Source of the DNA: Candidatus Aenigmatarchaeota archaeon
GTDB lineage: Archaea; Aenigmatarchaeota; Aenigmatarchaeia; QMZP01; QMZT01
DNA: 64,000 nt
Direction of reading: 5' to 3'
NCBI GenBank assembly: GCA_041489155.1
Contig: JBGPQP010000001.1
Span: 87,824 to 151,823, forward strand
Shown here: piece by piece, positions 1 through 64,000 of the stretch
Position numbering within the stretch: the stretch's first letter is position 1
Layout of the letters: every line of letters begins with the position of its first letter
Program-made: the position numbers and the translations under genes
Notes under the pieces: model-generated
Database searches by the model: none
What the model saw: the letters and a program-made list of their open reading frames with translations, nothing else
Told to the model about the DNA's origin: nothing

Positions 1-918
1 CCCGTTCGCCTTGCTTTTCAGGTGCGTTTCAATGCATCTGATTATTGCATTCTGGTTGCCGTTGGTGTCAATCGCGGTCACGAATTCACTGCTTATCTTA
101 AGGCACAGCTTCTTCTGGCTTTGGTCCATGTTCTTGCAATCCGTTGTTGATATATCAACATTAGGTGTGGATGAGTCGGAAAGTTCTAATATGCCGCCGC
201 CCTTGTTCTCTATCCAGAAGCTCATTATGCCTCCGCCCTGGTTTTTGACATCGCCTTCTGCATCAATTACCAGCGGCTGATTAAGCACTTCTATATATGG
301 TTTGACCGGGCCTTCACCTATTGAAAGGATGCCTGTTTCTGAGAAGCTCTTGCCTTCGGAAATTATCCTTTCAAGCTCTGCCTTATTTACAAAGGTGACT
401 GACGCGGTCGAAAATGTCCTGTATTTGTATTTGGCCATCACGCCCATTTTGCACGGGGTCTCTACGTTCAGGTTTTCCCTTGCTGTAAGTTTCCATTCGA
501 CAAGCGCCGTCGACTGCGGATGCATTTCTATTGTGCACTCTGACATGCCAGTTGCCGGGTTGTATCTTGGAGCGGTTGTGCCTGAGCAAAACTCACCGCT
601 TACGCCTTCATTTTTTTCGTCCAAGCCAAAGAGGCCGCAATCGTTGTAAAGACCTATTGTGACTGTTGTTTTGTCGTATTCTGGGCTTTGCAGGTTCTTT
701 ACTACCGCCCTCAGGCGCATTGTCTGGCCTGCCCGGACGGTTGATGAAGGTATCGCCTGCAGGCTTTCTATCGAGATTACGTCATGTCGTTGTTCCTGTA
801 CACTAACGCCGCCAAAAATGTCCGGCAAAAACGGAATTTCTATGTCAAGCAAAGGAACCGTGCAGCCAGAGCTTAACAACACCAGAAACAGCGCTGATAG
901 GACTAGAATCCTTTTCAT
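1..918 (-). CDS. Secreted/lipid-anchored hypothetical protein (runs off the window start; C-terminus missing)
   Basis: Manually read minus-strand frame from ATG at 918: MKRILVLSALFLVLLSSGC (signal peptide plus lipobox-like SSGC), open to position 1. Missing from the ORF track because no stop is in the window. Confidence 0.75.
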   Translation of the reverse strand, partial: MKRILVLSALFLVLLSSGCTVPLLDIEIPFLPDIFGGVSVQEQRHDVISIESLQAIPSSTVRAGQTMRLRAVVKNLQSPEYDKTTVTIGLYNDCGLFGLDEKNEGVSGEFCSGTTAPRYNPATGMSECTIEMHPQSTALVEWKLTARENLNVETPCKMGVMAKYKYRTFSTASVTFVNKAELERIISEGKSFSETGILSIGEGPVKPYIEVLNQPLVIDAEGDVKNQGGGIMSFWIENKGGGILELSDSSTPNVDISTTDCKNMDQSQKKLCLKISSEFVTAIDTNGNQNAIIRCIETHLKSKANG

Positions 919-979
919 GATAATATATTATTCGACACGTGAGCATTTATTTTTATTGACAGCTCAGAAAGTATAGATT

Positions 980-1471
980 ATGAAAGGTCAGCTAATTTTC
1001 GAGTTCCTTATAGCCGGCTTCCTTTTTTTTGCAATTGTTCTCTATGCCATAAATTACATGAACGTGAACGTCACGGATTTCAAGGGCAAATTTTACCAGA
1101 GCCGGCTACAGAGCAGGGCGGTTCAGATATCAGAGATTTTGATGGGTGGTACATCCTCAATGAGTCTTATGGACAACTCGGAATTTAACATCACGAAAAT
1201 CCAGAAATTTAATTCAACCTACTGTTCTTTCGAGAACTACAATAAACTGGTAAACGACCTGTATCTTTATGAAACGACCGGTTTCGCTATCCTGCCTGAT
1301 AATATCAGGATAGAACTCGCTTCAATACAGTCAGGCGTATTGCTTGCCTGCGGACCCAACTTCCCGAGGGGCGCACCTACAGGAAGTGCAAAAGCAGAGA
1401 TAGGAAGGGTTGGTATGCTGCAAAACGGGTCTGCAAAAGAAACTATGAAATTGATGGTTGTTGTGTGGTAG
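980..1471 (+). CDS. Class III signal peptide (type IV pilin-like) protein
   Basis: N-terminus MKGQLIFEF plus a hydrophobic helix matches the archaeal prepilin motif K-G|Q-x-x-x-E. Confidence 0.7.
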   Translation: MKGQLIFEFLIAGFLFFAIVLYAINYMNVNVTDFKGKFYQSRLQSRAVQISEILMGGTSSMSLMDNSEFNITKIQKFNSTYCSFENYNKLVNDLYLYETTGFAILPDNIRIELASIQSGVLLACGPNFPRGAPTGSAKAEIGRVGMLQNGSAKETMKLMVVVW

Positions 1472-1536
1472 GCGGATTTCTCGTGGTTTCTGCTCGCACT
1501 CGGATGGAATATTAATTAATGCACCAATATATTTAC

Positions 1537-2178
1537 ATGAAAATAATTGTGGTTGGCGGCGGTAAACTGGGCGAAACGCTTTCGAAAATTCTTGTCAAGG
1601 AAAGGCACGACGTTGTCCTGATAGAGAGTAACGAATCGCTGGCTGAAGAACTTGCCGACCGCCTTGATGCCCTTGTTTTGTACGGTGATGGTTCAGACAG
1701 GGATCTTCTTAAGGATGCGAACATTGAAAATGCCGATGCTGTTGTTGCCGCAACAGGCGACGACAAGGTTAATCTCGCAGTTTGCGAGGCAGCGAAGGAA
1801 GCGAAGGTTTCCAGCATAGTTTCAAGGATAAACCAGCAGGCCAGCGAGAAGGATTTCTCAAAACTCGGCATTGCCAATGTGATTAACGCGACTGAGACTG
1901 CCGTGCTCGCGTTCAAGAAGATGGTCGAAAAGCCTGGCAAGCATCTGGTCACGTTCGTGGCGGGAGGCAAGGGCGAGATATTCGAAGTTCATGCCCATAA
2001 GGATTCGAAACTTGCCGGCAAGAACGTCGCCGACATCGCGAGAGATTTCGCAATCGCCTGCATCTACCGTGAGGACAAGCTCATCATACCCAAGCCGGAC
2101 ACAAGAATCAGGGAAGGCGACATCCTGACCATCTGCGCACCAACCGAAGAAATCAGAAAGATTGAAGCTTTGCTTTAG
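1537..2178 (+). CDS. trkA: Trk K+ uptake NAD-binding subunit (RCK-N + RCK-C)
   Basis: MKIIVVGGGKLG, GDGSD, ATGDDKVN, C-terminal IPKPDTRIREGD. Start chosen at ATG 1537. Confidence 0.9.
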   Translation: MKIIVVGGGKLGETLSKILVKERHDVVLIESNESLAEELADRLDALVLYGDGSDRDLLKDANIENADAVVAATGDDKVNLAVCEAAKEAKVSSIVSRINQQASEKDFSKLGIANVINATETAVLAFKKMVEKPGKHLVTFVAGGKGEIFEVHAHKDSKLAGKNVADIARDFAIACIYREDKLIIPKPDTRIREGDILTICAPTEEIRKIEALL

Positions 2179-3500
2179 AATTTTCTTTTGATAAATTCTT
2201 TCAGAACCTGCTCGAGGTCCGGCTTGCCCCTTTCTTTCAGATAATAAGTTACGTGGACGGATGGCTTGTTTATCTTTATTATCTTTGTAAGGTCGATCGG
2301 AGTCGCAACCACTACCAAATCGCATGGTATCCTGTTTATTGTCTCTTCTAGCTCGCTGATCTGGTGCTTGCTGTAGCCAAGCGCCGGCAGGACATCTGAA
2401 ATCTGGGTGTATTTTTCGTATGCCTGTTTTATTGTTCCGACCGCGTATTGCTTCGGTTTGACTATCGCCTTAGCGCCGAACTTCTTCGCGGCGACCCAGC
2501 CAGCGCCATACGCCATCTCGCCGTGCGTCAGCGTCGGGCCGTCCTCTACGATGAGGACGTTCTTTCCTTTTATTTTGTCCGGATCTTCGACCGAAACTTC
2601 AGAATCGGCATGGATGACTTGCGCATGCGGATTCGCTGCCTTTACGTTTTCAAGGACTTTTTCAATTTTCTCTTTTGCTGCAGTATTTTCTTTGTTTATA
2701 ATAACAACATCTGCCATTCGCAGATTAGTTTCGCCCGGATAGTATGCTAGCTCATGGCCTGCCCTGTGCGGGTCTGCGACAACTATATGCAAATCCGTTC
2801 TGAAAAATGGCGTGTCGTTGTTGCCTCCGTCCCAGAGGATGATATCCGCTTCCATCTCCGCGGCGCGCAGGATCTTTTCATAATCGACTCCCGCGAACAC
2901 TATGAAGCCGTTTTTTATGTGCTGCTCGTATTCCTCGCGCTCCTCGATCGTGCATTTGTTTTTTTCCATGTCTGCATAAGTCGCAAAGCGCTGGCAGACT
3001 TGCCTACGAAGATCACCATAAGGCATGGGATGGCGGATGACAACCACTTTATAACCCATATCTCTAAGAAGGAGGGATATCTTGCGCGTGGTCTGCGATT
3101 TGCCGCTGCCTGTCCTTACCGCGCATACAGATATAACCGGCTTGCTGGATATTAGCATCGTCTTTTGCGTGCCTAGCAGGACGAAGTTTGCGCCGCACGC
3201 ATTTGCTATGCTCGCTTTATGCATCACTTCAGCGAAAGCGAGGTCGGAATAAGAAAGCACAACTACGTCCGCTCTGTATTTTTTTATGAGCCCGGGCAAG
3301 GCTTTTTCGTCAAAGATTGGTATGCCTCTGGGGTACAGGCTGCCTGCAAGTTCCCTTGGATAATGCCTGCCAGCGATATCCGGTATTTGCGCTGCTGTAA
3401 AGCAGACGACGTCGTAGTCCCTGTTGTTCCGGAAGAAAACGTTGAAATTGTGGAAATCGCGGCCTGCTGCCCCCATGATTATGACTCTACCCCTCTTCAT
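2175..3500 (-). CDS. COG2403 P-loop protein (annotated as cyclic 2,3-diphosphoglycerate synthetase-like/GTPase); probable arginine synthetase ArcE family
   Basis: GAAGRDFHNFN N-terminal motif, P-loop VRTGSGKS, RHPMPYGDL, CTIEEREEYE, DGGNND, EDGPTLTHG. Alternative start at 3536. Confidence 0.8.
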   Translation of the reverse strand: MKRGRVIIMGAAGRDFHNFNVFFRNNRDYDVVCFTAAQIPDIAGRHYPRELAGSLYPRGIPIFDEKALPGLIKKYRADVVVLSYSDLAFAEVMHKASIANACGANFVLLGTQKTMLISSKPVISVCAVRTGSGKSQTTRKISLLLRDMGYKVVVIRHPMPYGDLRRQVCQRFATYADMEKNKCTIEEREEYEQHIKNGFIVFAGVDYEKILRAAEMEADIILWDGGNNDTPFFRTDLHIVVADPHRAGHELAYYPGETNLRMADVVIINKENTAAKEKIEKVLENVKAANPHAQVIHADSEVSVEDPDKIKGKNVLIVEDGPTLTHGEMAYGAGWVAAKKFGAKAIVKPKQYAVGTIKQAYEKYTQISDVLPALGYSKHQISELEETINRIPCDLVVVATPIDLTKIIKINKPSVHVTYYLKERGKPDLEQVLKEFIKRKF

Positions 3501-4887
3501 CACATTTCTTCTTGTTTTTTTCCTGGCCGAACTCATACAGAACCCTCATAGATTTCGCTGCGTTTTGCGGGTACGAAAATGTGGGTATGCCTATGTCCTC
3601 CATTGTTTTTTTCAGTACCTCCGTATAATCACCGCCCGCAGATACGACAAAAATCGGTTTCTTGCTCGACTTGAAGGCGTTTATTATCGTGTCTACGATT
3701 TCCCCGCCGAGCCTTGGAACCTGAACCAGGACTATGAGACCTATTATGTCGACGTTTGGGTCTTCGAGCACGATTTCCAGAGCCTGCCTGTACCTCTCGG
3801 TGTCCGCGTCTCCCGTCAGGTCGATTGGGTTTTTTATGATAACATGGCCCGGCATTTTCTTTTTCAATTCCTCCACGTTCTCATCGGTCATTTTGGAAAG
3901 CCTGAGACCCTGCTGTATTATGTTGTCGGTAAGCAGGACGCCGAAGCCTCCTCCATCCGTTATTATCTGCACCCTATTGCATCCGGGTTTGGGGAGGCAT
4001 GACAGCGTGCGTGCATAATCGAAAAGCTCCTCCATGTCATCCGCTTGTATGACGCCCGCCTGTTTAAAAGCTGCTGAATATATTTCGAACGAGCCGGCGA
4101 GCGAGCCCGTGTGCGACGAAACCGCTTTCGTGCCTGCCGAAGTTGTGCCGCCTTTGAGAACGATTATTGGCTTCCTGCCGGCAATTTTTCGCGTTATTTC
4201 GAAGAACTTCCTGCCCTCCTTCACACCCTCGAAGTACGCGCATATGACTTTCGTCTTCTTGTCATTGACGAGGTATTTTAATAAATCAGCTTCGTCCACG
4301 TCGACGGCGTTGCCATAGGAAATGAATTTCGACATTTTGTAGCCCTTTCTGGCCATCCAGTCTATCACAACCGAACCAACAGCACCGGACTGGGTTACGA
4401 AAGCTATATCGCCGGCCTTTGGTCTTCCGAGTTTGTAGCGCGGAAGGAATACTGTGTCGACTCCGCTATATGGATCGAAGACACCGAGGCAGTTTGGGCC
4501 TATAATCCTGATTTTGTATTTTTTTGCAATGCCTGACAATTTCTCCTCAAGTTCCGTGTTGCCTATCTCCTTGAAGCCGCCGCTTATGACGACTACGTGT
4601 TTTATTCCCTTCCTGCCACATTCCTCAAGCGCCTTCGGCACGAATTCCGCAGGGATCGATATGACTGCGAGGTCGACCCTATCCTTTATGCGCATCACGC
4701 TTTCATAACATTTCATGCCGAGGATTTTTTTGGCGCTCGGGTTGACGGGAAAAACTTTGCCTTTGAAATCGCCTTCAACCATGTTTCTGAAAACCACGTG
4801 CCCTATCTTGCTCTGATCCCTTGATGCCCCGATGACGGCGATGGTTTTCGGTTTGAAAAACGGTTCAAGTCCGTTTGTTTTGCTCAT
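3487..4887 (-). CDS. acdA: ADP-forming acetate/acyl-CoA ligase alpha subunit
   Basis: IAVIGAS CoA-binding fold, GPNCLG, QSGA, SHTGSLAG (phospho-His), NPIDLTGD. Confidence 0.9.
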   Translation of the reverse strand: MSKTNGLEPFFKPKTIAVIGASRDQSKIGHVVFRNMVEGDFKGKVFPVNPSAKKILGMKCYESVMRIKDRVDLAVISIPAEFVPKALEECGRKGIKHVVVISGGFKEIGNTELEEKLSGIAKKYKIRIIGPNCLGVFDPYSGVDTVFLPRYKLGRPKAGDIAFVTQSGAVGSVVIDWMARKGYKMSKFISYGNAVDVDEADLLKYLVNDKKTKVICAYFEGVKEGRKFFEITRKIAGRKPIIVLKGGTTSAGTKAVSSHTGSLAGSFEIYSAAFKQAGVIQADDMEELFDYARTLSCLPKPGCNRVQIITDGGGFGVLLTDNIIQQGLRLSKMTDENVEELKKKMPGHVIIKNPIDLTGDADTERYRQALEIVLEDPNVDIIGLIVLVQVPRLGGEIVDTIINAFKSSKKPIFVVSAGGDYTEVLKKTMEDIGIPTFSYPQNAAKSMRVLYEFGQEKNKKKCDEEG

Positions 4888-4920
4888 AAAACATATTATT
4901 GACGCTGACAATATATTATT

Positions 4921-6102
4921 ATGCCAGTCCGGAGGATAATTTCAGAGAGGGAGGAAGAGCTTCCTGTTTCAACGATTGGCGAACTCATAAAAATCGCCGA
5001 GGAAAGCAAGGGCATAATATCGCTCGGCCCCGGCGAGCCTGACTTTGACACGCCCAAACATATAATCAGATTCGCATGCAAAAAACTCAGGGAGGGATAC
5101 ACGCACTATTCTCCGCCTGCCGGCAGGGAGAAACTGCGCGAGGCTATAGCGAAAAAACTGAAGAAGGAAAACAGGATTGACGTTTCGCCCGACCAGATTA
5201 TAGTGACCGTTGGCTCGACCGAAGCGATACTGCTTTCGCTGATGTGCACCGTCGACCCAGGCGAGGGCGTTTTGGTGCCTGATCCGGGCTTCCTGGCGTA
5301 CACGCCGACGGTCGAGGTTCTAAACGGCATGCCTTTGTGCATGCCCCTTTGCGAGGAGAACGGCTTCCAGTTTAATATAGAGCAGGCTAAAAAGGCGATA
5401 CTGCCCGAAAAAACCAACGTAATAATCGTGAATTCTCCTTCAAACCCAACTGGCGTTGTTTACAAAAAGAAAACGCTGGAGGAGATAGCAGATTTTGTGA
5501 ATGAATATGATTTGCTGGCGATTTCTGACGAGGCATACGAGAAGCTGGTCTACGACGGCGAGAAACATATTTCACTCGCTTCATTGAACGGGATGGAGGA
5601 ACGCGTTCTCACGCTGCACTCTTTTTCAAAAACGCATGCCATGCCTGGTTTCAGGCTTGGCTACGCGGCCGGGCCAGAAAAAATCATAAAGGCAATGAAA
5701 AAGATTCATATTTATTCAACCGTCTGCGCGCCAACGATCTCGCAGGAAGCTGCGCTGGCTGCGTTGTCGGGACCGCAAAAACACGTTGCCAAGATGATCA
5801 GAGAGTATGACAGACGCAGAAAGCTGATGTTTGAAAGGCTGAACGAAATCCCTGGTTTCAGCTGCGTTGAACCGAAAGGCGCCTTCTATGCCTTCCCGAA
5901 TGTGAAGAGTTTTGGTATGTCTTCGTTGAAATTCTCGGCATGGCTGGTAAAAAACGCGAAGGTTGCTGTGGTTCCGGGTACTGAGTTCGGCAGATGCGGT
6001 GAGGGGTATGTGCGCTGCTCCTTCGCGACATCTTATGAAAAAATTAAGACTGCTTTGGAGCGTACGGAGAAGGCAACCAAAAAGTTAAAAAGGAAGAAAT
6101 AA
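4921..6102 (+). CDS. PLP-dependent class I aminotransferase (aspartate/aromatic)
   Basis: GEPDF, NSPSNPTG, DEAY, SFSKTHAMPGFRLG. Confidence 0.92.
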   Translation: MPVRRIISEREEELPVSTIGELIKIAEESKGIISLGPGEPDFDTPKHIIRFACKKLREGYTHYSPPAGREKLREAIAKKLKKENRIDVSPDQIIVTVGSTEAILLSLMCTVDPGEGVLVPDPGFLAYTPTVEVLNGMPLCMPLCEENGFQFNIEQAKKAILPEKTNVIIVNSPSNPTGVVYKKKTLEEIADFVNEYDLLAISDEAYEKLVYDGEKHISLASLNGMEERVLTLHSFSKTHAMPGFRLGYAAGPEKIIKAMKKIHIYSTVCAPTISQEAALAALSGPQKHVAKMIREYDRRRKLMFERLNEIPGFSCVEPKGAFYAFPNVKSFGMSSLKFSAWLVKNAKVAVVPGTEFGRCGEGYVRCSFATSYEKIKTALERTEKATKKLKRKK

Positions 6103-6110
6103 GACCCTAT

Positions 6111-6236
6111 CACCTTTATTTCCACTGGAGTTTTGTTTTTTGTTTTAAAGCTAAACTTTACGTATACGTATACGTATTATAACGATGTTATAAGTTTCCA
6201 CAGGAAATTAAAATATAGTTCCACAGGAAATTGGGG
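6111..6236. promoter_or_regulatory. Predicted replication origin (oriC): three ORB elements around an AT-rich unwinding element
   Basis: Minus-strand ACTCCAGTGGAAATAAAGGTG (6111-6131); plus-strand GTTTCCACAGGAAAT (6194-6208) and GTTCCACAGGAAATTGGGG (6218-6236). AT-rich spacer, directly upstream of cdc6. Confidence 0.8.
6159..6176. repeat. (TACGTA)x3 palindromic tandem repeat
   Basis: TACGTATACGTATACGTA read directly; an 18-bp perfect palindrome. Confidence 0.9.
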
Positions 6237-6280
6237 TGTGCGAGGCAAAAACATTTAAACCCCCGTTTCATATGGAAAAC

Positions 6281-7489
6281 ATGGCCCAAGTTTCCCTCAA
6301 TAATATTTTCCAAGATTATCTGGAAAAGAAGCCCATTTTCAAGAAAAAAGACATGCTAACAAGTCAGTTCACACCGGACACCATACCACACAGGGATAAA
6401 CAGATCAATCATATCGGTCTCATCCTGGCGCCGGTGCTCCGCGGCGAAAAACCATCCAACATATTCATTTACGGAAAGACAGGCACCGGCAAGTCTCTCT
6501 GCGTCCAGCACACGGTTTCAAGGCTGCTGGAAACGGCCAAAAAAAACGAGGGCGAAAACATCAAGGTAATCTACATTAACTGCAAGATGAGCAAGGTCTC
6601 CGATACCGAGTACAGGATGCTTTCGCAGCTTATACTAAATTTTGGCGTCAGTGTCCCTTTCACGGGCCTGCCGACAAACCAACTTTACCAACAGTTTTTC
6701 AGCCTGCTTGACGCCAAAAAACAGAGCATCATCCTGGTCCTTGACGAGATAGATGCGCTGATTAACAAAATAGGAGACGGCGTGCTTTACAACCTCACAA
6801 GGGTCAATCAGGACCTGAAGAACGCAAAACTCACGCTTGTCGGCATATCCAACAACATATCCTTCATAAACGATCTTGACCCGCGGGTCAAATCCTCGCT
6901 GTCGGAAGAGGAAATAGTTTTTCCGCCCTACAACGCAAACGAGCTTAAGGACATACTAACCGAAAGGGTAGGTTCCGCCTTCAATGAGGGAACGATTACT
7001 CCATCCGTTATAGCGAAGTGCGCGGCCCTGGCAGCGCAGGAGCACGGCGACGCAAGGAAGGCGCTCGATCTGCTGAGGGTTGCCGGAGAGACAGCAGAGA
7101 GAATGAGCAACAACATGGTGGCCGAAGAGCACGTTGACCAGGCAGAAAGGAGGCTGGACATGGACAAGACGACAGAAATAATAAAAAACCAGCCAAAACA
7201 ATCCCAATGCGTCCTTATTGCGATACTAAAACTCGCGAAGAACGGCAACAGCGGCATACAGACAGGCGACATATACGACGTGTACGTAGACGTCTGCAGG
7301 AATAACAATCTCAAGCCGCTGACCCAGAGAAGGGTGTCAGACCTAATATCCGAACTCGACATGTTCGGGATAGTGAACGCCAAGGTGATATCCAAAGGAA
7401 GATACGGAAGGACAAGGGAAATAAAGACGGACCTTTCGAAAGAAACCACGGAAAAGATAGAAAAGATGTTCAGCGGCGAGTTTATTTGA
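6281..7489 (+). CDS. cdc6: Orc1/Cdc6 replication initiator
   Basis: PHRDKQI, Walker A GKTGTGKS, Walker B LDEID, GDARKALDLL, winged-helix SKGRYGRTR. TTTAAA at 6254-6259 favours start 6281 (alternative 6272). Confidence 0.96.
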   Translation: MAQVSLNNIFQDYLEKKPIFKKKDMLTSQFTPDTIPHRDKQINHIGLILAPVLRGEKPSNIFIYGKTGTGKSLCVQHTVSRLLETAKKNEGENIKVIYINCKMSKVSDTEYRMLSQLILNFGVSVPFTGLPTNQLYQQFFSLLDAKKQSIILVLDEIDALINKIGDGVLYNLTRVNQDLKNAKLTLVGISNNISFINDLDPRVKSSLSEEEIVFPPYNANELKDILTERVGSAFNEGTITPSVIAKCAALAAQEHGDARKALDLLRVAGETAERMSNNMVAEEHVDQAERRLDMDKTTEIIKNQPKQSQCVLIAILKLAKNGNSGIQTGDIYDVYVDVCRNNNLKPLTQRRVSDLISELDMFGIVNAKVISKGRYGRTREIKTDLSKETTEKIEKMFSGEFI

Positions 7490-7498
7490 ATTAAGGTT

Positions 7499-8386
7499 AT
7501 GGCCAAGCTTATGAACAAAAAAGACATAATCGATTTGTTTCTTAAAAACGGCGTCATGCTCGCGCCGGATGAACTGGAAAACATCAGCGAGCAGAACTAC
7601 ATGCAGGTGCTCGAGAAAAAGCTTGGCGAGACGAATGACGAGATATTGATCGCCAAACAGAGCAGCGGTAAAATTTCATGCGGCGATTTCATAAAATTAT
7701 GCAACAGGAAATTCGAGTTCCTCAGGGAGATCCTGCTTAAAAAAACAGACGCCGTGTCGATAAACAAGGGAAGGAAGGTTTTTGCCGAGGCGACAATCAT
7801 AGGAAGGGTGAAGGAAAGGAACGCAAACGGATTCGTGCTCGAAGATGTAACGGGAGAGACAGAAGTAGTGAGTGAAAACAACGACATAAAAACAGGCGAT
7901 ATTGTCGGTTTGCGCGGCTTTTTCAAGGAGAATCGTTTTTTCCCGAACCAAATCATATGGCCCGACATCCCGCTCGAGAATAATCCAAGGCCACCCGGCA
8001 TAAAAATCACGCTCACAACTAGGGCAAAAGACAGCATGGCCGGCCTGATAGTATGCTCTTCCGGCGGCAAGGCTAGCAACATGATATCCGGGTTCGGAAG
8101 GCTCGGATCCATAAAAATAAAAAAGCATGGCAGCGAAATTCATCTGCTCGCCTTTTCGCCTGAAAAGGAGATGAGCGAGGATGATACTGTCAAAACGCTC
8201 AAGAAAAGGCAGATATCAGATGACGGCATCGCTGACAACCTGATAGCCGAGATACCAGGAATTTTCTGGCTTTTCAACAACGGCAAAAACTGGACCAAAA
8301 ATTACAGGGGCGTTGTCGTAATATCAAGCGATTCAGGAAGTTTTGCGGAATATGACAACGGGGAAGTCCACTTCGCGGGCTTGTAG
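7499..8386 (+). CDS. Shortened, catalytically degenerate homolog of DNA polymerase D small subunit (DP1; B-subunit-like)
   Basis: DP1-like N-terminal domain (FLKNGVMLAPD), DF...RKFEFLREIL, OB fold (IIGRV...LEDVTG...DIVGLRG...WPDIP), and C-terminal LKKRQI...DNLIAEIPGIF...YRGVVVIS. No DxH, GD, GNHD or GHxH metal ligands. Confidence 0.75.
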   Translation: MAKLMNKKDIIDLFLKNGVMLAPDELENISEQNYMQVLEKKLGETNDEILIAKQSSGKISCGDFIKLCNRKFEFLREILLKKTDAVSINKGRKVFAEATIIGRVKERNANGFVLEDVTGETEVVSENNDIKTGDIVGLRGFFKENRFFPNQIIWPDIPLENNPRPPGIKITLTTRAKDSMAGLIVCSSGGKASNMISGFGRLGSIKIKKHGSEIHLLAFSPEKEMSEDDTVKTLKKRQISDDGIADNLIAEIPGIFWLFNNGKNWTKNYRGVVVISSDSGSFAEYDNGEVHFAGL

Positions 8387-8422
8387 AGTTGAAGCTTTAA
8401 TATAAATCCACCAAGAATTAAT

Positions 8423-9097
8423 ATGCTCAAAATACTCGTCATCGCGGACATACATGGGGAGTTCGAGAAGTTCTCAAAAATCATAGACAAGCTCAGCGGC
8501 AGGGATTTTGACCTGGTGATCTGTCCCGGTGACTTTACCGACATATTCAATATACCTGAAGGCTATTCCCAGATGGACATAGCCGAACTGATAGTCCAGA
8601 AACTGCTCTCGCTGGGCAAGCCTCTCTTCTGCATACCTGGCAACCACGAACCTTATGAAATAATAGACGTGTTCGATGAATACAACGTGAACCTGCATGA
8701 AAGAACGAGGAAGTTCAACGATTTCGAGTTCGTGGGCTTCGGCGGGGCAGCAACACCATTCAACACCAAGTTCGAGCCCACGGATGAGGAAATAAAACAG
8801 GCGCTTGAGAGAAAGACCAAGGAAATAAAAGGCAAATTTATACTGGTCACGCACAACCCGCCGCTTGGTACCAACTTGGACAAGGTTGAAACAGGAGAAC
8901 ATGTCGGCTCGAAAGCGATTCGCGAATTCATAGAGCAGCGAAAGCCCCTGCTTGCGATATCCGCCCACATACACGAGGCAGGAGGCACGGACAAGCTTGG
9001 AAGCACGACCATATTCTATCCGGGCGTTGCCTACGAAGGGTATTACGGCCTTGTTGAGATAGGTGATGAAATAAAATGCGAGATAAAAAAGATATGA
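8423..9097 (+). CDS. Calcineurin-like metallophosphoesterase
   Basis: ADIHG, GDFTD, GNHE, THNPP, AHIHE motifs. Confidence 0.9.
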   Translation: MLKILVIADIHGEFEKFSKIIDKLSGRDFDLVICPGDFTDIFNIPEGYSQMDIAELIVQKLLSLGKPLFCIPGNHEPYEIIDVFDEYNVNLHERTRKFNDFEFVGFGGAATPFNTKFEPTDEEIKQALERKTKEIKGKFILVTHNPPLGTNLDKVETGEHVGSKAIREFIEQRKPLLAISAHIHEAGGTDKLGSTTIFYPGVAYEGYYGLVEIGDEIKCEIKKI

Positions 9098-9108
9098 TTC
9101 CCTTTCTA

Positions 9109-9828
9109 TCAGACAATGTCTTTCAGCCTGTTCATTATCTCTTCTATTGACTCGATCCTGCACAAAGCCACGGGTATGCTCTCGACTTCAGCGATGTTCA
9201 TGGCAACTTCATTCACCTTGTCTATGCCGTGAAGCACGACCAGACCGGGCTGCAGACCGGTGAGCTTGATGGCAACCATTGGCGTTTTTCCGGTAGTCAC
9301 GCCCGTGAAGAGAAGGGCGCGTTGTGTCGTAGTTCCATAAAGCTGGATCAGCTGGTTGTGTGAAAGCTCCAGTATTGCCTTCACAGAGTCTACAATGGTG
9401 TAACCGTATATTTCCCTGTCAATGGGGGCACGTTTTGTTATTATGCCTGCGTTTATTTTCCTGCAGAAATCCTCTACAGGGACGCCGCTAGAAAATTCGC
9501 GTATGTCTATTATCGCCTTGGAAAGGTTCGAAGTGCTGGCGACCTGGGCGAAGGTCTTGAGAACATTTCCGCCCCTTTTGATGTCAAGACCTATCAGCGA
9601 ATTGACGTACCTCTTTATGACGTTTATGCCTGGCGATTTCCTTCTGCCTGATTCATAGTCGGATATGACAGATGACGTAATGCCAATGTACTCGGCGAGC
9701 CTCTTCTGCGAAAAACCGAAGATTACCCTCCATTTCTTCAGGACCTGCTCGGGTTTTTCGGACAGTATGATTTCTCCTGTTATATCCTTTGCTAGCCTGT
9801 CTCTTGAAAGGTTAAATTCGTCAACCAT
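9109..9828 (-). CDS. Archaeal XRE-HTH transcriptional regulator (COG1709-like)
   Basis: KKWR..F..SQKRLA...SSVISDYESGRRKSPG HTH; C-terminal RALLFTGVTTGKTPMVAI. Confidence 0.85.
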   Translation of the reverse strand: MVDEFNLSRDRLAKDITGEIILSEKPEQVLKKWRVIFGFSQKRLAEYIGITSSVISDYESGRRKSPGINVIKRYVNSLIGLDIKRGGNVLKTFAQVASTSNLSKAIIDIREFSSGVPVEDFCRKINAGIITKRAPIDREIYGYTIVDSVKAILELSHNQLIQLYGTTTQRALLFTGVTTGKTPMVAIKLTGLQPGLVVLHGIDKVNEVAMNIAEVESIPVALCRIESIEEIMNRLKDIV

Positions 9829-9978
9829 AGAATAAATTTACGTCAATTATTTAAATATATATATGTTTTGTACGTCTGATGTGCGTATGTTGTTTAATCG
9901 TGTTTGCGGTCTTGGCTTGTTTAAACAAATGTTTATGTTTAAACTCAACTTCTTAAGCCGCTGTTTGAATTTCTAAAA

Positions 9979-11205
9979 ATGTTCCTGGAGATTTTGCTTT
10001 TTGTTCTCCTCGGAATCGTGCTTGGTTTCTTCACAGGGCTCGCGCCAGGCATACATCCCAACACAATATTTGCCTTTACGCTTTCCCTTTCGTTTCTGTT
10101 TATCGGTTTTCCGATTCAGGCAATACTGGCCTTCGTTGTTTCACTGGCGGTTTCGAATACATTTTTTGATTTCATCCCATCAATATTTTTCGGAGCACCA
10201 GAGGAAGATTCGGCGATTTCGGTTCTTCCTGGCCACAGGATGCTGCTGAAAGGGAGAGGATACGAAGCAATTTTCCTCACTGCGATGGGAGGGCTGGGGG
10301 TCATGTTTCTCACGGTTATGAGCCTGCCATTCCTTTTCGTCCTTCTGCCGTCGATCTACTTTGTTATAAAACCCGTGATCCACATCATCCTCATAACAGC
10401 TGTTTTATGGATGGTCTGGATGGAAAGAGGAACGAAAAAACGATTGGCAGCGGCTTCAATATTTCTCGCATCCGGCATTTTCGGTTTCATTACACTCAAT
10501 TCTTTGCCTTCGGACGGAGCGCTGTTCCCCGCCCTCACAGGCCTTTTCGGCCTGAGCACGATCCTTACAAGCATCATGGAGAAGACAAGGATACCGCCGC
10601 AGAAGATACGGAGCGAAGTTCACGGAAACTGGCTAAAGGGGAGTCTGGCAGGCTGGATTGCCGGCATGATTTCCGGGCTGCTTCCTGGTCTGGGTTCTTC
10701 TCAGGCAGGCATAATTGCAGCCCAAGCGCTAAAAGCCAAGATGAAGGAGTTCCTCATCGCCCTTGGCGGCATAAACACGTCCAACATGTTTTTCACGTTC
10801 ATTGTCTTCTATCTGCTCGGTAAAACGAGATCCGGCGCTGTATGGATGATTTCACAGATTATGGACCAGTTCACAGTGCAGGACATGGGCATCATTGTCG
10901 TGGTCGGAGTGATTACCGCGCTTGTTTCCGCAGTAGCCACCATAAAAGCAGCCAGACTGCTTCTGGGTTTCATGAGAAAACTAAACTACACCAAGACTAT
11001 GATAATCACGGCCTGCGTGCTTTCTGTAATGATCGTGGCTTTATCAGGGCCGCTGGGAGTTATGATTTCGGTAACAGGAACCTTTCTGGGTCTGTTGGCG
11101 GTGTCAACAGGCATCAAAAGAACGAATCTCATGGGGTTTTTAATATTGCCAACCATCCTTTACTTCTCCGGCTTCAACCCGTTCTTTTCAGGAATATTGT
11201 GGTAA
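9979..11205 (+). CDS. Tripartite tricarboxylate transporter TctA-like membrane protein (DUF112)
   Basis: GLAPGIHPN, FIPSIFFGAP, SVLPGH...GRGYEA, PALTGLFG; many TM helices. Confidence 0.85.
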   Translation: MFLEILLFVLLGIVLGFFTGLAPGIHPNTIFAFTLSLSFLFIGFPIQAILAFVVSLAVSNTFFDFIPSIFFGAPEEDSAISVLPGHRMLLKGRGYEAIFLTAMGGLGVMFLTVMSLPFLFVLLPSIYFVIKPVIHIILITAVLWMVWMERGTKKRLAAASIFLASGIFGFITLNSLPSDGALFPALTGLFGLSTILTSIMEKTRIPPQKIRSEVHGNWLKGSLAGWIAGMISGLLPGLGSSQAGIIAAQALKAKMKEFLIALGGINTSNMFFTFIVFYLLGKTRSGAVWMISQIMDQFTVQDMGIIVVVGVITALVSAVATIKAARLLLGFMRKLNYTKTMIITACVLSVMIVALSGPLGVMISVTGTFLGLLAVSTGIKRTNLMGFLILPTILYFSGFNPFFSGILW

Positions 11206-11400
11206 CCCCTTCATTTCCTGTGAAACATGAGCAAAACAAGCTTATATAGGACATGTTTTAAAATATAATTTCCATAAGAAATGAAGGTTGTTTCACCTTC
11301 ACCGTGAAATTACCAGCGTTGAAAATGAAGGTATCCTTCGTGAACTTCATGCAAAACTCCACAGGAAACAGAGGGGGTTCATACTTCATGGTGAAGTTCA
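11206..11400. promoter_or_regulatory. Second ORB cluster (candidate origin/Orc1-binding site) between convergent genes
   Basis: Minus GTTTCACAGGAAATGAAGGGG (11206-11226); plus TTTCCATAAGAAATGAAGG (11269-11287); plus CTCCACAGGAAACAGAGGGGG (11357-11377). AT-rich stretch at 11240-11270. Confidence 0.7.
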
Positions 11401-11432
11401 TTTGCTCGGCATGCTCAAGCCGAACCTTATAA

Positions 11433-14072
11433 TCAGATTACAATGCTGCTGGCAGGTCCTTGCGGCGAAGAGAACAGCAGTAAACCACCGCATTCGCAGG
11501 CTCCGCTTAGCGGAGGCATCGCATATGTTTTGCAGCATTTTTTGCAGATGAAGCCGTTAAAGTCTTTCATGGAAACTTCCTTCGCTTCAATCGCTTTTCC
11601 GCCATTTCCGTTCAATATGCCGAACAAATCGATCTGCTTGCCTTTGCCAAGAAGCTCGGTCTTTGAAATGCCTAGCGCATCGAATATTCGTTCGAGCGGA
11701 GGAAGCAGCTGGTTTTCTATGTAGTACTTCGAGTCTATTTCCAGCCCCCGTTCCATGACGTAAACCGGGTCTTCCGCCCTTTTTGACAGGAGATCGAGGC
11801 CTTTTATTATCACATAACCAATCCTGTCCCCGACGCCTGGCGCTTCAGCCGGCGTGCGTTTCTTTATCTTTTTCACGAGTTCTGCATGCGGCTGCATGCC
11901 GTCATAGCGTTCCGCTCCTTTGGTCATGGTCTTGGTTATTATCAGCTTCTGTATGGGTATCCCGCCAGTGACCATTTCATCAGTAACGTTTTTGAAATAT
12001 TTCACAGCCTGCTTGATGTCATTTGCCTTGAGTATGGTTTCCAAAATCTTCTCTATTGTTTCTGATGTAAGATCGCACCAGTCTCTCCGGACGGTTTCAA
12101 TACCCTTCGTTTCTATGCTTTCAACCCAGCTCCCGTTGACGTAATCGAAACGCCATGCAGCATAGCGTTTTTTTGTGAGAGGCAGGAAGCGCTTGAAAAT
12201 TTTCTCGAAATCAAGTTCCATCACGCCCTTCAGGCCTGACGTAACGTTTTTGGCCACTTCGTCTCCGGCTTTCTTCATCTCATCGAGATCCTCGAAAGGC
12301 ACCTTGACCATCACGGAATCCGTGTCACCGTAAACGACCCTGTAGCCGAACTTCTCCTCTATGTATTCTTTCGTCTTCTTTATGGTTTCCCTTCCGAATC
12401 CGGTTATCGAGTTGGCTATTTCAAGAGAGTAGATTTTCGCTCTGGGGTAGCCGAAATAGCCATAGAAGGCGTTGGCCATTATCTTGAGGGCGAACTGCTT
12501 CGCTTTCAGTTCACGTATGCGTTCAGGCTTCGGCTCCTTCTTCATTTCCCTTTTCACGTTTTGCCTCTCCTTCATAAGATGCTCCAGTATCCGTGGTATT
12601 ATCCCCTTCCTGACGTTTTCTGGCACGAATCTCGCCCCGGACGGCGACTGCACGGCGCCCTCGATTTCTCCGTCCAGAAGCAAAGTCGTCGGGCACATGT
12701 TATACGTCCGGATGAGCGAAGGGTACATGGACTTGAAATCAAGCACAAGGACGCTTGAGTGCAGGCCCTTGTCAGGTTCTATAACGAAACCGCCTTTCAA
12801 TTCGACCTTTCTGGCGTTTTCCCGCTTGGCGACTTCCATGTTGTCCGACTTGCATGGAATTATGAAGTTCTCTTTATTGAACTCCCTCAGTATAAGGTTT
12901 TCGATCCTCGTGGTCTCGCCGGAATCAAGTATGTCCTGCAGTAGGATTCCTGAAATCTTGGAAAGAGCAATGTACTTGTCCAGCAGGTTGAGTTTCAGCA
13001 AAAGGTTCATCGCGATAACGGAGTCCTTTTTCGCGTAATTCACCAGAAGCCTGAATTTTTCCTGGTTGCCCTTCCAGAGCTTTTCTATCTCCGATTTCTT
13101 CACAGGTTCCTTTTCCTCGCCGAGCAGCTCAAGACCCACGGTGTTCAGGTCATATCTCTTGAGGGAGAAGTCACGTTTGACAATTTCAAAGGAATCAACT
13201 ATTACCCTCCCGGATATGTTTATCTTGAATCTGCTCATCATCTGGTGTTTCGTAACGGGTTTTGTGCACCTACCGAAACTCGCGAATACCCCTCTTTCCT
13301 TCATTCTGTCGAGTATGTAGGGTATGTCGAAGTTATTGACGTTGAAGCCGGTGATGATGTCAGGGTCATAGTCCATTATTACGTCTATCAGTCCCCTGAG
13401 CATTTCACTTTCGTCCTCAAAAAAGGTAACGTCCTTGTCGGACCTCGTGCTCAGCACCATTTCCTTCCTCCCCTTGTGCGCATCGCTGAAAACGAGCGAA
13501 ATCATTATTATCGGGTCCTTCCTGCCGTCAGGCATTTCCCCCTCTTTAAGCGAAACGCACTCTATGTCAAGTGCCAGATATTTCAGCGGCGCGATGCCAT
13601 CCTTGTCGGCATGCCTGAATTCCTTTATTTTTATCCTTTTTTCCGTTTTCACGGTGTTCGTCGGGACGCCGTTCGTGTCTTCAACTTCCAGCCAGTCCAT
13701 GCCCTTTAGGCCGAAGTCCGCCATGAACCTGTATTTGAAAGGAATGTCAGCCTCGAAGACACGGAAGCCTCTTGACATGAGCTTTTCCCTCAGCTCAGGC
13801 GTCTTTGCAGGATTTTTTATTACGACTTTCCAGACATCCTTCATCTCCGTCTGGTAGCCGAGCGGAAGGAATTTTTTCACCTTCTCCAGACGCACGAAAT
13901 TCGCTTCGTTCTTTACATGATCCTCGATATTGTTTCCGAGCACGTAGAAATAGGGCTCGAAATTCTCGTAGAAACCGCATACGGTTTCGCCATTTTCAGT
14001 CTTGCCGAAAAGCCTTATTATCGGCTTTTCGTCGACCAGCGTGTAGTCCACGTCGAGTATCTGGAAAAGCAT
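11433..14072 (-). CDS. polB: Family B DNA polymerase, Pol-delta-like, with C-terminal PIP-like box and DP2-type Zn finger
   Basis: Exo I DIEC, Exo II FNVNNFD, Exo III YAKKD; DFKSMYPS, KIMANAFYG, YGDTDS, KKRY, KGIETVRRDWC. C-terminal QIDLF and CKKC...PPLSGACECGG. Confidence 0.96.
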   Translation of the reverse strand: MLFQILDVDYTLVDEKPIIRLFGKTENGETVCGFYENFEPYFYVLGNNIEDHVKNEANFVRLEKVKKFLPLGYQTEMKDVWKVVIKNPAKTPELREKLMSRGFRVFEADIPFKYRFMADFGLKGMDWLEVEDTNGVPTNTVKTEKRIKIKEFRHADKDGIAPLKYLALDIECVSLKEGEMPDGRKDPIIMISLVFSDAHKGRKEMVLSTRSDKDVTFFEDESEMLRGLIDVIMDYDPDIITGFNVNNFDIPYILDRMKERGVFASFGRCTKPVTKHQMMSRFKINISGRVIVDSFEIVKRDFSLKRYDLNTVGLELLGEEKEPVKKSEIEKLWKGNQEKFRLLVNYAKKDSVIAMNLLLKLNLLDKYIALSKISGILLQDILDSGETTRIENLILREFNKENFIIPCKSDNMEVAKRENARKVELKGGFVIEPDKGLHSSVLVLDFKSMYPSLIRTYNMCPTTLLLDGEIEGAVQSPSGARFVPENVRKGIIPRILEHLMKERQNVKREMKKEPKPERIRELKAKQFALKIMANAFYGYFGYPRAKIYSLEIANSITGFGRETIKKTKEYIEEKFGYRVVYGDTDSVMVKVPFEDLDEMKKAGDEVAKNVTSGLKGVMELDFEKIFKRFLPLTKKRYAAWRFDYVNGSWVESIETKGIETVRRDWCDLTSETIEKILETILKANDIKQAVKYFKNVTDEMVTGGIPIQKLIITKTMTKGAERYDGMQPHAELVKKIKKRTPAEAPGVGDRIGYVIIKGLDLLSKRAEDPVYVMERGLEIDSKYYIENQLLPPLERIFDALGISKTELLGKGKQIDLFGILNGNGGKAIEAKEVSMKDFNGFICKKCCKTYAMPPLSGACECGGLLLFSSPQGPASSIVI

Positions 14073-14211
14073 ATTGAGATTTGCCTGCGCAATATTAAAA
14101 CCATTTCGTTATCCAAAAGTATACTTTGAAAAATGGATTTCACAGGACCGAAATTTTTAATAAAACGCTGGGTTTTTAAACCAATTGCCACAATAATCTT
14201 TATTGGTCGCT

Positions 14212-14541
14212 ATGAAAATGGATCCGAAACACATGGAGAAAATGATGAAGCAGATGGGCATGAATGTCACAAACATCGACGCAGAAGAGGTCGTGATTCG
14301 CACGCCCGATAAGGACATCATTATAACGAATCCCCAGGTCTCGAAAATTAAGGCAATGGGGCAGGAGACCTTCCAGATTTCAGGCGACGTCAGCGAGAGG
14401 GAAAGAAGCGACGAGGACGTCAGCGAAGACGACGTCGAGATGGTCGCAGAACAGGCAGGCGTTTCCAAAGAGGAAGCAAGGGAAATGCTGCGCGAGACAG
14501 GCGACATCGCCGAGGCTATAATGCGGCTCAAAAAGGAATAG
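14212..14541 (+). CDS. nac: Nascent polypeptide-associated complex protein
   Basis: KMMKQMG...AEEVVI...PQVS...GQETFQI; UBA-like DVEMVAEQAGVS...GDIAEAIM. Confidence 0.92.
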   Translation: MKMDPKHMEKMMKQMGMNVTNIDAEEVVIRTPDKDIIITNPQVSKIKAMGQETFQISGDVSERERSDEDVSEDDVEMVAEQAGVSKEEAREMLRETGDIAEAIMRLKKE

Positions 14542-14590
14542 GGCCAGTGGCTATTTCTGCAATTTAAAGAACTGGTGACAAATTTATTTA

Positions 14591-17311
14591 ATGGACATCT
14601 CTTCTGATATTCGCTGGCATGAACTTGAAGCAAATGAAGTTCTAAAAAAACTGGGGACGACAACAAAAGGTCTTTCTGAAAATGAAGCGGAGGCTAGGCT
14701 GGCAACATTCGGCTACAATGAACTACAAAAACAGAAAGGCGTGAGCAAGCTCGAAATTTTCGTTTCCCAATTCAAAAGCATCCTCATAATCATACTTATC
14801 GGCGCAACCATTTTCTCGGCGCTTATAGGCGAATTGATTGATGCAATAGCCATAATAACAATAGTTATTTTGAATGCTATCTTTGGTTTTGTCCAGGAGT
14901 ACCGCGCAGAAAAGACGATAGAGGCGCTCAAAAAACTCACGTCTCCGGAAGCTATAGTGATGCGCGATGGCAAGGAAAAAAAAATAGACAGCCGGCTCTT
15001 GGTTCCGGGCGACTTGGTTATGCTTGAAGAAGGCAGCCGCATACCTGTCGACATGCGGCTAATCCAGACATCGGAGTTGAAAATAGACGAGGCCATCCTG
15101 ACGGGCGAATCATCAGCCGTGACAAAGAACACCGACATATCCAAGGCAGCATCGATCGCAGACAGAAAGAACACGGCTTACATGGGGACCCTTGTCACGT
15201 ACGGAAGAGGCACGGGCATCGTTGTCAGCACGGGCATGAAGACCGAGATGGGCAAGATAGCGCATGTGGTGCAGGAAGAGCAGGAACAGGAAACGCCCTT
15301 ACAAAAAAAGATTGGCGTCTTCGGAAAGAGACTGGGTCTTTTGATTCTCGTTATATGTGCTTTGGTTATTGTCATAGGCCTCGTAAGGGAGGGGCCACTC
15401 GCAGGACAGCCGCTCACTGAGAAATTGATTATTACGATGGTGATAACCGGTATCGCTCTTGCAGTCGCCGCCATACCGGAAGGTCTCCCGGCGGTGATGA
15501 CCATTACCCTCGCGCTCGGTTTACAGAGACTGGCCAAGCGCAATGCCCTCATGCGCAAATTACCGGCGGTTGAGGCGCTTGGCTCCACCACTGTCATATG
15601 CTCGGATAAAACAGGGACCCTGACAAAGAATGAGATGACCATAAGCAGGATATGGTACCCGGATGAATTCGTCGAGGTAACTGGCGAGGGCTACAAGCCA
15701 GAAGGCAAATTCATTTCGGGTGGTAAGGAAGTCGCTGCCAAAACGATTGAGCACGTTTCATTCATGCTCAAAGTCGGTACGCTGTGCACTAATGCCAATC
15801 TGGAAATGAGCGAAAAGGAATTCAACATCCTGGGCGATCCAACGGAAGGAGCGATAGTTGTCGCTGCAAAGAAAATAGGCCTCGACAAAAAGGAGCTTGA
15901 TGCGAAATTCAGAAGAATTCATGAGATTCCATTCTCCTCCGAAAGAAAAATGATGACTACCCTGAACCAGCTATCCGGAAAAAATGCCATGGCCTGCATC
16001 AAGGGAGCGACTGAAGTGATAGTGAATCTTTGCGACAAGATACACGTCGACGGCAAGACAACCAAAATGACGCACGAATGGAAAGAGAAAATACTCTCAA
16101 AAAACATTTCAATGACGGATCAGGCGCTCCGCGTCCTTGCAATCGCATACAAGGAAACTGACGGGCAGGACTACAAATCGGCCGAAAAGAATTTGACGTT
16201 CCTTGGTTTGGTCGGCATGATCGACCCGCCGAGAGAGGAAGCGATAGAGAGCGTAAAGGTATGCAAGACAGCTGGCATACGCGTCGTCATGATAACAGGC
16301 GACCATAAGAACACCGCAATCGCAGTCGCCAGAAAACTCGGCCTGCTGGACGAACATGAAAGAGCAATTACCGGGGAAGAGATGGACAAGATTTCAGATG
16401 AAGAACTGGATAAAATAGTCAACGAAGTCGCAGTCTACGCGAGAGTCAACCCTCTCCACAAAGTCAGGATAGTTGATGCCCTGAAAAAGAAAGGAGAAAT
16501 CGTCGCCATGACAGGCGACGGCGTGAACGATGCGCCTGCACTGAAGCGCGCAGGCATAGGCATCGCCATGGGCATAAAAGGCACGGATGTCTCCAAGGAA
16601 GCTTCGGACATGATCCTGCGTGATGATAATTTTTCATCCATAGTAAGCGCCGTATATGAAGGGAGGGCCATATACGATAATATTAAAAACTTTATACAGT
16701 ATCTGCTGTCGAGCAATGTCGGCGAGGTGATGATAGTTTTCTTTGCCCTTCTCATAGGTTTCCAGGACCCGGCGACACTCGGGATACTGCTGCCGGTGAC
16801 GGCAATACAGCTTTTGTGGATAAATCTATTGACAGACGGCCTGCCGGCTCTGGCGCTTGGTGTCGATCCGGCGGCGCCAGGCATAATGGAAAGGCCGCCG
16901 AGGGACCCGAAAGAAGGAATACTCACAAAGGCGATGCTCACCGATATCCTGATTTTCGGCATGATAATGTGTGCAGGCACGCTCATACTGTTTGATATGA
17001 ACCTTCCCACAGGCAGAACACATGCAATCACGGTCGCTTTCACGGCAATAGTGATGTTCGAGATGGTGCGAGTCGAATCAGTGAGAGCGAAACACAAACT
17101 TGGGTTTTTTTCGAACAAAAAACTGATACTAGCAATTGCCTCATCCGTGTTTTTGCAGCTGCTCATTGTCTATACGCCATTCTTCCAGACCATATTCGAA
17201 ACAACTGCCATCGGCTTGGCCGATTGGGCGGAAATAATAGCCGTGTCGGTGATAGTATTCTTTACAATGAAGCTGAAGAGAATTGTTTTCAAAGAAAACG
17301 TCTGGGAGTAG
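14591..17311 (+). CDS. P-type (IIA, SERCA-like) Ca2+-transporting ATPase
   Basis: [47 protein letters not shown]. Confidence 0.93.
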
Positions 17312-17372
17312 CGATGAGAGCAAATTTTAATAGCCGCCAAACCAAAATAAACCAAAGTATCGGGTGTGCTGC

Positions 17373-18380
17373 ATGATCACGATGGTTTTCGCAATTCTCG
17401 TAGCGTTTTTCACAGTGCTTTTCATAACGCCGTCTATAAAAAAATTTCTGGAAAGATCCGGCATAGCCGGTGTTGACCAGCAGAAAAAGGACAAGCCAAT
17501 AATGGCGACTTCGGCAGGGATACTGGTGATTTGCGGCGTCCTTCTCGGCGGGTTTTTCTTTATAGGCATACACACGTTTCTGATTCGTATATCACTTAAT
17601 GCTTCCTATCTTCTGGCTGCCTACTGCTCGATCCTGATCATAACCTTTGTAGGCTTCTTGGACGATATCAATGTTTCAAAGGCGCCCAAGAAAAACAAGG
17701 GCGTTGCCGACATAAGAATCGGCCTGAAACAGTGGCAGAAACCCCTGCTCACGCTGCCTGCTGCCATACCGCTGATGGCGATAATGGCAGGCACAAAAAC
17801 AATGGACTTCCCGTTTCTGGGCACGATTGATTTTGGAATAATTTACCCCCTTATAATCGTGCCTACGGCAGTCGTTGTCATAAGCAACGCTGCCAACATG
17901 CTGGCTGGCATGAACGGCCTTGAAGCGGGCCTGGGCATAGTTTCCACGTTCTCGCTTGGCCTTTATACCCTAATGCTCGGCCGCCTAGAAGCAAGTCTTA
18001 TAGCCTTTACGCTTTGTTTTTCACTGCTGGCGTTCATTAAATGGAACTGGTTCCCTGCGAAGTTCCTGCCAGGCGATTCGCTCACCTATCTCATAGGCGC
18101 TTCGCTCGCGTCTATAATCATAATAGGCAACATAGAGAAGTTTGGCCTGATAGTTCTTACACCATGGATAATTGAAGCATTCTTGAAGCTGCGATCGAAA
18201 TTAAGGGCCAGAAGCCTTGGCGACCTGCAAAATAACGGAACGCTTTCTGCACCTTACAAAAAGATATATTCGCTCAATCATCTCGTCATGAAGATAAAAC
18301 CGATGAAGGAACGGGAAATCACCGCGATACTTATTTTGTTTGAAGCGCTTGTCTGCCTGCTTGCCTTCATTCTCGTTTAA
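17373..18380 (+). CDS. UDP-GlcNAc:polyprenyl/dolichyl-phosphate GlcNAc-1-P transferase (MraY/GPT family, AglH-like)
   Basis: GVDQQK, GFLDD, NAANMLAGMNGLE, NWFPAKFLPGDS, GNIEK; about 10 TM helices. Confidence 0.85.
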   Translation: MITMVFAILVAFFTVLFITPSIKKFLERSGIAGVDQQKKDKPIMATSAGILVICGVLLGGFFFIGIHTFLIRISLNASYLLAAYCSILIITFVGFLDDINVSKAPKKNKGVADIRIGLKQWQKPLLTLPAAIPLMAIMAGTKTMDFPFLGTIDFGIIYPLIIVPTAVVVISNAANMLAGMNGLEAGLGIVSTFSLGLYTLMLGRLEASLIAFTLCFSLLAFIKWNWFPAKFLPGDSLTYLIGASLASIIIIGNIEKFGLIVLTPWIIEAFLKLRSKLRARSLGDLQNNGTLSAPYKKIYSLNHLVMKIKPMKEREITAILILFEALVCLLAFILV

Positions 18381-18425
18381 GCGGCAATTGTATAAAATTC
18401 AAAGAAGTCATCCCAAAAAGATAGC

Positions 18426-20744
18426 TTATCTGTCGGCAACGTTTATGTACTGCCCGGTTATTCCCGCAGGGAAGTTTTCGTATTTGACCTTGTATATCTT
18501 TATGCCGAGGTTGTCGTAAACCTTTTCAAAATACTTCTCCATGCCGTTGCCATCAAAAAGGAAAAGCCTTATGAAGACGCAGTCTTCGACTGCCTCCGGC
18601 ACGAACACCACAGCATTGCCTGCAAAATATATCATGCCGGGTATCGAGTTGGGCCTGTCCGTTCTTATTATCTGGTTCCCTATTCCTATGTCCCTTACGT
18701 ATGCTTGGCCCTGGGGCATTTTAACAATGGCTGTTATGTTTTTGATCGCCGTATTGTTGCCGTCGCTTGTCATGGAATAGGCGACAAGAATTGTCTGGTC
18801 GCCGCCGCCGTATTCAAGCAGTATCTTATCGCCTTCCTGATAATTTTTCGTCAGACTGAAAGTCGGGAGGACATCGATTTTCTCACCCCAGTTTGCTATC
18901 TTTGACATCGCTCCGAATTTGGGTATAAGGTCAGAAGAAACCATAACATAGCTAATAGTATAATTCTTAAGGAAGTTGAGGCTGCTGTAGGGATCGGCAT
19001 TTTCGGAAAGGGGCTCCGTATAAAACTTGGCTATGTCCTGGGTTGGCGTCCTGTCGTGGTATCCGCCATCGACGAGCGTTATTTTCTTGGCTATGTACTG
19101 GTACCACCATCCGTAATCCCACCATTCGAGCAGAACTGCGTCTTCAGGTGTATTGTCCCTCAGCCATGTTAACGCCTGCTCAAAATCTTCAGTCAGCGGG
19201 CCGTTTATGTTGTTCGCCATCACCCATGCGCCAGCATAGTTTGTGAAAATCACGACTCCGATGAAGATCCCGCCCGCTATTTTAAGGTACTGGAATTTCT
19301 TCCCCTTCAGAGTCTTTTGTCCCCATGCCAGAACGTAACTGCCGCCCCTCGCGAGGAAATATCCCGCGGATATGGCGAACGGGAACGAGAAGTGGAATGC
19401 AAGCCTTGCGGCACCGATCGCGAGTATCATGAACATTGTATACATTACAACTACCATAACGTATTCCAGATCCCTTTTCTTGAAGATGAATTCGTAGCAC
19501 ATGAGCAAAATTCCCAGCAGGGAAAAGTATATTGCCGAGAAGTAGATTATGAAGGAGGGCCACTGGTAGAAACTAACAGCGTAGCCTGTCCCGAAATTCG
19601 ACAGCGCCCCGTTCGCGAAGTCGCCCACACTCTGCGATTCAGCGACTGTCGAGGGTATGACGCCAAGCGTCAGGGGGTTGGCTACCCTTTCCGCTATATC
19701 AGAGACCCAGCCTCCCACGTCAACAAACACGTAAGAAGCAATAGCAGTCGCAAAAACCAGGCCTATTACCAGGGCCGGAATAAGATAAGGCAGATGCTCT
19801 TTCTTCACGATGCCGAATCTTTCCGCAACATATCTCATGGCCATAAGACCAATTACAACAAAATTCAAAACGTTACCCACGTCATTAAGTGGAGGAGCAA
19901 CAGCAAAGACTCTCGATGCAATCAAATATGTGATAAACATGATCACGTGGGCGAATACCAGGTTTTTGGAATACCTGTTAAGGAAAAGGAAAATTATCAA
20001 TGAAGCGCCTATCGCCAGCATAGGTATCCTGATTTGGCCGGATGCGCCGGCCATCATCGCAAAGAAAAATCCTGATACCAGCGCATAGGCAATCGTCTTG
20101 ACAGTATTGGTTTTTTCAGCATCAAACTTCAGCCTGTCAATGACGGAAAAGGGATGCGTCAACAGATAGCTCCATTTGGTATCTTTTTTGATTTCCCTTT
20201 CCTTGAAGGCCTTCACAAAAAAATAAAGGCTCAGTAACATCAGCATGCCCGCAACCGGCTCTTTTTCTATGTAACCTGCCGAGACCCTGTAGAGCACGCC
20301 GGAAGCGCAGCCAAGGAAAGCGGCTGCAAGCAAGCCAACCTTGTTGCTGTTGAACAGCTCCTTTGCGAGGAAGAACATGAATAACACCTGTAACGCGCCT
20401 AAGAAGGCAGGAGACCATACAGCAACCCAGTACATCGAAACCCCGAAAAGCGGATGGAGCATGAAATACATCATCGGATAAATCCACAAGGTGACCACGA
20501 AATCCAGGTTCCTGTTGCCGCCACCTGGGATCGTGCCCCATGCTCCAAGATAGTCATGGGTTGGCAGTTCGCCATGTTCTATTATATACTCGGCCATCCT
20601 CAGGAAATAGTGCGTGTCGATTTCGAGGAGCTGGGGATATTCCATTTTCGTCCCCGGAATGAGGCGGAAATAGAATGATACAAGGAATATGGCAATGAGC
20701 AGGAAAACCCAATAATTTTTCTTAAAGAACTCTTTAATTTCCAT
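18426..20744 (-). CDS. aglB: Oligosaccharyltransferase (STT3 family)
   Basis: EIDTHYFLR, GYIEKE, TVAESQ, WWDYG motif; multi-TM N-terminal half. Confidence 0.93.
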   Translation of the reverse strand: MEIKEFFKKNYWVFLLIAIFLVSFYFRLIPGTKMEYPQLLEIDTHYFLRMAEYIIEHGELPTHDYLGAWGTIPGGGNRNLDFVVTLWIYPMMYFMLHPLFGVSMYWVAVWSPAFLGALQVLFMFFLAKELFNSNKVGLLAAAFLGCASGVLYRVSAGYIEKEPVAGMLMLLSLYFFVKAFKEREIKKDTKWSYLLTHPFSVIDRLKFDAEKTNTVKTIAYALVSGFFFAMMAGASGQIRIPMLAIGASLIIFLFLNRYSKNLVFAHVIMFITYLIASRVFAVAPPLNDVGNVLNFVVIGLMAMRYVAERFGIVKKEHLPYLIPALVIGLVFATAIASYVFVDVGGWVSDIAERVANPLTLGVIPSTVAESQSVGDFANGALSNFGTGYAVSFYQWPSFIIYFSAIYFSLLGILLMCYEFIFKKRDLEYVMVVVMYTMFMILAIGAARLAFHFSFPFAISAGYFLARGGSYVLAWGQKTLKGKKFQYLKIAGGIFIGVVIFTNYAGAWVMANNINGPLTEDFEQALTWLRDNTPEDAVLLEWWDYGWWYQYIAKKITLVDGGYHDRTPTQDIAKFYTEPLSENADPYSSLNFLKNYTISYVMVSSDLIPKFGAMSKIANWGEKIDVLPTFSLTKNYQEGDKILLEYGGGDQTILVAYSMTSDGNNTAIKNITAIVKMPQGQAYVRDIGIGNQIIRTDRPNSIPGMIYFAGNAVVFVPEAVEDCVFIRLFLFDGNGMEKYFEKVYDNLGIKIYKVKYENFPAGITGQYINVADR

Positions 20745-20869
20745 ACATGGTTAAATGCCCGGGGGGTATTTAAAATTATCCTCCACGCGTTTCATCGTCT
20801 ATTGCCGAAGGGCTGTTAAAAGGTTTAAAACCTCTTTCACACGTTTATTTTAATATTCAAGGTTTTTTT

Positions 20870-21913
20870 ATGAAAGTCGGAATCGTCGGATACGGAGCGT
20901 ACGTTCCCCAATGGAGAATCAAATCAATGGACATAGCGAAGATCTGGGGCTCCGATTCCGAAAGGCTAAGGTCGCTTCTGGAAGAAAAAAGCGTTCCGGG
21001 CCAGGACGAAGACGCTGCGACAATGGCAGTTGAAGCTAGCAAACGGGCGCTTGCAGTCGCGCATATAGACCCTCTTCTGATAGGAGCTGTTTACGTGGGA
21101 AGCGAAAGCCACCCGTACATCATTAAACCTACAGCATCAATAGTTGCCGAGGCAATAGGGGCGACGCCGGAAATGACAGCAGCAGACCTAGAATTCGCAT
21201 GCAAGGCAGGAACCGCCGGCATCCAGATATGCATGGGCATGGTGGAATCCGGAAGGATAAAATACGGGCTTGCGATAGGTTCGGACACCGCCCAGGGAAG
21301 ACCTGGCGACGAGCTTGAATATACCGCTGCCGCCGGCGCAGGAGCATACATAATAGGAAAGGAAAACGTTATAGCCGAAATCGAGGAAACATATTCGTTC
21401 ACGACCGACACCCCGGACTTCTGGAGAAGGGAAGGCGAGGATTTCCCAAGGCACGGAGGCAGGTTCACCGGCGAGCCGGCTTATTTCAAGCATGTAATTG
21501 CAGCAACCAATGGCCTGCTCAAAAAGACAGGCAAAACCGTAAATGATTTCGATTATTTCATTTTTCACCAGCCCAATACGAAGTTCCCTCTGGCAGCTGC
21601 GAAAATGCTGGGGATACCGCAAGAAAAGGTAATGCGGGGCCTCCTCGTCGCACAGATAGGCAACACGTATTCCGCCGCAACGCTGATAGGCCTTGCAAGA
21701 GTTCTTGACATTGCAAAACCAGGTGACAGGATACTCGCAACGTCGTTCGGTTCCGGCGCAGGCTCCGATTCATTTTCCATTACCGTGACAAAGCGCATAA
21801 TCAAGGCAAGAAAAGGGGAAAATGCCGTTGATGAGATGATAAAAACCAAAAGATATCTTGGTTATGCTGAATACGTGAAGTTCAGGAGAAAGTTAAAAGG
21901 CGTGAACTCATGA
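20870..21913 (+). CDS. Archaeal HMG-CoA synthase
   Basis: [15 protein letters not shown] (catalytic Cys), [24 protein letters not shown]. Confidence 0.94.
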
Positions 21914-23100
21914 TGAAGTTTAACCAACTTAGACCGGCAAGAGAGGTCGCAATTATAGGGATAGGCCTGACAAAATTCGGAGAGCACTGGAGCATGGGGC
22001 TGAAGGAACTCGCTGTTGAAGCCGGCATAAAAGCAGTCGAAGATGCCGGCATTGCCGGTAATGAGCTGCAGCTTGTTGTCGGTGGCAACATGTCTGGCGG
22101 CCTGTTTGCCGGGCAGGAGCACGGCGCAGGCCTGCTTGCAGACTACCTTGGTCTCAATCCAATACCTGCGATAAGGACGGAAGGGGCATGCTCTTCAGGA
22201 GGCCTTGCCGTTCGCGTTGGTTACCTCGCAGTCGCCTCAGGCATGTACGATTTCGTGGCAGTCGGCGGCGTGGAAAAAATGACAGATGTTTACGGGCCCC
22301 AGGCAACGACTGCGCTTTCGGGCGCGATGGACTACGAGACAGAAGCCTATTTCGGCGCTACCTTTCCGGGGATATATGCGCTCATAGCCAAAAGGCACAT
22401 GCATGATTTCGGGACGACAAGGCGGCAGCTTTCACTGGTCGCTGTCAAAAACCATGCCAACGCCCTGCACAACCCGTTCGCCCAATACAGAAATAAAATA
22501 ACAGCGGAAGACGTTGAAAAATCACCCCTAGTTGCCGACCCGCTGAGACTTCTCGACTGCTCGCCCCTTACGGATGGCGCTGCAACAATAATTCTTGTCC
22601 CGGCAGAAATCGCTAAAAAATACACGGATACGCCCATTTACATAAAGGCTTCTGCCCAGGCATCTGATACCCTGAGCCTTTTCGCAAGGCGCAATATAAC
22701 GACCCTGGACGCAACCGTGCATGCAGCAAAGGAAGCATACAGGCAGGCCAGAATTGCATCAAACAAAATTAATCTTGCAGAAGTTCATGACTGCTTCACG
22801 ATCGCAGAAATATGCGCTTACGAAGACCTCGGCTTCACGCAGAAAGGAAAGGGAGGAAAAATGATAGAGGAAGGCGAGACCGAAATAGGAGGCAGGATAC
22901 CTGTCAATGCGTCAGGCGGCCTTAAGGCAAAGGGTCACCCTGTCGGGGCGACTGGCGTTGCACAGATAGCCGAACTCATCATGCAGTTGAGAGGGGAAGC
23001 CGGAAAAAGACAGGTGAAAAATGCTGAGGTAGGCCTCGCCCACAACGTAGGAGGTTCGGGGGCAACTGTCACGGTTCACATCCTTTCGAACAAGAAATAA
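21910..23100 (+). CDS. Archaeal acetoacetyl-CoA thiolase
   Basis: [40 protein letters not shown]. Confidence 0.93.
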
Positions 23101-23113
23101 CACCACCCGGTCG

Positions 23114-23527
23114 ATGAATATGACAAAAGAGTTCGCAGTTCCGTTTCACTGGAGAAGATTCAGGGAAAGATACCAGCTGATAGGCTCAAGATGCGACCAG
23201 TGCAAAAAAGCATTCTACCCGATCCGCGTCATCTGCCCGTACTGCAGGCGGTCGGGCCACATGAAGGATATAAAATTTTCAGGTTTCGGAAAGGTTTACT
23301 CTTATACCATAATCCGTGCGCCTCCCGAGGGGTTCAAGGAATACGTTCCCTACATAATCGCCATAATCGAGCTTGAAGAGGGCACAAGGATTCTTTCGCA
23401 GGTCGTGGACTGCGATTTGAATGATGTCAAAATAGGAATGAAGGTAAAGTCATGCTTCAGAAGGATAAGGAGCGAGAACGATACAGGTCTCGTTCTTTAC
23501 GGTTTCAAATTCAAACCGCATAACTAA
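23114..23527 (+). CDS. DUF35 Zn-ribbon/OB-fold scaffold of the thiolase-HMGS complex
   Basis: CDQC...CPYC, GKVYSYT, YGFKF; adjacent to thiolase and HMGS. Confidence 0.9.
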   Translation: MNMTKEFAVPFHWRRFRERYQLIGSRCDQCKKAFYPIRVICPYCRRSGHMKDIKFSGFGKVYSYTIIRAPPEGFKEYVPYIIAIIELEEGTRILSQVVDCDLNDVKIGMKVKSCFRRIRSENDTGLVLYGFKFKPHN

Positions 23528-23565
23528 TTTTGCAATGATTTAAAAGATTCAACGCATGATATAAT

Positions 23566-24876
23566 ATGGTAAACATACGACCCTTTCGCGGCTACAGGTA
23601 TAATGAGAACAAGGTCGATATAGGCAAAGCCGTTCTGCCACCTTACGAGCTCACGAACGAAGAATTCAAAAACATCTTTCTTAAAATTTCAAAACACAAC
23701 GTGATCAGGATAAACCTCGGCAAGAATCTAGGCAAGAGAAATGGCACATCAAATGGCGACATATATCAGTATTCGGCAGATCTTTTCAGATCATGGATTA
23801 AAAAAGGGTGCCTTAAACAAGATGAAAGGCCCTCGGTTTATGTTTATTCCCAAGAATTCGAATTGTTCGGGAGGAAAATAGAAAGGACAGGCTTCAGTTC
23901 TCTGGTTGAACTCGAAGAACTTGGCAAAAATATTTTCCCACACGAGGAAACGCTTCAAGACACCATGATAAACAGGAAAATGCTGCTGGAAAAAACAAGA
24001 GCAAATTTGGGCCTTATTTTTTCACTTTATTCGGACCCACAGAAAACAATAGAAAAAATGATTGAAACCGCCAAAAGGAAACCACCGGTAGCTGATTTTT
24101 ACACCGAATACGAAGGCGTAAGGCATAAGTTGTGGGCAATAACCGACAAAGAAATGATAGAGAAGATTACAAAGGAAATGCAAAACAAAAAACTGCTAAT
24201 CGCTGATGGGCATCACAGGTACAAAACCTGCCTTAGTTACAGCAGGGACCATCCGCACGACGAGAATGCGAAATACACATCCATGATGCTCGTGAACATG
24301 AGCAACGAAGGCCTTATGATTCTTCCGACCCACAGACTTGTTAAAGGCATCAAAAATTTCAACAAAGACGATTTTATGAAAAAGCTCGGGAAAAATTTTG
24401 AGACCGAGACCATAGAATTTGGAGGCGATGAAAACAAAATAAAAGATCTTCTGGGAGTGCTTAACAAAAAAAACGGAAAGCATTTTGGCATGTACCTGGG
24501 TGGTGAAAAATTTTTCATACTTACAGTCAGGACGGAGGACGAACAAATAATGGACAGAGAAAGGGACAGGTTCTCAAGAAAATGGCGAAGATTGGACATG
24601 AATATCCTTCACACGTTGATACTGAGGGACATACTTGGCATTTATACTGAAAAAATGGAGGACCAATGCCACATGGAGTATGTGAAGGACTTCAGTGACC
24701 ATGCAAAAAGTTGCATAACTAAAGTAAAAAATGGCGAATGCCAGGCTGCATTTTTTGTCAATCCTATCACAATAGACGAAATGAAGGAAATAACACAAAG
24801 GGGCGAGATGATACCGCCGAAATCAACCTGTTTTTACCCAAAGGTCTACAGCGGGGTTGTTATGTACAAGTTCTGA
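23566..24876 (+). CDS. DUF1015 family protein (ParB/sulfiredoxin-like DGHHR motif)
   Basis: IRPFRG...PPY, PHEET, IADGHHRY, ILPTHR, PPKSTCFYPK. Confidence 0.88.
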   Translation: MVNIRPFRGYRYNENKVDIGKAVLPPYELTNEEFKNIFLKISKHNVIRINLGKNLGKRNGTSNGDIYQYSADLFRSWIKKGCLKQDERPSVYVYSQEFELFGRKIERTGFSSLVELEELGKNIFPHEETLQDTMINRKMLLEKTRANLGLIFSLYSDPQKTIEKMIETAKRKPPVADFYTEYEGVRHKLWAITDKEMIEKITKEMQNKKLLIADGHHRYKTCLSYSRDHPHDENAKYTSMMLVNMSNEGLMILPTHRLVKGIKNFNKDDFMKKLGKNFETETIEFGGDENKIKDLLGVLNKKNGKHFGMYLGGEKFFILTVRTEDEQIMDRERDRFSRKWRRLDMNILHTLILRDILGIYTEKMEDQCHMEYVKDFSDHAKSCITKVKNGECQAAFFVNPITIDEMKEITQRGEMIPPKSTCFYPKVYSGVVMYKF

Positions 24877-24968
24877 TGTGTTGAACACGATGAACGACGA
24901 AAAAATCCTTTAACGTTTTTAAGTTTGCAAATCAAACAATTTTCTCGAAGTTTGTGCGGGGTGGTCTG

Positions 24969-26054
24969 ATGAAAAGCTGGGAAAAACACGTAAAGCTGTT
25001 CATACCCGGGCCGGTCGAAGTTTATCCTGACGTTCTGAAAGCCATATCAAAACCGGTCATATGCCACAGAGGCAAGCCTTTCGAGGATTTGTACGCCGAC
25101 ACAATACCGAAGCTAAAAAAAGTGTTCTACACTAATAATGATGTCTTCCTTTCAACATCCTCAGGCACAGGCGTGTGGGAAGCATGCGCGAGGAATTGCA
25201 TAGAGAAGAAGGCCCTGGCCTGTGTTTCAGGAGCGTTTTCAGAAAGCTGGTACAATGTAACATTAGCCAATGGGAAATCTGCCGACAAGATAGAGCTCGA
25301 ATGGGGCAGGGCTTTCAAGCCTGGCATGATAGACGAGAAACTGGCGACGGGAGAATACGATGCCCTGTTGCTTGTTCATAATGAAACAAGCACAGGCGTT
25401 ACAAATCCTATTTATGAAATAGCAAAAGTGATGAAAAAGTATCCGGACGTTCTCTTCCTGGTAGACGCTGTCAGCTCGCTGGCAGGCATAAAATTAGAGG
25501 CGGATAAACTTGGCATAGACGTCTGTCTGGCAAGCGTACAAAAGGCCTTTGCCCTACCTCCGGGTCTCGCGCTCTTCAGCGTGAGCAAAAAAGCAATGGA
25601 GCGCGCGGAAAAAATCAAAAACAGAGGCTATTACTTCGATTTTCTCGTGTTCAAAAAATACGCTGAAAAAAACCAGACGCCTTCAACACCAGCAATGCCG
25701 CAGATTTACGGATTGAACATGCAGCTTGACAAGATGCTGGCCGAAGGCATGGAAAAGCGTTTTGAACGCCATCGACAAATGGCGGAATACACTAGGAAAT
25801 GGGCTCTTGAACGCGGTTTCGAATTGTTCCCTGAAAAAGGTTACGAATCGAACACCCTCACAACCATAAACAACAACAAGGGAATCGTTGTGGCAGATCT
25901 CATAAAAAAACTCAACGAAAGAGGCATGGCCATAGGCAACGGCTACAAAAAACTAAAGGACATAACCTTCAGGATTGCTCACATGGGCGACACGCAACTT
26001 GACGAAATAAAAGAACTGCTTGAAATTATCGATGAGATTCTCGGAGGCGGCTGA
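24969..26054 (+). CDS. Class V aminotransferase (alanine-glyoxylate / archaeal phosphoserine aminotransferase type)
   Basis: IPGP, HNETSTG, DAVSS, SVQKAFALPPG, FRIAHMG. Confidence 0.9.
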   Translation: MKSWEKHVKLFIPGPVEVYPDVLKAISKPVICHRGKPFEDLYADTIPKLKKVFYTNNDVFLSTSSGTGVWEACARNCIEKKALACVSGAFSESWYNVTLANGKSADKIELEWGRAFKPGMIDEKLATGEYDALLLVHNETSTGVTNPIYEIAKVMKKYPDVLFLVDAVSSLAGIKLEADKLGIDVCLASVQKAFALPPGLALFSVSKKAMERAEKIKNRGYYFDFLVFKKYAEKNQTPSTPAMPQIYGLNMQLDKMLAEGMEKRFERHRQMAEYTRKWALERGFELFPEKGYESNTLTTINNNKGIVVADLIKKLNERGMAIGNGYKKLKDITFRIAHMGDTQLDEIKELLEIIDEILGGG

Positions 26055-26936
26055 ATGAAAATTATTTTGTGCGACCAATTTTCAAAAGATTTGCCGGGCA
26101 GGCTGAAGAAATTCGGAACAGTTGTAGAAGACAAAAAAGAAGTTCCAGATGCAGATATCATAATAGTTAGGAGCGCAACAAGAGTCGACCAACAGATGAT
26201 AGATAGTGCAAAGAAACTGAAACTGATAATCCGCGGCGGCGTGGGCCTCGACAACATTGACGTCGAATACTGCAACAAGAAGGGCATCCTCGTGAAAAAC
26301 ACACCGGAAGCATCGACCATTGCAGTTACAGAACTCGTTTTCGCTATTATGCTTGGCATATGCAGGAACATAGTGAAGGCCGACACGTCAATGAAAAATA
26401 ACCAATGGATGAAAGAGCTCAAAGGCAGCGAACTTTACGACAAGACCATGGGCATCGTCGGGCTTGGAAGAATAGGCACTGAAGTCGCTAAAAGAGCGAA
26501 AGCATTTGACATGAATGTGATAGGATGCGAAAAACACGTGAGGCCCTTCGAATACGGCGAAGTTGTTTCAATGGATGAAATTTTCAGGCGATCGGATTTC
26601 ATCTCGCTACATGTTCCGCTAACTGACGAAACGAATGAAATGATAAACAGGAAGACGCTCAAGAAGATGAAAGACGGGGTTGTGATAATCAACACAGCAA
26701 GGGGCAAGCTTGTGAATGAAAAAGATTTGACAGAAGCCCTGAAATCAGGCAGGGTCAAGTATGCTGGCATCGATGTCTATCAGCAGGAGCCGCCAACAGG
26801 CTCGCCATTGCTCGTGATGGACAACGTTTTGCTGACGCCGCATCTCGGCGCGCAGACATTCGAGAACATGGCACGCATATCAGACATAATCTGCCAGATA
26901 GTACAGGAGTTCTCTGCATCGAATTCTAGACAATGA
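26055..26936 (+). CDS. serA: D-3-phosphoglycerate dehydrogenase (short form, no ACT domain)
   Basis: VRSAT, RGGVGLDNID, GLGRIG, INTARG, DVYQQEP, TPHLGAQT. Confidence 0.82.
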   Translation: MKIILCDQFSKDLPGRLKKFGTVVEDKKEVPDADIIIVRSATRVDQQMIDSAKKLKLIIRGGVGLDNIDVEYCNKKGILVKNTPEASTIAVTELVFAIMLGICRNIVKADTSMKNNQWMKELKGSELYDKTMGIVGLGRIGTEVAKRAKAFDMNVIGCEKHVRPFEYGEVVSMDEIFRRSDFISLHVPLTDETNEMINRKTLKKMKDGVVIINTARGKLVNEKDLTEALKSGRVKYAGIDVYQQEPPTGSPLLVMDNVLLTPHLGAQTFENMARISDIICQIVQEFSASNSRQ

Positions 26937-27948
26937 AATCCATGTCCATCCACGAGTAGCTGAAAAGTTTTCCTGTTCTGAAAGCGATATCGAGTTGGAA
27001 ATCATTTGTTTTCTCCAAAAACTTGCGAAATGCGATGCCAAATTTTATCTGCTTATCTATCCTTCGCCTCCAGCCGATTTCGTATTCCTTCAAAGCATCT
27101 TCGCTGAAATCATTGAATCTGAAGGCCCTTTCAACGATTTTTGCAGCGATTTCAGCGCAGGTCAGGCCATAGATCACGCCGCCACCTGACCACGGCTTGT
27201 TCTGGCCCGCAGCGCCACCAACGAGCAAGATTCTTTCAGAAAAGCTTTTTCTCACCGGCTTTACCGGAATAAGACCGGCAAATTTTTCATAGTTTTTTAT
27301 GCCGAAAAATTTCTCTATATCGGTGAATTTCACGTTTTTGCCCCACACTCCGTATTCCGTAGTCCGGCCACGGGGTATTTTCCAGAAGAAGCCATCCCTC
27401 AAAAGCCCCATATCAAAATAGAGATCAACGTTTTTGGCGCAATTTTTTTCCTGTTTTATTGCCATTAGGCCCTTTACAGTTTGCATGCTTCCAGAAAACC
27501 TGCGGCCTATCATCGAGTTTGGTCCATTGCATACAAAAGTCATTTCGCTTTCAAAACTGCCCCTATTTGTCTGGATTCTCGTACCATTTTTCAAAACATC
27601 TAGTCCAGTGACCCTACAACCCAGTATGATGTCTTTTTCAACAGGTTCCGAAAGTTTTTTGTCGAAGAGCGAGCGGTTTATCACATATGCGGCCTTTCTT
27701 TTATTAAGCGCAAGCTCGCTCCTTTTAGAATGGAGTATCGCAGCATCCACTTCATTTTCAATTACTCCCCATTTTTCAATCCGCGGGAGGAATTTGCGGA
27801 TGTTGCTCGAAATCAGACCTGAACATCTCAGAGGCTTGCCTATTTCCTTGTCCTCCTCAAACACTGTTATTTTATAACCCATGTTTTTGCACAGTGCAGC
27901 GGCGTACAAACCGACAGGCCCCCCGCCGATTACAGCTATGTCAAACAT
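26926..27948 (-). CDS. Geranylgeranyl reductase family FAD-dependent oxidoreductase
   Basis: IGGGPVG, GKPLRCSGL, FFWKIP, VGGAAGQNKPWSGGG. Start chosen at 27948. Confidence 0.82.
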   Translation of the reverse strand: MFDIAVIGGGPVGLYAAALCKNMGYKITVFEEDKEIGKPLRCSGLISSNIRKFLPRIEKWGVIENEVDAAILHSKRSELALNKRKAAYVINRSLFDKKLSEPVEKDIILGCRVTGLDVLKNGTRIQTNRGSFESEMTFVCNGPNSMIGRRFSGSMQTVKGLMAIKQEKNCAKNVDLYFDMGLLRDGFFWKIPRGRTTEYGVWGKNVKFTDIEKFFGIKNYEKFAGLIPVKPVRKSFSERILLVGGAAGQNKPWSGGGVIYGLTCAEIAAKIVERAFRFNDFSEDALKEYEIGWRRRIDKQIKFGIAFRKFLEKTNDFQLDIAFRTGKLFSYSWMDMDFIV

Positions 27949-28002
27949 AATAAACTTTACGTAATTGCTTTTATAAAACATGGCTCAAATATTTATGATA
28001 TC

Positions 28003-28854
28003 ATGTTGCTGAAGAACTACAAGTTTTTGCTAATCATACCGATTGTATTGTTTTTAATATCCATTGCTATACTTCTCAACCAGTATAACCAGACAGGAGA
28101 AATTTTCAAGCGATCAATCGAAATGAAAGGCGGAACCGTAATAACGATAAACACGCAGGAAAGGCTTGACATCGCTTCAATCGAAACGCACCTGAGACAA
28201 AAATTCCAGCCCATCAGCGTCCGCGAGGTAAGAAGCTTCAGAGGCTATAGCACGATAATCGAAACCTCGAGCGAGATAAAAGCTGAAGACATTCTGGCAG
28301 AGACGAAAGCCATGGGTGTTGACACGCAGGATAACAATATTGAAACTATGGGCCCGTCCCTTGGAGCGGCTTTCTGGACGCAGGCCCAGCTCGCTCTGGT
28401 ACTGGCGTTCATTTTCATGGGCATTGTGGTATTCATTTTCTTCAGGACCTTTGTCCCATCGATGGCGGTGATAATATCTGCATTTGCTGACATCTTCATG
28501 ACCCTTGCCTTCATGCAGCTTTTTGGCATCGAACTCTCGCTTGCCGGCTTGGCGGCGATTATGATGCTGATAGGCTATTCTGTGGACACTGACATACTGC
28601 TGACCTCGCGCATGCTTAGGGAATCCGAAGACAAGACCATCGATGAAAAAATAAAGCATGCCATGAAGACAGGCCTTACGATGACGCTCACTTCGATAGG
28701 CGCCCTTACACCGCTTTTCCTGTTGGGCCTTTCGCCTGTTATCACGCAAATTGCCAACGTGCTTATGATAGGTCTGGCTTTCGATATAATGAACACTTGG
28801 ATAACCAATGTCGCAATACTCAGATGGTATTGTGAAAAGAAGGGGATGAAATAA
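28003..28854 (+). CDS. secF: Protein translocase subunit SecF
   Basis: IEMKGGT, GPSLG, MLIGYSVDTDILLT, KTGLTMT. Confidence 0.92.
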   Translation: MLLKNYKFLLIIPIVLFLISIAILLNQYNQTGEIFKRSIEMKGGTVITINTQERLDIASIETHLRQKFQPISVREVRSFRGYSTIIETSSEIKAEDILAETKAMGVDTQDNNIETMGPSLGAAFWTQAQLALVLAFIFMGIVVFIFFRTFVPSMAVIISAFADIFMTLAFMQLFGIELSLAGLAAIMMLIGYSVDTDILLTSRMLRESEDKTIDEKIKHAMKTGLTMTLTSIGALTPLFLLGLSPVITQIANVLMIGLAFDIMNTWITNVAILRWYCEKKGMK

Positions 28855-30686
28855 TGCTGAAATACTGGCGCTTGCTGCTGCTGTTGACAATGGTTTGCGC
28901 AAGCCTGCTGGCCATAGGCCTGAAGCCGCAGTATACGGGGGTCCAGGTAGCTTATGTATACGCTGACTCCCCTGCGAAAGGGCAGCTGGAGCAAGGCATG
29001 ATTATTTCCGAAGCGAACGGCAAGCCCATGCGCAGCGTCGAGGAGTGGAACAATTTTGCAAAGAACTTCACCGGAGATCTTAGACTCAAGGTGGGCAGGA
29101 ATGATTACAAGTTAAAGGTAAATGATACAGGCATAGGCATTGAAGTCAATGAAATCGACAGGACAAACCTCGACTTCGGCCTTGACATAAAGGGCGGCAC
29201 GAGGATAATCCTCAGACCGAAAGAAAATGCCTCCGCCCAGATGCTCGACCAGATAGTAGGCACGCTGCAGACGAGAGCGAATATTTATGGTCTCCGCGAG
29301 ATACGCCTCATTCCAGTCAGAGGTATATCGGGCGATTATTATGTACAGGTAGAAGCTGCGGGCGTCGGCAGGGAAGTTGTCGACACGCTGCTTTCAAAAC
29401 AAGGCAGCTTTGAGGCCAAAATAATCAAGCCAGTTTACATGGCAAATGGCAAAGGCACTTTCGACCTAAGGGACAACAAATACGATGTCGAATACGTTTC
29501 TGACGGAAAAATAAAAATTACCAATCTTACGCTCTCGTTGAATTCGACTTTCACGCTCGATGGGGTGGATTTTGAATTCGTTAATGTCACAGCCAGTGGC
29601 GACCCGATATTCCTTGGCACGGCCTATAAGGGTGATGACATAGAGCTTGTGTACACGGATGCGCAGCACTCTGGCATCATGCCAGGGAAAAACTTTTTTG
29701 AATTCTACTTCGGCGTCCTTGTGTCTGAGGCAGGGGCTGAAAGGTTCGCAAAAATTACTTCAGGAGTGCCGTCGCAGCTCGACCTAAATTCAGGCGACTA
29801 TTACCTGAAGGATTGCCGCATATTGCTTTATCTGGACAACCAGCTGGTTTCGGATCTGCGCATCGCTTCATCGCTTGGAGGACAGGCTTATACGACTCCC
29901 CAAATAACCGGTTCTAGGGAAAGCAGGGAAACAGCCCTTGAAGAAAAACTCAAGCTGCAGACAATTCTCAGGTCAGGCGCGCTTCCTGTCAGCCTTGAGA
30001 CAGTTTCTGTTGGCGTAATTTCCCCCACACTCGGCAGCGGTTTTTTAGAATCAGCCGCAATGGCAGGAGGTATCGCTGCGCTTGTTGTTATGGGCGTAAT
30101 ATTTGCCAGATACAGGAGATTCAGGGTTTCCGTGCCAATCGCTCTTATCGGCATTTCCGAAGTTATAATAATCCTTGGCGTAGCTTCAAACAACGACTGG
30201 ATAATATGGGGACCCGTGCTGCTGCTTAACCTGTTCATTGTCGGCATGGCATGGTGGAAGAAATATGAGATCGATCCTACTGCATGGGTCGGGGCAATGC
30301 TCATACCCCTTCTCGGCCTGCTCACGTGGACAGTTGACCTCCCGGTAATCGGCGGCATAATAGCCACGCTTGGCATAGGCGTTGACAACATGATAGTGAT
30401 AGCTGATGAAACCCTTTCCGGCAGGAAGGACGAGAAGAAAATCCTTTACACCGTAAGGGACAAGATAAAAAGGGCATTCTTCATAATATTCGGTTCCTCA
30501 TCTACCGCCATAGCTGCTATGGTACCGCTGATGCTCCTTGGGATAGGCTTCGTAAGAGGCTTTGCCATAACAACCATAATCGGCGTGCTGATAGGAGTTC
30601 TGGTGACAAGACCTGCATATGCAGAAATAGTCGAAGTCAGCGTTAACAGGGAATTTCAAAAGAAAGAAAAACAAGATAAAAAATAA
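28854..30686 (+). CDS. secD: Protein translocase subunit SecD (N-terminal PDZ-like insertion)
   Basis: GLDIKGGT, LRSGALPV, SPTLG, GIGVD, RGFAITTIIG, TRPAY. Confidence 0.92.
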   Translation: MLKYWRLLLLLTMVCASLLAIGLKPQYTGVQVAYVYADSPAKGQLEQGMIISEANGKPMRSVEEWNNFAKNFTGDLRLKVGRNDYKLKVNDTGIGIEVNEIDRTNLDFGLDIKGGTRIILRPKENASAQMLDQIVGTLQTRANIYGLREIRLIPVRGISGDYYVQVEAAGVGREVVDTLLSKQGSFEAKIIKPVYMANGKGTFDLRDNKYDVEYVSDGKIKITNLTLSLNSTFTLDGVDFEFVNVTASGDPIFLGTAYKGDDIELVYTDAQHSGIMPGKNFFEFYFGVLVSEAGAERFAKITSGVPSQLDLNSGDYYLKDCRILLYLDNQLVSDLRIASSLGGQAYTTPQITGSRESRETALEEKLKLQTILRSGALPVSLETVSVGVISPTLGSGFLESAAMAGGIAALVVMGVIFARYRRFRVSVPIALIGISEVIIILGVASNNDWIIWGPVLLLNLFIVGMAWWKKYEIDPTAWVGAMLIPLLGLLTWTVDLPVIGGIIATLGIGVDNMIVIADETLSGRKDEKKILYTVRDKIKRAFFIIFGSSSTAIAAMVPLMLLGIGFVRGFAITTIIGVLIGVLVTRPAYAEIVEVSVNREFQKKEKQDKK

Positions 30687-30698
30687 AAACTTATTTCT

Positions 30699-31238
30699 CT
30701 AGCCTCTTGTTATCCTTGAGATGTTTCCTTCGAGCTCTATTACCCCTTCCTTTATTACCCCGTTTCCAAGGAAGTCGTTTATAGTCAGAGAGCCGTTTTC
30801 TGTCGTTTCATTCCAGTTCCCTGAGACGAGAACGAGTTTCATGTTCCTGAGATCCAGCGAATTGATCTTGATCCCATATATGTTGACCGTCCCAATGCCT
30901 TCCTTTATTAAGAGCGAGCTGCCTGCTTCTTTGAATGAAACAACCTTTCCTTTCATATCTATGCTGATGGCGCCTTTGAAGTTTGCGACTTCGCTGGTGC
31001 TTGTTGTTATGTTTACGAATTCGCCAGCGTTGAGCTCGAAGCTCTCCGGGTAGAAACTCAGTTTTATCATTTCCACCCTTTTAACAGGTACGGTGAATAT
31101 GTTTCCGAGCGGCGAGGATTCGAACCATTTCTTTATCATGCCGAAGAAATCAGAAAGCAAGCCCTCGGCCCTTGCACCAGGAAGAAAACTCAACGAAACC
31201 AGCAAACCGGCCAAAACGATTACCATCACTTTTCTCAT
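30699..31238 (-). CDS. Secreted hypothetical protein
   Basis: Signal peptide MRKVMVIVLAGLLVSLSFLPGARA; beta-rich body; fills the gap between genes. Confidence 0.7.
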   Translation of the reverse strand: MRKVMVIVLAGLLVSLSFLPGARAEGLLSDFFGMIKKWFESSPLGNIFTVPVKRVEMIKLSFYPESFELNAGEFVNITTSTSEVANFKGAISIDMKGKVVSFKEAGSSLLIKEGIGTVNIYGIKINSLDLRNMKLVLVSGNWNETTENGSLTINDFLGNGVIKEGVIELEGNISRITRG

Positions 31239-31338
31239 AAAACCACTTATTTAACTATTCGGCAGGAATATTTAAATTGTAAACCAGACGGCACGCATAG
31301 CAGAAACTTATAAATATTAACTAACCATATGATAGGGT

Positions 31339-32526
31339 ATGGATATTCTCTCGCAGCTTATAGGCGCAGGGGACAACTGGACGTCATGGTTATTCTTCCT
31401 TGTATTCTGGGGCATATTCTTTTTCTTCTACCCGCGCCTCATGCTAACCCAGATAATGTGGAAAATCGAGAGGACGGCGGAAGAGTTTGAGGCGATGGCA
31501 GACGAGACGAAAAAATTCATGGTTTTACAGGTATCCAAGAATCCTGACAAAAAACTAAGGGATTCGGTCGCGAACTTTTTCGAATTTTTCGCTATCACAC
31601 CGGTTTCCCTCGATCCTTACGGTATTGTAAAGAAATTCGAACTGGTTATACAGAACGAGAAAGAGAGATTCCATTATTTCGTGAATCAGGTCGCACCGGA
31701 TGCTGATCCCGAGAGGAAGGCCAACATAGAAATGGGTTTTGCAGGCGGCATAGAAATGTACACAATAGCCAAGATAGTCAGGCATTACGTCGAGCTCATA
31801 AAAGAAACCAAATCGTATCAGATCGCCCTCATAATCCAGATGCAGCTGCCGCTTATCGAGAAAATCGCCAAGGCCGTGTATGAGGGGACGAAGTCGCTTG
31901 CGAGAGGCGAACCAGTCGGCGATGGCCTCGGCCCGCTTGTGATAGCGACACTGATGGGAGACAAAAAATCCGAGGAGATTGAGGAAGACATAATCATGAC
32001 CGAAGTCGCGATAGACGGAAGGAAGTGCTTCGTCATGAAGGCGAGAGGCCCTGGCGGACGGCTCGGAAGGCCGGGCAAGGCAGTTGAGAAAATCATGAAG
32101 AAGCACAAAATCGCGAGGATTATAACCATCGATGCCGCAGCGAAACTGGAAGGAGAAAAGACAGGTTCCATCGCTGAAGGCGTTGGCGTGGCGATGGGCG
32201 GGCCTGGCGTTGAACGTTCATATATAGAAGACATTGCAGTCAGGACCAGCACACCCCTCGATTCCGTCATAGTAAAGATGAAGTCAGAAGAAGCAATATT
32301 GCCCATGAAGAAGGAAATCAAGGACGCAGTGCCGCTTGCGATAGACAGGGTGAAAGAAGCATTAAAAAGGACAAAGAAAGGCGAGAGCGTCATAATCGTC
32401 GGAGTGGGCAACACGTCCGGCGTAGGTAACAATGCAAAGGCGGCGAAGGAAGCCGCCAAATGGATTGATGATTACGACAGGAAAACCAAGAGGGAAAAGA
32501 AAGGCAAAAAACGTCTTCCATTCTGA
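31339..32526 (+). CDS. Conserved archaeal DUF1512 family protein
   Basis: PVSLDPYG, GEPVGDGLGP, ARGPGG, IDAAAKLEGE, GVGVAMGG, GVGNT. Confidence 0.85.
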   Translation: MDILSQLIGAGDNWTSWLFFLVFWGIFFFFYPRLMLTQIMWKIERTAEEFEAMADETKKFMVLQVSKNPDKKLRDSVANFFEFFAITPVSLDPYGIVKKFELVIQNEKERFHYFVNQVAPDADPERKANIEMGFAGGIEMYTIAKIVRHYVELIKETKSYQIALIIQMQLPLIEKIAKAVYEGTKSLARGEPVGDGLGPLVIATLMGDKKSEEIEEDIIMTEVAIDGRKCFVMKARGPGGRLGRPGKAVEKIMKKHKIARIITIDAAAKLEGEKTGSIAEGVGVAMGGPGVERSYIEDIAVRTSTPLDSVIVKMKSEEAILPMKKEIKDAVPLAIDRVKEALKRTKKGESVIIVGVGNTSGVGNNAKAAKEAAKWIDDYDRKTKREKKGKKRLPF

Positions 32527-32528
32527 TT

Positions 32529-33443
32529 TTACAGTTCATTTACTTCTTCCGGTTTGAGAATAACCTTTCCGAACTGTTCTGCGTCGTCCCTCAGCCTCGG
32601 ACAGGCTGTGTTTACCAGCGCATCTATTTTCAGGCCCATCAGTTTTTCAGGTGTGAAGCAGTCGCCAAGCAGAACATATGCCTTTTTGCCTGCCTTTTCA
32701 AGTTTCCTCTTTATTTCCGCGGCCTGCTTTATCTTCATCTGGCCGGGCTTTGTTGAGAGCAGTATGCCGAAAGTCTTCATCCCTTTCGCTTTTTCAATTC
32801 TCATCCTGCTTTTTATTTCCATCCTGTCCTTTTCATCGTAAAGGTCCTCAAGCATTCGGTTTTCGATGTCAAGGAAAAGGACAGGTTTGCTGACACTTTC
32901 CTGCAGGCCAAGCGGATGGAATCTACCGGAACCAATGAAAAGATAGCAGTCAACCATTTTCTCGTAGCCTTTCGCGTCCGAGACATCGCAGCCCAGCACG
33001 CGGTCGGCGATTTTAACAGCGAAGCCATTTTTCTCTAGGAACTTTTTAGCGTATACCAGCGACTTTTTGAACTGTATAGTGCTCACGAGGCAGATTTTCC
33101 TGTATTTTATTTGTTTTATCACCAGCCTGAGCAGGGGAATGAAATCGTAATCCATGAAGTATTGGTAATAGATGACAGGCACTTTTGTTTCAAGCCCGAA
33201 ATCCGCATGGCCTATGTGCAGAAGCATGTCGCATCCAACCGCCTTCGCTTCGCTGTCGCGCAAATCGCACGCGCCGAAGCAAGGCTCTATCGAAAGCACG
33301 ACCTCGATCCTGTTTTTTTCAAGAAAATCGGCCAGACCCTGTACGCCAGATTTCAGGCCTTCTGGCACCTGGATCAGGATTTTTTTAGCTCTCCCCCCTC
33401 TTAGAAGGGAAAGAATTTCCCTGCATCTTTTGTCATCGAACAT
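32529..33443 (-). CDS. dph2: Diphthamide biosynthesis protein (ACP transferase)
   Basis: QVPEGL, CFGACD, HIGH, VLGCD, GRFH, STKPGQ, TACPR. Confidence 0.92.
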   Translation of the reverse strand: MFDDKRCREILSLLRGGRAKKILIQVPEGLKSGVQGLADFLEKNRIEVVLSIEPCFGACDLRDSEAKAVGCDMLLHIGHADFGLETKVPVIYYQYFMDYDFIPLLRLVIKQIKYRKICLVSTIQFKKSLVYAKKFLEKNGFAVKIADRVLGCDVSDAKGYEKMVDCYLFIGSGRFHPLGLQESVSKPVLFLDIENRMLEDLYDEKDRMEIKSRMRIEKAKGMKTFGILLSTKPGQMKIKQAAEIKRKLEKAGKKAYVLLGDCFTPEKLMGLKIDALVNTACPRLRDDAEQFGKVILKPEEVNEL

Positions 33444-33544
33444 AAGTTTAATTTCAGCCCTGTATTTAAAACATTAAACGATCGACGTAATCCATGGCGA
33501 ATCTTTTAAAACAGGCATGCTTTATCTTAGAGTATGGTGATGCA

Positions 33545-34828
33545 ATGGACGATGAGTTTCATGAATTTTACAAGAAATCTGTAGATGAGAGACTTGGCAT
33601 AATCAAGAAATTCGCAGGCCTTACCGACGAGGAAATCGGAATGCTCAAGAAAACCGGGACCTTGGGAATCGAAATCGCGGATCGCATGATAGAGAATGTC
33701 GTAGGCGTTTGTGGCCTACCTCTCGGCCTCGGGCTCAATTTCGTTGTGAACGGCAAGAAATACGTTGTGCCGATGTGCCTCGAAGAACCGTCGGTCGTGG
33801 CGGCAGCGTCTTACGCGGCAAAACTTGCGAAAGCGAATGGCGGTTTTGAGGCATCGAGCGACGAGCCTGTCATGATAGGCCAGATACAAATCATGGGCTT
33901 CAAAAACTTTGAAAAAGCAAAAAAAGCGATAGTGAACAAAAAAAAGGAAATAATAAACAAGGCAAACGAGCGCGACTCTGTTCTGGTGAGCTTCGGAGGA
34001 GGAGCGAAAAACCTGGAAGTTCGCAGGATAAAATCCAAACTGGGCGACATGCTGGTTGTTCACCTTTTCGTTGATGTGAGGGATGCAATGGGCGCGAACG
34101 CAGTCAATACCATGTGCGAAATGATATCTCCGATGCTAGAGGAATTGACTGGCGGTTACGTGAGGCTTAGGATAATCTCGAACCTTGCTGACAGGCGGCT
34201 AGCCAGGGCGAAGGCTGTCTGGAAGAAGGAGGAGCTGGAAAAAGCGTCAAAAGGAGCAATGAAAGGCAGCGAAATCGTGGACGCGATACTTGAGGCCTAT
34301 CACCTGGCGTTGAACGACCCCTACAGATGCGCTACGCATAACAAGGGCATAATGAACGGGGTAGATGCGGTCGTGATAGCAACAGGCAATGATTTCAGGG
34401 CAGTGGAAGCCGGTGCGCACGCTTACGCCTGCGTTTCGGGCAAATACAAACCTCTGACCAAATATTACAAAAACAAGGACGGCGACCTCGTAGGGGAGAT
34501 AGAGTTACCGGTGGCGATAGGCACAGTCGGCGGCGCGACAAAAACAAAACCGGAAGCCAGGATCGCGCTGAAAATTCTCGGCGTGAAAACCGCCAAGGAA
34601 CTGTCTCAGGTGATCGCATCCGTGGGGCTTGCGCAAAACTTCGCTGCCCTGCGTGCGCTGGCCACAGAAGGCATACAGAGAGGACACATGCGTCTTCACG
34701 CGAAAAACATCGCTGTCACCGCAGGAGCGAAGGGAGACCAGATAGAAAAGGTGGCTGCAAAAATGGTCGATGAAAAGAACATAAACGTCTCAAGGGCGAA
34801 GGAAATACTGGAAAAAATAAATGGATGA
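33545..34828 (+). CDS. mvaA: HMG-CoA reductase, class II
   Basis: MIENV, EEPSVVAA, DAMGANAVN, THNKGIMNG, GNDFRA, QNFAALRAL, GIQRGHMRLH. Confidence 0.93.
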   Translation: MDDEFHEFYKKSVDERLGIIKKFAGLTDEEIGMLKKTGTLGIEIADRMIENVVGVCGLPLGLGLNFVVNGKKYVVPMCLEEPSVVAAASYAAKLAKANGGFEASSDEPVMIGQIQIMGFKNFEKAKKAIVNKKKEIINKANERDSVLVSFGGGAKNLEVRRIKSKLGDMLVVHLFVDVRDAMGANAVNTMCEMISPMLEELTGGYVRLRIISNLADRRLARAKAVWKKEELEKASKGAMKGSEIVDAILEAYHLALNDPYRCATHNKGIMNGVDAVVIATGNDFRAVEAGAHAYACVSGKYKPLTKYYKNKDGDLVGEIELPVAIGTVGGATKTKPEARIALKILGVKTAKELSQVIASVGLAQNFAALRALATEGIQRGHMRLHAKNIAVTAGAKGDQIEKVAAKMVDEKNINVSRAKEILEKING

Positions 34829-34830
34829 TT

Positions 34831-35217
34831 TTAGAAATCGCTAGGCCCTCCCAGTTCATCTCTTGAATCATTGTAATACGGAGTTTCGCTCACTTTACGC
34901 AATGAACCGTCTACCGTGAGAGAATAGTGCTTTATTACATCCTTGCCTATCTGCCCTACTCTTAATAAAATTTGTTCTTTGCCAGATTTTTGTGTGCCTA
35001 TCAGATATTCATGCTTGGATAATATAAGCTTTCCGATATTTAATGGCTCTACCAATTCACCGTTTTCCGAGTCGCCCAAAACAAGAAAATTCAGCCCATT
35101 CCCGTTTTTCCTTGACCAGACTTCACACAACACACCAAATTTGTCTCTTAATGCCCCCAAATAACTTAACTCTGGTTTTGGAGAAGGCTCTTGAGAAGAT
35201 CCCATCTGATAACCCAT
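34831..35217 (-). CDS. Hypothetical protein
   Basis: 128-aa ORF filling the gap, SD-like GGAGTGGTG upstream, no recognisable motif. Confidence 0.5.
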   Translation of the reverse strand: MGYQMGSSQEPSPKPELSYLGALRDKFGVLCEVWSRKNGNGLNFLVLGDSENGELVEPLNIGKLILSKHEYLIGTQKSGKEQILLRVGQIGKDVIKHYSLTVDGSLRKVSETPYYNDSRDELGGPSDF

Positions 35218-35296
35218 TCACACCACTCCTTGGACAGGTTTCGGTCGTGATTTTGCAGATTCTTATAAATACATTTAAATCATATAAGAACATAAC

Positions 35297-35310
35297 GTTA
35301 TTATAATAAC
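35297..35310. promoter_or_regulatory. Perfect 14-bp palindrome (candidate operator/promoter element)
   Basis: GTTATTATAATAAC, about 20 bp upstream of the ACT-domain gene. Confidence 0.4.
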
Positions 35311-35330
35311 AAAAAATCGGTTGATTTGTT

Positions 35331-35981
35331 ATGGTAACCGTAAGCCATATAGTCAGGAAGATAGTGGATGAGAGGCCCTTTCTGCAAGAAGCGATAGTAG
35401 AAGGCATAGTGTCCTATGGGTCTTTGGCTGAAAAAATTAAAGTAGAGGTGGAAGAAGAATTGGGGAAAAAGGTAAAACTTTTCTCCATAGTCATGGCACT
35501 AAGAAGATATACAGAGAAAATGAAAACAAAATACAAACCAACAGCATTTGATTTCCGTTCGGAGATTATAATGAAGACAAATCTATGCGACATATGCTTC
35601 GTGAAATCCACCAGACTTATGGCGGAACTGAAAAATCTTTATGGAATGGTTAACTTCGAAAAAGGAGACACGCTTAATGTCAGCCATGGCAACTATGAGA
35701 TATCGATAGTGACAAATGAAAAATATAGGGAAAGGCTTTTGAAATACCTAAGAAGTGAAAAAATACTAGACATCAGAAACAATTTGGTCTCCATCTCGCT
35801 CAGGTACCCAATAGAGTTTTTCGACACACCGGGTGTTATATTCTCTGTGGTAAGAAGCGTGGCGAGGGAAAGCATAAACATATACGAGGCGATATCCACG
35901 CACACGGAACTCACCCTTGTTATAGATAAAAAGGATTCTATAAGGGCATACAAAATACTGCAGAACATGACGGAATCATGA
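35331..35981 (+). CDS. Archaeal ACT-domain-containing putative regulator
   Basis: N-terminal GIVSYGSLA...MALRRY helical domain; C-terminal ACT (TPGV...INIYEAISTHTEL). Confidence 0.75.
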   Translation: MVTVSHIVRKIVDERPFLQEAIVEGIVSYGSLAEKIKVEVEEELGKKVKLFSIVMALRRYTEKMKTKYKPTAFDFRSEIIMKTNLCDICFVKSTRLMAELKNLYGMVNFEKGDTLNVSHGNYEISIVTNEKYRERLLKYLRSEKILDIRNNLVSISLRYPIEFFDTPGVIFSVVRSVARESINIYEAISTHTELTLVIDKKDSIRAYKILQNMTES

Positions 35982-37322
35982 TAACTTCTCGATTTCCTTC
36001 CGTACCTCGTCAAGCAGGAAAGAGCCTACAGCATTGAATTCCTTCTCATTTTCGGCTTCCCATCTGAGCACAAGCGCTGGTTGCGTATTTGAAGCACGTA
36101 CGATAAACCATGACTTTTCCATAACGATTTTCACCCCGTCTAGCGTTATCATCCTGCCCCTTCCCCTGAATCTCTTCTTGAGCCTTTCGACCACCTCGAA
36201 TTTCTTCTCGTCCGGACACTGGATTCGCGTGTCGTCAGAAGTTACGTATTTCGGGAGTTCGTCACCAAACTCTGACATTCCTTTTTCGGATCTGGAAAGA
36301 AGTTCGGCGATTTTTACAGAGGCGAATATGCCGTCGTCGTAATTGTGGCTTTCCCTGAAATAATAATGCCCAGATGTTTCGCCACCAAGGATGCAATTTT
36401 CCTGTACCATCCTTTCCTGTATGTACGAGTGCCCGACCTTCGAGAGCACAGGGACACCGCCTTTCCGGCGGATCACATCTTCCACAAGTTTTGATGCCAG
36501 TACCTCGTGTACTATTTTTGCCCCCGAATTCTTGCCCAGCACGTTCTCTATGAGCAAGGCAAAGGCGATGTTATTCGGCACGACCTGGCCTTCTTCATCA
36601 ACGAAACCAACGCGGTCGCCGTCACCGTCATACGCTATTCCCAGGTCGGCCTTTGCTTCCTTCACTTTTCTCTGCAAATCCTCGAGGTTCGTTCTTACGA
36701 GCGGATCAGGATGATGGTTAGGAAAGTCCCCGTCAGGCTGGCAATGAAGTTCAACGACTTCGCAGCCGAGCCTTCTGAAGATCTGGCATGCAACTTTCCC
36801 GGCGATCCCGTTACCTGCGTCTATGACGATGCGCAGCGACCTTGCAAGTTCCGTTTTACCGGTGACGAAATCAATGTAATCGTCTTCTGCATTTGTCACG
36901 GTTATTGCGCCCCTGAGACCCCTTGATTTGATGCCGTTTAGCACCATTTTCTCCACTTCCATTATGCCGGTTTCATAGGAGAGGCAAACGCCGTTTTTCC
37001 TGCACATCTTTATGCCGTTGTACTCCTTGGAATTATGGGACCCTGTTATCATCGTGCCGCCGTCGAGCCTTTTCTGGGCAACGGTAAAATAGAGGACCGG
37101 CGTTGGAACCATGCCTATATCTATAACGTTCAATCCTGCCTCGGTAAGACCTTTCAGAAGATTGCTCCTCAGGTCGGGACTGCTTTTCCTGGCGTCAGCA
37201 CCCAGTGCGATGGTCCCTTTCCCGATGAACTTGCCGAAGGCCAGGCCTATTTTATAGGCCATTTCCCCGTTAAGCTGGACCGGGTAAACGCCCCTAACAT
37301 CGTAGGCTCTGAATATAGACAT
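35976..37322 (-). CDS. Phosphomannomutase/phosphoglucomutase
   Basis: FRAYDVRG, TGSHN, DGDGDR, GETSGH, RASNT. Confidence 0.94.
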   Translation of the reverse strand: MSIFRAYDVRGVYPVQLNGEMAYKIGLAFGKFIGKGTIALGADARKSSPDLRSNLLKGLTEAGLNVIDIGMVPTPVLYFTVAQKRLDGGTMITGSHNSKEYNGIKMCRKNGVCLSYETGIMEVEKMVLNGIKSRGLRGAITVTNAEDDYIDFVTGKTELARSLRIVIDAGNGIAGKVACQIFRRLGCEVVELHCQPDGDFPNHHPDPLVRTNLEDLQRKVKEAKADLGIAYDGDGDRVGFVDEEGQVVPNNIAFALLIENVLGKNSGAKIVHEVLASKLVEDVIRRKGGVPVLSKVGHSYIQERMVQENCILGGETSGHYYFRESHNYDDGIFASVKIAELLSRSEKGMSEFGDELPKYVTSDDTRIQCPDEKKFEVVERLKKRFRGRGRMITLDGVKIVMEKSWFIVRASNTQPALVLRWEAENEKEFNAVGSFLLDEVRKEIEKLS

Positions 37323-37420
37323 AGCCCCACCAAAGGATAATATTATTCTGGGCATGTGTTTAAAAAGCGTGCCCCGACGCAATCCAAATCATTTAAATAC
37401 CTTACCCTAATATTTACTTT

Positions 37421-37693
37421 ATGAAATTGGTGGTATTGGAAAACGACCCGAAGAAGATGGTTCTAGAAGTTCAGGGAGAGACGCACACGTTCCTCAACCT
37501 CCTCAGGGAGAACGCATGGGAGGCAGGCAGCAAGCAGGCATCTTACATGATCGAGCATCCGTATCTCTCGGAACCAAAAATGATAATCAGGGCGGACAAC
37601 CCCAAAAAAGTCCTTGATGCCGCTGCACAGATGATAATCGACCAGGCAAAGGAATTCGAAAAGGAATTCAGAAGGGTTTCGGCCAAAAAATAA
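37421..37693 (+). CDS. rpoL: RNA polymerase subunit L (Rpo11)
   Basis: GETHTFLNLL, ASYMIEHP. Confidence 0.9.
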   Translation: MKLVVLENDPKKMVLEVQGETHTFLNLLRENAWEAGSKQASYMIEHPYLSEPKMIIRADNPKKVLDAAAQMIIDQAKEFEKEFRRVSAKK

Positions 37694-37710
37694 AAGCAGG
37701 CATTTTTTGT

Positions 37711-38352
37711 ATGCTCAGGGTCATAAAGCCGGAGATTAGAATCATAGGATGGGACGACGCCCCCTTTACTTTTAACGATAAAGACACGCTGTTAGTCGGA
37801 GTGATATGCAGGGGCGGCATGCAGATAGACGGGATGCTGTCTACAAGAATAGCAGTAGACGGGAAGGACGCAACAGACAAGATAGCCGCCTCGATAAACG
37901 CCAGCAGCCACAGGGAGCAGCTCAGGGTGATAATGCTCGACGGCATAACTTTCGGCGGCTTCAACATAGTTGACATCGGCAAGCTGTATGAAAAAACTAG
38001 GCTGCCGGTAATCGCCGTCATCGACAGGAAACCGGACATGGAAGCCATAAAGAAAAGCCTCTCGAAGTTTGCTGACAATAGAGAAAGATGGAAAACGATT
38101 GCAAACGCGGGTAATATAAAACGACTTGAAGTGAAAAACAAGGTCCTTGACGGCAGGAGGACCCTGTATTATCAGAAGGCAGGAATAGACGATTACGACT
38201 GTGAAAGGATTATAAATCTTACCTCTGTTAATTCAGTAATACCTGAACCAGTAAGGGTGGCACATTTAATATGCGCTGGATTAAGAAGCGAAAGCCGCTT
38301 TCCGGGAAAATGGCAGACAGGTCGCATGGACTGCGAAAAGCGACCGGCTTGA
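37711..38352 (+). CDS. DUF99 family (endonuclease V-like) protein
   Basis: IIGWDD, VDGKDAT, LDGITFGGFNIVD, PEPVRVAH. Confidence 0.88.
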   Translation: MLRVIKPEIRIIGWDDAPFTFNDKDTLLVGVICRGGMQIDGMLSTRIAVDGKDATDKIAASINASSHREQLRVIMLDGITFGGFNIVDIGKLYEKTRLPVIAVIDRKPDMEAIKKSLSKFADNRERWKTIANAGNIKRLEVKNKVLDGRRTLYYQKAGIDDYDCERIINLTSVNSVIPEPVRVAHLICAGLRSESRFPGKWQTGRMDCEKRPA

Positions 38353-38885
38353 AGAAGAGCAGGTTAGACCTGGAAGGATCGACCGGAACAGTGATTTACA
38401 TTTTACTCGGCGTATTCCTCGCTTTCGGGGTAAACATAGTGCTCGGCCAGGCGCTTTCGACGGACATGCCGGTCGTTGCAGTCGAATCGAACAGCATGGT
38501 GCCGACTTTTTACCAGGGTGACATCCTGATAATTCAGGGGACGGCGAACCCGGATAACTACAAAAACATGCTTGCAATCGGCGACATAATAGTTTTTTCG
38601 GTCGAGGGGCGCGACGTCCCGATAGTCCACAGAATAAAGGCAATAAATTCCGACGGCTCCTTCCAGACGCAGGGCGATGCCAATACCGCGCAGCACCCCT
38701 TCGAGAAGCGCATCGAACCCGGGCAGATTCACGGCAAGGTACTTATGACCGTCCCGTATCTCGGCTGGGTCAAGATAGGAATAACAGAATACCTGTTGCC
38801 GTTCCTGCTCAAGAACGTCATACTTGTCGTTGTCATGGGCGTAACAGTTATGTTTTTATACTTAATCGTGAAAGAATATAGGTAA
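38310..38885 (+). CDS. Signal peptidase I (Sec11/SPC18 type)
   Basis: SNSMVP, GDI, IVHR, TQGDAN, PYLG. Start uncertain. Confidence 0.88.
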   Translation: MADRSHGLRKATGLKKSRLDLEGSTGTVIYILLGVFLAFGVNIVLGQALSTDMPVVAVESNSMVPTFYQGDILIIQGTANPDNYKNMLAIGDIIVFSVEGRDVPIVHRIKAINSDGSFQTQGDANTAQHPFEKRIEPGQIHGKVLMTVPYLGWVKIGITEYLLPFLLKNVILVVVMGVTVMFLYLIVKEYR

Positions 38886-38902
38886 CTTCATGGTGAAATG
38901 AA

Positions 38903-39223
38903 ATGCACTTCTGCCCCAAATGCGGCCTGGTCTGCGTTTCCAAAAGGGAAAAGAGCAAAACCTTCCTTGTATGCAGGAAATGCGGCTACAAAATAAAAGA
39001 TTACAAGCCCATCGAGATAAAGGAAGAGGTAAAGAAGGACCCGCTAGACGAAGTGGTGATAATAGAGGAGAAAAGGGAAGCGCTTCCGAAAATCCGCCTC
39101 GTCTGCCCCAAATGCAGCAACAAGGAAGCGGTCTGGTGGATGCAGCAGACGCGCTCGACCGACGAGCCGCCCACGCTTTTCTTCAGATGCACAAAATGCA
39201 GGCATTCCTGGAGAGAATATTAA
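38903..39223 (+). CDS. tfs: Transcription factor S
   Basis: FCPKCG...CRKCG, CPKC...QTRSTDEP...CTKC..WRE (acidic DE dyad intact). Confidence 0.93.
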   Translation: MHFCPKCGLVCVSKREKSKTFLVCRKCGYKIKDYKPIEIKEEVKKDPLDEVVIIEEKREALPKIRLVCPKCSNKEAVWWMQQTRSTDEPPTLFFRCTKCRHSWREY

Positions 39224-39251
39224 TAAATAAACATCACTTCTATTATTCTCT

Positions 39252-40364
39252 ATGAAAATCTTGGTTACTGGTGGCGCCGGTTTTATCGGTTCACATCTGG
39301 TGGACAAGCTGATTGCAGAAGGGCATGATGTAGTTGTTCTCGACATTATGGAGCCTCAGGTCCATCAGGGCAAAAAACCGGATTATCTGAACCCTAGGGC
39401 AAAGTATGTTTACAAGGATATCAAAGACAAAAAAAACCTGGCTTCCCTGCTCAAGGATGCAGAAATTGTCTTCCATCAGGCTGCGAATGTCGGCGTAGGC
39501 CAGTCGATGTACGAAATCGAGAGATACACTGAAACCAACGTGATGGGAACTGCCAGATTGCTCGATGCACTTGTTAATTCTGAGAATAGCGTGAAAAAGC
39601 TGATTGTTGCAAGTTCTATGAGCATCTACGGCGAAGGCGCCTATGCCTGCGGCAAATGCGGCGTTGTATACCCTGAGTTGAGACCGGAAGGGCAGCTGAA
39701 AAAAAGGGAATGGGAAATGAAATGCCCCGCCTGCGGCAAAACAGCAAAACCCCTTCCCACAGGAGAAAATAAGCCATTGAAACCGACTTCTGTTTATGCT
39801 ATCTCCAAGAGGGATCAGGAAGAACTGTGCCTCTCCGTCGGTCGCGCGTATGGCATTCCTGCCGTAGCATTGCGCTATTTCAACGTTTACGGCCCTAGAC
39901 AATCGCTCTCCAATCCTTACACAGGCGTATGCGCCATATTTTCATCCAGGATAAAGAACAGCAACCCACCAATAATCTACGAGGACGGTTTGCAGACAAG
40001 GGACTTCATTTACGTCGAAGACATTGTCCAAGCCAACCTGCTCGCCATGAAAAGCAGTGCTGCCAACTACAAGGCACTTAATGTCGGTACAGGCAAGCCG
40101 ACGAGCATACTCGACATCGCCGGTGTCCTTTCAAAACTTTACGGCAAAGACATTAAGCCACAGGTGATAAACAAATACAGGTCCGGCGACATACGCCACT
40201 GTTATGCCGACATAAGTGCAATAACAAAGCTCGGCTTCAGACCCAAAACGAGCTTTGAGGAAGGCATGAGGAAGCTCGTCGAATGGGGCATCGGGACAGA
40301 GGCGGTGGACAGGGTTGAGGATGCTGCCAAGGAACTGGAAAAAAGAGGGCTGGTGGAAAAATGA
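39252..40364 (+). CDS. NAD-dependent nucleotide-sugar epimerase/dehydratase with CxxC-CxxC insertion
   Basis: TGGAGFIG, SSMSIYG, YAISK, YFNVYGP; inserted CGKC...CPAC. Confidence 0.88.
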   Translation: MKILVTGGAGFIGSHLVDKLIAEGHDVVVLDIMEPQVHQGKKPDYLNPRAKYVYKDIKDKKNLASLLKDAEIVFHQAANVGVGQSMYEIERYTETNVMGTARLLDALVNSENSVKKLIVASSMSIYGEGAYACGKCGVVYPELRPEGQLKKREWEMKCPACGKTAKPLPTGENKPLKPTSVYAISKRDQEELCLSVGRAYGIPAVALRYFNVYGPRQSLSNPYTGVCAIFSSRIKNSNPPIIYEDGLQTRDFIYVEDIVQANLLAMKSSAANYKALNVGTGKPTSILDIAGVLSKLYGKDIKPQVINKYRSGDIRHCYADISAITKLGFRPKTSFEEGMRKLVEWGIGTEAVDRVEDAAKELEKRGLVEK

Positions 40365-41308
40365 GATTTCTAATCACCGGAGGAGCGGGCTTCATAGGCT
40401 CGCACCTTGCTGATTTTTTCGTTGAAAGGGCCTTGGGCGAGGTTTATTTGGGGTACTGGTCAGAAAAAAGCCTCGAAAGGGTAAACCATCTGAAAGGCAA
40501 GGTGAAATTCCTGAAACTCGACGTAAAAAACGAAGCAGCGGTCAGGAAGGCAATCGCTAAAATAAGGCCTGACGTAATCTTCCACCTTGCAGCGCAGAGT
40601 TACGTCACTGAGTCATGGAAGAAACCTAGGGAAACTCTTGAGACTAACATAATAGGGACGCTTAATCTTTTCAACGCGGTGATAGACGAAAAGCTTGACC
40701 CGAAAATAATAAGCGTATGTTCATCGTCAGAATACGGCCTGACCAAAAAGGAGGAAATACCGATAAAAGAGAGCAGGGAATTCAGGCCCATAAGCCCGTA
40801 CGGCGTAAGCAAGGTGGGGCAGGACATGCTTTCTTTCCAGTACCACAAGAGCCACAATCTCAAGATAATCAGGGTCCGCTTCTTCAACATAACCGGGCCG
40901 AGAAAAACGCATGATGCCTGTTCTGATTTCGCGAAAGGCGTTGCAGAGGTGGAGGCAGGCAAAAGCGCTTCGCTAAAGGTCGGTAATCTGGAGGCCATAA
41001 GGGACTACACCGACGTGAGAGACGCTGTAAAAGCGCTCTGGCTTCTGTATAAAAAAGGAGAGGTAGGCGAGGTCTATAACGTCTGCTCGGGCAGAGGGAT
41101 AAAGATGGGTGACATGCTGCGCATGCTTGCAGGTATGTCGCGCAAGAAAATAAATATCGTGTCTGACAAGAACAAGTTCAGGATAATAGACGATCCTCTT
41201 TACGTAGGCGACAACGCAAAAATGCGTAAGCTCGGCTGGAGACCTGAGACACCCATCGAGAAAACGCTCAAGGACACGCTCGATTACTGGCGGGAAAAGT
41301 TCGCGTAA
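40361..41308 (+). CDS. GDP-sugar dehydratase/reductase (GMD/RMD-like SDR)
   Basis: HLAAQSYV, SSSEYG, SPYGVSK, VGNLEAIRDYTDVRD. Confidence 0.85.
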   Translation: MRFLITGGAGFIGSHLADFFVERALGEVYLGYWSEKSLERVNHLKGKVKFLKLDVKNEAAVRKAIAKIRPDVIFHLAAQSYVTESWKKPRETLETNIIGTLNLFNAVIDEKLDPKIISVCSSSEYGLTKKEEIPIKESREFRPISPYGVSKVGQDMLSFQYHKSHNLKIIRVRFFNITGPRKTHDACSDFAKGVAEVEAGKSASLKVGNLEAIRDYTDVRDAVKALWLLYKKGEVGEVYNVCSGRGIKMGDMLRMLAGMSRKKINIVSDKNKFRIIDDPLYVGDNAKMRKLGWRPETPIEKTLKDTLDYWREKFA

Positions 41309-42342
41309 ACCTTCGACAATTTTTCTGCAATTTTTTTCCATGAATATTGTTCGGCCGTTTTCCTGGCGTTCAGCGATATTCTCCTGCGCAGTTTCGCGTC
41401 CTCCAGCTTCATTATGCCTCTTGCAAAGGCTTCAGGGTCATCCTTGGTTTTAATGCCGTTTTTACCGTTTTCGATGACTGTTCGCATGATACCGACGTCA
41501 TTCGTCACGACCGGCTTTCCGGCAGCAAGATATTCGCCAAGCTTGACAGGACTTCTGCTCCTGTTCGAGACGTTGTCAATGAACGGCATCAGAGCGATGT
41601 CGCAGGCGTAAAGATATTGCTTTACCTCATCCCTATTCTTCATGCCAACGAATGTGACGTTGAGGCTGAGTTTCGCTGCCAATCTTTCGAACTCCTTTCT
41701 CCTCGGTCCGTCGCCGACGACTGTAAGGTTCATATCATTTATATGCGTCATGCTCTCAAGGACGAAGTCCAGGTCGCTTGACTTGTAAAGCAGGCCGACG
41801 AAGAGGAGTTTCGGCCTCCCTTTGTTCTCGTGAAAAGAATATTTTATCCCTTCGGTATCCGCTCCGTTGGGTATGAAATGCACGTCCTTCGTGAAGCCGA
41901 ATTCTCTCGCCTTCCTTTCGAGAAACGGGCTCACCACGGTAAGCGCGTCCGCCCTTTTCACTATCCATTTCTCGAAGCGATCGGCTATGTGGTTGTAAGG
42001 GAATGGGTCCTGGTCTGCGAAGCCGCCGAAGCCTTCGAAATCGTCCCAGTCCAGTATCAGAGGCTTGCCTTTCAGTTTGCCTAAAAGCGATGGCACTCCT
42101 GATGTGGGAAGGGTTTTGAAGCAATGCACGATTCTCGCGTCGTCTGCCGCCATTTTTATCGCCTTTTCACCCATGGCCAGCAGCCTGTTGGAGAAATGCG
42201 TGAAAGCCGCGTTTTCCAGTTCGGTTCTGGGCGGCGAGAAAAGCATGCTTGCGCCGCTGATATGTTTTCCTAGGTTGATGATTCTCGTAGCGTTGCCGCT
42301 GAAGGCGTTGCTGCCGGAAACCAGCGTCACAAGATGGCTCAT
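41284..42342 (-). CDS. GT-B (GT4) glycosyltransferase
   Basis: IPNG, VGDGP, PVKLGEYLAAGKPVV. Confidence 0.85.
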   Translation of the reverse strand: MSHLVTLVSGSNAFSGNATRIINLGKHISGASMLFSPPRTELENAAFTHFSNRLLAMGEKAIKMAADDARIVHCFKTLPTSGVPSLLGKLKGKPLILDWDDFEGFGGFADQDPFPYNHIADRFEKWIVKRADALTVVSPFLERKAREFGFTKDVHFIPNGADTEGIKYSFHENKGRPKLLFVGLLYKSSDLDFVLESMTHINDMNLTVVGDGPRRKEFERLAAKLSLNVTFVGMKNRDEVKQYLYACDIALMPFIDNVSNRSRSPVKLGEYLAAGKPVVTNDVGIMRTVIENGKNGIKTKDDPEAFARGIMKLEDAKLRRRISLNARKTAEQYSWKKIAEKLSKVYANFSRQ

Positions 42343-42373
42343 AAATAGAATTTGGGCAACAGTTATTAATTGG

Positions 42374-43420
42374 TTAGAATATCTGCCTGTTGCTGTTTAC
42401 CCATTCGGCAAGGAAGCGTACGCCTTCCTCTGGAGCAACTTTTGCTTTCCAGCCAAGGGTCTTTTCAGCCTTGGAAACGTCGGATACGTAGACCTTCTGG
42501 TCTGACGGCCTCCAGGCATCGAAGCTCACATTCGACTTTTTACCAGTCTGTCTTTCCAGCGTTTCAAGCAGTTCCAGCAGCGAAAGAGTTTTCCCTGCGC
42601 CCCCGCCAATGTTGTAAACCCCGCTTTTCAGCGAAGAGCTTTTCTGCACGAACCTGTCGAAGGCCTCGATGAGATCGCTTACGTACAGCACGTCCCTCAC
42701 CTGCTTGCCGTCGCCGTATATGGTTATGGGCTTTCCGAGCAATGTTGCAATCGTGAACCAGGCGACCCAGCCCTGGTCTTCGACTCCGAACTGTCTCGCG
42801 CCGTATATGCAGCTCATCCTGAATATGCCCGCCTTTATTTCGTTCCTTTCTGCGTAATCTTGGACATACACGTCTCCTAGGAACTTGGAGCAGCCATATG
42901 GGGTGTGTTCGCACAGGTCTGTCGGGAAGGTTTCAGGTATACCATTCGCATATTTCGAATCAGAGAATTCGTATCTCTTGTCCCCCTCTTTTATCCTTAT
43001 CGCATTTACGTTGCTGCCATAGACCTTGTTTGTAGAGCAGTAAACAACAACGGGCTGGTTTTTAGCTTTCCTTGCTGCCTCCAGAACGTTGAAGGTGCCA
43101 AGGGCGTTTATCTCGAAATCGGTCCTAGGGTCGGCGACAGATGTCGTCACCGCTGTCTGTGCAGCTGCGTGCAGTATAACCTCAGCACCGCTTGCCGCCT
43201 TCTCGACGGTTTTAGCGTCCCTTATGTCACCTTTAACAAGCCTGATATTTTTGTATTGCTTCAGGTAGTTCCAGTTGTAGTCCGAGTTTTTGTCCGGCCT
43301 TTTCAGGATTTTGGCCCTGGACAGGTTGTCGAGCACGACGACTTCGTTGCCGCCTTTCGCATAATATTCCGCGGCATGAGAACCGACAAAGCCCGCTCCT
43401 CCCGTAATCAGGATTTTCAT
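42374..43420 (-). CDS. CDP-paratose/tyvelose 2-epimerase-like SDR
   Basis: AAQTAVTTS, STNKVYG, TPYGCSK, RMSCIYG, EDQGW, GKQVRD. Confidence 0.82.
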   Translation of the reverse strand: MKILITGGAGFVGSHAAEYYAKGGNEVVVLDNLSRAKILKRPDKNSDYNWNYLKQYKNIRLVKGDIRDAKTVEKAASGAEVILHAAAQTAVTTSVADPRTDFEINALGTFNVLEAARKAKNQPVVVYCSTNKVYGSNVNAIRIKEGDKRYEFSDSKYANGIPETFPTDLCEHTPYGCSKFLGDVYVQDYAERNEIKAGIFRMSCIYGARQFGVEDQGWVAWFTIATLLGKPITIYGDGKQVRDVLYVSDLIEAFDRFVQKSSSLKSGVYNIGGGAGKTLSLLELLETLERQTGKKSNVSFDAWRPSDQKVYVSDVSKAEKTLGWKAKVAPEEGVRFLAEWVNSNRQIF

Positions 43421-43474
43421 AATTCTAATTGAGTCCCCTTATTTAAAAATATGCAAATCGTGCGCATGAAAACG

Positions 43475-44932
43475 CTATCTGGCTATGAACTTTATTTTTC
43501 TCATCGAATTCTTAAGAACGCCGCTCAGGCCTTCGCTTTTATACGAGCTGACAATGTAGCTCTTCAGCGTTTTCGGATTTGCCAGTACGCTCACGAAAAG
43601 TTTTTTCTTGGCCCTGGTTATGGCATTTTCTATAACTTCTTTGGTGCAGTCCGGGTATGCAATTACAGAGCATCCGGAGCCGTCGTATTTCGTCCAGTCC
43701 CTTGTCAGCAGCCACCCCTTCTCCTCGCACATTTTGTAGAAATCCGTCCCCGGATAAGGCGTGGCGACAGAGAACTGCGCGGTGTCGGTCTTCAACCTTA
43801 CAAAGAAGTCTATGGTTTTTTGTACCGTCTCCTCTGTCTCGCCTGGCAGACCGAACATGTACGTGGCATGGGTGAATATGCCGAGCTTCTTGCAATCCCT
43901 GGTCATCCTTACCGCATCCTTTGGTGTGAAGGCCTTGCGGATGTTTTTTAGTATCTGGGCGTCAGCAGATTCAACGCCGAATTTTATGCTTATACAACCT
44001 GCCTCTTTCATTTTTTTAAGCGTCTCGTATTTCGCTTTCGTGTCCCCCATGCATGACCATTTTATCTTTATGACCCGTGTCATCATCAGGTCGCATATCT
44101 GCTTCACCCTTTCCTGGTCCGTCGTGAAGGAAGAATCGTCAAAGTATATCTCCTTGAGCTTGTATTTTCTGACAAGCATCTCGATTTCATTGACGACGTT
44201 TTCAGGCGACCTCGGCCGGAAATTGGGCCTGCCATAGTAAACTGAGGGTTCAACACAATATATGCAATTGTAAGGGCAGCCTCGGCTCGTGACCATCTGG
44301 ATGTTCGGCATGTGCTTGCAGAAAGGCTCGTTGTATTTTCCCATCGGCAGATCGTCCCTCTCGGGGTATGGCAGCTCGTCGAGGTTGCGTATAAGCTCAC
44401 GCCTCTGGTTGACGATTATTCTATTGCCTTTTCTGTAAACAACGCCGTCGACATCGCCAAGATCCCCGCCCTTCTGCAGGGTTTTCACAAGATCCAGCGC
44501 GGTGTAATCATACTCGCCGTACATGATGAAATCGATGAACTTATTTTCCTTCATTATTTCGTTATATAGTGCGGAAGTATGCGTACCGCACAGGACAACT
44601 AGCGAACCTATTTTCTTAACCTTTTCGGCCATCCTCAGATCGTTGTATATCGATACCGTCGAGGTTTCAATTATTACTATATCAAATTTCTCCTGCCTTA
44701 CAAATTCCAGAAATCCGCTTTCCGTCATCCCTTCCGCTATGCAATCCTTCAACTTTGCGCTTATACCGTTCTTTTTCAGGACAGCAGTCGTATATGCGAG
44801 GAAAAATGGGAAGGGATAATAATCTACGGTCTGTACGTCCTTCCTTCTCGTATGCGCCCATCTGCTCCCTGCCCTGACACCATACGTTCCCTCTTCTGTT
44901 GACCACGGAATGTTCGCAAGCAAAACCTTCAT
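43475..44932 (-). CDS. B12-binding-domain radical SAM enzyme (HpnJ-like)
   Basis: AGSRW...PFFLA N-terminus, GEYD, SRGCPYNCIYC, FGVES, GLPGET, PYPGT. Confidence 0.88.
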   Translation of the reverse strand: MKVLLANIPWSTEEGTYGVRAGSRWAHTRRKDVQTVDYYPFPFFLAYTTAVLKKNGISAKLKDCIAEGMTESGFLEFVRQEKFDIVIIETSTVSIYNDLRMAEKVKKIGSLVVLCGTHTSALYNEIMKENKFIDFIMYGEYDYTALDLVKTLQKGGDLGDVDGVVYRKGNRIIVNQRRELIRNLDELPYPERDDLPMGKYNEPFCKHMPNIQMVTSRGCPYNCIYCVEPSVYYGRPNFRPRSPENVVNEIEMLVRKYKLKEIYFDDSSFTTDQERVKQICDLMMTRVIKIKWSCMGDTKAKYETLKKMKEAGCISIKFGVESADAQILKNIRKAFTPKDAVRMTRDCKKLGIFTHATYMFGLPGETEETVQKTIDFFVRLKTDTAQFSVATPYPGTDFYKMCEEKGWLLTRDWTKYDGSGCSVIAYPDCTKEVIENAITRAKKKLFVSVLANPKTLKSYIVSSYKSEGLSGVLKNSMRKIKFIAR

Positions 44933-44943
44933 TCGCTCACCAA

Positions 44944-45843
44944 TCAAATCTTCTCCACGTTTTCATACGCCTTCGCGTTGCCGTGCTTCATATCGTGGTA
45001 TTTGGCGTATTTCATTACCCGGTTGTATGAAGCTGCAAAAGCCCATATAAAACCATGCATGCCATCCCTGAAGCCCTGCTGTATTATGTAGAAGCGCAAG
45101 AAAGCGAACAGCGGCTTGAAGGGGACGGTCCATTTCAGTTCGTAGCCGTCTATCGCTGTCCTCGCCATCACGTATGAATTTATTACGGAGTTCTTCTTTC
45201 TCCTGTTATCCCTGTATTTGCCGAAGAAATTTCTTACAACCCCCCAAGGATGCACCCAGACGAACTTTTTGTTGAAGAGGTCCTGCGCTTCCCTGGTGCT
45301 GTACCAGTTGCTCTTGTTGAAATAGTGATGCCAGCTGTCGTAGTTATAATGTATAATGGAGTTGCAAAGCTTTCCGGCTTCGCCCCTCAGTATTATCCTT
45401 TCGTGCACCAGCTTCTCCTGGAATCTAGCCTTATCCTTCCTGAAAAGCCTCAGCTGGTAATCAGGCCACTGACCTGCGTGCTTTATCCACTTCTTTCCGA
45501 CGAAGCTTTTTCTTGGGATGTAGTAACCGTCATACTTGGGATTCTTTATGATGTCTTCTATTTCTTTCCTTAGCTCATCAGTAATCCTCTCGTCAGCATC
45601 AAGATTGAGTACCCAGAGGTTTCTGGCCTTGTCTATGCCCATGTTCTTTATCTTACCGGTCCCTATCTTTTCTGCAGTCAGGATTTTGTCCGTGTATTTT
45701 CTGGCGATATCCCTCGTCTTGTCTCTGCTGAAACTGTCGATGACAATAATATCGTCTGCCCATTTGACGCTTTCCAGGCATTCGCCTATACGCCCCTCCT
45801 CGTTGAGGGTTATCACGACAACCGAAAGGCTGACCTTGTCCAT
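44944..45843 (-). CDS. GT2 glycosyltransferase (WaaE/KdtX-like)
   Basis: ITLNEE, DSFSRD, LDADE, WPDYQLRLF, VHE. Confidence 0.88.
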   Translation of the reverse strand: MDKVSLSVVVITLNEEGRIGECLESVKWADDIIVIDSFSRDKTRDIARKYTDKILTAEKIGTGKIKNMGIDKARNLWVLNLDADERITDELRKEIEDIIKNPKYDGYYIPRKSFVGKKWIKHAGQWPDYQLRLFRKDKARFQEKLVHERIILRGEAGKLCNSIIHYNYDSWHHYFNKSNWYSTREAQDLFNKKFVWVHPWGVVRNFFGKYRDNRRKKNSVINSYVMARTAIDGYELKWTVPFKPLFAFLRFYIIQQGFRDGMHGFIWAFAASYNRVMKYAKYHDMKHGNAKAYENVEKI

Positions 45844-45918
45844 GCAAATCACGGCAGATAATGATGTTTTTATCGTTTTTATTTAAAAACGGCCGAGTAA
45901 ATAAAAATACGTGATTGC

Positions 45919-47193
45919 ATGCAGGCTGTCATCCTTGCAGGCGGTAAGGGAACCAGGTTGAACATGAATATCCCTAAGGCGATGGTCAAGGTAGGCGACA
46001 GGCCGGTCCTGCAGTATCAGATAGAGCTGCTGAAAAAATACGGCATCACAGATATAGTTCTTTGCGTCAAGCACCTCTCGGAAAAAATAAGGGAGCATTT
46101 CGGCGACGGAAGGCGCTTTGGCGTGCACATATCCTATTCCATGGAGAAGGATTTTCTTGGCACGGCAGGCGCAATAAAATTTGCGGAGAAAAAGATAAAA
46201 GGCGATTTTATCCTCCTTTTCGGCGACGTGATGCTCAACATGGACTTTGCAAAACTTGCGAGATATCACAGGCAAAAAGGCAGCATGGTCACGCTGGTCG
46301 TGCATGAATCTGACCATCCCTACGACAGCGACATCGTCGAAATTGACGCTAAAAACAAAGTGACAGGATTTCTCGGCAAGCCCAGGCCAGGGCAGAAATT
46401 CAGAAACCTTACCAATGCTGCTGTCCACGTTATGAAGAAATCTGTCCTTAAACACGTAGGTGGGGACAATTCCGACTTCAGCAGGGACGTTTTCCCCAAA
46501 CTAATAGAGGCCGGGCTGCCAATTTACGGCTACGTGACCAGCGAATACATAAAAGACATGGGCACGCCGGAAAGGCTAGAAAGGGTGAGGAGGGATTTCG
46601 AGAGCGGAAGAATACTGGAGAGAACCGCCGTCTTCCTTGACAGGGACGGGGTGATAAATGAGGATGTCGATCTCGTCTACAAAACCTCGCAGCTAAGACT
46701 GATAAAAGGCTCTGCAGAGGGCATAAGGATGCTCAACCAGAAAGGCTTCCTTACCATCGTCATAACCAACCAGCCGGTCGTTGCAAGAAACCTCTGCACA
46801 GAGGAGGAAGTCATGCAGATCAATGAAAAGCTGAAACGGATGCTCGCCAGAAACGGGGCGAGGCTCGACGGGATTTATTACTGCCCCCACCACCCCGACA
46901 AGGGATACCCTGAAGAAAACCCGAAATACAAGATCGAGTGCGAATGCAGGAAGCCCAAAATAGGCATGATAATGCGCGCTTCAAGGGATTTTGGCATCAA
47001 TCCAAGGCAATGCGTTTTTGTCGGCGATAGAACGGCCGACATAAAGACCGGCGAGAACGCCGGCTGCAGCACCATACTGGTCAAAACCGGCAAAGGCGGC
47101 GCCGATGGTAAATACGACGTCAGGCCGGATTACGTATGCAAAAACCTTCTCGAGGCGGCCAAATTAATATTAAAAACCCATAAGCCAAGATGA
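45919..47193 (+). CDS. Fused heptose-1-P nucleotidyltransferase (HddC-like) + heptose-1,7-bisphosphate phosphatase (GmhB)
   Basis: LAGGKGTRL...PK, DMGTPE; then FLDRDGVIN, TNQP, CPHHP, CRKP, GD. Confidence 0.9.
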   Translation: MQAVILAGGKGTRLNMNIPKAMVKVGDRPVLQYQIELLKKYGITDIVLCVKHLSEKIREHFGDGRRFGVHISYSMEKDFLGTAGAIKFAEKKIKGDFILLFGDVMLNMDFAKLARYHRQKGSMVTLVVHESDHPYDSDIVEIDAKNKVTGFLGKPRPGQKFRNLTNAAVHVMKKSVLKHVGGDNSDFSRDVFPKLIEAGLPIYGYVTSEYIKDMGTPERLERVRRDFESGRILERTAVFLDRDGVINEDVDLVYKTSQLRLIKGSAEGIRMLNQKGFLTIVITNQPVVARNLCTEEEVMQINEKLKRMLARNGARLDGIYYCPHHPDKGYPEENPKYKIECECRKPKIGMIMRASRDFGINPRQCVFVGDRTADIKTGENAGCSTILVKTGKGGADGKYDVRPDYVCKNLLEAAKLILKTHKPR

Positions 47194-47197
47194 GAGT

Positions 47198-48169
47198 ATG
47201 ATTATTTCCAAGACGCCGTTCAGGATAAGCTTCTGCGGGGGCGGGACCGACCTCAAGGAATACTATTTCAAGACCCAAGGCTCGGTAGTATCGACGGCTA
47301 TAGACAAGCACATGTACGTCACAGCCAAGGACTATTTCGACACCAACAAGATATTTCTGAAATATTCAAGAACAGAGCTGGTTTCGAAAGTTGACAAGGT
47401 TAAACATCCGATAATAAGGGAAGCGCTCAAGATGACAGGCGTGCTCAGAGGCGTAGAAGTAACCAGCATGGCAGGCATACCGAGCGCTACTGGTCTTGGT
47501 TCATCCAGCGCTTTTGCTGTTGGCTTGCTCAATGCCCTGTATGCCTATCTGGACGAGCACAAATCTCCGGAGCAGCTGGCAAAAGAAGCGTGCAGGATAG
47601 AAATAGATATTCTGAAACAGCCAATAGGCAAGCAGGACCAGTATATTGCAGCGTATGGCGGCTTCCGTCACATAGCATTTAATCCCGACGAGACCGTGAA
47701 TCTGGAGCTGATGGTTTTGCCCAAATCGCTGAAAGAAGAACTCGAAAGCAACCTTATACTTTTATATACGGGCATCACAAGAAAAGCCAGCGAAATCCTT
47801 TACGAGCAGAAGAAAAATACCTCAAACAAAAAGCTTTTCCTGGATAAGATGAAGGATCTCTCCTTCGAGCTCAAGGATTCGCTCATTAAAAAGGATATAA
47901 CCAGATTCGGAGAGCTGCTAAATAAGAACTGGGAATACAAGAAAAAGCTCGCCTCTAGAATAACGAATCCGGTAATAGACAGATATTACGACGTTGCCAT
48001 GAAATCTGGTGCGCTTGGCGGAAAGATACTCGGCGCCGGCGGAGGGGGTTTCATGCTGTTTTATTGCGAGGCGAGAAAGCAGAACGCTCTCATAAAGAAT
48101 TTAAGCTCACTAAGACATGTTCCTTTCAGATTCGAAAGCCAAGGCACCAGGATAGTGTACAGGGATTGA
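47198..48169 (+). CDS. hddA: D-glycero-D-manno-heptose 7-phosphate kinase (GHMP)
   Basis: PFRISFCGGGTD, GLGSSS, GKQDQY, KILGAGGGGF. Confidence 0.88.
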   Translation: MIISKTPFRISFCGGGTDLKEYYFKTQGSVVSTAIDKHMYVTAKDYFDTNKIFLKYSRTELVSKVDKVKHPIIREALKMTGVLRGVEVTSMAGIPSATGLGSSSAFAVGLLNALYAYLDEHKSPEQLAKEACRIEIDILKQPIGKQDQYIAAYGGFRHIAFNPDETVNLELMVLPKSLKEELESNLILLYTGITRKASEILYEQKKNTSNKKLFLDKMKDLSFELKDSLIKKDITRFGELLNKNWEYKKKLASRITNPVIDRYYDVAMKSGALGGKILGAGGGGFMLFYCEARKQNALIKNLSSLRHVPFRFESQGTRIVYRD

Positions 48170-48170
48170 C

Positions 48171-48752
48171 ATGAAAGACTTCGCGTCTTCGTATTTCAGG
48201 GAACTGGAAAAGATATTCAAAAAAATATCGGCAAAGGACATAGATGACATAACTAATGCTATCTACAATGCCTATACAAACGGCAGGACCATATTCATCC
48301 TTGGCAACGGCGGCAGCGCTTCTACAGCCTCGCATTTCGCCTGCGATTTGGGCAAGGGAACGCTCAGCAGGGTTTATGACCCCAGCGAGAGCAGGTTCAG
48401 AGTTGTCTCGCTCACGGACAACGTAGCCACCATAACCGCCTACGCCAACGACCTTTCCTTCGACGACATCTTCGTCCAGCAGTTGCGCAACCTCGTCCAC
48501 AAGGGCGACGTGGTGATAGCGATAACTGGTAGCGGAAACTCAAAAAACGTCATAAAGGCCATGAAATACGCAAGGGAATGCGGAGCGATAACCATAGGCC
48601 TCCTCGGCTTTGACGGCGGGAAGGTTAAAAAGCTGCTTGACAGGAGCGTCGTCGTACCCACCAGCCATTACGGCAGGATAGAGGACATGCACATGATACT
48701 TGAACACATGATAACGGATTATTTGAGAAACAGAATGAAAGAGAGGAGATAG
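48171..48752 (+). CDS. gmhA: Phosphoheptose isomerase (SIS), variant type
   Basis: GNGGS, HFACD, TAYAND, GSGNS, GFDGG, EDMH. Confidence 0.8.
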   Translation: MKDFASSYFRELEKIFKKISAKDIDDITNAIYNAYTNGRTIFILGNGGSASTASHFACDLGKGTLSRVYDPSESRFRVVSLTDNVATITAYANDLSFDDIFVQQLRNLVHKGDVVIAITGSGNSKNVIKAMKYARECGAITIGLLGFDGGKVKKLLDRSVVVPTSHYGRIEDMHMILEHMITDYLRNRMKERR

Positions 48753-48804
48753 GGTTAAAATTCTCGGACAAACGATTAATTTCAAGATCAGATGATGATG
48801 CTGT

Positions 48805-50079
48805 ATGAAATTGAACGACATAAAAAAAAGGAAGACAAAAATCTGCGTCGTGGGAATCGGTCAGGTTGGTTTAAGGGTTTGTGGCCTCTTTGCCAGTTCA
48901 AAATTCCATACGGTTGCCTATGACATCGACAAGGCCAAGATTGAAAAAATAAATGCCGGAAAATCGCCTATTGATGATAACGGCCTCGGAAAAATAATAC
49001 CGGAGGCAAAAAAGAAAGGTTTTCTAGAAGGCACAACTGACCCGTCAAAAGCGAAGGATTGCGATTTCGTGATAATATGCGTCAATACCCCTGTCAGAGA
49101 CAATCAACCCGATCTCGTTCCTCTCGAATCAGCTGTCAATACCATCGCTAGACATATGAAGAAAAATTCGATAATGGTGGTCGAGAGCAGCATATACCCG
49201 GGAGTCATAGACAATGTGGTCAGAAGGATACTTGATAAACACAATTTAACAGTTGGAAAAGACATAGGACTTGCCCACTGTCCCGAAAGGATAGACCCGG
49301 GTAACATGAAATACAAGATTGAGAAAATACCAAGAGTTTTGGCCGGGAGCGACAAGAAAACAACCGAACTGGTAAAGAAGCTTTACCAGGAAGTTCTTAA
49401 GGCCGATGTGCATGTGGTATCGAACATCAAAACAGCGGAAATGATAAAACTGGTTGAAAACACTTTTCGCGATGTTAACATAGCTCTTGTCAATGAACTC
49501 GCAAAGGTGACGGACGGCACGGAAATAAGAATGAAGGAAGTAATAGATGGCGCTTCGACGAAACCATTTGCCTTCGTGCCTCATTACCCGGGACCTGGTG
49601 TAGGGGGAGAATGCATACCAGTTGACCCTTACTGGCTTATAGCGTATGCAAGGGCGTTGGGCAGGGACGTAAGGCTTGTTGAAACCGCAAGAGAAATCAA
49701 TGACAGGATGCCCTATTTTATAGTAAAAAAGATCTTGGACGCAGGCTTTTCAAAAATACTGGTTCTGGGCCTCACGTACAAGCCTCATGTAAAGGATCTG
49801 AAAAACACACCTGCCATGCCTATTATAGATGAGCTTAAAAAAAACAGGTGCAGAGTTTCGGCTTACGACCCCCTTTTAACGAGAGATGAAATTAAAAACA
49901 CATTCAAGGTTGATGCCGGCAGCTTTAATGAAAACTATGACTGCGTGCTGGTACTTAACAACGACGAGAAGTTTTTAAGGATATTAAAAAATGTTAAAAC
50001 AAAAGTCATTTTCGACACCAAGAATTTCCTTAAAAGAGGAGATTTGAATAAAAATATAAAATATTGGTCTTTGGGATGA
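48805..50079 (+). CDS. UDP-N-acetylhexosamine 6-dehydrogenase (WecC/TviB family)
   Basis: GIGQVG, CVNTP, ESSIYPG, PERIDPG, KLVENTFRDVN, GVGGECIPVDP. Confidence 0.9.
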   Translation: MKLNDIKKRKTKICVVGIGQVGLRVCGLFASSKFHTVAYDIDKAKIEKINAGKSPIDDNGLGKIIPEAKKKGFLEGTTDPSKAKDCDFVIICVNTPVRDNQPDLVPLESAVNTIARHMKKNSIMVVESSIYPGVIDNVVRRILDKHNLTVGKDIGLAHCPERIDPGNMKYKIEKIPRVLAGSDKKTTELVKKLYQEVLKADVHVVSNIKTAEMIKLVENTFRDVNIALVNELAKVTDGTEIRMKEVIDGASTKPFAFVPHYPGPGVGGECIPVDPYWLIAYARALGRDVRLVETAREINDRMPYFIVKKILDAGFSKILVLGLTYKPHVKDLKNTPAMPIIDELKKNRCRVSAYDPLLTRDEIKNTFKVDAGSFNENYDCVLVLNNDEKFLRILKNVKTKVIFDTKNFLKRGDLNKNIKYWSLG

Positions 50080-51020
50080 AACGCACTGTACTAGTCACGG
50101 GAGGAGCGGGGTTCATAGGCTCGCACCTATGTGAAAAACTTCTGCAAAAAGGAAACCGTGTCATAGCCCTTGACAATTTTCTCACAGGGAAGATGGCCAA
50201 CATAAACCATCTGACCAGAAACAAGGAATTTGAAATAGTCAAATGCGATATTCTCGAAAGGAAAAATCTTGAAAAAATTTTCGAAAATCACATCGATACG
50301 GTTTTTCATGAAGCCGCGGTAGTGGGCGTGAAAAGAACCATAGAGAATCCAAAGCTCGTGCTAGAAGCCAACATATCTGGAACCAAAAACATTCTCGACT
50401 GCGCAAAGAACTCTGGTTGCAAGAGGATGGTTTTTGCATCTTCCTCGGAGGTTTACGGCGATCCGATTAAAATACCGGAAAGGGAGGATGGCCTTCTTAA
50501 CCCCAAACTCCCTTACGCCGTAAGCAAGCTCACGGGAGAACAATATTGCAGGGCTTATTTCGAGGAGTTCGGCCTTAAGACGACCTCCCTGCGTTACTTT
50601 AATGTTTATGGCCCTCGTCAGAATTCGACGCCATACGGTTTCGTAGTCGGAATTTTCATAAAAAGGGTTCTGGAAGGAAAGCCTCCGATAATTTTTGGTG
50701 ACGGAAAACAAACAAGAGATTTCACCTACATAGAAGATTGCATTGATGCAACGCTTATTGCTTCCCAAAGCAACAAAGCTGTCGGCGAGGTCATGAACAT
50801 AGGCACCGGAAGAATGATAAGCATAAAAGATCTGGCCTTCATGGTAATCGACATATCTGGAAACGACCTGAAACCCAAGTTCGCGCCGAAAAGAGAATTT
50901 GAAATAATGCACAGACTTGCGGACAACACAAAAATGAAAAAATTGCTTGGTTTCTCGCCTGGATACAGTTTGAAAAGCGGCCTTGAAAAAACAATTGAGT
51001 GGTACAAAAACAATTGCTAG
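50076..51020 (+). CDS. UDP-sugar 4-epimerase family SDR
   Basis: TGGAGFIG, SSSEVYG, YAVSK, YFNVYGP, QTRDF. Confidence 0.88.
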   Translation: MKRTVLVTGGAGFIGSHLCEKLLQKGNRVIALDNFLTGKMANINHLTRNKEFEIVKCDILERKNLEKIFENHIDTVFHEAAVVGVKRTIENPKLVLEANISGTKNILDCAKNSGCKRMVFASSSEVYGDPIKIPEREDGLLNPKLPYAVSKLTGEQYCRAYFEEFGLKTTSLRYFNVYGPRQNSTPYGFVVGIFIKRVLEGKPPIIFGDGKQTRDFTYIEDCIDATLIASQSNKAVGEVMNIGTGRMISIKDLAFMVIDISGNDLKPKFAPKREFEIMHRLADNTKMKKLLGFSPGYSLKSGLEKTIEWYKNNC

Positions 51021-51032
51021 AAAAAAATTTTA

Positions 51033-52229
51033 TCAATTAAAACCTTTTGACAACCTTTTGTAGACATTCAGGTATTTTTCACCCTGCTTGTCCCAGCCAA
51101 TTTCATTTGCTGTTTTTATGCAGTTTTTGGACATTTTTCTCATCATGGTTTCATCATTCAAAAGATATTCTATTGCCCCCCTGTAGCTTTCTGGATTAAG
51201 GCCATCCAGAGCAAAGCCGTTTTTGCCATCCTTTACAATTTCAGACGCGCCGCAGTTTTTGCTTATTATTACAGGTGTTCCGCATGCCATAGCTTCTGCA
51301 ATCACGATTCCAAACGCATCGTATCTTGAAGGCAGAATAAAGAAGTCTGCGGCATTGTAAAGAAGGTTCAGTTTTTCAGGCAAAGCTCCACCCAAGAACT
51401 TGACGTTTTTTACCTTTTCAAATACGTTTAGGCCGCCCCAATCTTTCCAACCAACTGCTAACAGTTCAACATCTCCCATGTTTTTGACAGCGTCAACCGC
51501 TATGTCTAGGCCTTTTATAACAGGCACAACCCCTACCCAAAGTCCATATTTTTTGTTTTTTTTAAGGCCGAGCAAAGATTTGGCCTTATCCTTTTCAATC
51601 GGATTAAAAACCTCCCTGTTCACGCCGTTGTAAATGACTTCTACTTTCTTTCGCTCCACCCCGTAAAGTTCCACAATTTCTCTTTTAACTTTATCCGAGC
51701 AAGCGACTATCAGGTCAGATTTTTTTGCAGATATCAGGTCGGCCATATAGCGCGTATTGCTGAAGAAATATTTTTTGAAATATTTTTCATAAATATATGC
51801 CGCATTACTTTTAAAAAATCCCACATGACGGTATTTTATACCAGCTTCCCTGAAATCGAGCTTATAAGTTATGTAGGCATTGCCCTGAAAAGTTGTCAAG
51901 AAAGGTGCTTTACCTTTGTTCATCGCATAACCAAATGCATTGTCAGCATGGCCATGTATTATGCAGTCTTCATTTTTTGGCAGCAATTTTTTAACCTCTC
52001 CGGCAGCCTTGAAGTTGTACAGAAATTTGTTTATAAATGGATGTCTTGTCTGCTTCAAAGAAATTATTTTCCCGATTTCGGTGGTTTTTTCATAAGATTT
52101 TTTATCATAACATATGTTTGTGACATCATGCCCAGTTCTCTGCAAAAAGGCACTCAGGTTCATTATTGTGGTCTCCACTCCTCCACAGGGCGGGACTGGC
52201 GCTGCAGCGCCTATCATGTAGATTTTCAT
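51033..52229 (-). CDS. GT4 glycosyltransferase
   Basis: GGVE, IYNGV, PSRYDAFGIVIAEAMACGTP. Confidence 0.88.
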   Translation of the reverse strand: MKIYMIGAAAPVPPCGGVETTIMNLSAFLQRTGHDVTNICYDKKSYEKTTEIGKIISLKQTRHPFINKFLYNFKAAGEVKKLLPKNEDCIIHGHADNAFGYAMNKGKAPFLTTFQGNAYITYKLDFREAGIKYRHVGFFKSNAAYIYEKYFKKYFFSNTRYMADLISAKKSDLIVACSDKVKREIVELYGVERKKVEVIYNGVNREVFNPIEKDKAKSLLGLKKNKKYGLWVGVVPVIKGLDIAVDAVKNMGDVELLAVGWKDWGGLNVFEKVKNVKFLGGALPEKLNLLYNAADFFILPSRYDAFGIVIAEAMACGTPVIISKNCGASEIVKDGKNGFALDGLNPESYRGAIEYLLNDETMMRKMSKNCIKTANEIGWDKQGEKYLNVYKRLSKGFN

Positions 52230-52301
52230 TTTTAACACATTTTTATTAATTTATTCTTAATATCGAATTAATCTTATAAATAAATAATTCAAACTTGTGG
52301 T

Positions 52302-53183
52302 ATGAATATGATAAGGAACCTGTTGATTTCACTGCGGCCTGAACAATGGTACAAAAACTTGGTCATATTTATCGGTATAATCTTTTCGATGAAGCTACTG
52401 GAAACGCAATTATGGCTAAACGCTCTATCGGCGTTCGCAATATTCTGTATGCTTTCAGGTAGCTCATATATAGTAAATGACGTATTCGACGCGGAAAAAG
52501 ACAGGGGTCATCCAAAAAAGAGCAAAAGACCGATAGCTTCGGGAAAACTTAAGACAGGCTACGCATTAGTATTTTCCGTGATTATAATAGTGTTAACCCT
52601 CTTATGGTCTTTGAACATTAATCAGCAATTCTTTTTGACAACTGTAGTTTTTGTGCTCATCAATCTGACCTATTCGCTATGGCTAAAGCATATTGCAATC
52701 GTTGATGTTTTGCTAATTTCAATAAATTTTGTTATAAGGGCGACTGCTGGTTGCTTAGCGGTTTTTGTATCTATTTCTCCATGGATAACGCTGTGCGCCC
52801 TGCTGCTCGCGCTTCTGCTCGCGCTTGGTAAGAGAAGGCATGAAATCACCCTGCTCGGGAAAAACAGCAGGAATCACCGCAAAACTCTTGAGAGATACCC
52901 CAAAGAGATGCTGGAGCAGATGATGAGCATAACCGCTGGTTCGCTCATAGTTTCATATTCGATATTCACCTTTTTCAGCAGGAGTGCATATATGATGGTG
53001 ACTATACCGATTGTGATATATGCTATTTTCAGATACCTTTTCCTAGTGCACTACAAAAGCATCGGTGGAGAGCCGGAGCTCATTTTTAAAGACAGAGGGA
53101 TGATAATAAGCATAATTATTTGGGTGATTTTGTGTATTTACATACTCTACGACATCCAAATGTTTGCTGGCATGATGATATAA
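52302..53183 (+). CDS. UbiA-family polyprenyl-phosphate phosphoribosyltransferase (DPPR synthase-like)
   Basis: RPEQWYKN, NDVFDAEKDRGHPKKSKRPIASG, YSLWLKH...D, KRRHE. Confidence 0.88.
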   Translation: MNMIRNLLISLRPEQWYKNLVIFIGIIFSMKLLETQLWLNALSAFAIFCMLSGSSYIVNDVFDAEKDRGHPKKSKRPIASGKLKTGYALVFSVIIIVLTLLWSLNINQQFFLTTVVFVLINLTYSLWLKHIAIVDVLLISINFVIRATAGCLAVFVSISPWITLCALLLALLLALGKRRHEITLLGKNSRNHRKTLERYPKEMLEQMMSITAGSLIVSYSIFTFFSRSAYMMVTIPIVIYAIFRYLFLVHYKSIGGEPELIFKDRGMIISIIIWVILCIYILYDIQMFAGMMI

Positions 53184-53210
53184 TCATCGTGCTTCTTAAG
53201 GAGAAAACAC

Positions 53211-54203
53211 ATGGCAACAGAAAAGATTTTCGTGACCGGTGCGCCGGGCTGGCTAGGCAATCGTTTTGTGGAAATGCTTACTGAAAAGAAAAGAGACGTA
53301 CGCTGCCTTGTTCTCAAAAACATGGACTACAGCTATCTTAAAAAATTGGGTGCCGAAGCAGTCGAAGGAGACATAACAAGACCAGAAACCCTGAATAACG
53401 TGGCTAGTGACGTCGAAACAGTCTTCCACCTGGCCGGCATAATACATCCGAAGTTGTTTGGAGGCGGTGACTTTTTCAAAATAAACACCCATGGAACGAA
53501 GAACATGCTTGATGCAGCGATAAAGTCCGGCGCAAAGAGATTCGTTTACATAAGCAGCAATTCACCGGTGGGAGTAAATTATGACAGAAATATCCTAATG
53601 AACGAATACACTTTTCCAAAGCCCTACATGAATTACGGCAGGAGCAAACTTCTTGCGGAGAAGGCCGTTAACGAGGCTTTCGTCCAAGGGAAGATAGAGA
53701 CCGTTATAATCAGGCCTTGCTGGTATTACGGACCAGGCCAGCCGAAAAGACAGACCAGGCTGATGAAAATGATAAAAGAAGGCAGAGCTCTCCTGTTCGG
53801 CGATGGCACGAATCTTAGGAGCATGACCTACATAGAAAACCTGTGCGATGCCATGCTGCTGGCAGAGAAAAGCAAAATAGCAAGCGGCGAGACATACTGG
53901 ATTGCCGATGAAAGGCCCTACACGACCATAGAGATATATAATGTGATTGCCAGCCTTCTTGGAGTCGATCTCAGGATAAGGAAAATACCGGGAATGGTTT
54001 CCGACGCCGTGAGAATCGCCGACAGTGCGCTGCAGAAGCTGCACCTTTATCAGCAGGAAATTCACGTAGCCGGCGAAATGAACGTCAACATAGCCTGTAG
54101 CATAGAAAAGGCCAAGAAGGACCTTGGCTACAAGCCAAGAGTCGATCTGAAAGAGGGCATGAAGCGTTCTATAGACTGGGCAAAAAAACAAGGCATGATT
54201 TGA
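53211..54203 (+). CDS. Extended SDR NAD-dependent epimerase/dehydrogenase
   Basis: TGAPGWLG, YGRSK, RPCWYYGP. Confidence 0.85.
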   Translation: MATEKIFVTGAPGWLGNRFVEMLTEKKRDVRCLVLKNMDYSYLKKLGAEAVEGDITRPETLNNVASDVETVFHLAGIIHPKLFGGGDFFKINTHGTKNMLDAAIKSGAKRFVYISSNSPVGVNYDRNILMNEYTFPKPYMNYGRSKLLAEKAVNEAFVQGKIETVIIRPCWYYGPGQPKRQTRLMKMIKEGRALLFGDGTNLRSMTYIENLCDAMLLAEKSKIASGETYWIADERPYTTIEIYNVIASLLGVDLRIRKIPGMVSDAVRIADSALQKLHLYQQEIHVAGEMNVNIACSIEKAKKDLGYKPRVDLKEGMKRSIDWAKKQGMI

Positions 54204-54223
54204 ACATAACAAAGAGGCAAAAG

Positions 54224-55258
54224 ATGACTTCGCTTATAACCGGAGGCTCTGGATTCTTGGGCACCAATCTTGCGGAGAAGCTTCTGGAGAGAGATGAAGA
54301 TGTCGTAATATATGACCTTTTTCAACCCTACCATGAAATTGCAAAAAAGGTAGAATTCATACAGGGCGATGTGCTTGACAAGGCAAAAATAACAGCTGCC
54401 TGCAAGAATACGGATGCAGTTTACCATTTTGCAGCCCTAGTTCCGATATCAAAGGCCGGCGCAAAATTCAAGACGGTAAACGCTGACGGTACGAGAAACG
54501 TTGCCGATGCCTCGCTTAAAAACGGGATCAGAAAGTTCATTCATATGTCTTCCAGCGCAGTTTATTCCCACGAAAACAGGATGCCAATAAATGAGAACTC
54601 TGCCATAAAGCCAGTCGGTGATTACGGCAGAGCAAAATACGAGGCAGAGCTAATTGTACAGGAATTCGGAAAAAGAGGCCTTGATTATACGATAATCAGA
54701 CCAAGAACCATTGTAGGCGAAAAAAGGGCAGGCATATTCCAGATACTTTACGACTGGGTTCATGATGGCAAAACCATATACGTCGTTGGTGACGGAAACA
54801 ATTTGTTCCAGATGGTGAGCGCGTCAGATTTGTGCGATGCCTGCTATGCCGCTTCGAAATCCAAGAAAAGCTCAGGAGAAACAATAAACATAGGAGCTGA
54901 AAAATACGGGACAATGGACCAGCTAATACAAGACCTCATAGAGCATGCGGGCACGGCTTCCAGAATAAAACACTTAAACATGGGTTTTGCCAGATTCTCG
55001 CTTAAGATACTGGACAAACTTCAACTATCGCCCTTAACTGAATTTCATTATACTACGCTAGGAAAGCCATTTTATTTTGACATAACCAAGGCCAAAAAAC
55101 TTCTTGGATGGACATCGAAAGACAGCAATAGTGACATGATAACAAATAGCTACGATTGGTACATCGCTCACAGAGAAGAAGTTGCTTCGGTCAAGGGATC
55201 CGCCCACAGAGGCCCTCCAAAACAAAAGTTCCTGAGCCTGCTCAAAAAAATATCCTGA
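54224..55258 (+). CDS. Extended SDR NAD-dependent epimerase/dehydrogenase
   Basis: TGGSGFLG, SSSAVY, YGRAK, RPRTI. Confidence 0.85.
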   Translation: MTSLITGGSGFLGTNLAEKLLERDEDVVIYDLFQPYHEIAKKVEFIQGDVLDKAKITAACKNTDAVYHFAALVPISKAGAKFKTVNADGTRNVADASLKNGIRKFIHMSSSAVYSHENRMPINENSAIKPVGDYGRAKYEAELIVQEFGKRGLDYTIIRPRTIVGEKRAGIFQILYDWVHDGKTIYVVGDGNNLFQMVSASDLCDACYAASKSKKSSGETINIGAEKYGTMDQLIQDLIEHAGTASRIKHLNMGFARFSLKILDKLQLSPLTEFHYTTLGKPFYFDITKAKKLLGWTSKDSNSDMITNSYDWYIAHREEVASVKGSAHRGPPKQKFLSLLKKIS

Positions 55259-55271
55259 ACATGGTGTTTAA

Positions 55272-55649
55272 ATGGCGAGTAAAAATTTTCTGAATTATTT
55301 TTTAATTGCATCGTTCTGTAGTCTCATAGATTTGGCAGTGCTTTACATCCTAACAGATATCGCGGGTTTTTTTTATTTGTTGTCTGCCACATTCAGTTTT
55401 ATCGCAGCACAGATTTTGAACTATTATCTAAACAAGACATTAAATTTTAATGACAGCAGTAAAAAAACATCAAAGCAGCTGACCATTTTCGTTCTGGTAA
55501 ATACAATAGGTCTATGTATAAGCTTACTCATTCTCGCCTTTTTGGTAGAGGTATTGGATGTATGGTATATTTTTGCGAAAATAGTCTCGATGCTCCTAGC
55601 CTTTAATTTTAACTATTACATCCACAAAAATTATACCTTTGCACCGTAG
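55272..55649 (+). CDS. GtrA family lipid-linked sugar translocase
   Basis: 125 aa, 4 TM helices, D...NYYLNK..F...NY..HK.YTF pattern. Confidence 0.85.
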   Translation: MASKNFLNYFLIASFCSLIDLAVLYILTDIAGFFYLLSATFSFIAAQILNYYLNKTLNFNDSSKKTSKQLTIFVLVNTIGLCISLLILAFLVEVLDVWYIFAKIVSMLLAFNFNYYIHKNYTFAP

Positions 55650-55690
55650 TTTAGGTATCGCTTTTATTATGCCACATCGAACAAGCAAAA

Positions 55691-56626
55691 TTATACTTTA
55701 ACCTCAGTCCAATAATAAATGAAAAAAAGAGGGAATAACAAATCCCTTAGAAAACAAAAAAAGGTGAATAACAAACCTTCAATTATATTGAACTTTTTTC
55801 TCCGTAAACTAACAAAATATCGAAAAATAAAAATAACTAAAATGAACAGCAAGAACAGAAAGTATTGTTCAAATAAGAAAGAAATTATTATGGATAAAGT
55901 AATAAACCATGTAAAGAATGATTGCTTTACCGAACCTCTACAAATAAAACCAAAATGCTTTTTGTAAAGTTTTGAGTATTTCTTATAAAGGCGTACATCA
56001 TTTTTTACAAAAAATAATTCTTTTAAAATTGAAATTGGTTTGCGTCTGATGGTGATATGTTTTACTTTTACATTTTTATCGAAAATAATTTTTTTGTTTT
56101 TTTTAATAAACCTAAATGCTAGATCCGAATCTTCACGGAAGTAATTATAATTTTCATCAAACCCACCAATCTTTTCAAATTCGTCTTTTTTGTAAGCCAT
56201 ATCTGAGGTCATATATTTTCCACCATCGAGATTGACTATGGAATGATCAAATGGTTTTTCGATATTACCTACTGTAATACCTTCAACTGCAGAAGTATCT
56301 GGATTTCTTTCAAATGCCTTATTAATTTTTTTAAGCCAGTCCCTTTCAGGAATACAATCATCATCAGTAAAGGCAAGTATTGTTCCATTAGCCCTTTTTG
56401 CTCCGAAATTTCTTTTTTTATCCGCACCGATTGAGTATAGCCTAAAAAATTTAACATTCATAGCACTAGATGGTGATGACTGGAACTCCTCTGTTTTAGT
56501 ATCACTTACTACTATTACCTCATATTTTGATTTGGGATAATCTTGTTTTTCAAGTTCTTTAAGTAAATCAGTTATTAAATTATTTCTTCTGTGAGTAGGG
56601 ATAATAACACTGATAAATTCTTGCAT
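55691..56626 (-). CDS. GT2 glycosyltransferase with C-terminal TM helices
   Basis: SVIIPT, FTDDDC, GGFDE, REDSDL; AT-rich. Confidence 0.87.
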   Translation of the reverse strand: MQEFISVIIPTHRRNNLITDLLKELEKQDYPKSKYEVIVVSDTKTEEFQSSPSSAMNVKFFRLYSIGADKKRNFGAKRANGTILAFTDDDCIPERDWLKKINKAFERNPDTSAVEGITVGNIEKPFDHSIVNLDGGKYMTSDMAYKKDEFEKIGGFDENYNYFREDSDLAFRFIKKNKKIIFDKNVKVKHITIRRKPISILKELFFVKNDVRLYKKYSKLYKKHFGFICRGSVKQSFFTWFITLSIIISFLFEQYFLFLLFILVIFIFRYFVSLRRKKFNIIEGLLFTFFCFLRDLLFPLFFIYYWTEVKV

Positions 56627-56637
56627 CTATCAAAACC

Positions 56638-57198
56638 TTATATATTAAACATTTTCCTCTCAACTAAATCGCAAACTATGTGCAACGCGGTAATGTGAGC
56701 CTCTTGTATCCTTGGGGTTTGTTTCGATTGGATTTTCAGGCACAAATCAGTTTTTGTGGCTATGCCATCCTTGCCGGTAAGTGCTATGATCTTGAGCCTC
56801 ATTTTCCTGGCCTTTTCTACCGCCTTTATCACGTTTTTTGATTTGCCGCTGGTGCTTAACGCTATTAGCACGTCGTTTTTTCTTCCGAGTGCTTCAACCT
56901 GTTTCTCAAAAACGTGTTCAAAGCCGTAATCATTTGATACAGATGTCAAAATCGACATGTCATTTGTCAGTGAAATTGCCGGAAGGGGTCTGCGGTTCAT
57001 CATGAATTTGTTCATGAATTCCGCAGCAATGTGCTGGCTGTCGGTTGCGCTGCCTCCGTTGCCGCAAAGCATTATCTTGTTGCCTCTCTTGAAACAGTCG
57101 ATGATCATGTCTGCCATTTTTTCTATTATAATGAAATCCTTTAGCAGACGCTTTTTAGCGTCAATGCTTTCGTTGATGGACTTTTCAATTAAGTTCAT
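56638..57198 (-). CDS. gmhA: Phosphoheptose isomerase (canonical type)
   Basis: CGNGGS, QHIAAEF, SND, STSGKS, IQEAH. Confidence 0.9.
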   Translation of the reverse strand: MNLIEKSINESIDAKKRLLKDFIIIEKMADMIIDCFKRGNKIMLCGNGGSATDSQHIAAEFMNKFMMNRRPLPAISLTNDMSILTSVSNDYGFEHVFEKQVEALGRKNDVLIALSTSGKSKNVIKAVEKARKMRLKIIALTGKDGIATKTDLCLKIQSKQTPRIQEAHITALHIVCDLVERKMFNI

Positions 57199-57202
57199 GG
57201 CA

Positions 57203-58192
57203 TCACCTGTGTTTACTTTCGGAATAGAATTTAAATGGTATCTCCTTTGCTCCCAGCTTCCTGACTGCTTTCATCACGTCTTTCTTATTTTTGCAAATAA
57301 AGAAGGCACAGCCTCCGGCGCCAGCGCCAACAAACCTCCCTCCAAACGCCCCGGCTTCCATTGCAGCTTCGTAAATTTTGTCGGTGACGGAGTTGGAGAT
57401 ACATGAAGCAAGCTGCCTTTTCATTTCCCAATCTCTGGAAACAAGCGAGCCGAAATCTTCTATTCTGCCTGCTTCCAGCGTCTTTTTCACCGAAAGCACG
57501 TTATCAATTTTTGCGCGAAGTATGTCAATTCTCAAACTGCTCTTTTTTTTTAGCTCGTCATGGACCTCGTGCCCGGTCTTCCTTCTTTTCACATAAATCA
57601 GTAGCGTCTTTTTTTCAAGCTCTTTCATGGTTTTCTCGTTTATTCTGAGCGGGTGAACCTTGACCGTGCCCGGGAGAAATTCCATGTAATTGATGCCTGT
57701 GAAAGCAGCAGCCCACTGGTCCTGGTAGCCGCCGCTTTGTTTGATTACATTCCTCTCGATATGATATGCAAGTTTTGCAACGGCATCCGGCGATCTTTTT
57801 AGGCCGTTGAATTTGTCGAACGCCTTTATCAGCGCGACCGTGTGCGACGCTGACCCGCCTAAGCCGCTTTCCAGCGGGGCTTCCGTGCTGGTCGTGACCT
57901 CTATTCCTGTATTGCCATAATGTTTCGCGACAGCCTTCATGAGGTTAAGCTCTCTGGTGCCGTAATGGATTTCACGGAGCGAACTGAAGACAAGCCTGTG
58001 CCTTGTTTCCTTTGATGTCAGGACTATCTTGCTGTCATTCCTTTTGCGTATTTCGCAGCGTGCAAAAAGATTTATAGTAGCATTTATGCAGTTGCCCGCG
58101 CCAAGAAGTTTTATGTAATAATCGGTGTCGCCGCCGTTTGCAAAGCTGAGCCTCGTCGGCGCCTTCTCCTTTATAGTTAGCGCTTTTTTCAT
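57203..58192 (-). CDS. GHMP sugar kinase, HddA-like (divergent second copy)
   Basis: PTRLSFANGGDTD, PLESGLGGS, GGYQDQW, GAGAGG. Confidence 0.82.
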   Translation of the reverse strand: MKKALTIKEKAPTRLSFANGGDTDYYIKLLGAGNCINATINLFARCEIRKRNDSKIVLTSKETRHRLVFSSLREIHYGTRELNLMKAVAKHYGNTGIEVTTSTEAPLESGLGGSASHTVALIKAFDKFNGLKRSPDAVAKLAYHIERNVIKQSGGYQDQWAAAFTGINYMEFLPGTVKVHPLRINEKTMKELEKKTLLIYVKRRKTGHEVHDELKKKSSLRIDILRAKIDNVLSVKKTLEAGRIEDFGSLVSRDWEMKRQLASCISNSVTDKIYEAAMEAGAFGGRFVGAGAGGCAFFICKNKKDVMKAVRKLGAKEIPFKFYSESKHR

Positions 58193-58216
58193 AATTTTCT
58201 AATTTAGGGCAATTCT

Positions 58217-59308
58217 TTATAAAGCATCTTTGTATATCTGCAGAATCTTCTTTATGTTGCGCTCCCAGGAATATTGCTGACTGCTTTTGCGGGCGTTTTT
58301 GGATAGGGCAGAAAGGTTATTTTTACTCGTTTTTACGATGAGATTTGCTACCTCTTCCGGCCTTGAAAAATCTGCAAGATAACCGTTATGGCCGTTTTTT
58401 ATAAGATTGCGGAAGGCTTCTATGTCATTCGCTATTACCGGCACGCCTGATGCCATGGCCTCAAGAACCGATATGCCGAAGCTTTCGTAATCAGACGAGG
58501 CGACGAAGAATTCGCATGTCCGGAGCATGGACAGCTTTTTTTTATCCGTTACCCGCCTCAAGAAGAAGACATTTTTTTCAACGCCGAGTTTTCTGGCATA
58601 CATTTTCAAACCTTTTTGGAGGCCTTCTATATCCTCTCCGGCGACATAAAGTTTTATCCCGGGTATGCTCCTTTTTATTTTAGCCACTGCATTTATCAGA
58701 AGATCGATCCTCTTGTTTTTGGCTATTCTGCCGACGTGCAGAAGCGTGTTTTTTTTAGGATTCCTTTTAAGTTTTGAATAGGTTCCTATGTTCACTGAAT
58801 CAGGCACCAATTCGATATTGGGCATACCTGAAAATATTTTGTAGTCCACCTTTCCGGTCGCCACGATTTTGTCTGCTTTTTTGAGGATTTTTTTTGACCA
58901 TTTCAGGTAGAAATTTTTAAGCTGCCGCATGTCCTTCGTGTGGAAGAAACCGCCATGCGTAGTCAGTATCACAGGCTTCCTGTGGATTTTTTTGGTTAGC
59001 AGAAAAATGTCAGAGAAAAAGCCTATTGTATGAACGTTTATGATGTCATATTCTTTTATCATCTTTAGCATTTTAGGTGGAAGGGATATCTTGTAGTATT
59101 TCATGTCAAGATATGGAATCCTAGTTATGCCTATGTCTTTGTAGACTTCCGAGTGTTTTAATTTTTTCCTTGATTTGGCGCATGTATCCAAACAAAGAAC
59201 GTCGCTTTGATGGCCGAGTTTAACAAGATGAGTGCAAAGGTCTAAAAGATGCGTTTCAAGGCCGCCCACGCATGGGTAAAAATGATGGCAGATATGCAGT
59301 ATTTTCAT
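58217..59308 (-). CDS. GT4 glycosyltransferase
   Basis: GGLE, HGGFFHT, GRIAKNK, ESFGISVLEAMASG. Confidence 0.9.
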   Translation of the reverse strand: MKILHICHHFYPCVGGLETHLLDLCTHLVKLGHQSDVLCLDTCAKSRKKLKHSEVYKDIGITRIPYLDMKYYKISLPPKMLKMIKEYDIINVHTIGFFSDIFLLTKKIHRKPVILTTHGGFFHTKDMRQLKNFYLKWSKKILKKADKIVATGKVDYKIFSGMPNIELVPDSVNIGTYSKLKRNPKKNTLLHVGRIAKNKRIDLLINAVAKIKRSIPGIKLYVAGEDIEGLQKGLKMYARKLGVEKNVFFLRRVTDKKKLSMLRTCEFFVASSDYESFGISVLEAMASGVPVIANDIEAFRNLIKNGHNGYLADFSRPEEVANLIVKTSKNNLSALSKNARKSSQQYSWERNIKKILQIYKDAL

Positions 59309-60255
59309 AGCTTAATCGCCCCGTATACGAGACCAATGCCGAAAACAGCGGTTCTGAGTATTGAAATGAACGGTGTTAAAATTCCAACAATTTTGTCTTT
59401 TCTGAAATTTTTCAGTGATAATGGAATAGTTGAAACTAACAGAAGTATTGCAAACAACGAAGAAAAGTAAGCACTGAGTGGCATAAGAAAATAAAGCATC
59501 GCTAGTAGAAGCGAAAGAAAAAGAAAGGCTATTTGGATTTTCAGCGTCTGCGGTGTGTAGGATTCGCTTGCCATCTTGTCCGGATGCTTTTTGTAGAGCA
59601 GCACACGCCAGTATGCTCTGAAGAATTTCTGTTTGAGGTAGGGGCCCAGCGAACTGACATGATTGTGATAGACAATAGCTTTATCATTAAAAACCATCTT
59701 ATATCCTGCTTTTGCAAGTTTGAATGAAAGTTCGGGGTCCTCACCAGATGCCACGGGAAATGTCTCGTCGAAGCCACCGGATCTAATAAAAATATCCTTC
59801 TTGTAGCCAGCTGAATACGAGCCTATAAAATCGATGTGTTTGAATCTCTTCATCCTGTCGTACCTGTCTTCTATTTCTAGCTGCACGAACCTGGCCATGA
59901 CGCCTTTCTGCGTTGTGCTGTATCTTCCCTGGACGCCGACAATTGCCTTGTCATCGAATGGTTTTGCCATCTCGGAAACCCAGTTTTCATGCAGAGTGCA
60001 GTCTGCATCCGTGAAAAGGAGTATGTCACCCTTTGCCTTTTTAGCGCCAAAATTTCTTGCAGCAGCCGGTCCCTTGTGCATCTGCTCCAGAAGGATGACG
60101 TTCTTGTATTTTCTGACGACGTCCTTTGTTCTGTCTGAAGAACCGTCATCGACCACTATTATTTCATCCGGCCCCTTTACCTGCTTCATAAGCGATTCCA
60201 GGCATCTGCCAATGATGCCTTCGCCGTTGTAAACCGGAATTATAACGGATATCAT
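59305..60255 (-). CDS. GT2 glycosyltransferase with C-terminal TM helices
   Basis: VIIPVYN, DDGS, FTDADC, GGFDE, GED. Confidence 0.9.
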   Translation of the reverse strand: MISVIIPVYNGEGIIGRCLESLMKQVKGPDEIIVVDDGSSDRTKDVVRKYKNVILLEQMHKGPAAARNFGAKKAKGDILLFTDADCTLHENWVSEMAKPFDDKAIVGVQGRYSTTQKGVMARFVQLEIEDRYDRMKRFKHIDFIGSYSAGYKKDIFIRSGGFDETFPVASGEDPELSFKLAKAGYKMVFNDKAIVYHNHVSSLGPYLKQKFFRAYWRVLLYKKHPDKMASESYTPQTLKIQIAFLFLSLLLAMLYFLMPLSAYFSSLFAILLLVSTIPLSLKNFRKDKIVGILTPFISILRTAVFGIGLVYGAIKL

Positions 60256-61700
60256 TTCAACACTGCTCCGCTCCTCCTGAAAAGGTGTTTTGAGAATATT
60301 CTTAAAGCTTTGAACGTCCTTGTGAATTCCCCTGGATGCATGATAACCTGCGCCATTTTTGAAACTATATAACTGCCACGCATGTAATATTCCTTTCTGG
60401 CCTGATCACATAATTTTATCAACTCTTCTGCAGGCAGATCTGGCCTAGAAACCGTTGTGCTGTGGAAGCCGCTGCTGAGGAGCCATTTGGAGAAATCTTC
60501 AGTTGCCAGATGCCCTGAATTTCTGGCCCACTTGTAGGCTTCTGTGCCGGGGTAAACCATCAGAGGATAAAACTGCGCGGTGTCCGGGCTAAGCTCTTTT
60601 GCGAATTTTATCGTTTCTCTTATGCTTTCTGTCGTGTCACCCGGGAGGCCGAGTATGAAACATCCGTTTACCAGCATGCCGGCTTTCTTGGTGTTCTTCA
60701 TGAACTCGGCCTGGAGCTCCCTTGTAGTTTTCTTATGAATGTTGTCAAGTACATTCTGTTTCGGTGTTTCGAAGCCTACGCACAGAAGCCTGCACTTCGC
60801 CTTATTCATCAGTCTGAGCGTTTCAAGGTCGGTATTGACCCTCGCATTGCACGACCATTTGAGCCTGTTATTGTTTTCTATCAGCAGGCTGCATATTTTA
60901 TCAGTTCTTTCCTTGATGACCGGGAATGTGTCATCCTCTATCATGACTTCTTTCACGAAGGGAAGCTCGTTTTTTATGTACTCAAATTCGGCTGCGACAT
61001 TTTCAGGTGATCTGTAGCGATAGGATGATTTGAATGGGATATTACAAAAGGAGCAGTTGTAGGGACAGCCTCTTGCCGTCAGAATCGTTACCTGGGGCCA
61101 TTGGAGCGAAGCGTAAAAATATTTTTTTATGTTCAACTGTTTTTTGTAAACCTCGGAAACGAACGGCAAATCATCGAGGTTTTTGATGGCCGGCCTGTTC
61201 GGGTTATGGATTATTTTTAAACCTTTTCTGAACGATATCCCCTTTACATTTTTCAGATCCTTTCCTTTTTCGAATGTTTTTGCCAACTCGACAACCGTCT
61301 CGTCGTATTCACCCCTGCACACAGAATCGATGTTGCCGGGCATATTCAGCGTTTCTTCCGGGAGGCGGGTGGGATGCGTGCCTACAAGGGAAACGTGACC
61401 CGTACCCGAAGCCTTTATTTTCGAGGCCAAAGCGACATCGTTATATATGCTGGGCGTGCTTGTGTCAATTATTACCAAATCAGGCTGGAAAGTCTTGACA
61501 TATTCCATGGTTTTGCGTTCATCCCATTCGTTTGCGACCGCATCGACAAGCCTTGGTGAAAAGCCGTGCTTTTCAAGGTTGCCTGTTGCATATGCTAAAT
61601 AATACGGATAATAAAACGTTCCACTTTTGGTTACGCACGGCGAACGCGATTGCCTTGAATATCTGGGTAGGAACGGGGGATTTAGCATCAAAATTTTCAT
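60252..61700 (-). CDS. B12-binding-domain radical SAM enzyme (HpnJ-like), second copy
   Basis: LNPPF...YYPYYLA, GEYD, ARGCPYNCSFC, VGFE, GLPGDT, YPGT. Confidence 0.88.
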   Translation of the reverse strand: MKILMLNPPFLPRYSRQSRSPCVTKSGTFYYPYYLAYATGNLEKHGFSPRLVDAVANEWDERKTMEYVKTFQPDLVIIDTSTPSIYNDVALASKIKASGTGHVSLVGTHPTRLPEETLNMPGNIDSVCRGEYDETVVELAKTFEKGKDLKNVKGISFRKGLKIIHNPNRPAIKNLDDLPFVSEVYKKQLNIKKYFYASLQWPQVTILTARGCPYNCSFCNIPFKSSYRYRSPENVAAEFEYIKNELPFVKEVMIEDDTFPVIKERTDKICSLLIENNNRLKWSCNARVNTDLETLRLMNKAKCRLLCVGFETPKQNVLDNIHKKTTRELQAEFMKNTKKAGMLVNGCFILGLPGDTTESIRETIKFAKELSPDTAQFYPLMVYPGTEAYKWARNSGHLATEDFSKWLLSSGFHSTTVSRPDLPAEELIKLCDQARKEYYMRGSYIVSKMAQVIMHPGEFTRTFKALRIFSKHLFRRSGAVLK

Positions 61701-61854
61701 TGTTCTATACTCCTTTTCTTTTCAAATTTCTGTGATGATGATGTGCTAGCCATATAACGCTATATAACAAAAATAATTTAAGATTATATAAAAATAGAAT
61801 GCACCGAATGAACTAGTTTTTATAAATAAATATATTAAACTATTATAGCTCGCA

Positions 61855-63384
61855 ATGATTCCAATGAAACGCATGAAGAATTATATCAAGAAGGAATATG
61901 TTTGGTTTTATTTTGCAATAATAGTATGTTCATCGCTCTTGTTCTTATCATTCTACAATATTTTTAGTATAACTTATACTTTCCCGCTGAAGTTGACGGA
62001 TATAAGTGAACATATGGTTAGGTTCCACTTGCTTCTTAATTACGGGTTCCATTCTCACATTCCGAACTGGTACGGTGGATATACTCTTTTTTTAAGTTAC
62101 CCCCCTCTATTCTCATATTACGTATGGCCTTTTTATTTGCTTACAAATGATATACCTTTAGCTTTTTATCTGTCTTTGATTTCTGCTTATTTTTTTCTAT
62201 TTATATCCGTTTTCCTTTTATGTAAGACACAAAAATTTACACTAACCAAATCCCTGACTTTCTTCTTCATAGTTTTCGGTAGCAGATTTGCACTATCAAT
62301 TTTTTTTGAATTCATGAGACTCGGTGAACTTATAGGATGGATTTTCTTTATACTTTTGTTCACAAATGTACTTTACTATAAAGAAAGGGTATTAGATAAA
62401 AAATTCATTTTAACTTTCATTTCTTTATTGGCTTTTATAATACTCTCGCATTTTTATCTTATTATATTTAGTATTTTTATCATATTACCATTCATCTCAA
62501 TAAAGGCAAACAAACAAAGAATTATAATAATATTATCATCGATTGCTTCGCTAGTTTTGACATCTTTCTGGTGGTTACCCTTCTTAAATGAATACTTCTT
62601 TGGCCAAACCTTCAAGCAGTCACTTTTCGGTTATACACATGGCGTGGTAACATCTGCATGGATAATATTCATACCTTCTTTTCTATGGGTTGCTGTCTAT
62701 TCATATTTCGAAGAAAAGAAAGCAGAGAAAAAAGACCTAATTTTGCTACTACCAATACTGTTTTTGAGTATATTATTTTTTTCTCGCCTTATAGCTTATG
62801 TCCCCATATTTAATGAGATCTTCGTCAATTCCTATCTGTTGATTTTCCTTTTAATTGGTTTATTATTTTTCTTCAAGAAAGAAAGATATAGGAGATGGTT
62901 CGATAAATTGATCCTTTTTGCGGTTGTTGTACTTCTACCGATAGCTTCTGTTATTACATATTTATATCCTTTAGAAAACTTCTCATTGGAAAAATACAAT
63001 GAAAAACCGATGATCGAGGAGATGGTTTCCGTTATGCCTAATATAAACAGCAGTTTCATTATTTTACCTGAATATGAAGAAGAAACAACCGGATATTTGT
63101 TTTCTGCTAAACCATTTTATTGTTATGGAGTCATATACTATAATCTCACAACTCCTTCAGGATGGTATCCTCCTGCAGCAAAGGCAGAAAGGATTAAAAA
63201 AATATTACTACTTGAAGATGCCGTCAGAAAAGGAAACTGCTCGGAAATTAATTCACTAAGTAAAAATATTTCTGCAGATATTTTAATCTCATATGAACCT
63301 TATTGTAATAGTTTGGAAGAGTGTTCAGTTTTAAAGGAAATAACAAAGATGAAATATATTTGTATATTTGAAATAGAACCATAA
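61855..63384 (+). CDS. Polytopic membrane protein, probable GT-C fold glycosyltransferase
   Basis: D..EH loop, WYGGY.LF..YPPL motif, about 11 TM helices, FWWLP, soluble C-terminal domain; very AT-rich. Confidence 0.65.
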   Translation: MIPMKRMKNYIKKEYVWFYFAIIVCSSLLFLSFYNIFSITYTFPLKLTDISEHMVRFHLLLNYGFHSHIPNWYGGYTLFLSYPPLFSYYVWPFYLLTNDIPLAFYLSLISAYFFLFISVFLLCKTQKFTLTKSLTFFFIVFGSRFALSIFFEFMRLGELIGWIFFILLFTNVLYYKERVLDKKFILTFISLLAFIILSHFYLIIFSIFIILPFISIKANKQRIIIILSSIASLVLTSFWWLPFLNEYFFGQTFKQSLFGYTHGVVTSAWIIFIPSFLWVAVYSYFEEKKAEKKDLILLLPILFLSILFFSRLIAYVPIFNEIFVNSYLLIFLLIGLLFFFKKERYRRWFDKLILFAVVVLLPIASVITYLYPLENFSLEKYNEKPMIEEMVSVMPNINSSFIILPEYEEETTGYLFSAKPFYCYGVIYYNLTTPSGWYPPAAKAERIKKILLLEDAVRKGNCSEINSLSKNISADILISYEPYCNSLEECSVLKEITKMKYICIFEIEP

Positions 63385-63475
63385 GAGTTTTATACACTTC
63401 CCTATACCTTTAACTACATCTACTAAAATCTTATAATGCTAAACCCTTTCATATAATGTAATATGGTGTAAAGAA

Positions 63476-64000
63476 ATGAAAATTTGTATGTTCGCTAAGG
63501 GTTTGCCTGTTCATGTAATTGGCGGGCTTGAAATACACACACAAGATTTGATTGAAGGTTTGGCCAAAAATGGACATAGGGTAACGGTAATATGCACCAA
63601 ACATCCCAGGGGTGTTAAAACGGAGAAAAGAGGAAATATTGAAATTTTTTATGTCGGTGACAAATCCTTAAAGTTCACGAGAAATTTTTGCAAAGAATCG
63701 ATGAGACTGTTCAGAAAACTGGACAAGAAAGAGAATTTTGATGTGGTGCACAGCCAATCAACTTATGGATTTGGGTTTGCAAAATACGGCAAAGGCAAAA
63801 AACCATTTGTCATCACAATGCATGGTGGCTCATATAAAGATGAAATCAGGAGCGTGATTAACGGGGGAAGTATGAAAATTCTTTTTGTGGTTCCCTATAT
63901 GTATCTGAAGTATTTTTTATCTTATCATTCCAGATATAAATTTTTGTTTAGGGAAGCAAAAAAAATTATAAATGTGAGCGAAGAGGTCAAGAAGGACCTA
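63476..64000 (+). CDS. GT4 glycosyltransferase (N-terminal part; runs off the window end)
   Basis: Manually read: MKICMFAKGLPVHVIGGLEIHT...GHRVTVI...FDVVHSQS...PFVITMHG. Confidence 0.82.
   Translation, partial: MKICMFAKGLPVHVIGGLEIHTQDLIEGLAKNGHRVTVICTKHPRGVKTEKRGNIEIFYVGDKSLKFTRNFCKESMRLFRKLDKKENFDVVHSQSTYGFGFAKYGKGKKPFVITMHGGSYKDEIRSVINGGSMKILFVVPYMYLKYFLSYHSRYKFLFREAKKIINVSEEVKKDL

Follow-up and report, generated by a model that had tools for sequence, protein, structure and literature searches.

The family-B DNA polymerase (PolB) and the nuclease-dead DP1 homologue encoded beside a putative replication origin of this archaeon very probably form a eukaryote-like, two-subunit replicase in a genome in which no PolD was found. 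The source genome belongs to the Aenigmarchaeota (DPANN) and is small (1.13 Mb in 39 contigs, 89.65% complete); the stretch of it analysed here, 64 kb in length, is referred to as the window. In order, the region carries ORB-like boxes, the initiator gene orc1/cdc6, the gene of a DP1 descendant of 295 aa and, after another 3 kb, the polymerase (Table 1). An earlier note on this DNA had proposed the same functional reading, a polymerase with a DP2-type finger and an inactive B-subunit-like partner operating without PolD, and that reading is supported and fits everything tested here.

Table 1. Features of the origin-proximal region, in window coordinates.
Feature	Position	Strand	Evidence or remarks
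Putative origin	6120..6232	+	Three ORB-like boxes flanking A+T-rich DNA that includes an (ACGTAT)3 run
ORB-like box 1	6120-6133	+	TTCCACTGGAGTTT
ORB-like boxes 2 and 3	6196-6209, 6219-6232	+	TTCCACAGGAAATT
orc1/cdc6 replication initiator, 417 aa	6236..7489	+	NCBIfam NF001625, 509.3 bits (cut-off 501)
Nuclease-dead mini-DP1 (B-subunit-like), 295 aa	7499..8386	+	Sequence/profile homology, predicted fold, motif loss
Metallophosphoesterase, 224 aa	8423-9097	+	Calcineurin-like phosphoesterase, E 8.6e-22; 36 nt downstream of DP1-like
Family-B DNA polymerase, 879 aa	11433..14072	-	Probably of the Pol-delta-like archaeal group, zinc-finger tail (B6-aenigma1 type)
C-terminal Cys4 finger FICKKCCKTYAMPPLSGACECGG	11484..11552	-	PolB residues 841-863 (CxxC at 843, CxC at 859)
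PIP-like box QIDLFGIL	11613..11636	-	PolB residues 813-820, between thumb and zinc finger

The DP1-like protein and its nuclease motifs

Only 9 nt separate orc1/cdc6 from the next open reading frame, whose product is a genuine homologue of DP1 and the B subunits, which bears out the claim that a degenerate DP1 homologue directly follows cdc6. The NCBIfam DP1 model NF003118 matches residues 52-164 (E 9.2e-15), and a profile of the family (A1) retrieved DP1 chains only from the PDB at E ≤ 1e-5 (best 7.8e-8). Alignment of A1 with intact Aenigmarchaeota DP1 by hhalign gave a probability of 99.2% and an E of 5.5e-20 over residues 6-170, and homology in sequence to DP1 was found over the N-terminal domain and the OB fold. 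The AF2 model of the protein (pLDDT 85.8) comprises an N-terminal helical domain (residues ~6-41) and an OB fold (~84-156), followed by a calcineurin-like phosphodiesterase-fold domain that has been cut to a remnant of ~130 aa (~165-295). The model matches P. abyssi DP1 in Foldseek (E 2.4e-13) and in VIA (Z 18.4, rmsd 3.4 Å over 244 residues), the latter aligning model residues 47-295 with residues 196-615 of the P. abyssi chain. The phosphodiesterase remnant was left unaligned by hhalign in the comparison of A1 with intact DP1, and the evidence for its assignment is therefore the predicted structure together with a collinear but non-significant HMMER stretch. The 50 homologues of the protein (38-92% identity, mostly 290-300 aa) come from sources named 'Candidatus Aenigmarchaeota/Aenigmatarchaeota archaeon', and no in-frame stops were present in the 18 same-family or same-order rows checked.

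Alignment with four intact DP1 proteins of the same phylum recovered none of the five phosphodiesterase motifs I-V; the SDLH, GDxxDG, GNHD, H and GHLH of the intact proteins are deleted or replaced, and the metal-binding and catalytic motifs required of an active DP1 exonuclease (DxH, GDxxD, GNHD/E, H, GHxH) are missing from the DP1-like protein. Lacking every catalytic motif, the protein therefore cannot be a nuclease. The Pfam models Metallophos (PF00149) and DNA_pol_E_B (PF04042), which both match an intact DP1 of the same phylum, gave no match to it, and DP2, the partner expected of an active PolD small subunit, was not found in its own genome (89.65% complete). Across the families of the phylum the decay of the DP1 nuclease is graded.

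The polymerase and its C-terminal zinc finger

The polymerase gene lies on the opposite strand, 3,047 nt past the stop codon of the DP1-like gene, and its product has the C-terminal end (...FICKKCCKTYAMPPLSGACECGGLLLFSSPQGPASSIVI) that the earlier note had reported for a PolB 3 kb away. It is matched by the Pfam models DNA_pol_B (E 8.5e-111) and DNA_pol_B_exo1 (E 2.3e-43), and both its exonuclease motifs (ExoI DIE169, ExoII NVNNFD244, ExoIII YAKKD346) and its polymerase motifs (motif A DFKSMYPS445, motif B KIMANAFYG530, motif C YGDTDS581) are present. The label 'Pol-delta-like' holds at the level of sequence comparison, where the best PDB match is the human Pol delta catalytic subunit (E 3e-122), with a Thermococcales PolB a close second (1.5e-119). 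The glutamine of the PIP-like box is nearly invariant among 18 aligned PolB tails, and by its motif the box may bind PCNA.

All four finger cysteines are invariant in the 18 aligned tails, the second pair being CxC and not CxxC in 16 of them; the finger of the phylum's DP2 reads F-R-C-x2-C-x3-Y-R-R-P-P-L-x-G-K-C-x2-C-x-G. A profile built from the PolB tails alone (A3) matches the DP2 C-terminus in all seven DP2-bearing genomes (E 1.4e-10 to 1.4e-6), and the DP2 model TIGR00354 matches the tails of ~900-aa PolB frames in most relatives; the window's own PolB tail gave no match to the DP2 model at E ≤ 0.001 and none to Pfam. At the profile level, and reciprocally, the Cys4 finger of the polymerase is thus homologous to the C-terminal zinc finger of DP2, as had been claimed. 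Of the DP2 C-terminal domain only the finger is retained; the helical portion is absent, and the chain ends ~16 residues after the finger. The tail thus lacks helices that in PolD take part in contacting DP1, an observation that, like the CxC spacing and the lack of a model match to the window's own tail, speaks against the proposed pairing.

Gene layout and co-occurrence in the phylum

Placement of the genes at the origin, also proposed earlier, is supported by the three ORB-like boxes upstream of orc1, which we take to resemble the archaeal ORB core. All three occurrences of the pattern TTCCANNGGA[AG] in the 64-kb window fall within 6120..6232, and 12 of 17 related loci have a similar box no more than 250 nt upstream of orc1. 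The orc1/cdc6 product carries the Pfam Cdc6_C, Cdc6_lid and AAA domains, and its gene is upstream of the DP1-like match, on the same strand, in all 18 fetched loci that contain one.

In most Aenigmarchaeota orders the polymerase gene directly follows the DP1-like gene, and in the window's family three unrelated genes and a strand switch lie between the two, with no operon. Among the 131 genomes outside family f8 (see below) in which both were matched, the DP1-like gene and the PolB tail share a contig at a distance of ≤6.5 kb in 121 (≤5 kb in 117); the tail is co-directional and ~3 kb downstream, in operon-like order, in 91 of these, and the two genes are on opposite strands, as in the window, in 28.

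Searches of the source genome for DP2 (PF03833 and TIGR00354, with positive controls that rang in three archaeal genomes) returned no matches in the 1.13 Mb available, and no DP1 passing the models was found there. The question raised by the earlier note, whether an intact DP1 and DP2 are encoded elsewhere in the genome, was thus answered in the negative for the 89.65% that is complete; as the genome is incomplete, the absence of DP2 means 'not found' and is not proof. The 12 other genomes sampled from the family likewise gave no full DP2. Among 151 genomes sampled across the phylum, matches to full DP2 over the model cut-off were confined to family f8 (7/7) and occurred in none of the 144 genomes outside it. 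The DP1 frames of family f8 are full-length (460-523 aa, one of 858), motifs I-V were confirmed in the four that were aligned, and tailed PolB was not among the matches listed for the family. A DP1-like match is present in 140 of the 151 genomes, and outside f8 it is accompanied by a PolB-tail match in 131 of 144; the inactive DP1 therefore co-occurs with the finger-bearing PolB and not with DP2, in agreement with the earlier proposal. Across the phylum, the DP1-like protein and the tailed PolB are a tightly linked pair that is mutually exclusive with DP2, and within the 151 genomes tailed PolB and DP2 swap for one another while DP1 or its DP1-like counterpart is kept throughout. One genome, G091, contains a partial DP2-plus-DP1 contig as well as a tailed PolB. 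The source genome also encodes a second PolB (833 aa, contig C7), which could share the replicative role or take it over.

The position of the DP1-like gene, within 100 nt of orc1 in 16 of the 18 loci, would also suit an adaptor at the origin or in the replisome (a partner of Orc1 or GINS, for example) that does not bind the polymerase, the finger then serving for contact with DNA, PCNA or primase. Linkage of cdc6 and DP1 at oriC is of ancient date and common among Euryarchaeota, and was read by Berthon et al. 2008 (PMC2643942) as Cdc6 recruiting DP1; this, the lack of co-transcription of PolB and the DP1-like gene in the window's family, and the loss from the tail of the helical portion of DP2's C-terminal domain are in keeping with an adaptor. 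We nevertheless consider it improbable, given the same-strand polymerase directly after the DP1-like gene in 91 of 121 same-contig cases, the mutual replacement of DP2 and tailed PolB over 151 genomes while DP1 or DP1-like stays, and the reported binding of Aenigmatarchaeota DP1 to tailed PolB (PMC12680538). Nor are the two roles exclusive.

It is very unlikely that PolD is present in an unassembled part of the genome and that the 295-aa protein, as a surplus DP1 paralogue in decay, has no replicase role. A genome of 39 contigs and 89.65% completeness leaves room for such a gap, and G091 has a partial DP2 together with a tailed PolB, but DP2 over the cut-off is missing from all 12 other family genomes and from all 144 outside f8, and two papers independently report that the phylum lacks it (PMC7544198, PMC12680538); conservation at 38-92% identity, the uninterrupted frames of the 18 rows checked and a pLDDT of 85.8 do not suit a decaying paralogue. 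Hardly credible, and already disfavoured, is the idea that the phosphoesterase downstream is the split-off nuclease half of an active DP1: its same-strand adjacency to the DP1-like gene holds in 8/8 loci of the family, but in other families it is found on the far side of orc1 or at another place, no NCBIfam DP1 model matches it, its best PDB match is an unrelated hypothetical protein (aq_1956, E 1.1e-7), and the 295-aa protein already has a phosphodiesterase remnant of its own, collinear with DP1 as far as the C-terminus of the latter.

Relation to known replicases and proposed mechanism

The combination of a PolB with an inactivated DP1 was known before: Kazlauskas et al. 2020 (NAR; PMC7544198) describe a B6-aenigma1 PolB group, an inactive 'Aenigma' DP1 group and the missing DP2. 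The phylum and the architecture are those of the window (a PolB, probably Pol-delta-like in the window, whose single-Cys4 C-terminal extension is nearest to the DP2 zinc finger, in an Aenigmarchaeota host with an inactivated DP1 and no DP2); there is no essential difference, and the window is an instance of the group. Because that paper already contains the inactive DP1 and the missing DP2, the novelty that the earlier note had seen in a linked inactive DP1 partner is unsupported. The conserved layout and the graded nuclease decay are small additions: the words operon, neighbo(u)r and adjacent are absent, for these genes, from the main texts of PMC7544198 and PMC12680538 and from one 2020 supplement, and the origin-orc1-DP1-like-PolB layout and the graded decay may therefore not be in print.

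Comparison with archaeal PolD (P. abyssi, 6HMS/6T8H) shows homology of the small subunit in the N-terminal domain, the OB fold and the phosphodiesterase fold, and of the docking finger with that of the window's PolB; a position beside cdc6 and oriC is also common to both (PMC2643942). The catalytic subunit differs, being the two-barrel DP2 in PolD and a PolB in the window, and the window's small subunit has 295 aa and no nuclease motifs, where intact DP1 proteins of the phylum have 472-494 aa. The Thermococcales/Euryarchaeota island oriC-cdc6-DP1(-DP2), as described by Berthon et al. (PMC2643942), has the same order of origin boxes, initiator and small subunit, but the slot after DP1 is occupied by DP2 there and by tailed PolB in the Aenigmarchaeota. 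In Baldrarchaeia a PolB3 fused to the DP2 C-terminal domain likewise combines a DP2-derived tail, loss of DP2, retention of DP1 and reported two-hybrid binding; according to PMC12680538, that tail is full length and is similar, both in sequence and in structure, to DP2 and to the C-terminal domains of eukaryotes, whereas the Aenigmatarchaeota tail is shorter, 'degenerate' and of a different predicted structure. The window's tail amounts to the finger and ~16 residues.

Eukaryotic Pol delta, alpha, epsilon and zeta likewise combine a catalytic PolB, of which that of Pol delta is by sequence match closest to the window's PolB core, with a nuclease-dead DP1 homologue (POLD2/Pol31, POLA2/Pol12, POLE2/Dpb2), and the eukaryotic B subunits match the DP1-like model with VIA Z scores of 14-17. 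They differ in keeping a full-size inactive phosphodiesterase domain (chains of ~390-570 residues) where the DP1-like protein has ~130 aa, and in the C-terminal domains of their catalytic subunits helices connect two metal modules, CysA and CysB; the window's PolB has one Cys4 motif, with neither the pair of modules nor the connecting helical region.

In the mechanism that we propose, the PolB, with its full set of intact catalytic motifs, would both polymerise DNA and proofread it 3'-5'. The ~40 residues at its C-terminus are the zinc finger which in DP2 docks DP1, and this finger would bind what is left of the phosphodiesterase/OB body in the dead DP1, a protein that retains the helical domain at its N-terminus, the OB fold and a phosphodiesterase-fold core of minimal size. 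Such binding is proposed for the proteins of the window and is taken from published yeast two-hybrid work on other Aenigmatarchaeota proteins: a 2025 study (PMC12680538) reports AlphaFold3 and yeast two-hybrid evidence that Aenigmatarchaeota DP1 binds the DP2-tailed PolB and not other PolBs. The N-terminal domain of Thermococcus DP1 binds GINS (PMC9023282). We infer that the pair acts as the main replicase, with the B-subunit-like protein as a scaffold whose N-terminal domain would tether the polymerase to the replisome. The result would be a two-subunit replicase, catalytic PolB with inactive B subunit, like eukaryotic Pol delta, alpha and epsilon.

A degenerate DP1 homologue beside orc1/cdc6

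The host genome comprises 1.13 Mb on 39 contigs and is 89.65% complete, the window being C1:87824-151823 of that assembly. Homologues of the encoded proteins, where the source is named, are labelled Candidatus Aenigmarchaeota/Aenigmatarchaeota. The gene that follows orc1/cdc6 was read in the earlier note as a degenerate homologue of DP1 (with DP2, a subunit of PolD), a reading now borne out by profile searches, by the AF2 fold and by the disappearance of the catalytic phosphodiesterase motifs I–V. The NCBIfam DP1 model NF003118 matches residues 52–164 of the 295-aa product with E = 9.2e-15, far under the model cut-off, as expected since the match is partial. Single-sequence phmmer against the PDB returned a weak match (E = 0.014) and Pfam a sub-threshold OB match only (E = 0.049). 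A profile built from 34 family members retrieved exclusively DP1 chains from the PDB at E ≤ 1e-5 (best 7.8e-8), and its hhalign comparison with a profile of five intact DP1 sequences, taken from genomes of the phylum that encode DP2, gave a probability of 99.2% and E = 5.5e-20 over residues 6–170, which correspond to the DP1 N-terminal helical domain and OB fold.

The phosphodiesterase remnant lies outside this hhalign alignment (6–170 only) and is represented at the sequence level by a single collinear HMMER stretch below significance, IEE(I/V)PD..., over the GHxH region. The AF2 model of the protein has a mean pLDDT of 85.8, and a Foldseek search with it placed P. abyssi DP1 chains at the top (E = 2.4e-13), with eukaryotic B subunits next. 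By VIA, the model aligns with 6t8h_A over 244 residues (Z 18.4, rmsd 3.4 Å), and with POLD2, Pol31, POLA2, POLE2 and Dpb2 at Z 14–17; as model residues 47–295 span chain residues 196–615, the C-terminal 130 residues map to the phosphodiesterase domain. The predicted structure, together with the collinear HMMER stretch, supports the presence of a phosphodiesterase remnant.

Alignment with intact DP1 (472–494 aa) reveals that motifs I (SDLH), II (GDxxDG), III (GNHD), IV (H) and V (GHLH) have every one been deleted or replaced; for example, ...IPDIFHSGHLHT in intact DP1 becomes ...IPGIFWLFNNGK in the 295-aa protein. The Pfam models Metallophos and DNA_pol_E_B, both of which match intact DP1, gave no match in the protein, which, like its counterparts in most families, has lost ~180 residues. 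The 295-aa protein is homologous to DP1, and its nuclease domain is shrunken and dead.

Features of the origin-proximal part of the window
Feature	Position	Strand	Remarks
Aminotransferase gene	ends 6102		
Spacer	between aminotransferase and orc1/cdc6		133 nt
orc1/cdc6	6236-7489	+	NF001625, 509 bits, above cut-off
DP1-like ORF	7499-8386	+	295 aa
Calcineurin-like phosphoesterase	8423-9097	+	224 aa
XRE-type HTH protein	9109-9828	-	239 aa
TctA-family membrane protein	9979-11205	+	
Family-B polymerase	11433-14072	-	
NAC	14203-14541	+	

A PolB with a DP2-type zinc finger in a genome without detected PolD

The family-B polymerase retains Exo I–III and polymerase motifs A–C, and a PDB sequence search ranks the catalytic subunit of human Pol delta first (E = 3e-122), with Thermococcales PolB a close second; judged by its motifs, it appears to be an active enzyme with its own proofreading domain intact. 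The end of the ORF matches exactly the C-terminal string quoted in the earlier note. Following a PIP-like box, the zinc finger reads F-I-C-K-K-C-x3-Y-x2-P-P-L-S-G-x-C-E-C-G-G, and the phylum's DP2 has F-R-C-x2-C-x3-Y-R-R-P-P-L-S-G-K-C-x2-C-x-G at the corresponding position. The four cysteines are invariant across 18 aligned PolB tails; the second pair (11484-11498, minus strand) is CxC (C-E-C-G-G) in 16 of them and CxxC in DP2 and in two distant PolB tails. In most of the 79 genomes outside f8 (the family with DP2) that match the DP2 model TIGR00354, only model positions ~1003–1074 are matched, by the tails of ~870–960-aa frames, and a profile made from PolB tails only matches the DP2 ORFs in all seven DP2-bearing genomes (E = 1.4e-10 to 1.4e-6). 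At the profile level, the homology of the PolB and DP2 fingers is reciprocal. The tail of the window's own PolB gave no TIGR00354 match at E ≤ 0.001, Pfam detected nothing in the last 99 residues of this PolB, and the tail lacks the helical region of ~60 residues present behind the finger in DP2.

The PIP-like box, QIDLFGIL (PolB residues 813–820; 11613-11636, minus strand), lies between the thumb and the finger; its Q is conserved in almost all of the 18 tails, making PCNA binding a motif-based candidate function. The second PolB of the genome (833 aa, contig C7) is without the Cys tail and has QSSLDAFV close to its C-terminus. PolB-tail frames of 1317–1730 aa, rather than ~900, occur in G106:C2 (L034 3758-7900), G116:C96, G064:C4, G022:C67 and G119:C16, and at L034 a 1.4-kb insert interrupts the tblastn alignment with PolB after residue 538; the likely cause of these long frames is an intein or another insertion within PolB.

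The earlier note had left it to be checked whether intact DP1 and DP2 are encoded elsewhere in the genome. The DP2 models PF03833 and TIGR00354 matched their positive controls but nothing in the 89.65% complete genome, the PolB tail included, and the DP1 model detected a small OB protein and the gene for the 295-aa product, nothing else; no PolD was found by these models. Across 151 sampled genomes of the phylum, DP1 or DP1-like matches are present in 140, and DP2 above the cut-off in seven, all of them f8 (7/7). The PolB-tail profile matches 145 of the 151; in the seven f8 genomes its best match falls inside DP2, and two of these, G005 and G027, have an additional, weaker match in a short frame (224 and 203 aa).

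That dead DP1 might accompany DP2 rather than the tailed PolB was the alternative raised in the earlier note; the co-occurrence data pair it with the tailed PolB, since DP1-like and PolB-tail matches are both present in 131 of 144 non-f8 genomes (among the 137 tail matches listed). In 121 of the 131 genomes, again among the matches listed, a single contig carries both within 6.5 kb of each other (117 within 5 kb), the two being co-directional with the tail ~3 kb downstream of the DP1-like gene in 91 genomes, on opposite strands as in the window in 28, and co-directional with the tail upstream in two. In G091 a partial DP2 (profile positions 2–571) lies beside DP1 at a contig end (G091:C64) and a PolB tail is on a separate contig (G091:C30); this one genome is either truly transitional or a binning mixture.

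Gene order and the putative origin

To compare gene order, the window's proteins were searched by tblastn against 20 fetched loci. All 18 loci with a DP1-like match have orc1 on the same strand as the DP1-like gene and upstream of it, and in 16 of them the gap is within 100 nt. Of the 20 loci, 17 contain the tailed PolB, the remaining three being a contig end, a case with PolB on another contig and the f8 locus. The window's family displays the order orc1, DP1-like gene, phosphoesterase, HTH gene (opposite strand), TctA, PolB (opposite strand) and NAC in 8/8 loci, with TctA in the seven where the contig extends far enough; in other taxonomic orders, PolB directly follows the DP1-like gene.

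The phosphoesterase and XRE-HTH pair (8423-9828; loci L017-L031) travels with the origin region: it is directly after the DP1-like gene in all eight loci of the window's family, and in sister families f2–f4 the phosphoesterase sits across orc1 in five of six loci, with the HTH gene adjoining in four, while in the sixth it is at the edge of the locus, ~7 kb upstream. In two more distant loci, orc1 is flanked by the HTH gene without the phosphoesterase. The idea that the neighbouring 224-aa metallophosphoesterase is a split-off half or fragment of DP1 was rejected on the basis of NCBIfam, synteny and a PDB search.

The spacer 5' of orc1 contains the boxes TTCCACTGGAGTTT (once) and TTCCACAGGAAATT (twice) around an A+T-rich stretch, boxes that we take to resemble the archaeal ORB core. 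No other copy of the pattern TTCCANNGGA[AG] exists in the 64-kb window, and 12 of 17 related loci carry it in the 250 nt upstream of orc1. An (ACGTAT)3 run at 6160-6177 lies within the A+T-rich stretch between the ORB-like boxes. GC skew across the window gave no clear origin signal. The window contains no tRNA, and 17 further ORFs at 1.5–37 kb, assigned by Pfam, are housekeeping genes, with no replication genes among them beyond those already described. The G+C content falls from 0.44–0.50 to 0.39–0.43 at 50001-64000, and to 0.32 in the final 2 kb; this region may be an island or a stretch of different origin.

Graded decay of the DP1 nuclease and its meaning

The alignment used to follow nuclease decay holds 28 DP1-like and four intact DP1 sequences from 23 of the 28 GTDB families sampled. 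DP1 of f8 keeps all motifs. Motifs I, II, IV and V are kept in f11 (two of three sequences), f12 (two of three, the third partly) and f17, where motif III reads GE(I/L/M)x or GNMD in place of GNHD and the proteins measure 362–407 aa. In the other 22 DP1-like sequences (290–383 aa), the window's included, the motifs are all gone or leave only stray remains, such as a lone GD or H in f10, f6 and f18. The grading is seen among families that all have the tailed PolB (loci L034, L053, L055, L062 and L033 versus 7991-8383 of the window). In a maximum-likelihood tree of the 32 sequences, 10 of 29 inner branches are well supported and several branches are long; its topology suggests that the motif-retaining sequences form two separate groups. 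Owing to this poor resolution, no count of independent loss events was drawn from it.

The earlier note had considered the linked inactive DP1 partner possibly new, and on this point it was anticipated in print. Kazlauskas et al. 2020 (PMC7544198) describe PolB group B6 within the Pol-delta-like clade, the absence of DP2 from most Aenigmarchaeota and an inactive DP1 group that co-occurs with B6 PolBs; in their proposal, PolB took the place of DP2, and a group of this kind may be ancestral to the B subunits of eukaryotes. A 2025 article (PMC12680538) names Aenigmatarchaeota and Baldrarchaeia as the only lineages without DP2 that yet keep DP1, reports from AlphaFold3 and yeast two-hybrid work in both clades that DP1 binds the tailed PolB and not other PolBs, and terms the Aenigmatarchaeota PolB tail degenerate and shorter. 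The main texts of both, and a 2020 supplement, have no adjacency or operon wording for these genes. The observation in the earlier note is confirmed and its interpretation, a PolB paired with an inactive B-subunit-like protein, is supported; the pair is already known, and the origin layout and decay series are minor additions.

Mechanistically, the PolB finger would dock on the phosphodiesterase-remnant/OB body of the DP1-like protein, and the small subunit would act as a scaffold whose N-terminal domain may tether the polymerase to the replisome, by analogy with Thermococcus, in which the DP1 N-terminal domain is described as binding GINS (PMC9023282). Loss of the DP1 nuclease would be possible because PolB proofreads. 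This analysis contributes the intact PolB with its proofreading domain, the DP2-type finger, the DP1 body without a nuclease site, the absence of any detected PolD and the tight phylum-wide linkage; binding between the two proteins is taken from the published work, not from these sequences.

Berthon et al. 2008 (PMC2643942) document that the DP1 gene adjoins oriC and cdc6 in Thermococcales, Halobacteriales and Methanosarcinales, and that in P. abyssi cdc6, DP1 and DP2 lie together at oriC. Given that neighbourhood, the Aenigmarchaeota layout is the same island, differing from that of P. abyssi by a tailed PolB in the DP2 slot. We tentatively propose, with less than even confidence, that ORB-orc1-DP1-like-PolB(finger) is a positional descendant of the Thermococcales-type oriC-cdc6-DP1-DP2 island, in which a PolB core replaced the catalytic body of DP2 in situ, retaining as its tail only the 3' finger codons of DP2, and the DP1 nuclease, no longer needed beside the PolB exonuclease, subsequently decayed in steps, on more than one occasion within the phylum. 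If so, the phylum would present a living series of intermediates from a proofreading DP1 to an inert B subunit, the same transition as in eukaryotes.

The pair bears on the origin of eukaryotic replicative polymerases: archaea can have a PolB docked by a PolD-derived finger to a nuclease-dead DP1, a point that was printed in 2020 and tested for binding in 2025, and to which the window itself adds one more example. Of possible use to specialists are the phylum-wide counts (131 of 144 genomes with both genes, 121 within 6.5 kb, among the matches listed), the conserved place beside orc1 and ORB-like boxes, and the families with a partly decayed DP1 phosphodiesterase, which are natural candidates for timing the loss of the nuclease.

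Follow-up and report, generated by a model that had tools for sequence, protein, structure and literature searches.

The open reading frame at positions 7499..8386 of the window, which is the whole 64-kb stretch of archaeal DNA that was analysed, very probably encodes a eukaryote-like B-subunit of a zinc-tailed family-B DNA polymerase (PolB). The replicative polymerases of eukaryotes contain a family-B catalytic subunit and a nuclease-dead descendant of DP1, the small subunit of the archaeal polymerase PolD, and the two are joined via a cysteine-rich tail. The occurrence of the same architecture inside the Archaea, namely in the Aenigmatarchaeota, bears on the origin of the eukaryotic replisome, as has already been argued (PMC7544198, PMC12680538).

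The DP1-like protein and its relatives

The protein can be divided into three regions, which follow the order of the domains in DP1:

7499..8386, plus strand: DP1-like or B-subunit-like protein, 295 aa, whole open reading frame with ATG start and stop codon
7499..7633, plus strand: N-terminal three-helix domain, DP1N-like (aa 1-45), from the AF2 model and the alignment with same-phylum DP1s
7634..7978, plus strand: linker helix, OB fold and PDIPL hinge (aa 46-160), from matches to NF003118 and to DP1 sequences of the PDB
7979..8383, plus strand: reduced, ligand-free phosphoesterase (PDE) remnant (aa 161-295), from the alignment, the motif table and the structural alignment

The AlphaFold2 model of the protein, which was built on an alignment of 27 orthologs (A1), has a pLDDT of 85.3 and a pTM of 0.76, and places the helices of the DP1N-like domain at residues 7-16, 23-28 and 34-41. 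Residues 1-45 can be aligned to the N-termini of full-length DP1s of the same phylum, and positions 3-51 of the NCBIfam profile NF003118 (PolD small subunit) match this domain weakly (E 0.155). The main match to NF003118 covers aa 52-164, that is the OB region only (9.2e-15), and its 54.5 bits are far under the family cut-off of 445 bits. The Pfam family DNA_pol_E_B (PF04042) gave no match to the DP1-like protein.

An earlier reading of the sequence alone had described the protein as a DP1 homolog that kept its N-terminal and OB domains, and had based this on DP1 landmarks, which read FLKNGVMLAPDEL, LEDVTGE, WPDIPL, LKKRQ, EIPGIF and NYRGVVVIS. All of them align with the matching segments of full-length DP1s encoded by those same-phylum genomes that also carry DP2, and both the helical domain and the OB fold are present. 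When the A1 profile was searched against the PDB, six DP1 sequences were matched (5.5e-7 to 1.4e-5), and a weak second stretch, IPDILWLVNNKKNW, fell over the segment of DP1 that carries the GHxH motif. The structure search that the sequence-only reading had proposed as a check also led to DP1 and the B-subunits: among the Foldseek matches listed, ranks 1 to 49 were all DP1, from P. abyssi or T. kodakarensis, or B-subunits of the eukaryotic polymerases alpha, delta, epsilon and zeta (best E overall 1.6e-12), and rank 50 was the OB fold of a lysyl-tRNA synthetase. With VIA-align, the best alignment was obtained for residues 176-615 of P. abyssi DP1 (5ihe_A; Z 18.7, rmsd 4.8, 256 of 295 residues), and human Pol delta p50 (3e0j_A) was aligned with a Z of 16.9. 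Since the structural alignment reaches DP1 residue 615, the C-terminal 135 aa are a PDE fold in reduced form rather than an unrelated structure. The relationship of the open reading frame to DP1 is well beyond chance.

A family-B polymerase with a DP2-like zinc tail

The proposed catalytic partner is encoded in the same window on the opposite strand:

11433..14072, minus strand: family-B DNA polymerase (PolB), proposed catalytic partner (PF00136 8.5e-111, PF03104 2.3e-43)
11436..11579, minus strand: C-terminal tail of PolB with a C4 zinc motif, residues 831-878, from conservation and the alignment with DP2
11613..11636, minus strand: QIDLFGIL motif just before the zinc tail, read from the sequence

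PolB residues are numbered on the translation without the initiator methionine, and 1 has to be added for numbering from the start codon. Four cysteines of the tail, C842, C845, C858 and C860, are invariant in 38 homologs, and so is Q812 of the QIDLFGIL motif, which we take to be PIP-box-like. The same 38 homologs share the exonuclease residues D168/E170, N243/D248 and Y345/D349 as well as the polymerase residues D444 and YGDTDS 580-585. As the exonuclease motifs are invariant, PolB can probably proofread on its own. In a search of only three sequences, the tail was aligned over the four cysteines and a PPLSG motif to the zinc finger that DP2 proteins of the same phylum have close to their C-terminus (E 5e-6); judged by this alignment, the C4 tail of PolB is homologous to the zinc finger of DP2. 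A Cys tail is missing from the second PolB of the genome (833 aa, contig 7).

The distribution of the tail was followed in 121 genomes that sample the phylum evenly, 85 of them being of high quality. The last 55 aa of PolB were matched in 109 of the 121 genomes, and in 102 of these 109 the match lies at the end of a PolB-sized frame of 809-1730 aa. Shorter frames carry it in three genomes, namely G033, where PolB runs off the contig start, G108 and G118. In DP2-bearing genomes the match falls on DP2 itself (G116) or on frames of 203-481 aa (G044, G062 and G110), and no match to the tail was found in the DP2-bearing genomes G053 and G088.

To model the complex, the DP1-like protein (alignment A1) was combined with a Zn ion and PolB residues 800-878 (alignment A2). 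The complex obtained a score of 0.71 (runs 0.68, 0.73 and 0.71) compared to 0.00 for the best of three controls. It thereby passed a mark that 116 of 157 solved complexes attain, as do 2 of 215 mismatched pairs; the custom alignments and the riding Zn set this job apart from that calibration of the tool. Between the runs, at least 94% of the contacts are shared, and the partner has a pLDDT of at least 68. The predicted contacts connect PolB residues 831-878 with aa 54-72, 103-117, 132-133 and 242-245 of the DP1-like protein, and the bulk of them (54-72, 103-117 and 132-133) lies in the linker and OB region. Because similar complexes have been solved, such as DP1 with the C-terminal domain (CTD) of DP2 and B-subunits with the CTDs of their polymerases, the pass may reflect memory of these structures. 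The model supports binding of the PolB zinc tail by the DP1-like protein.

Gene neighborhood at a putative replication origin

Both genes belong to a cluster of replication and accompanying genes, which is flanked by repeats:

6196..6230, plus strand: two ORB-like repeats in tandem (TTCCACAGGAAA), 6196-6207 and 6219-6230, upstream of cdc6
6236..7489, plus strand: cdc6/orc1 initiator gene (Pfam Cdc6_C 1.2e-29, Cdc6_lid 1.9e-25, AAA)
8423-9097: intact calcineurin-type phosphoesterase, 36 nt downstream of the DP1-like gene (PF00149 8.6e-22)
9109-9828, minus strand: gene for an HTH protein
9979-11205: gene for a TctA-family membrane protein
11214-11225 (minus strand) and 11357-11368 (plus strand): inverted ORB-like repeat pair between the TctA and PolB genes

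The DP1-like open reading frame starts 9 nt past the stop codon of cdc6/orc1, and cdc6 adjoins the DP1-like gene on the same strand in all 32 loci (12/12 near and 20/20 distant ones). PolB lies about 3 kb from the DP1-like gene in the window; within the order, it is found less than 4 kb away in 15 of the 20 distant loci and is absent within 4 kb in the other five. The repeat TTCCACWGGAAA, which we take to resemble archaeal ORB elements, is present at up to one mismatch in four copies in the 64-kb window, compared to 0.75 expected, and four copies were reached by 1 of 100 shuffles. All four copies are located in the two intergenic regions that flank the cluster.

The constant neighborhood of cdc6 and the flanking ORB-like repeats would also fit a protein that, independently of the PolB tail, acts chiefly at the origin together with Cdc6/Orc1 or the helicase, for example as an adaptor bound to GINS or to the initiator. 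However, the adjacency of cdc6 and the DP1 gene, which is also seen in Pyrococcus, presumably reflects ancestral synteny, the complex model supports binding to the PolB tail, and throughout the phylum the zinc tail is found together with the DP1-like gene. The retained DP1N-like domain adds to the case for an adaptor, as the N-terminal domain (DP1N) of Thermococcus DP1 binds Gins51C (Oki et al., PMC9023282). For the phylum as such, AlphaFold3 predictions and yeast two-hybrid assays have been published according to which the DP1 of Aenigmatarchaeota binds PolB-DP2CTD and not canonical PolBs (PMC12680538); the two-hybrid assays cover the phylum, not the window protein. On balance, work at the origin is unlikely to be the main function of the protein, and it is compatible with a B-subunit of PolB as an added role.

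Erosion of the phosphoesterase domain under purifying selection

Where genomes of the phylum encode DP2, their DP1s keep the motifs SD[LI]H, GDL.DG, GNHD, YHG and GH[LI]H in 6/6 sequences. In the window protein, the GNHD column is deleted and the other four read, in this order, TRA---, CSSGGK, AFSPEK and LFNNGK, so that not one of the ligands survives. The underlying alignment comprised the window protein with five sequences of its own order, the six DP1s, nine intermediate forms and eight short forms of other orders. None of the five metallophosphoesterase motifs (DxH, GD, GNH[DE], H and GHxH) is kept in any of the six own-order sequences aligned. After the PDIPL hinge, the window protein continues for 136 aa as opposed to 237-284 aa in the six DP1s, which means that about half of the PDE core is deleted. 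Both the complete loss of the proofreading-nuclease ligands and the deletion within the phosphoesterase core, as claimed from the sequence alone, are thus borne out.

Across the phylum, the family forms a graded series. Proteins of 450-494 aa possess the full set of five motifs and are found where DP2 is present. Among the nine intermediate forms, of 364-407 aa, GNH[DE] is missing throughout (0/9), and DxH is kept in 7/9, GD in 8/9 and GHxH in 6/9 cases; going by these residues, they might still bind metal or have residual activity. The eight short forms of other orders (291-343 aa) keep no motif, and the lengths in the order of the window are 290-330 aa. It is conceivable, but somewhat less than probable, that this is a natural series of PDE deletions after the loss of DP2, in which the own-order proteins are the smallest functional B-subunits known and the PDE is largely dispensable. 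If so, the interface with the polymerase tail would consist mainly of the OB fold and the linker helix, which would make the PDE largely dispensable for the function of a B-subunit. The main text of PMC7544198 contains no word beginning with 'truncat', and no discussion of a deletion series in the PDE of DP1 was found in the parts of PMC7544198 and PMC12680538 that were available.

The deletion of half of the PDE, the loss of all ligands and the stepwise fall in length across the phylum could also be expected of a decaying relic of DP1, a slow-motion pseudogene without present function. In addition, no other gene of the cluster evolves as fast as the DP1-like gene, whose product is 38-60% identical to the window protein across 11 loci; the corresponding values in these loci are 58-80% for cdc6 and 63-83% for the phosphoesterase. 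Because the DP1-like gene evolves faster than its neighbors, it must be under weaker constraint than core replication proteins. Against decay, a homolog was found in 39 of the 41 genomes of the order, with both misses in incomplete genomes (84% and 71%), and the best full-length matches in these 39 genomes have frames of 290-370 aa with 0 internal stops. The profile of the DP1-like protein was matched in 116 of the 121 genomes of the phylum, so that the family persists in genomes of about 1 Mb. According to the method of Nei and Gojobori, dN/dS is 0.20 at a dS of 0.21, 0.35 at a dS of 0.05 and, in five pairs of greater divergence (dS 1.2-1.6), 0.10-0.13, all of these being pairs among the relatives, as the comparisons with the window gene are saturated (dS > 1.8). 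By domain, dN/dS lies between 0.10 and 0.31 in all three domains, the near-identical pair having too few changes, and at 0.10-0.25 in the PDE remnant. A1 contains 25 invariant columns, and R237, P253, N261, W265, G271, S276 and F292 of the PDE remnant are among the invariant residues. A functionless relic is therefore very improbable, and the values of 0.10-0.35, which were calculated as the sequence-only reading had suggested, show no decay in the orthologs. They agree with its view of an intact reading frame that acts as a scaffold, with the frame intact in 39/41 genomes and constraint on all three domains.

The adjacent phosphoesterase

Another explanation for the eroded PDE would be a split DP1, in which the DP1-like protein and the phosphoesterase encoded downstream of it (8423-9097) act together and the nuclease is provided in trans. 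The calcineurin-type signature of the phosphoesterase is intact, and the gene order cdc6, DP1-like gene, phosphoesterase is found in all 12 near loci, in 11 of which the HTH gene comes next; the twelfth locus ends at a contig end. In the phylum sample, the phosphoesterase lies at most 3.5 kb from the DP1-like gene in 28 of 32 own-order genomes. Its position is not fixed, however. Among the 20 distant loci, it is directly downstream on the same strand in only 7, convergent downstream in 2 and beyond cdc6 in 10, which places it beyond cdc6 or on the opposite strand in 12 of 20; in one locus, which begins at a contig end, it was not seen. In these loci it usually travels with the HTH gene, and several families that lack DP2 have no strong ortholog of it. 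The phosphoesterase has a whole Metallophos domain and not just the half that the PDE lacks, PF04042 does not match it, and among solved structures its nearest relative is aq_1956 (2yvt, 1.1e-7), not DP1. The phosphoesterase was therefore rejected as the missing half. The exonuclease motifs of PolB are intact as well, and a split DP1 appears highly unlikely. A fusion of the DP1-like gene with the phosphoesterase in genome G026, which was considered on account of a 504-aa open frame, was likewise discarded: the profile search gives a frame of 316 aa, and cdc6 abuts the gene.

No PolD found in the lineage

The genome from which the window derives has 1.13 Mb in 39 contigs and is 89.65% complete. 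DP2 (PF03833, TIGR00354) was not found in it, and given this completeness, the absence has to be read as 'not found'. A search for PF04042 in the same genome was negative, too, and NF003118 matched only the open reading frame 7499-8386 and, weakly, two OB folds; a second, catalytically intact DP1 was therefore not found in this genome. The searches for DP2 and canonical DP1, which were positive in three archaeal control genomes, were also negative in all 41 genomes of the order (PF03833 0/41, including 21 genomes of at least 90% completeness; canonical DP1 0/41). In the phylum, DP2 was found in 6 of 121 genomes, comprising 5/5 of one family and 1/23 of another, and in 3 of the 85 high-quality genomes. 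PF04042 was matched in 18 of 121 genomes at E values of at most 0.001, 11 of them over the cut-off, and the five strongest matches come from DP2-bearing genomes. As DP2 was not found in 115 of 121 genomes, assembly gaps are an unlikely cause.

The protein had been proposed to be either a non-proofreading subunit of PolD or a repurposed paralog, and a search for a second, intact DP1 had been recommended; neither proposal is upheld by the results for the genome itself and the order. With no DP2 and no second DP1, the open reading frame is neither a PolD subunit nor a paralog but the only DP1 descendant of the lineage. That it serves an ordinary PolD as a small subunit without proofreading, and that DP2 is missing only because the assembly is incomplete, could be argued from the incompleteness and fragmentation of the genome and from the six DP2-bearing members of the phylum, but is extremely improbable in view of the counts for the order and the high-quality genomes, the full-length DP1s with all five motifs in the DP2-bearing genomes and the missing match to TIGR00354.

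Proposed function

In the most probable reading, a B-subunit of the zinc-tailed PolB, DP2 would have been lost from the lineage and the DP1-like protein would be the sole surviving descendant of DP1. The protein has lost the nuclease ligands and about half of the PDE, and what it keeps is the N-terminal helical domain, the OB fold and a remnant of the PDE that is under constraint. By binding to the DP2-derived C4 zinc tail of the neighboring PolB, it would form a two-subunit PolB holoenzyme, to which PolB would bring its own intact 3'-5' exonuclease; we infer that the DP1-like protein has an effect on polymerase activity. By analogy with the interaction of DP1N and Gins51C in Thermococcus, the N-terminal domain may tether PolB to GINS and the CMG helicase, and a GINS-family gene is present in the genome.

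Comparison with known systems

The arrangement of an inactive DP1 and a zinc-tailed PolB has already been published for the Aenigmarchaeota (PMC7544198, PMC12680538), and since the published work on the phylum includes an interaction assay, the arrangement has to be regarded as known. Kazlauskas et al. (2020, PMC7544198) reported that most Aenigmarchaeota are without DP2 and described a group of inactivated DP1s in this phylum. They further described PolBs of group B6, whose CTD is closest to that of DP2 and which have either one ('B6-aenigma1') or two zinc motifs. The window agrees with this description in the phylum, the dead PDE, the lack of DP2 and the B6-type PolB with one DP2-like zinc motif. 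It differs from the published representative, a DP1 of 336 aa that is encoded adjacent to its B6 PolB (Table S4, PMC7544198), as the proteins of the window's order have 290-330 aa and the window gene lies beside cdc6 and about 3 kb from PolB. What is added here is the survey of 121 genomes, in which DP2 and the PolB zinc tail are complementary in their distribution, and, as an incremental contribution, the graded series of PDE erosion and the conserved grouping of cdc6 with the genes of the DP1-like protein, the phosphoesterase and PolB close to the origin. Source names were given for 22 of 50 homolog matches, and nearly all of them read 'hypothetical protein'; as the database records for these proteins are mostly of this kind, the value of the window is confirmatory. 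The Baldrarchaeia are the other archaeal lineage that was reported to lack DP2 and to combine DP1 with a PolB3-DP2CTD fusion (PMC12680538), but they belong to a different superphylum (Asgard) than the Aenigmatarchaeota of the window.

Canonical DP1, as represented by that of P. abyssi (5ihe/6t8h), shares with the window protein the order of N-terminal domain, OB fold and PDE and the sequence similarity of the PDIPL hinge and the OB fold. In contrast to it, the window protein has none of the five motifs, only 136 instead of about 265 aa after the hinge and no DP2 partner. The B-subunits of the eukaryotic polymerases (POLD2/Pol31, POLE2/Dpb2 and POLA2/Pol12) likewise combine a nuclease-dead PDE with an OB fold, and they were aligned to the window protein by VIA-align with Z scores of 15-17. 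Their PDE is of full size, whereas that of the window protein is a much smaller remnant, and the CTDs of the eukaryotic polymerases contain the metal motifs CysA and CysB and a helical bundle, whereas PolB of the window has a single C4 ribbon. The B-subunits of Pol epsilon and Pol alpha also have an N-terminal helical domain like that of the window protein, and the eukaryotic B-subunits bind the Cys-rich C-terminal domain of a family-B polymerase, as proposed here for the window protein.

Gene neighbourhood and a possible replication origin

The DP1-like gene, which encodes the nuclease-dead homologue of the PolD small subunit, is followed by a gene for an intact phosphoesterase, and the block formed by the cdc6, DP1-like, phosphoesterase, HTH and TctA genes is bounded by two intergenic regions, to which ORB-like repeats are confined:

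6113-6237 and 11206-11376, intergenic regions with ORB-like repeats, TTCCACAGGAAA and variants
6160-6180, (TACG)n-like AT-rich stretch
8423-9097, + strand, calcineurin-type phosphoesterase, intact, 224 aa (PF00149, 8.6e-22; PF14582, 2.5e-14)

Four matches to the ORB-like repeat were found, compared with 0.75 expected, and the two intergenic regions may contain one or two replication origins. The closest solved relative of the phosphoesterase is aq_1956 (2yvt), and its usual companion is the HTH gene at 9109-9828. Across the order, the phosphoesterase remains in the neighbourhood of cdc6 and the DP1-like gene: according to the place tables for the phylum sample, it lies at most 3.5 kb from the DP1-like gene in 28 of the 32 genomes of the window's order, 8.3 kb away in one and on another contig in three.

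DP1 descendants and family-B polymerases

DP2-lacking genomes of the phylum sample also encode DP1 descendants of 364-407 aa (e.g. at loci L046, L047, L049 and L052), which have lost the GNH[DE] motif; DxH is kept in seven of nine, GD in eight and GHxH in six. These forms might still be capable of metal binding. Genome G110, a member of an otherwise DP2-lacking family, encodes DP2 and a DP1 with all five phosphoesterase motifs (loci L037 and L042), and a 481-aa frame of G110 matches the zinc tail. The combination could mean that the two systems coexist, or it could stem from contamination or a partial PolB.

Two features concern the C-termini of the family-B polymerases in the window's own genome:

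contig C7, locus L064, 328-2829, second family-B polymerase, 833 aa
window 11613-11636, - strand, PIP-box-like motif QIDLFGIL upstream of the PolB zinc tail

No cysteine-rich tail is present in the second polymerase, whose C-terminal end is a basic, PIP-like segment. In the zinc-tailed PolB, the glutamine of QIDLFGIL is invariant among 38 homologues. This motif precedes the zinc tail. In DP2 proteins of the same phylum, a QFSLSSF-type motif follows the zinc finger, right at the C-terminal end of the protein.

Follow-up and report, generated by a model that had tools for sequence, protein, structure and literature searches.

A group B6-type family-B DNA polymerase of Aenigmarchaeota with a DP2-type zinc-ribbon tail and a probable degenerate DP1-like partner

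The window, by which we mean the whole analyzed stretch of 64,000 nucleotides, comes from the genome of an Aenigmarchaeota archaeon, a tiny member of the DPANN archaea. A gene for a family-B DNA polymerase (PolB), a gene for a degenerate small subunit, an Orc1/Cdc6 gene and a probable replication origin all lie within 8 kb of it:

6119..6277: ORB-like repeats
6236..7489, plus strand: Orc1/Cdc6 gene, immediately preceding the DP1-like gene (Cdc6_C, 1.2e-29; Cdc6_lid, 1.9e-25)
7499..8386, plus strand: gene for a 295-aa DP1-like (B-subunit-like) protein, catalytically dead by motif loss
11433..14072, minus strand: PolB gene, 879 aa (open reading frame and translation), group B6-type family-B DNA polymerase with a C-terminal zinc tail
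11436..11585, minus strand: zinc-ribbon module, PolB residues 830-879, with ligands C843, C846, C859 and C861 followed by a conserved LLFSS..GP strand
11613..11636, minus strand: PIP-like box QIDLFGIL, PolB residues Q813-L820, located in a low-confidence linker and aligned with the C-terminal box of KOD PolB

The original prediction, made from the DNA sequence, was that 11433-14072 holds a PolB gene without an intein, in which the motifs for exonuclease and polymerase are intact. The open reading frame and the Pfam scan of the 879-aa protein bear this out, the latter detecting DNA_pol_B (8.5e-111) and the exonuclease domain (2.3e-43) and no intein family. Among 125 homologues of 857-937 aa, which share 45-81% identity and come from Aenigmarchaeota wherever a source is named, the exonuclease residues D169/E171, N244/D249 and Y346/D350 are invariant, as are the polymerase residues D445/Y450, K530/N534/Y537/G538, Y581-S586 and K634-Y637. 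Judged by its sequence, the protein is thus an intact proofreading family-B polymerase. Its AlphaFold model has a mean pLDDT of 88.8. The sole return of a search for related loci in genome contigs with PolB was one distant PolB from Thorarchaeota.

A likeness to eukaryotic Pol delta had been noted by eye in three strings, all of which are present in the protein: KGIETVRRDWC (residues 656-666; 12075-12107) and the thumb strings QPHAELVKK...GYVII (727-756; 11805-11894) and RAEDPVYV...IENQL (765-789; 11706-11780). Sequence scores, fold ranking and thumb alignments agree with this impression. The PolB core scores 412.9 bits against human Pol delta and 403.9 bits against the best PolB from Thermococcales, and the best four PDB matches of the predicted fold are all catalytic subunits of Pol delta (9ekb_A, 1.9e-70, TMq 0.82, compared with 1.8e-67 and TMq 0.76 for KOD). 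In the printed alignments, the quoted thumb strings match Pol delta better than they match KOD. A Delta-like clade has been described as marked by conserved cysteines in three motifs, namely ExoI, ExoIII and motif A (PMC7544198). Our PolB has C172 in ExoI (DIEC) and C460 in motif A (NMC), both in common with Pol delta and absent from KOD; in ExoIII the PolB reads YAKKD where Pol delta reads YCLKD, so that this cysteine is missing. The core resembles eukaryotic Pol delta and archaeal B3 polymerases equally closely, and the score comparisons, taken together with the published description of the clade, suggest that the protein belongs to the Delta-like clade.

The protein had been predicted to end in a CxxC...CxC module at about 11483-11553, and both knuckles, CKKCC (residues 843-847; 11532-11546) and CEC (859-861; 11490-11498), are found within that interval. 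C843, C846 and C859 are invariant in all 125 homologues and C861 is a cysteine in 124; the second knuckle has the form CxC in 120 sequences and CxxC in four, with one unmatched. Conservation across this family argues against a chance pattern of cysteines. The tail is modeled as four beta strands with a pLDDT of 80-84, all beta and without helices. Pfam returned no C4-polymerase zinc-finger family for either PolB or the tail. In a BLASTP comparison with the C-terminal end of DP2 from the same class, the tail aligned with an E-value of 7e-8 and 41% identity over 39 aa. When the 68-aa tail was used as query in family f11 of this class, it matched the C-terminal ends of DP2 frames in four genomes, with 33-44% identity over about 36 residues. 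A profile built from seven PolB tails, excluding DP2 ends, was searched against the PDB, and its top three matches were DP2 of Thermococcus kodakarensis and Pyrococcus abyssi (2.1e-8, 1e-7 and 1e-7). The alignment to DP2 on which the original prediction had been staked is therefore present, both in the pairwise and in the profile comparison with DP2 C-termini. A mixed profile of PolB tails and DP2 ends also matched the DP2 chains in the PDB and was dropped as circular. From these alignments, we conclude that the last approximately 50 residues of the PolB form a C4 zinc ribbon, a homologue of the zinc finger at the C-terminus of DP2, and that the tail is a single finger of the DP2 type and not the two-motif CTD of eukaryotic polymerases.

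Between the thumb and the zinc ribbon lies the predicted PCNA-box-like motif KQIDLFG (residues 812-818; 11619-11639). The accompanying statement that a typical PolB3 ends at its PIP box holds within our comparison set: the alignment with KOD PolB stops at the box, and the B3 paralogue encoded in the same genome (contig 7, 833 aa, complete) ends 20 aa past its canonical PIP box QSSLDAFV. The 879-aa PolB continues as had been predicted, albeit for 61 residues beyond G818 and not for about 55, and the 59 residues that follow the PIP-like box are unlike B3 endings. Q813 is invariant, position 816 is L, I or V in 125 of 125 homologues, and residues 819-820 are aliphatic, leaving no aromatic residue at box positions 7-8. 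Residues 810-829 have a pLDDT below 50 in the AlphaFold model, with a short helix at 813-820. This conserved box with the pattern QxxLxx-aliphatic in a flexible linker could represent a putative PCNA tether. The genome encodes one PCNA, on contig 6.

The Pfam family for DP1 (PF04042) found no match in the genome even at an E-value of 10, and the DP1-like protein was recovered only via DP1 candidates from the same class, all 11 of which match it by phmmer (9.3e-6 to 5.4e-15). In this sub-lineage, Pfam misses the small subunit, whose annotation reads 'hypothetical'. Below an E-value of 0.1, the profile of the DP1-like family finds exclusively PolD DP1 chains in the PDB (3.3e-7 to 1.8e-5). The structural model (pLDDT 87.3) has DP1 of P. 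abyssi as best match (1.7e-13), followed by the B-subunits of Pol delta, zeta, epsilon and alpha (6tny_B, 2.1e-9), and 49 of the 50 matches at E-values up to 0.001 are of the DP1/B-subunit type, the remaining one being a lysyl-tRNA synthetase. None of the five phosphoesterase motifs remains, and the region of motif III is deleted. The family comprises 50 members with 38-92% identity and invariant residues. By these alignments, a catalytically dead DP1-like protein is conserved and kept in the genome. A 224-aa phosphoesterase encoded after the DP1-like gene was considered as a split-off DP1 nuclease and rejected, as none of the DP1 candidates matches it and its best PDB match is aq_1956.

Models of the complex between the PolB tail and the DP1-like protein reached ipSAE values of 0.67, 0.67 and 0.66, compared to 0.02 for the best control. 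Of 157 solved complexes, 116 attain the mark applied to ipSAE, as do 2 of 215 mismatched pairs; these counts serve only as a rough guide because our own alignments were used in the complex model. At least 54% of the contacts agreed between runs, and the pLDDT of the partner was at least 62. The predicted contacts with the DP1-like protein involve residues 832, 835-836, 841, 851-857, 864-867 and 874-879 of the tail, and on the DP1-like side the modeled interface takes in residues 54-72 and 103-117. Since DP1-DP2 complexes and complexes of CTDs with B-subunits have already been solved, the score may merely reflect these look-alikes, and the model shows likeness and not binding by the copy in this genome. 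With this in mind, the model indicates that the PolB tail probably holds the degenerate DP1-like small subunit encoded 3 kb away.

The distribution of these genes was analyzed in 61 genomes of the class, eight from family f11 and 53 others. DP2 was found in eight of the 61, namely in all eight f11 genomes and in none of the 53 others, and our own genome likewise gave no match to DP2 (PF03833) in an assembly that is 89.65% complete. The zinc tail is present in 52 of the 53 non-f11 genomes, in frames of 582-1339 aa; in the five of the eight f11 genomes that were tested, the only PolB is one of approximately 770 aa. The DP1-like protein was found in 60 of the 61 genomes. Among the 53 non-f11 genomes, the DP1-like gene lies directly upstream of the PolB gene on the same strand in 40, and the two are on opposite strands 1.5-3.9 kb apart in nine, our genome included; the partners are on different contigs in two genomes, and one partner was not found in another two. 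In the lineage studied here, the pair is broken and convergent and no longer forms one operon. An Orc1/Cdc6 gene precedes the DP1-like gene in five of six relatives inspected, and in the sixth the retrieved sequence stops a little above the DP1-like gene, with no upstream gene in view.

We consider it likely, with a probability of roughly 0.8, that the PolB belongs to group B6, subtype 'B6-aenigma1', and provides the catalytic subunit of a Pol-delta-like replicase with two subunits in an Aenigmarchaeota archaeon. In such an enzyme, the zinc ribbon and the C-terminal strand would dock the PolB onto the DP1-like protein, as the complex model predicts and by analogy to the docking of DP2 onto DP1 and of eukaryotic CTDs onto B-subunits. 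Proofreading would be supplied by the PolB's own exonuclease, which would make the loss of the DP1 nuclease tolerable.

An unlikely alternative is that the B6 PolB is an accessory enzyme or derived from a mobile element, that the B3 paralogue is the main replicase, and that the DP1-like protein either is decaying as a relic or works with a different partner. A viral or mobile provenance has been suggested for groups B4 and B6 (PMC7544198), and a complete B3 enzyme with a canonical PIP box in the same genome, the loss of every catalytic motif from the DP1-like protein and its uncoupling from the PolB gene in this lineage would all be compatible with such a scenario. Against this, the DP1-like protein folds confidently in its model and has a family of 50 members with invariant residues, and the pattern across the class is not patchy as for a mobile element, with the tail in 52 of 53 genomes that lack DP2 and the DP1-like protein in 60 of 61, without stops. 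Neither an integrase nor a repeat boundary was seen beside the PolB gene.

The tail might instead be a generic zinc ribbon with no more than a resemblance to the DP2 finger, acting in stabilization of the thumb or in binding of DNA or PCNA and unrelated to the DP1-like protein, which we regard as quite improbable. Zinc ribbons are short and recurrent, and the zinc lid of adenylate kinase was indeed the fourth PDB match of the tail-only profile (3.8e-4); DP2, however, outranks all other PDB chains by four orders of magnitude in E-value. The isolated 68-aa tail has no Pfam family, and a phmmer search with the tail alone (58 aa) against 1.84 billion representatives returned 18 matches, with no DP2 found among them. 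A Pfam scan covered eight of these 18 and showed four PolBs or PolB fragments and four unrelated repeat proteins; the remaining ten have lengths of 69-179 aa. The DP2 link accordingly needs sequences from the same class or a profile. In the joint alignment of tails and DP2 ends, F, C..C, P, G and C.C are invariant, and the likeness goes past the cysteines to the F before the first knuckle, YRR.PL.G between the knuckles and GG.L after the second. The PCNA-box-like motif immediately preceding the tail would suit a function in PCNA binding, but the tail coincides with the absence of DP2 and with a retained and adjacent DP1-like gene, the complex model passes its controls (0.67 versus 0.02), and a yeast two-hybrid result reported for the phylum (PMC12680538) points in the same direction.

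It is highly improbable that the protein is a PolB3 of the ordinary archaeal kind, extended by an appendix specific to its lineage, and that its Pol delta look reflects the general similarity of B3 polymerases to Pol delta; such a grouping would have spoken against the original prediction. In favor of this reading, B3 enzymes are known relatives of Pol delta, and those of Thermococcales still score 392-404 bits. Against it, the genuine B3 paralogue reaches 569 bits against a Thermococcales PolB and 153-157 against Pol delta where the 879-aa PolB reaches 413 against Pol delta, the approximately 770-aa PolBs of f11 (five of eight genomes tested) share 33-35% identity with it compared to 45-81% within its own family, and Table S4 of PMC7544198 keeps the B3 and B6 polymerases of Aenigmarchaeota as separate groups.

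The two-subunit, B6-type arrangement favored here is already known in kind, according to the published accounts of B6-aenigma1 (PMC7544198, 2020) and the yeast two-hybrid data (PMC12680538, 2025). Our analysis makes small additions, namely the counts of gene orders, the broken convergent layout, a 295-aa DP1-like protein without the motifs and the conserved PIP-like box in the linker, and the window offers a clean and complete example of a B6 PolB with a degenerate small subunit. No mention of adjacency or synteny of the DP1-like and PolB genes was found in the main texts of the two publications. A more far-reaching joint reading, which we advance tentatively and with somewhat less than even odds, is that this is the furthest-reduced natural PolB/B-subunit replicase and records a swap of polymerases at a replication locus linked to an origin. 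The docking module may have been reduced to about 50 residues with one DP2-derived ribbon, its CxC knuckle and a terminal strand, as modeled here, and the second subunit may have shrunk to 295 aa without the five nuclease motifs and without the motif-III segment. The PCNA-box-like motif may have ended up within the chain, isolated in a flexible linker. The pairing of the DP1-like gene with a downstream PolB gene (40/53), behind orc1/cdc6 in all five cases in view, would then mark the swap. The layout in f11 speaks against a strict in-situ swap, in which DP2 was displaced from an orc1/cdc6-DP1-DP2 operon: DP1 and DP2 occupy separate contigs in eight of eight genomes, and no Orc1/Cdc6 frame was found upstream of DP1 in the four loci inspected, where the visible upstream sequence spans about 0.3-0.75 kb. 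If true, the joint reading would provide a living model for the assembly of the eukaryotic Pol delta/alpha architecture out of PolD parts.

Compared with known systems, the 879-aa PolB differs in nothing of substance from B6-aenigma1 and is a further member of it. This subtype was defined by Kazlauskas et al. (2020; PMC7544198), who also described the loss of DP2 and an inactive DP1. Shared features are the origin from Aenigmarchaeota, a length near 880-890 aa, a Pol-delta-like core and a CTD with one metal-binding motif that is most similar to the CTD of DP2 (PMC7544198), as well as a genome in which DP2 was not detected (at 89.65% completeness) and an inactivated DP1 is kept. In Table S4 of that study, B3 polymerases of Aenigmarchaeota reach 788-790 aa, the shorter rows being partial, and near-full-length B6 polymerases have 884-887 aa. 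A UniRef50 fragment from ex4484_14, whose PolB is listed as B6 in the same table, carries the same tail. DP1 is reported to interact with the Aenigmatarchaeota PolB-DP2CTD in yeast two-hybrid assays, and the tail of this phylum is described as a degenerate form of DP2CTD whose predicted structure differs (PMC12680538). The same report describes a PolB3-DP2CTD in Baldrarchaeia, which similarly combines a PolB with a DP2-derived CTD in the absence of DP2 and the presence of DP1, and whose fusion is bound by DP1 in yeast two-hybrid assays. In Baldrarchaeia, the CTD has its full length and is similar to the CTDs of DP2 and eukaryotic polymerases, whereas that of Aenigmatarchaeota is shorter and termed 'degenerate' (PMC12680538); in our PolB, the tail consists of the zinc ribbon and about 18 further residues only. 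In comparison with PolD (P. abyssi 6hms/6t8h and T. kodakarensis 6knb), the tail ribbon aligns to DP2 residues 1119-1153 of P. abyssi and 1127-1161 of T. kodakarensis, and the DP1-like protein is a DP1 homologue. The core of DP2 is, however, a double-psi beta-barrel, whereas the catalytic core here is a PolB, the DP1-like protein lacks the nuclease motifs, and compared to DP2 of the same class the tail lacks approximately 45 residues of helices and the terminal PIP box QFSLSSF. Eukaryotic Pol delta (POLD1/Pol3 with p50/Pol31) has two C4 motifs, CysA binding zinc and CysB an Fe-S cluster, in a helical CTD (PMC7544198), whereas the tail described here has one zinc ribbon and no helices. Pol delta is nonetheless the best sequence and fold match of the PolB core, and both systems combine a proofreading PolB with an inactive DP1-type second subunit and a cysteine-rich C-terminal module, for which docking is predicted by our model. 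Among archaeal enzymes, the B6-type PolBs that carry a DP2-derived tail most closely resemble the design of eukaryotic Pol delta and alpha, and the shared cysteine-rich C-terminus and inactive DP1-type subunit bear on the origin of the eukaryotic replisome, a relevance already in print (PMC7544198, 2020; PMC12680538, 2025, with two-hybrid data).

The original prediction ascribed to the family-B DNA polymerase (PolB) of the window a Pol delta-like thumb, an internal PIP-like box and a C-terminal zinc-finger extension. Its observations were confirmed for the open reading frame, the motifs and the tail, and all quoted strings were found where it had placed them. Its interpretation is supported by the scores and folds of the core and by the similarity of the tail to DP2, the large subunit of archaeal PolD.

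Features of the window
6119 to 6131 (approximately): look-alike of TTCCACAGGAAATT, near orc1/cdc6
6196 to 6209 and 6219 to 6232: two exact copies of TTCCACAGGAAATT, just upstream of orc1/cdc6
6266 to 6277: inverted look-alike of TTCCACAGGAAATT, near orc1/cdc6
6236 to 7489: Orc1/Cdc6 gene, upstream of the DP1-like gene
7499 to 8386, plus strand: DP1-like gene, 295 aa, matched by all 11 DP1 candidates of the class
8423 to 9097, plus strand: calcineurin-type phosphoesterase, 224 aa, motifs intact (PF00149, 8.6e-22)
11433 to 14072, minus strand: PolB gene, 879 residues by ORF translation

Pfam detected a family-B polymerase domain (8.5e-111) and an exonuclease domain (2.3e-43) in the window's PolB and no intein. 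In an alignment of 125 homologues (857–937 aa, 45–81% identity), the catalytic residues of ExoI–III, motifs A, B and C and KKRY were invariant; homologues with a source name came nearly all from Aenigmarchaeota/Aenigmatarchaeota, with a few from Nanoarchaeota. Some tailed B6 PolBs are 1305–1339 aa long (frames G049:C4 and G021:C67), and one long form, P0201, contains a LAGLIDADG-bearing intein, which the window's copy lacks. Among PDB sequences, human Pol delta ranked first (412.9 bits), followed by Thermococcales PolBs (392–404 bits), with 385 bits for yeast Pol delta, 241 for Pol zeta and 236 for Pol alpha. Likewise, ranks 1–4 of the fold matches were Pol delta catalytic subunits and rank 5 was KOD PolB, a B3-type reference. 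A second PolB of the same genome (contig 7, 833 aa), which ends in a canonical QSSLDAFV box, reached 569 bits with Thermococcales PolB versus only 153–157 with Pol delta. These scores and the contrast with the contig 7 enzyme place the window's PolB outside the ordinary B3 type. In the printed alignments, Pol delta was a closer match than KOD for the three thumb strings and for the cysteines of DIEC and NMC; Pol delta's ExoIII cysteine is missing from the window's protein.

The internal PIP-like box is conserved: the 125 homologues share the post-thumb pattern G809-x-G811-[KR]-Q813-x-x-[LIV]816-x-x-[AIV]-[LIF]820, with Q813 invariant and position 816 always aliphatic, and the box at 813–820 aligned with KOD PolB's own C-terminal box. 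Canonical PIP boxes have an aromatic pair at the positions matching 819–820, which are aliphatic here. The AlphaFold model has a mean pLDDT of 88.8 but drops below 50 at residues 810–829, where a short helix spans 813–820; residues 830–879 form four strands (pLDDT 80–84). The tail cysteines C843, C846 and C859 were invariant (125/125) and C861 was conserved in 124/125; the second knuckle was CxC in 120 and CxxC in four homologues.

Sequence comparisons connect this tail to DP2. A 68-aa tail query was run against 61 sampled genomes from the same class. It matched large frames (582–1339 aa) in 52 of the 53 genomes outside the PolD-keeping family f11, and in f11 the C-ends of DP2 frames in G036, G029, G043 and G050. 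A joint alignment of PolB tails and f11 DP2 ends revealed the common motifs F-x-C-x-x-C, Y-R-R-x-P-L-x-G and C-x(1,2)-C-G-G, and the window tail matched one DP2 end in BLASTP at E 7e-8. The proposed profile comparison with DP2 C-termini was run with seven PolB tails and no DP2 sequences, since an earlier mixed profile was circular and was left out of the count; its three best PDB matches were DP2 of T. kodakarensis (1127–1161) and P. abyssi (1119–1153), at 2.1e-8 to 1e-7, followed by adenylate kinase at 3.8e-4. DP2 of f11 differs in running about 45 residues past the shared motif; this extension, absent from the PolB tails, contains helices and a QFSLSSF box. The DP2 C-ends at loci L021–L024 carry a terminal PIP-like QFSLSSF/QMSLVGF box about 45 residues past the zinc finger. 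The tail-only search of 1.84 billion representatives yielded 18 matches and no DP2. Pfam scans of eight of these identified four as PolBs or pieces of PolB; the other four, P0189, P0192, P0193 and P0200, are long, unusual repeat proteins (up to 2243 aa, 5–18 matched stretches each) and probably compositional matches. In three PolD-keeping genomes, the 68-aa query hit 203–236-aa frames other than DP2 (G007:C2:26110-26214, G022:C25:89577-89681, G057:C22:59634-59723; 48–54% identity over 26–31 residues), which may represent a different protein that has a comparable zinc ribbon.

In the host genome (1.13 Mb, 89.65% complete), neither DP2 nor DP1, the small PolD subunit, was matched by Pfam. The DP1-like family has 50 members (P0139–P0188, 186–313 aa), for which no Pfam domain is precomputed; apart from two, the names given are 'hypothetical', pointing to an annotation gap. 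In the PDB, its profile matched no chains other than PolD DP1 below E 0.1. For the predicted structure of the window's DP1-like protein (pLDDT 87.3), P. abyssi DP1 was the best match (1.7e-13), with B-subunits of Pol delta, zeta, epsilon and alpha next. DP1 or B-subunits made up 49 of the 50 matches with E ≤0.001, and the other was a lysyl-tRNA synthetase. Alignment with the true DP1 of f11 showed motif loss as a gradient: f11 DP1 keeps DxH, GDxxD, GNHD, H and GHxH, forms of 346–392 aa keep some of the five, and the 295-aa form lacks all five and the motif-III segment. The 224-aa phosphoesterase, which starts 37 nt after this motif-less gene, was ruled out as DP1-like by sequence (best PDB match aq_1956, 1.1e-7).

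Modelled complexes of the DP1-like protein (51-row alignment) with PolB residues 796–879 (125 rows) scored 0.67, 0.67 and 0.66 versus 0.02 for the best control, with at least 54% contact agreement between runs and partner pLDDT of at least 62. Among solved complexes, 116 of 157 attain the score mark, compared with 2 of 215 mismatched pairs; these counts are only approximate here because our own alignments were used, and the pass may reflect like complexes that are already solved. Modelled contacts involve tail residues 832, 835–836, 841, 851–857, 864–867 and 874–879 and DP1-like residues 54–72, 103–117, 132–133 and 242–245.

Across the 61 genomes, which are not independent, DP2 occurred in eight, all of f11 (8/8), and in 0/53 elsewhere, and DP1-like genes in 60, the one miss being a genome 57% complete. 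The five of eight f11 genomes searched with the window's PolB had only a PolB of about 770 aa (33–35% identity). Outside f11, the DP1-like gene and the tailed PolB share a strand in 40/53 genomes, with the DP1-like gene immediately upstream; they lie on opposite strands 1.5–3.9 kb apart in 9/53 (the host genome, its order and G014) and on different contigs in 2/53, and one partner was not found in 2/53. The order Orc1/Cdc6, DP1-like, PolB was present in five of six relatives inspected (L026–L030); in L025, DP1-like precedes PolB and the fetched stretch stops before any upstream gene. In the window, Orc1/Cdc6 and DP1-like are followed by the phosphoesterase, and PolB is convergent, 3 kb off. 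The repeats at 6119–6277, which include an AT-rich (ACGTAT)3 tract, resemble archaeal mini-ORB elements, so this segment just upstream of orc1/cdc6 is probably a replication origin. With up to two mismatches, the ORB-like 12-mer occurs 18 times in the window versus 7.97 expected, a count reached in 0/100 shuffles. Three further copies with 1–2 mismatches each (11214–11368) sit in the 227-nt gap between a membrane-protein gene and the PolB 3' end.

A library search for further studies on Aenigmarchaeota PolD/PolB or Aenigmatarchaeota DP1 found none beyond two papers. The first defines a group B6 (Aenigmarchaeota/Methanosarcina) inside a 'Delta-like clade', characterises the CTDs of 'B6-aenigma1' as having a single metal motif closest to that of DP2, reports that most Aenigmarchaeota lack DP2 and describes inactive DP1; its Table S4 lists B6 of 884–887 aa alongside B3 of 788–790 aa and, for one assembly, adjoining DP1 and B6 coordinates (PMC7544198). 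The second describes the Aenigmatarchaeota tail as a degenerate DP2CTD, reports its interaction with DP1 by two-hybrid and moves 'B6-aenigma2' to Baldrarchaeia (PMC12680538). The main texts of both do not mention operons, adjacency, synteny or neighbouring genes in this context. This kind of PolB with a DP2-like tail is already published; new relative to print are the counts of gene order, the 295-aa DP1-like protein that has lost its motifs and is missed by Pfam, and the conserved internal PIP-like box.
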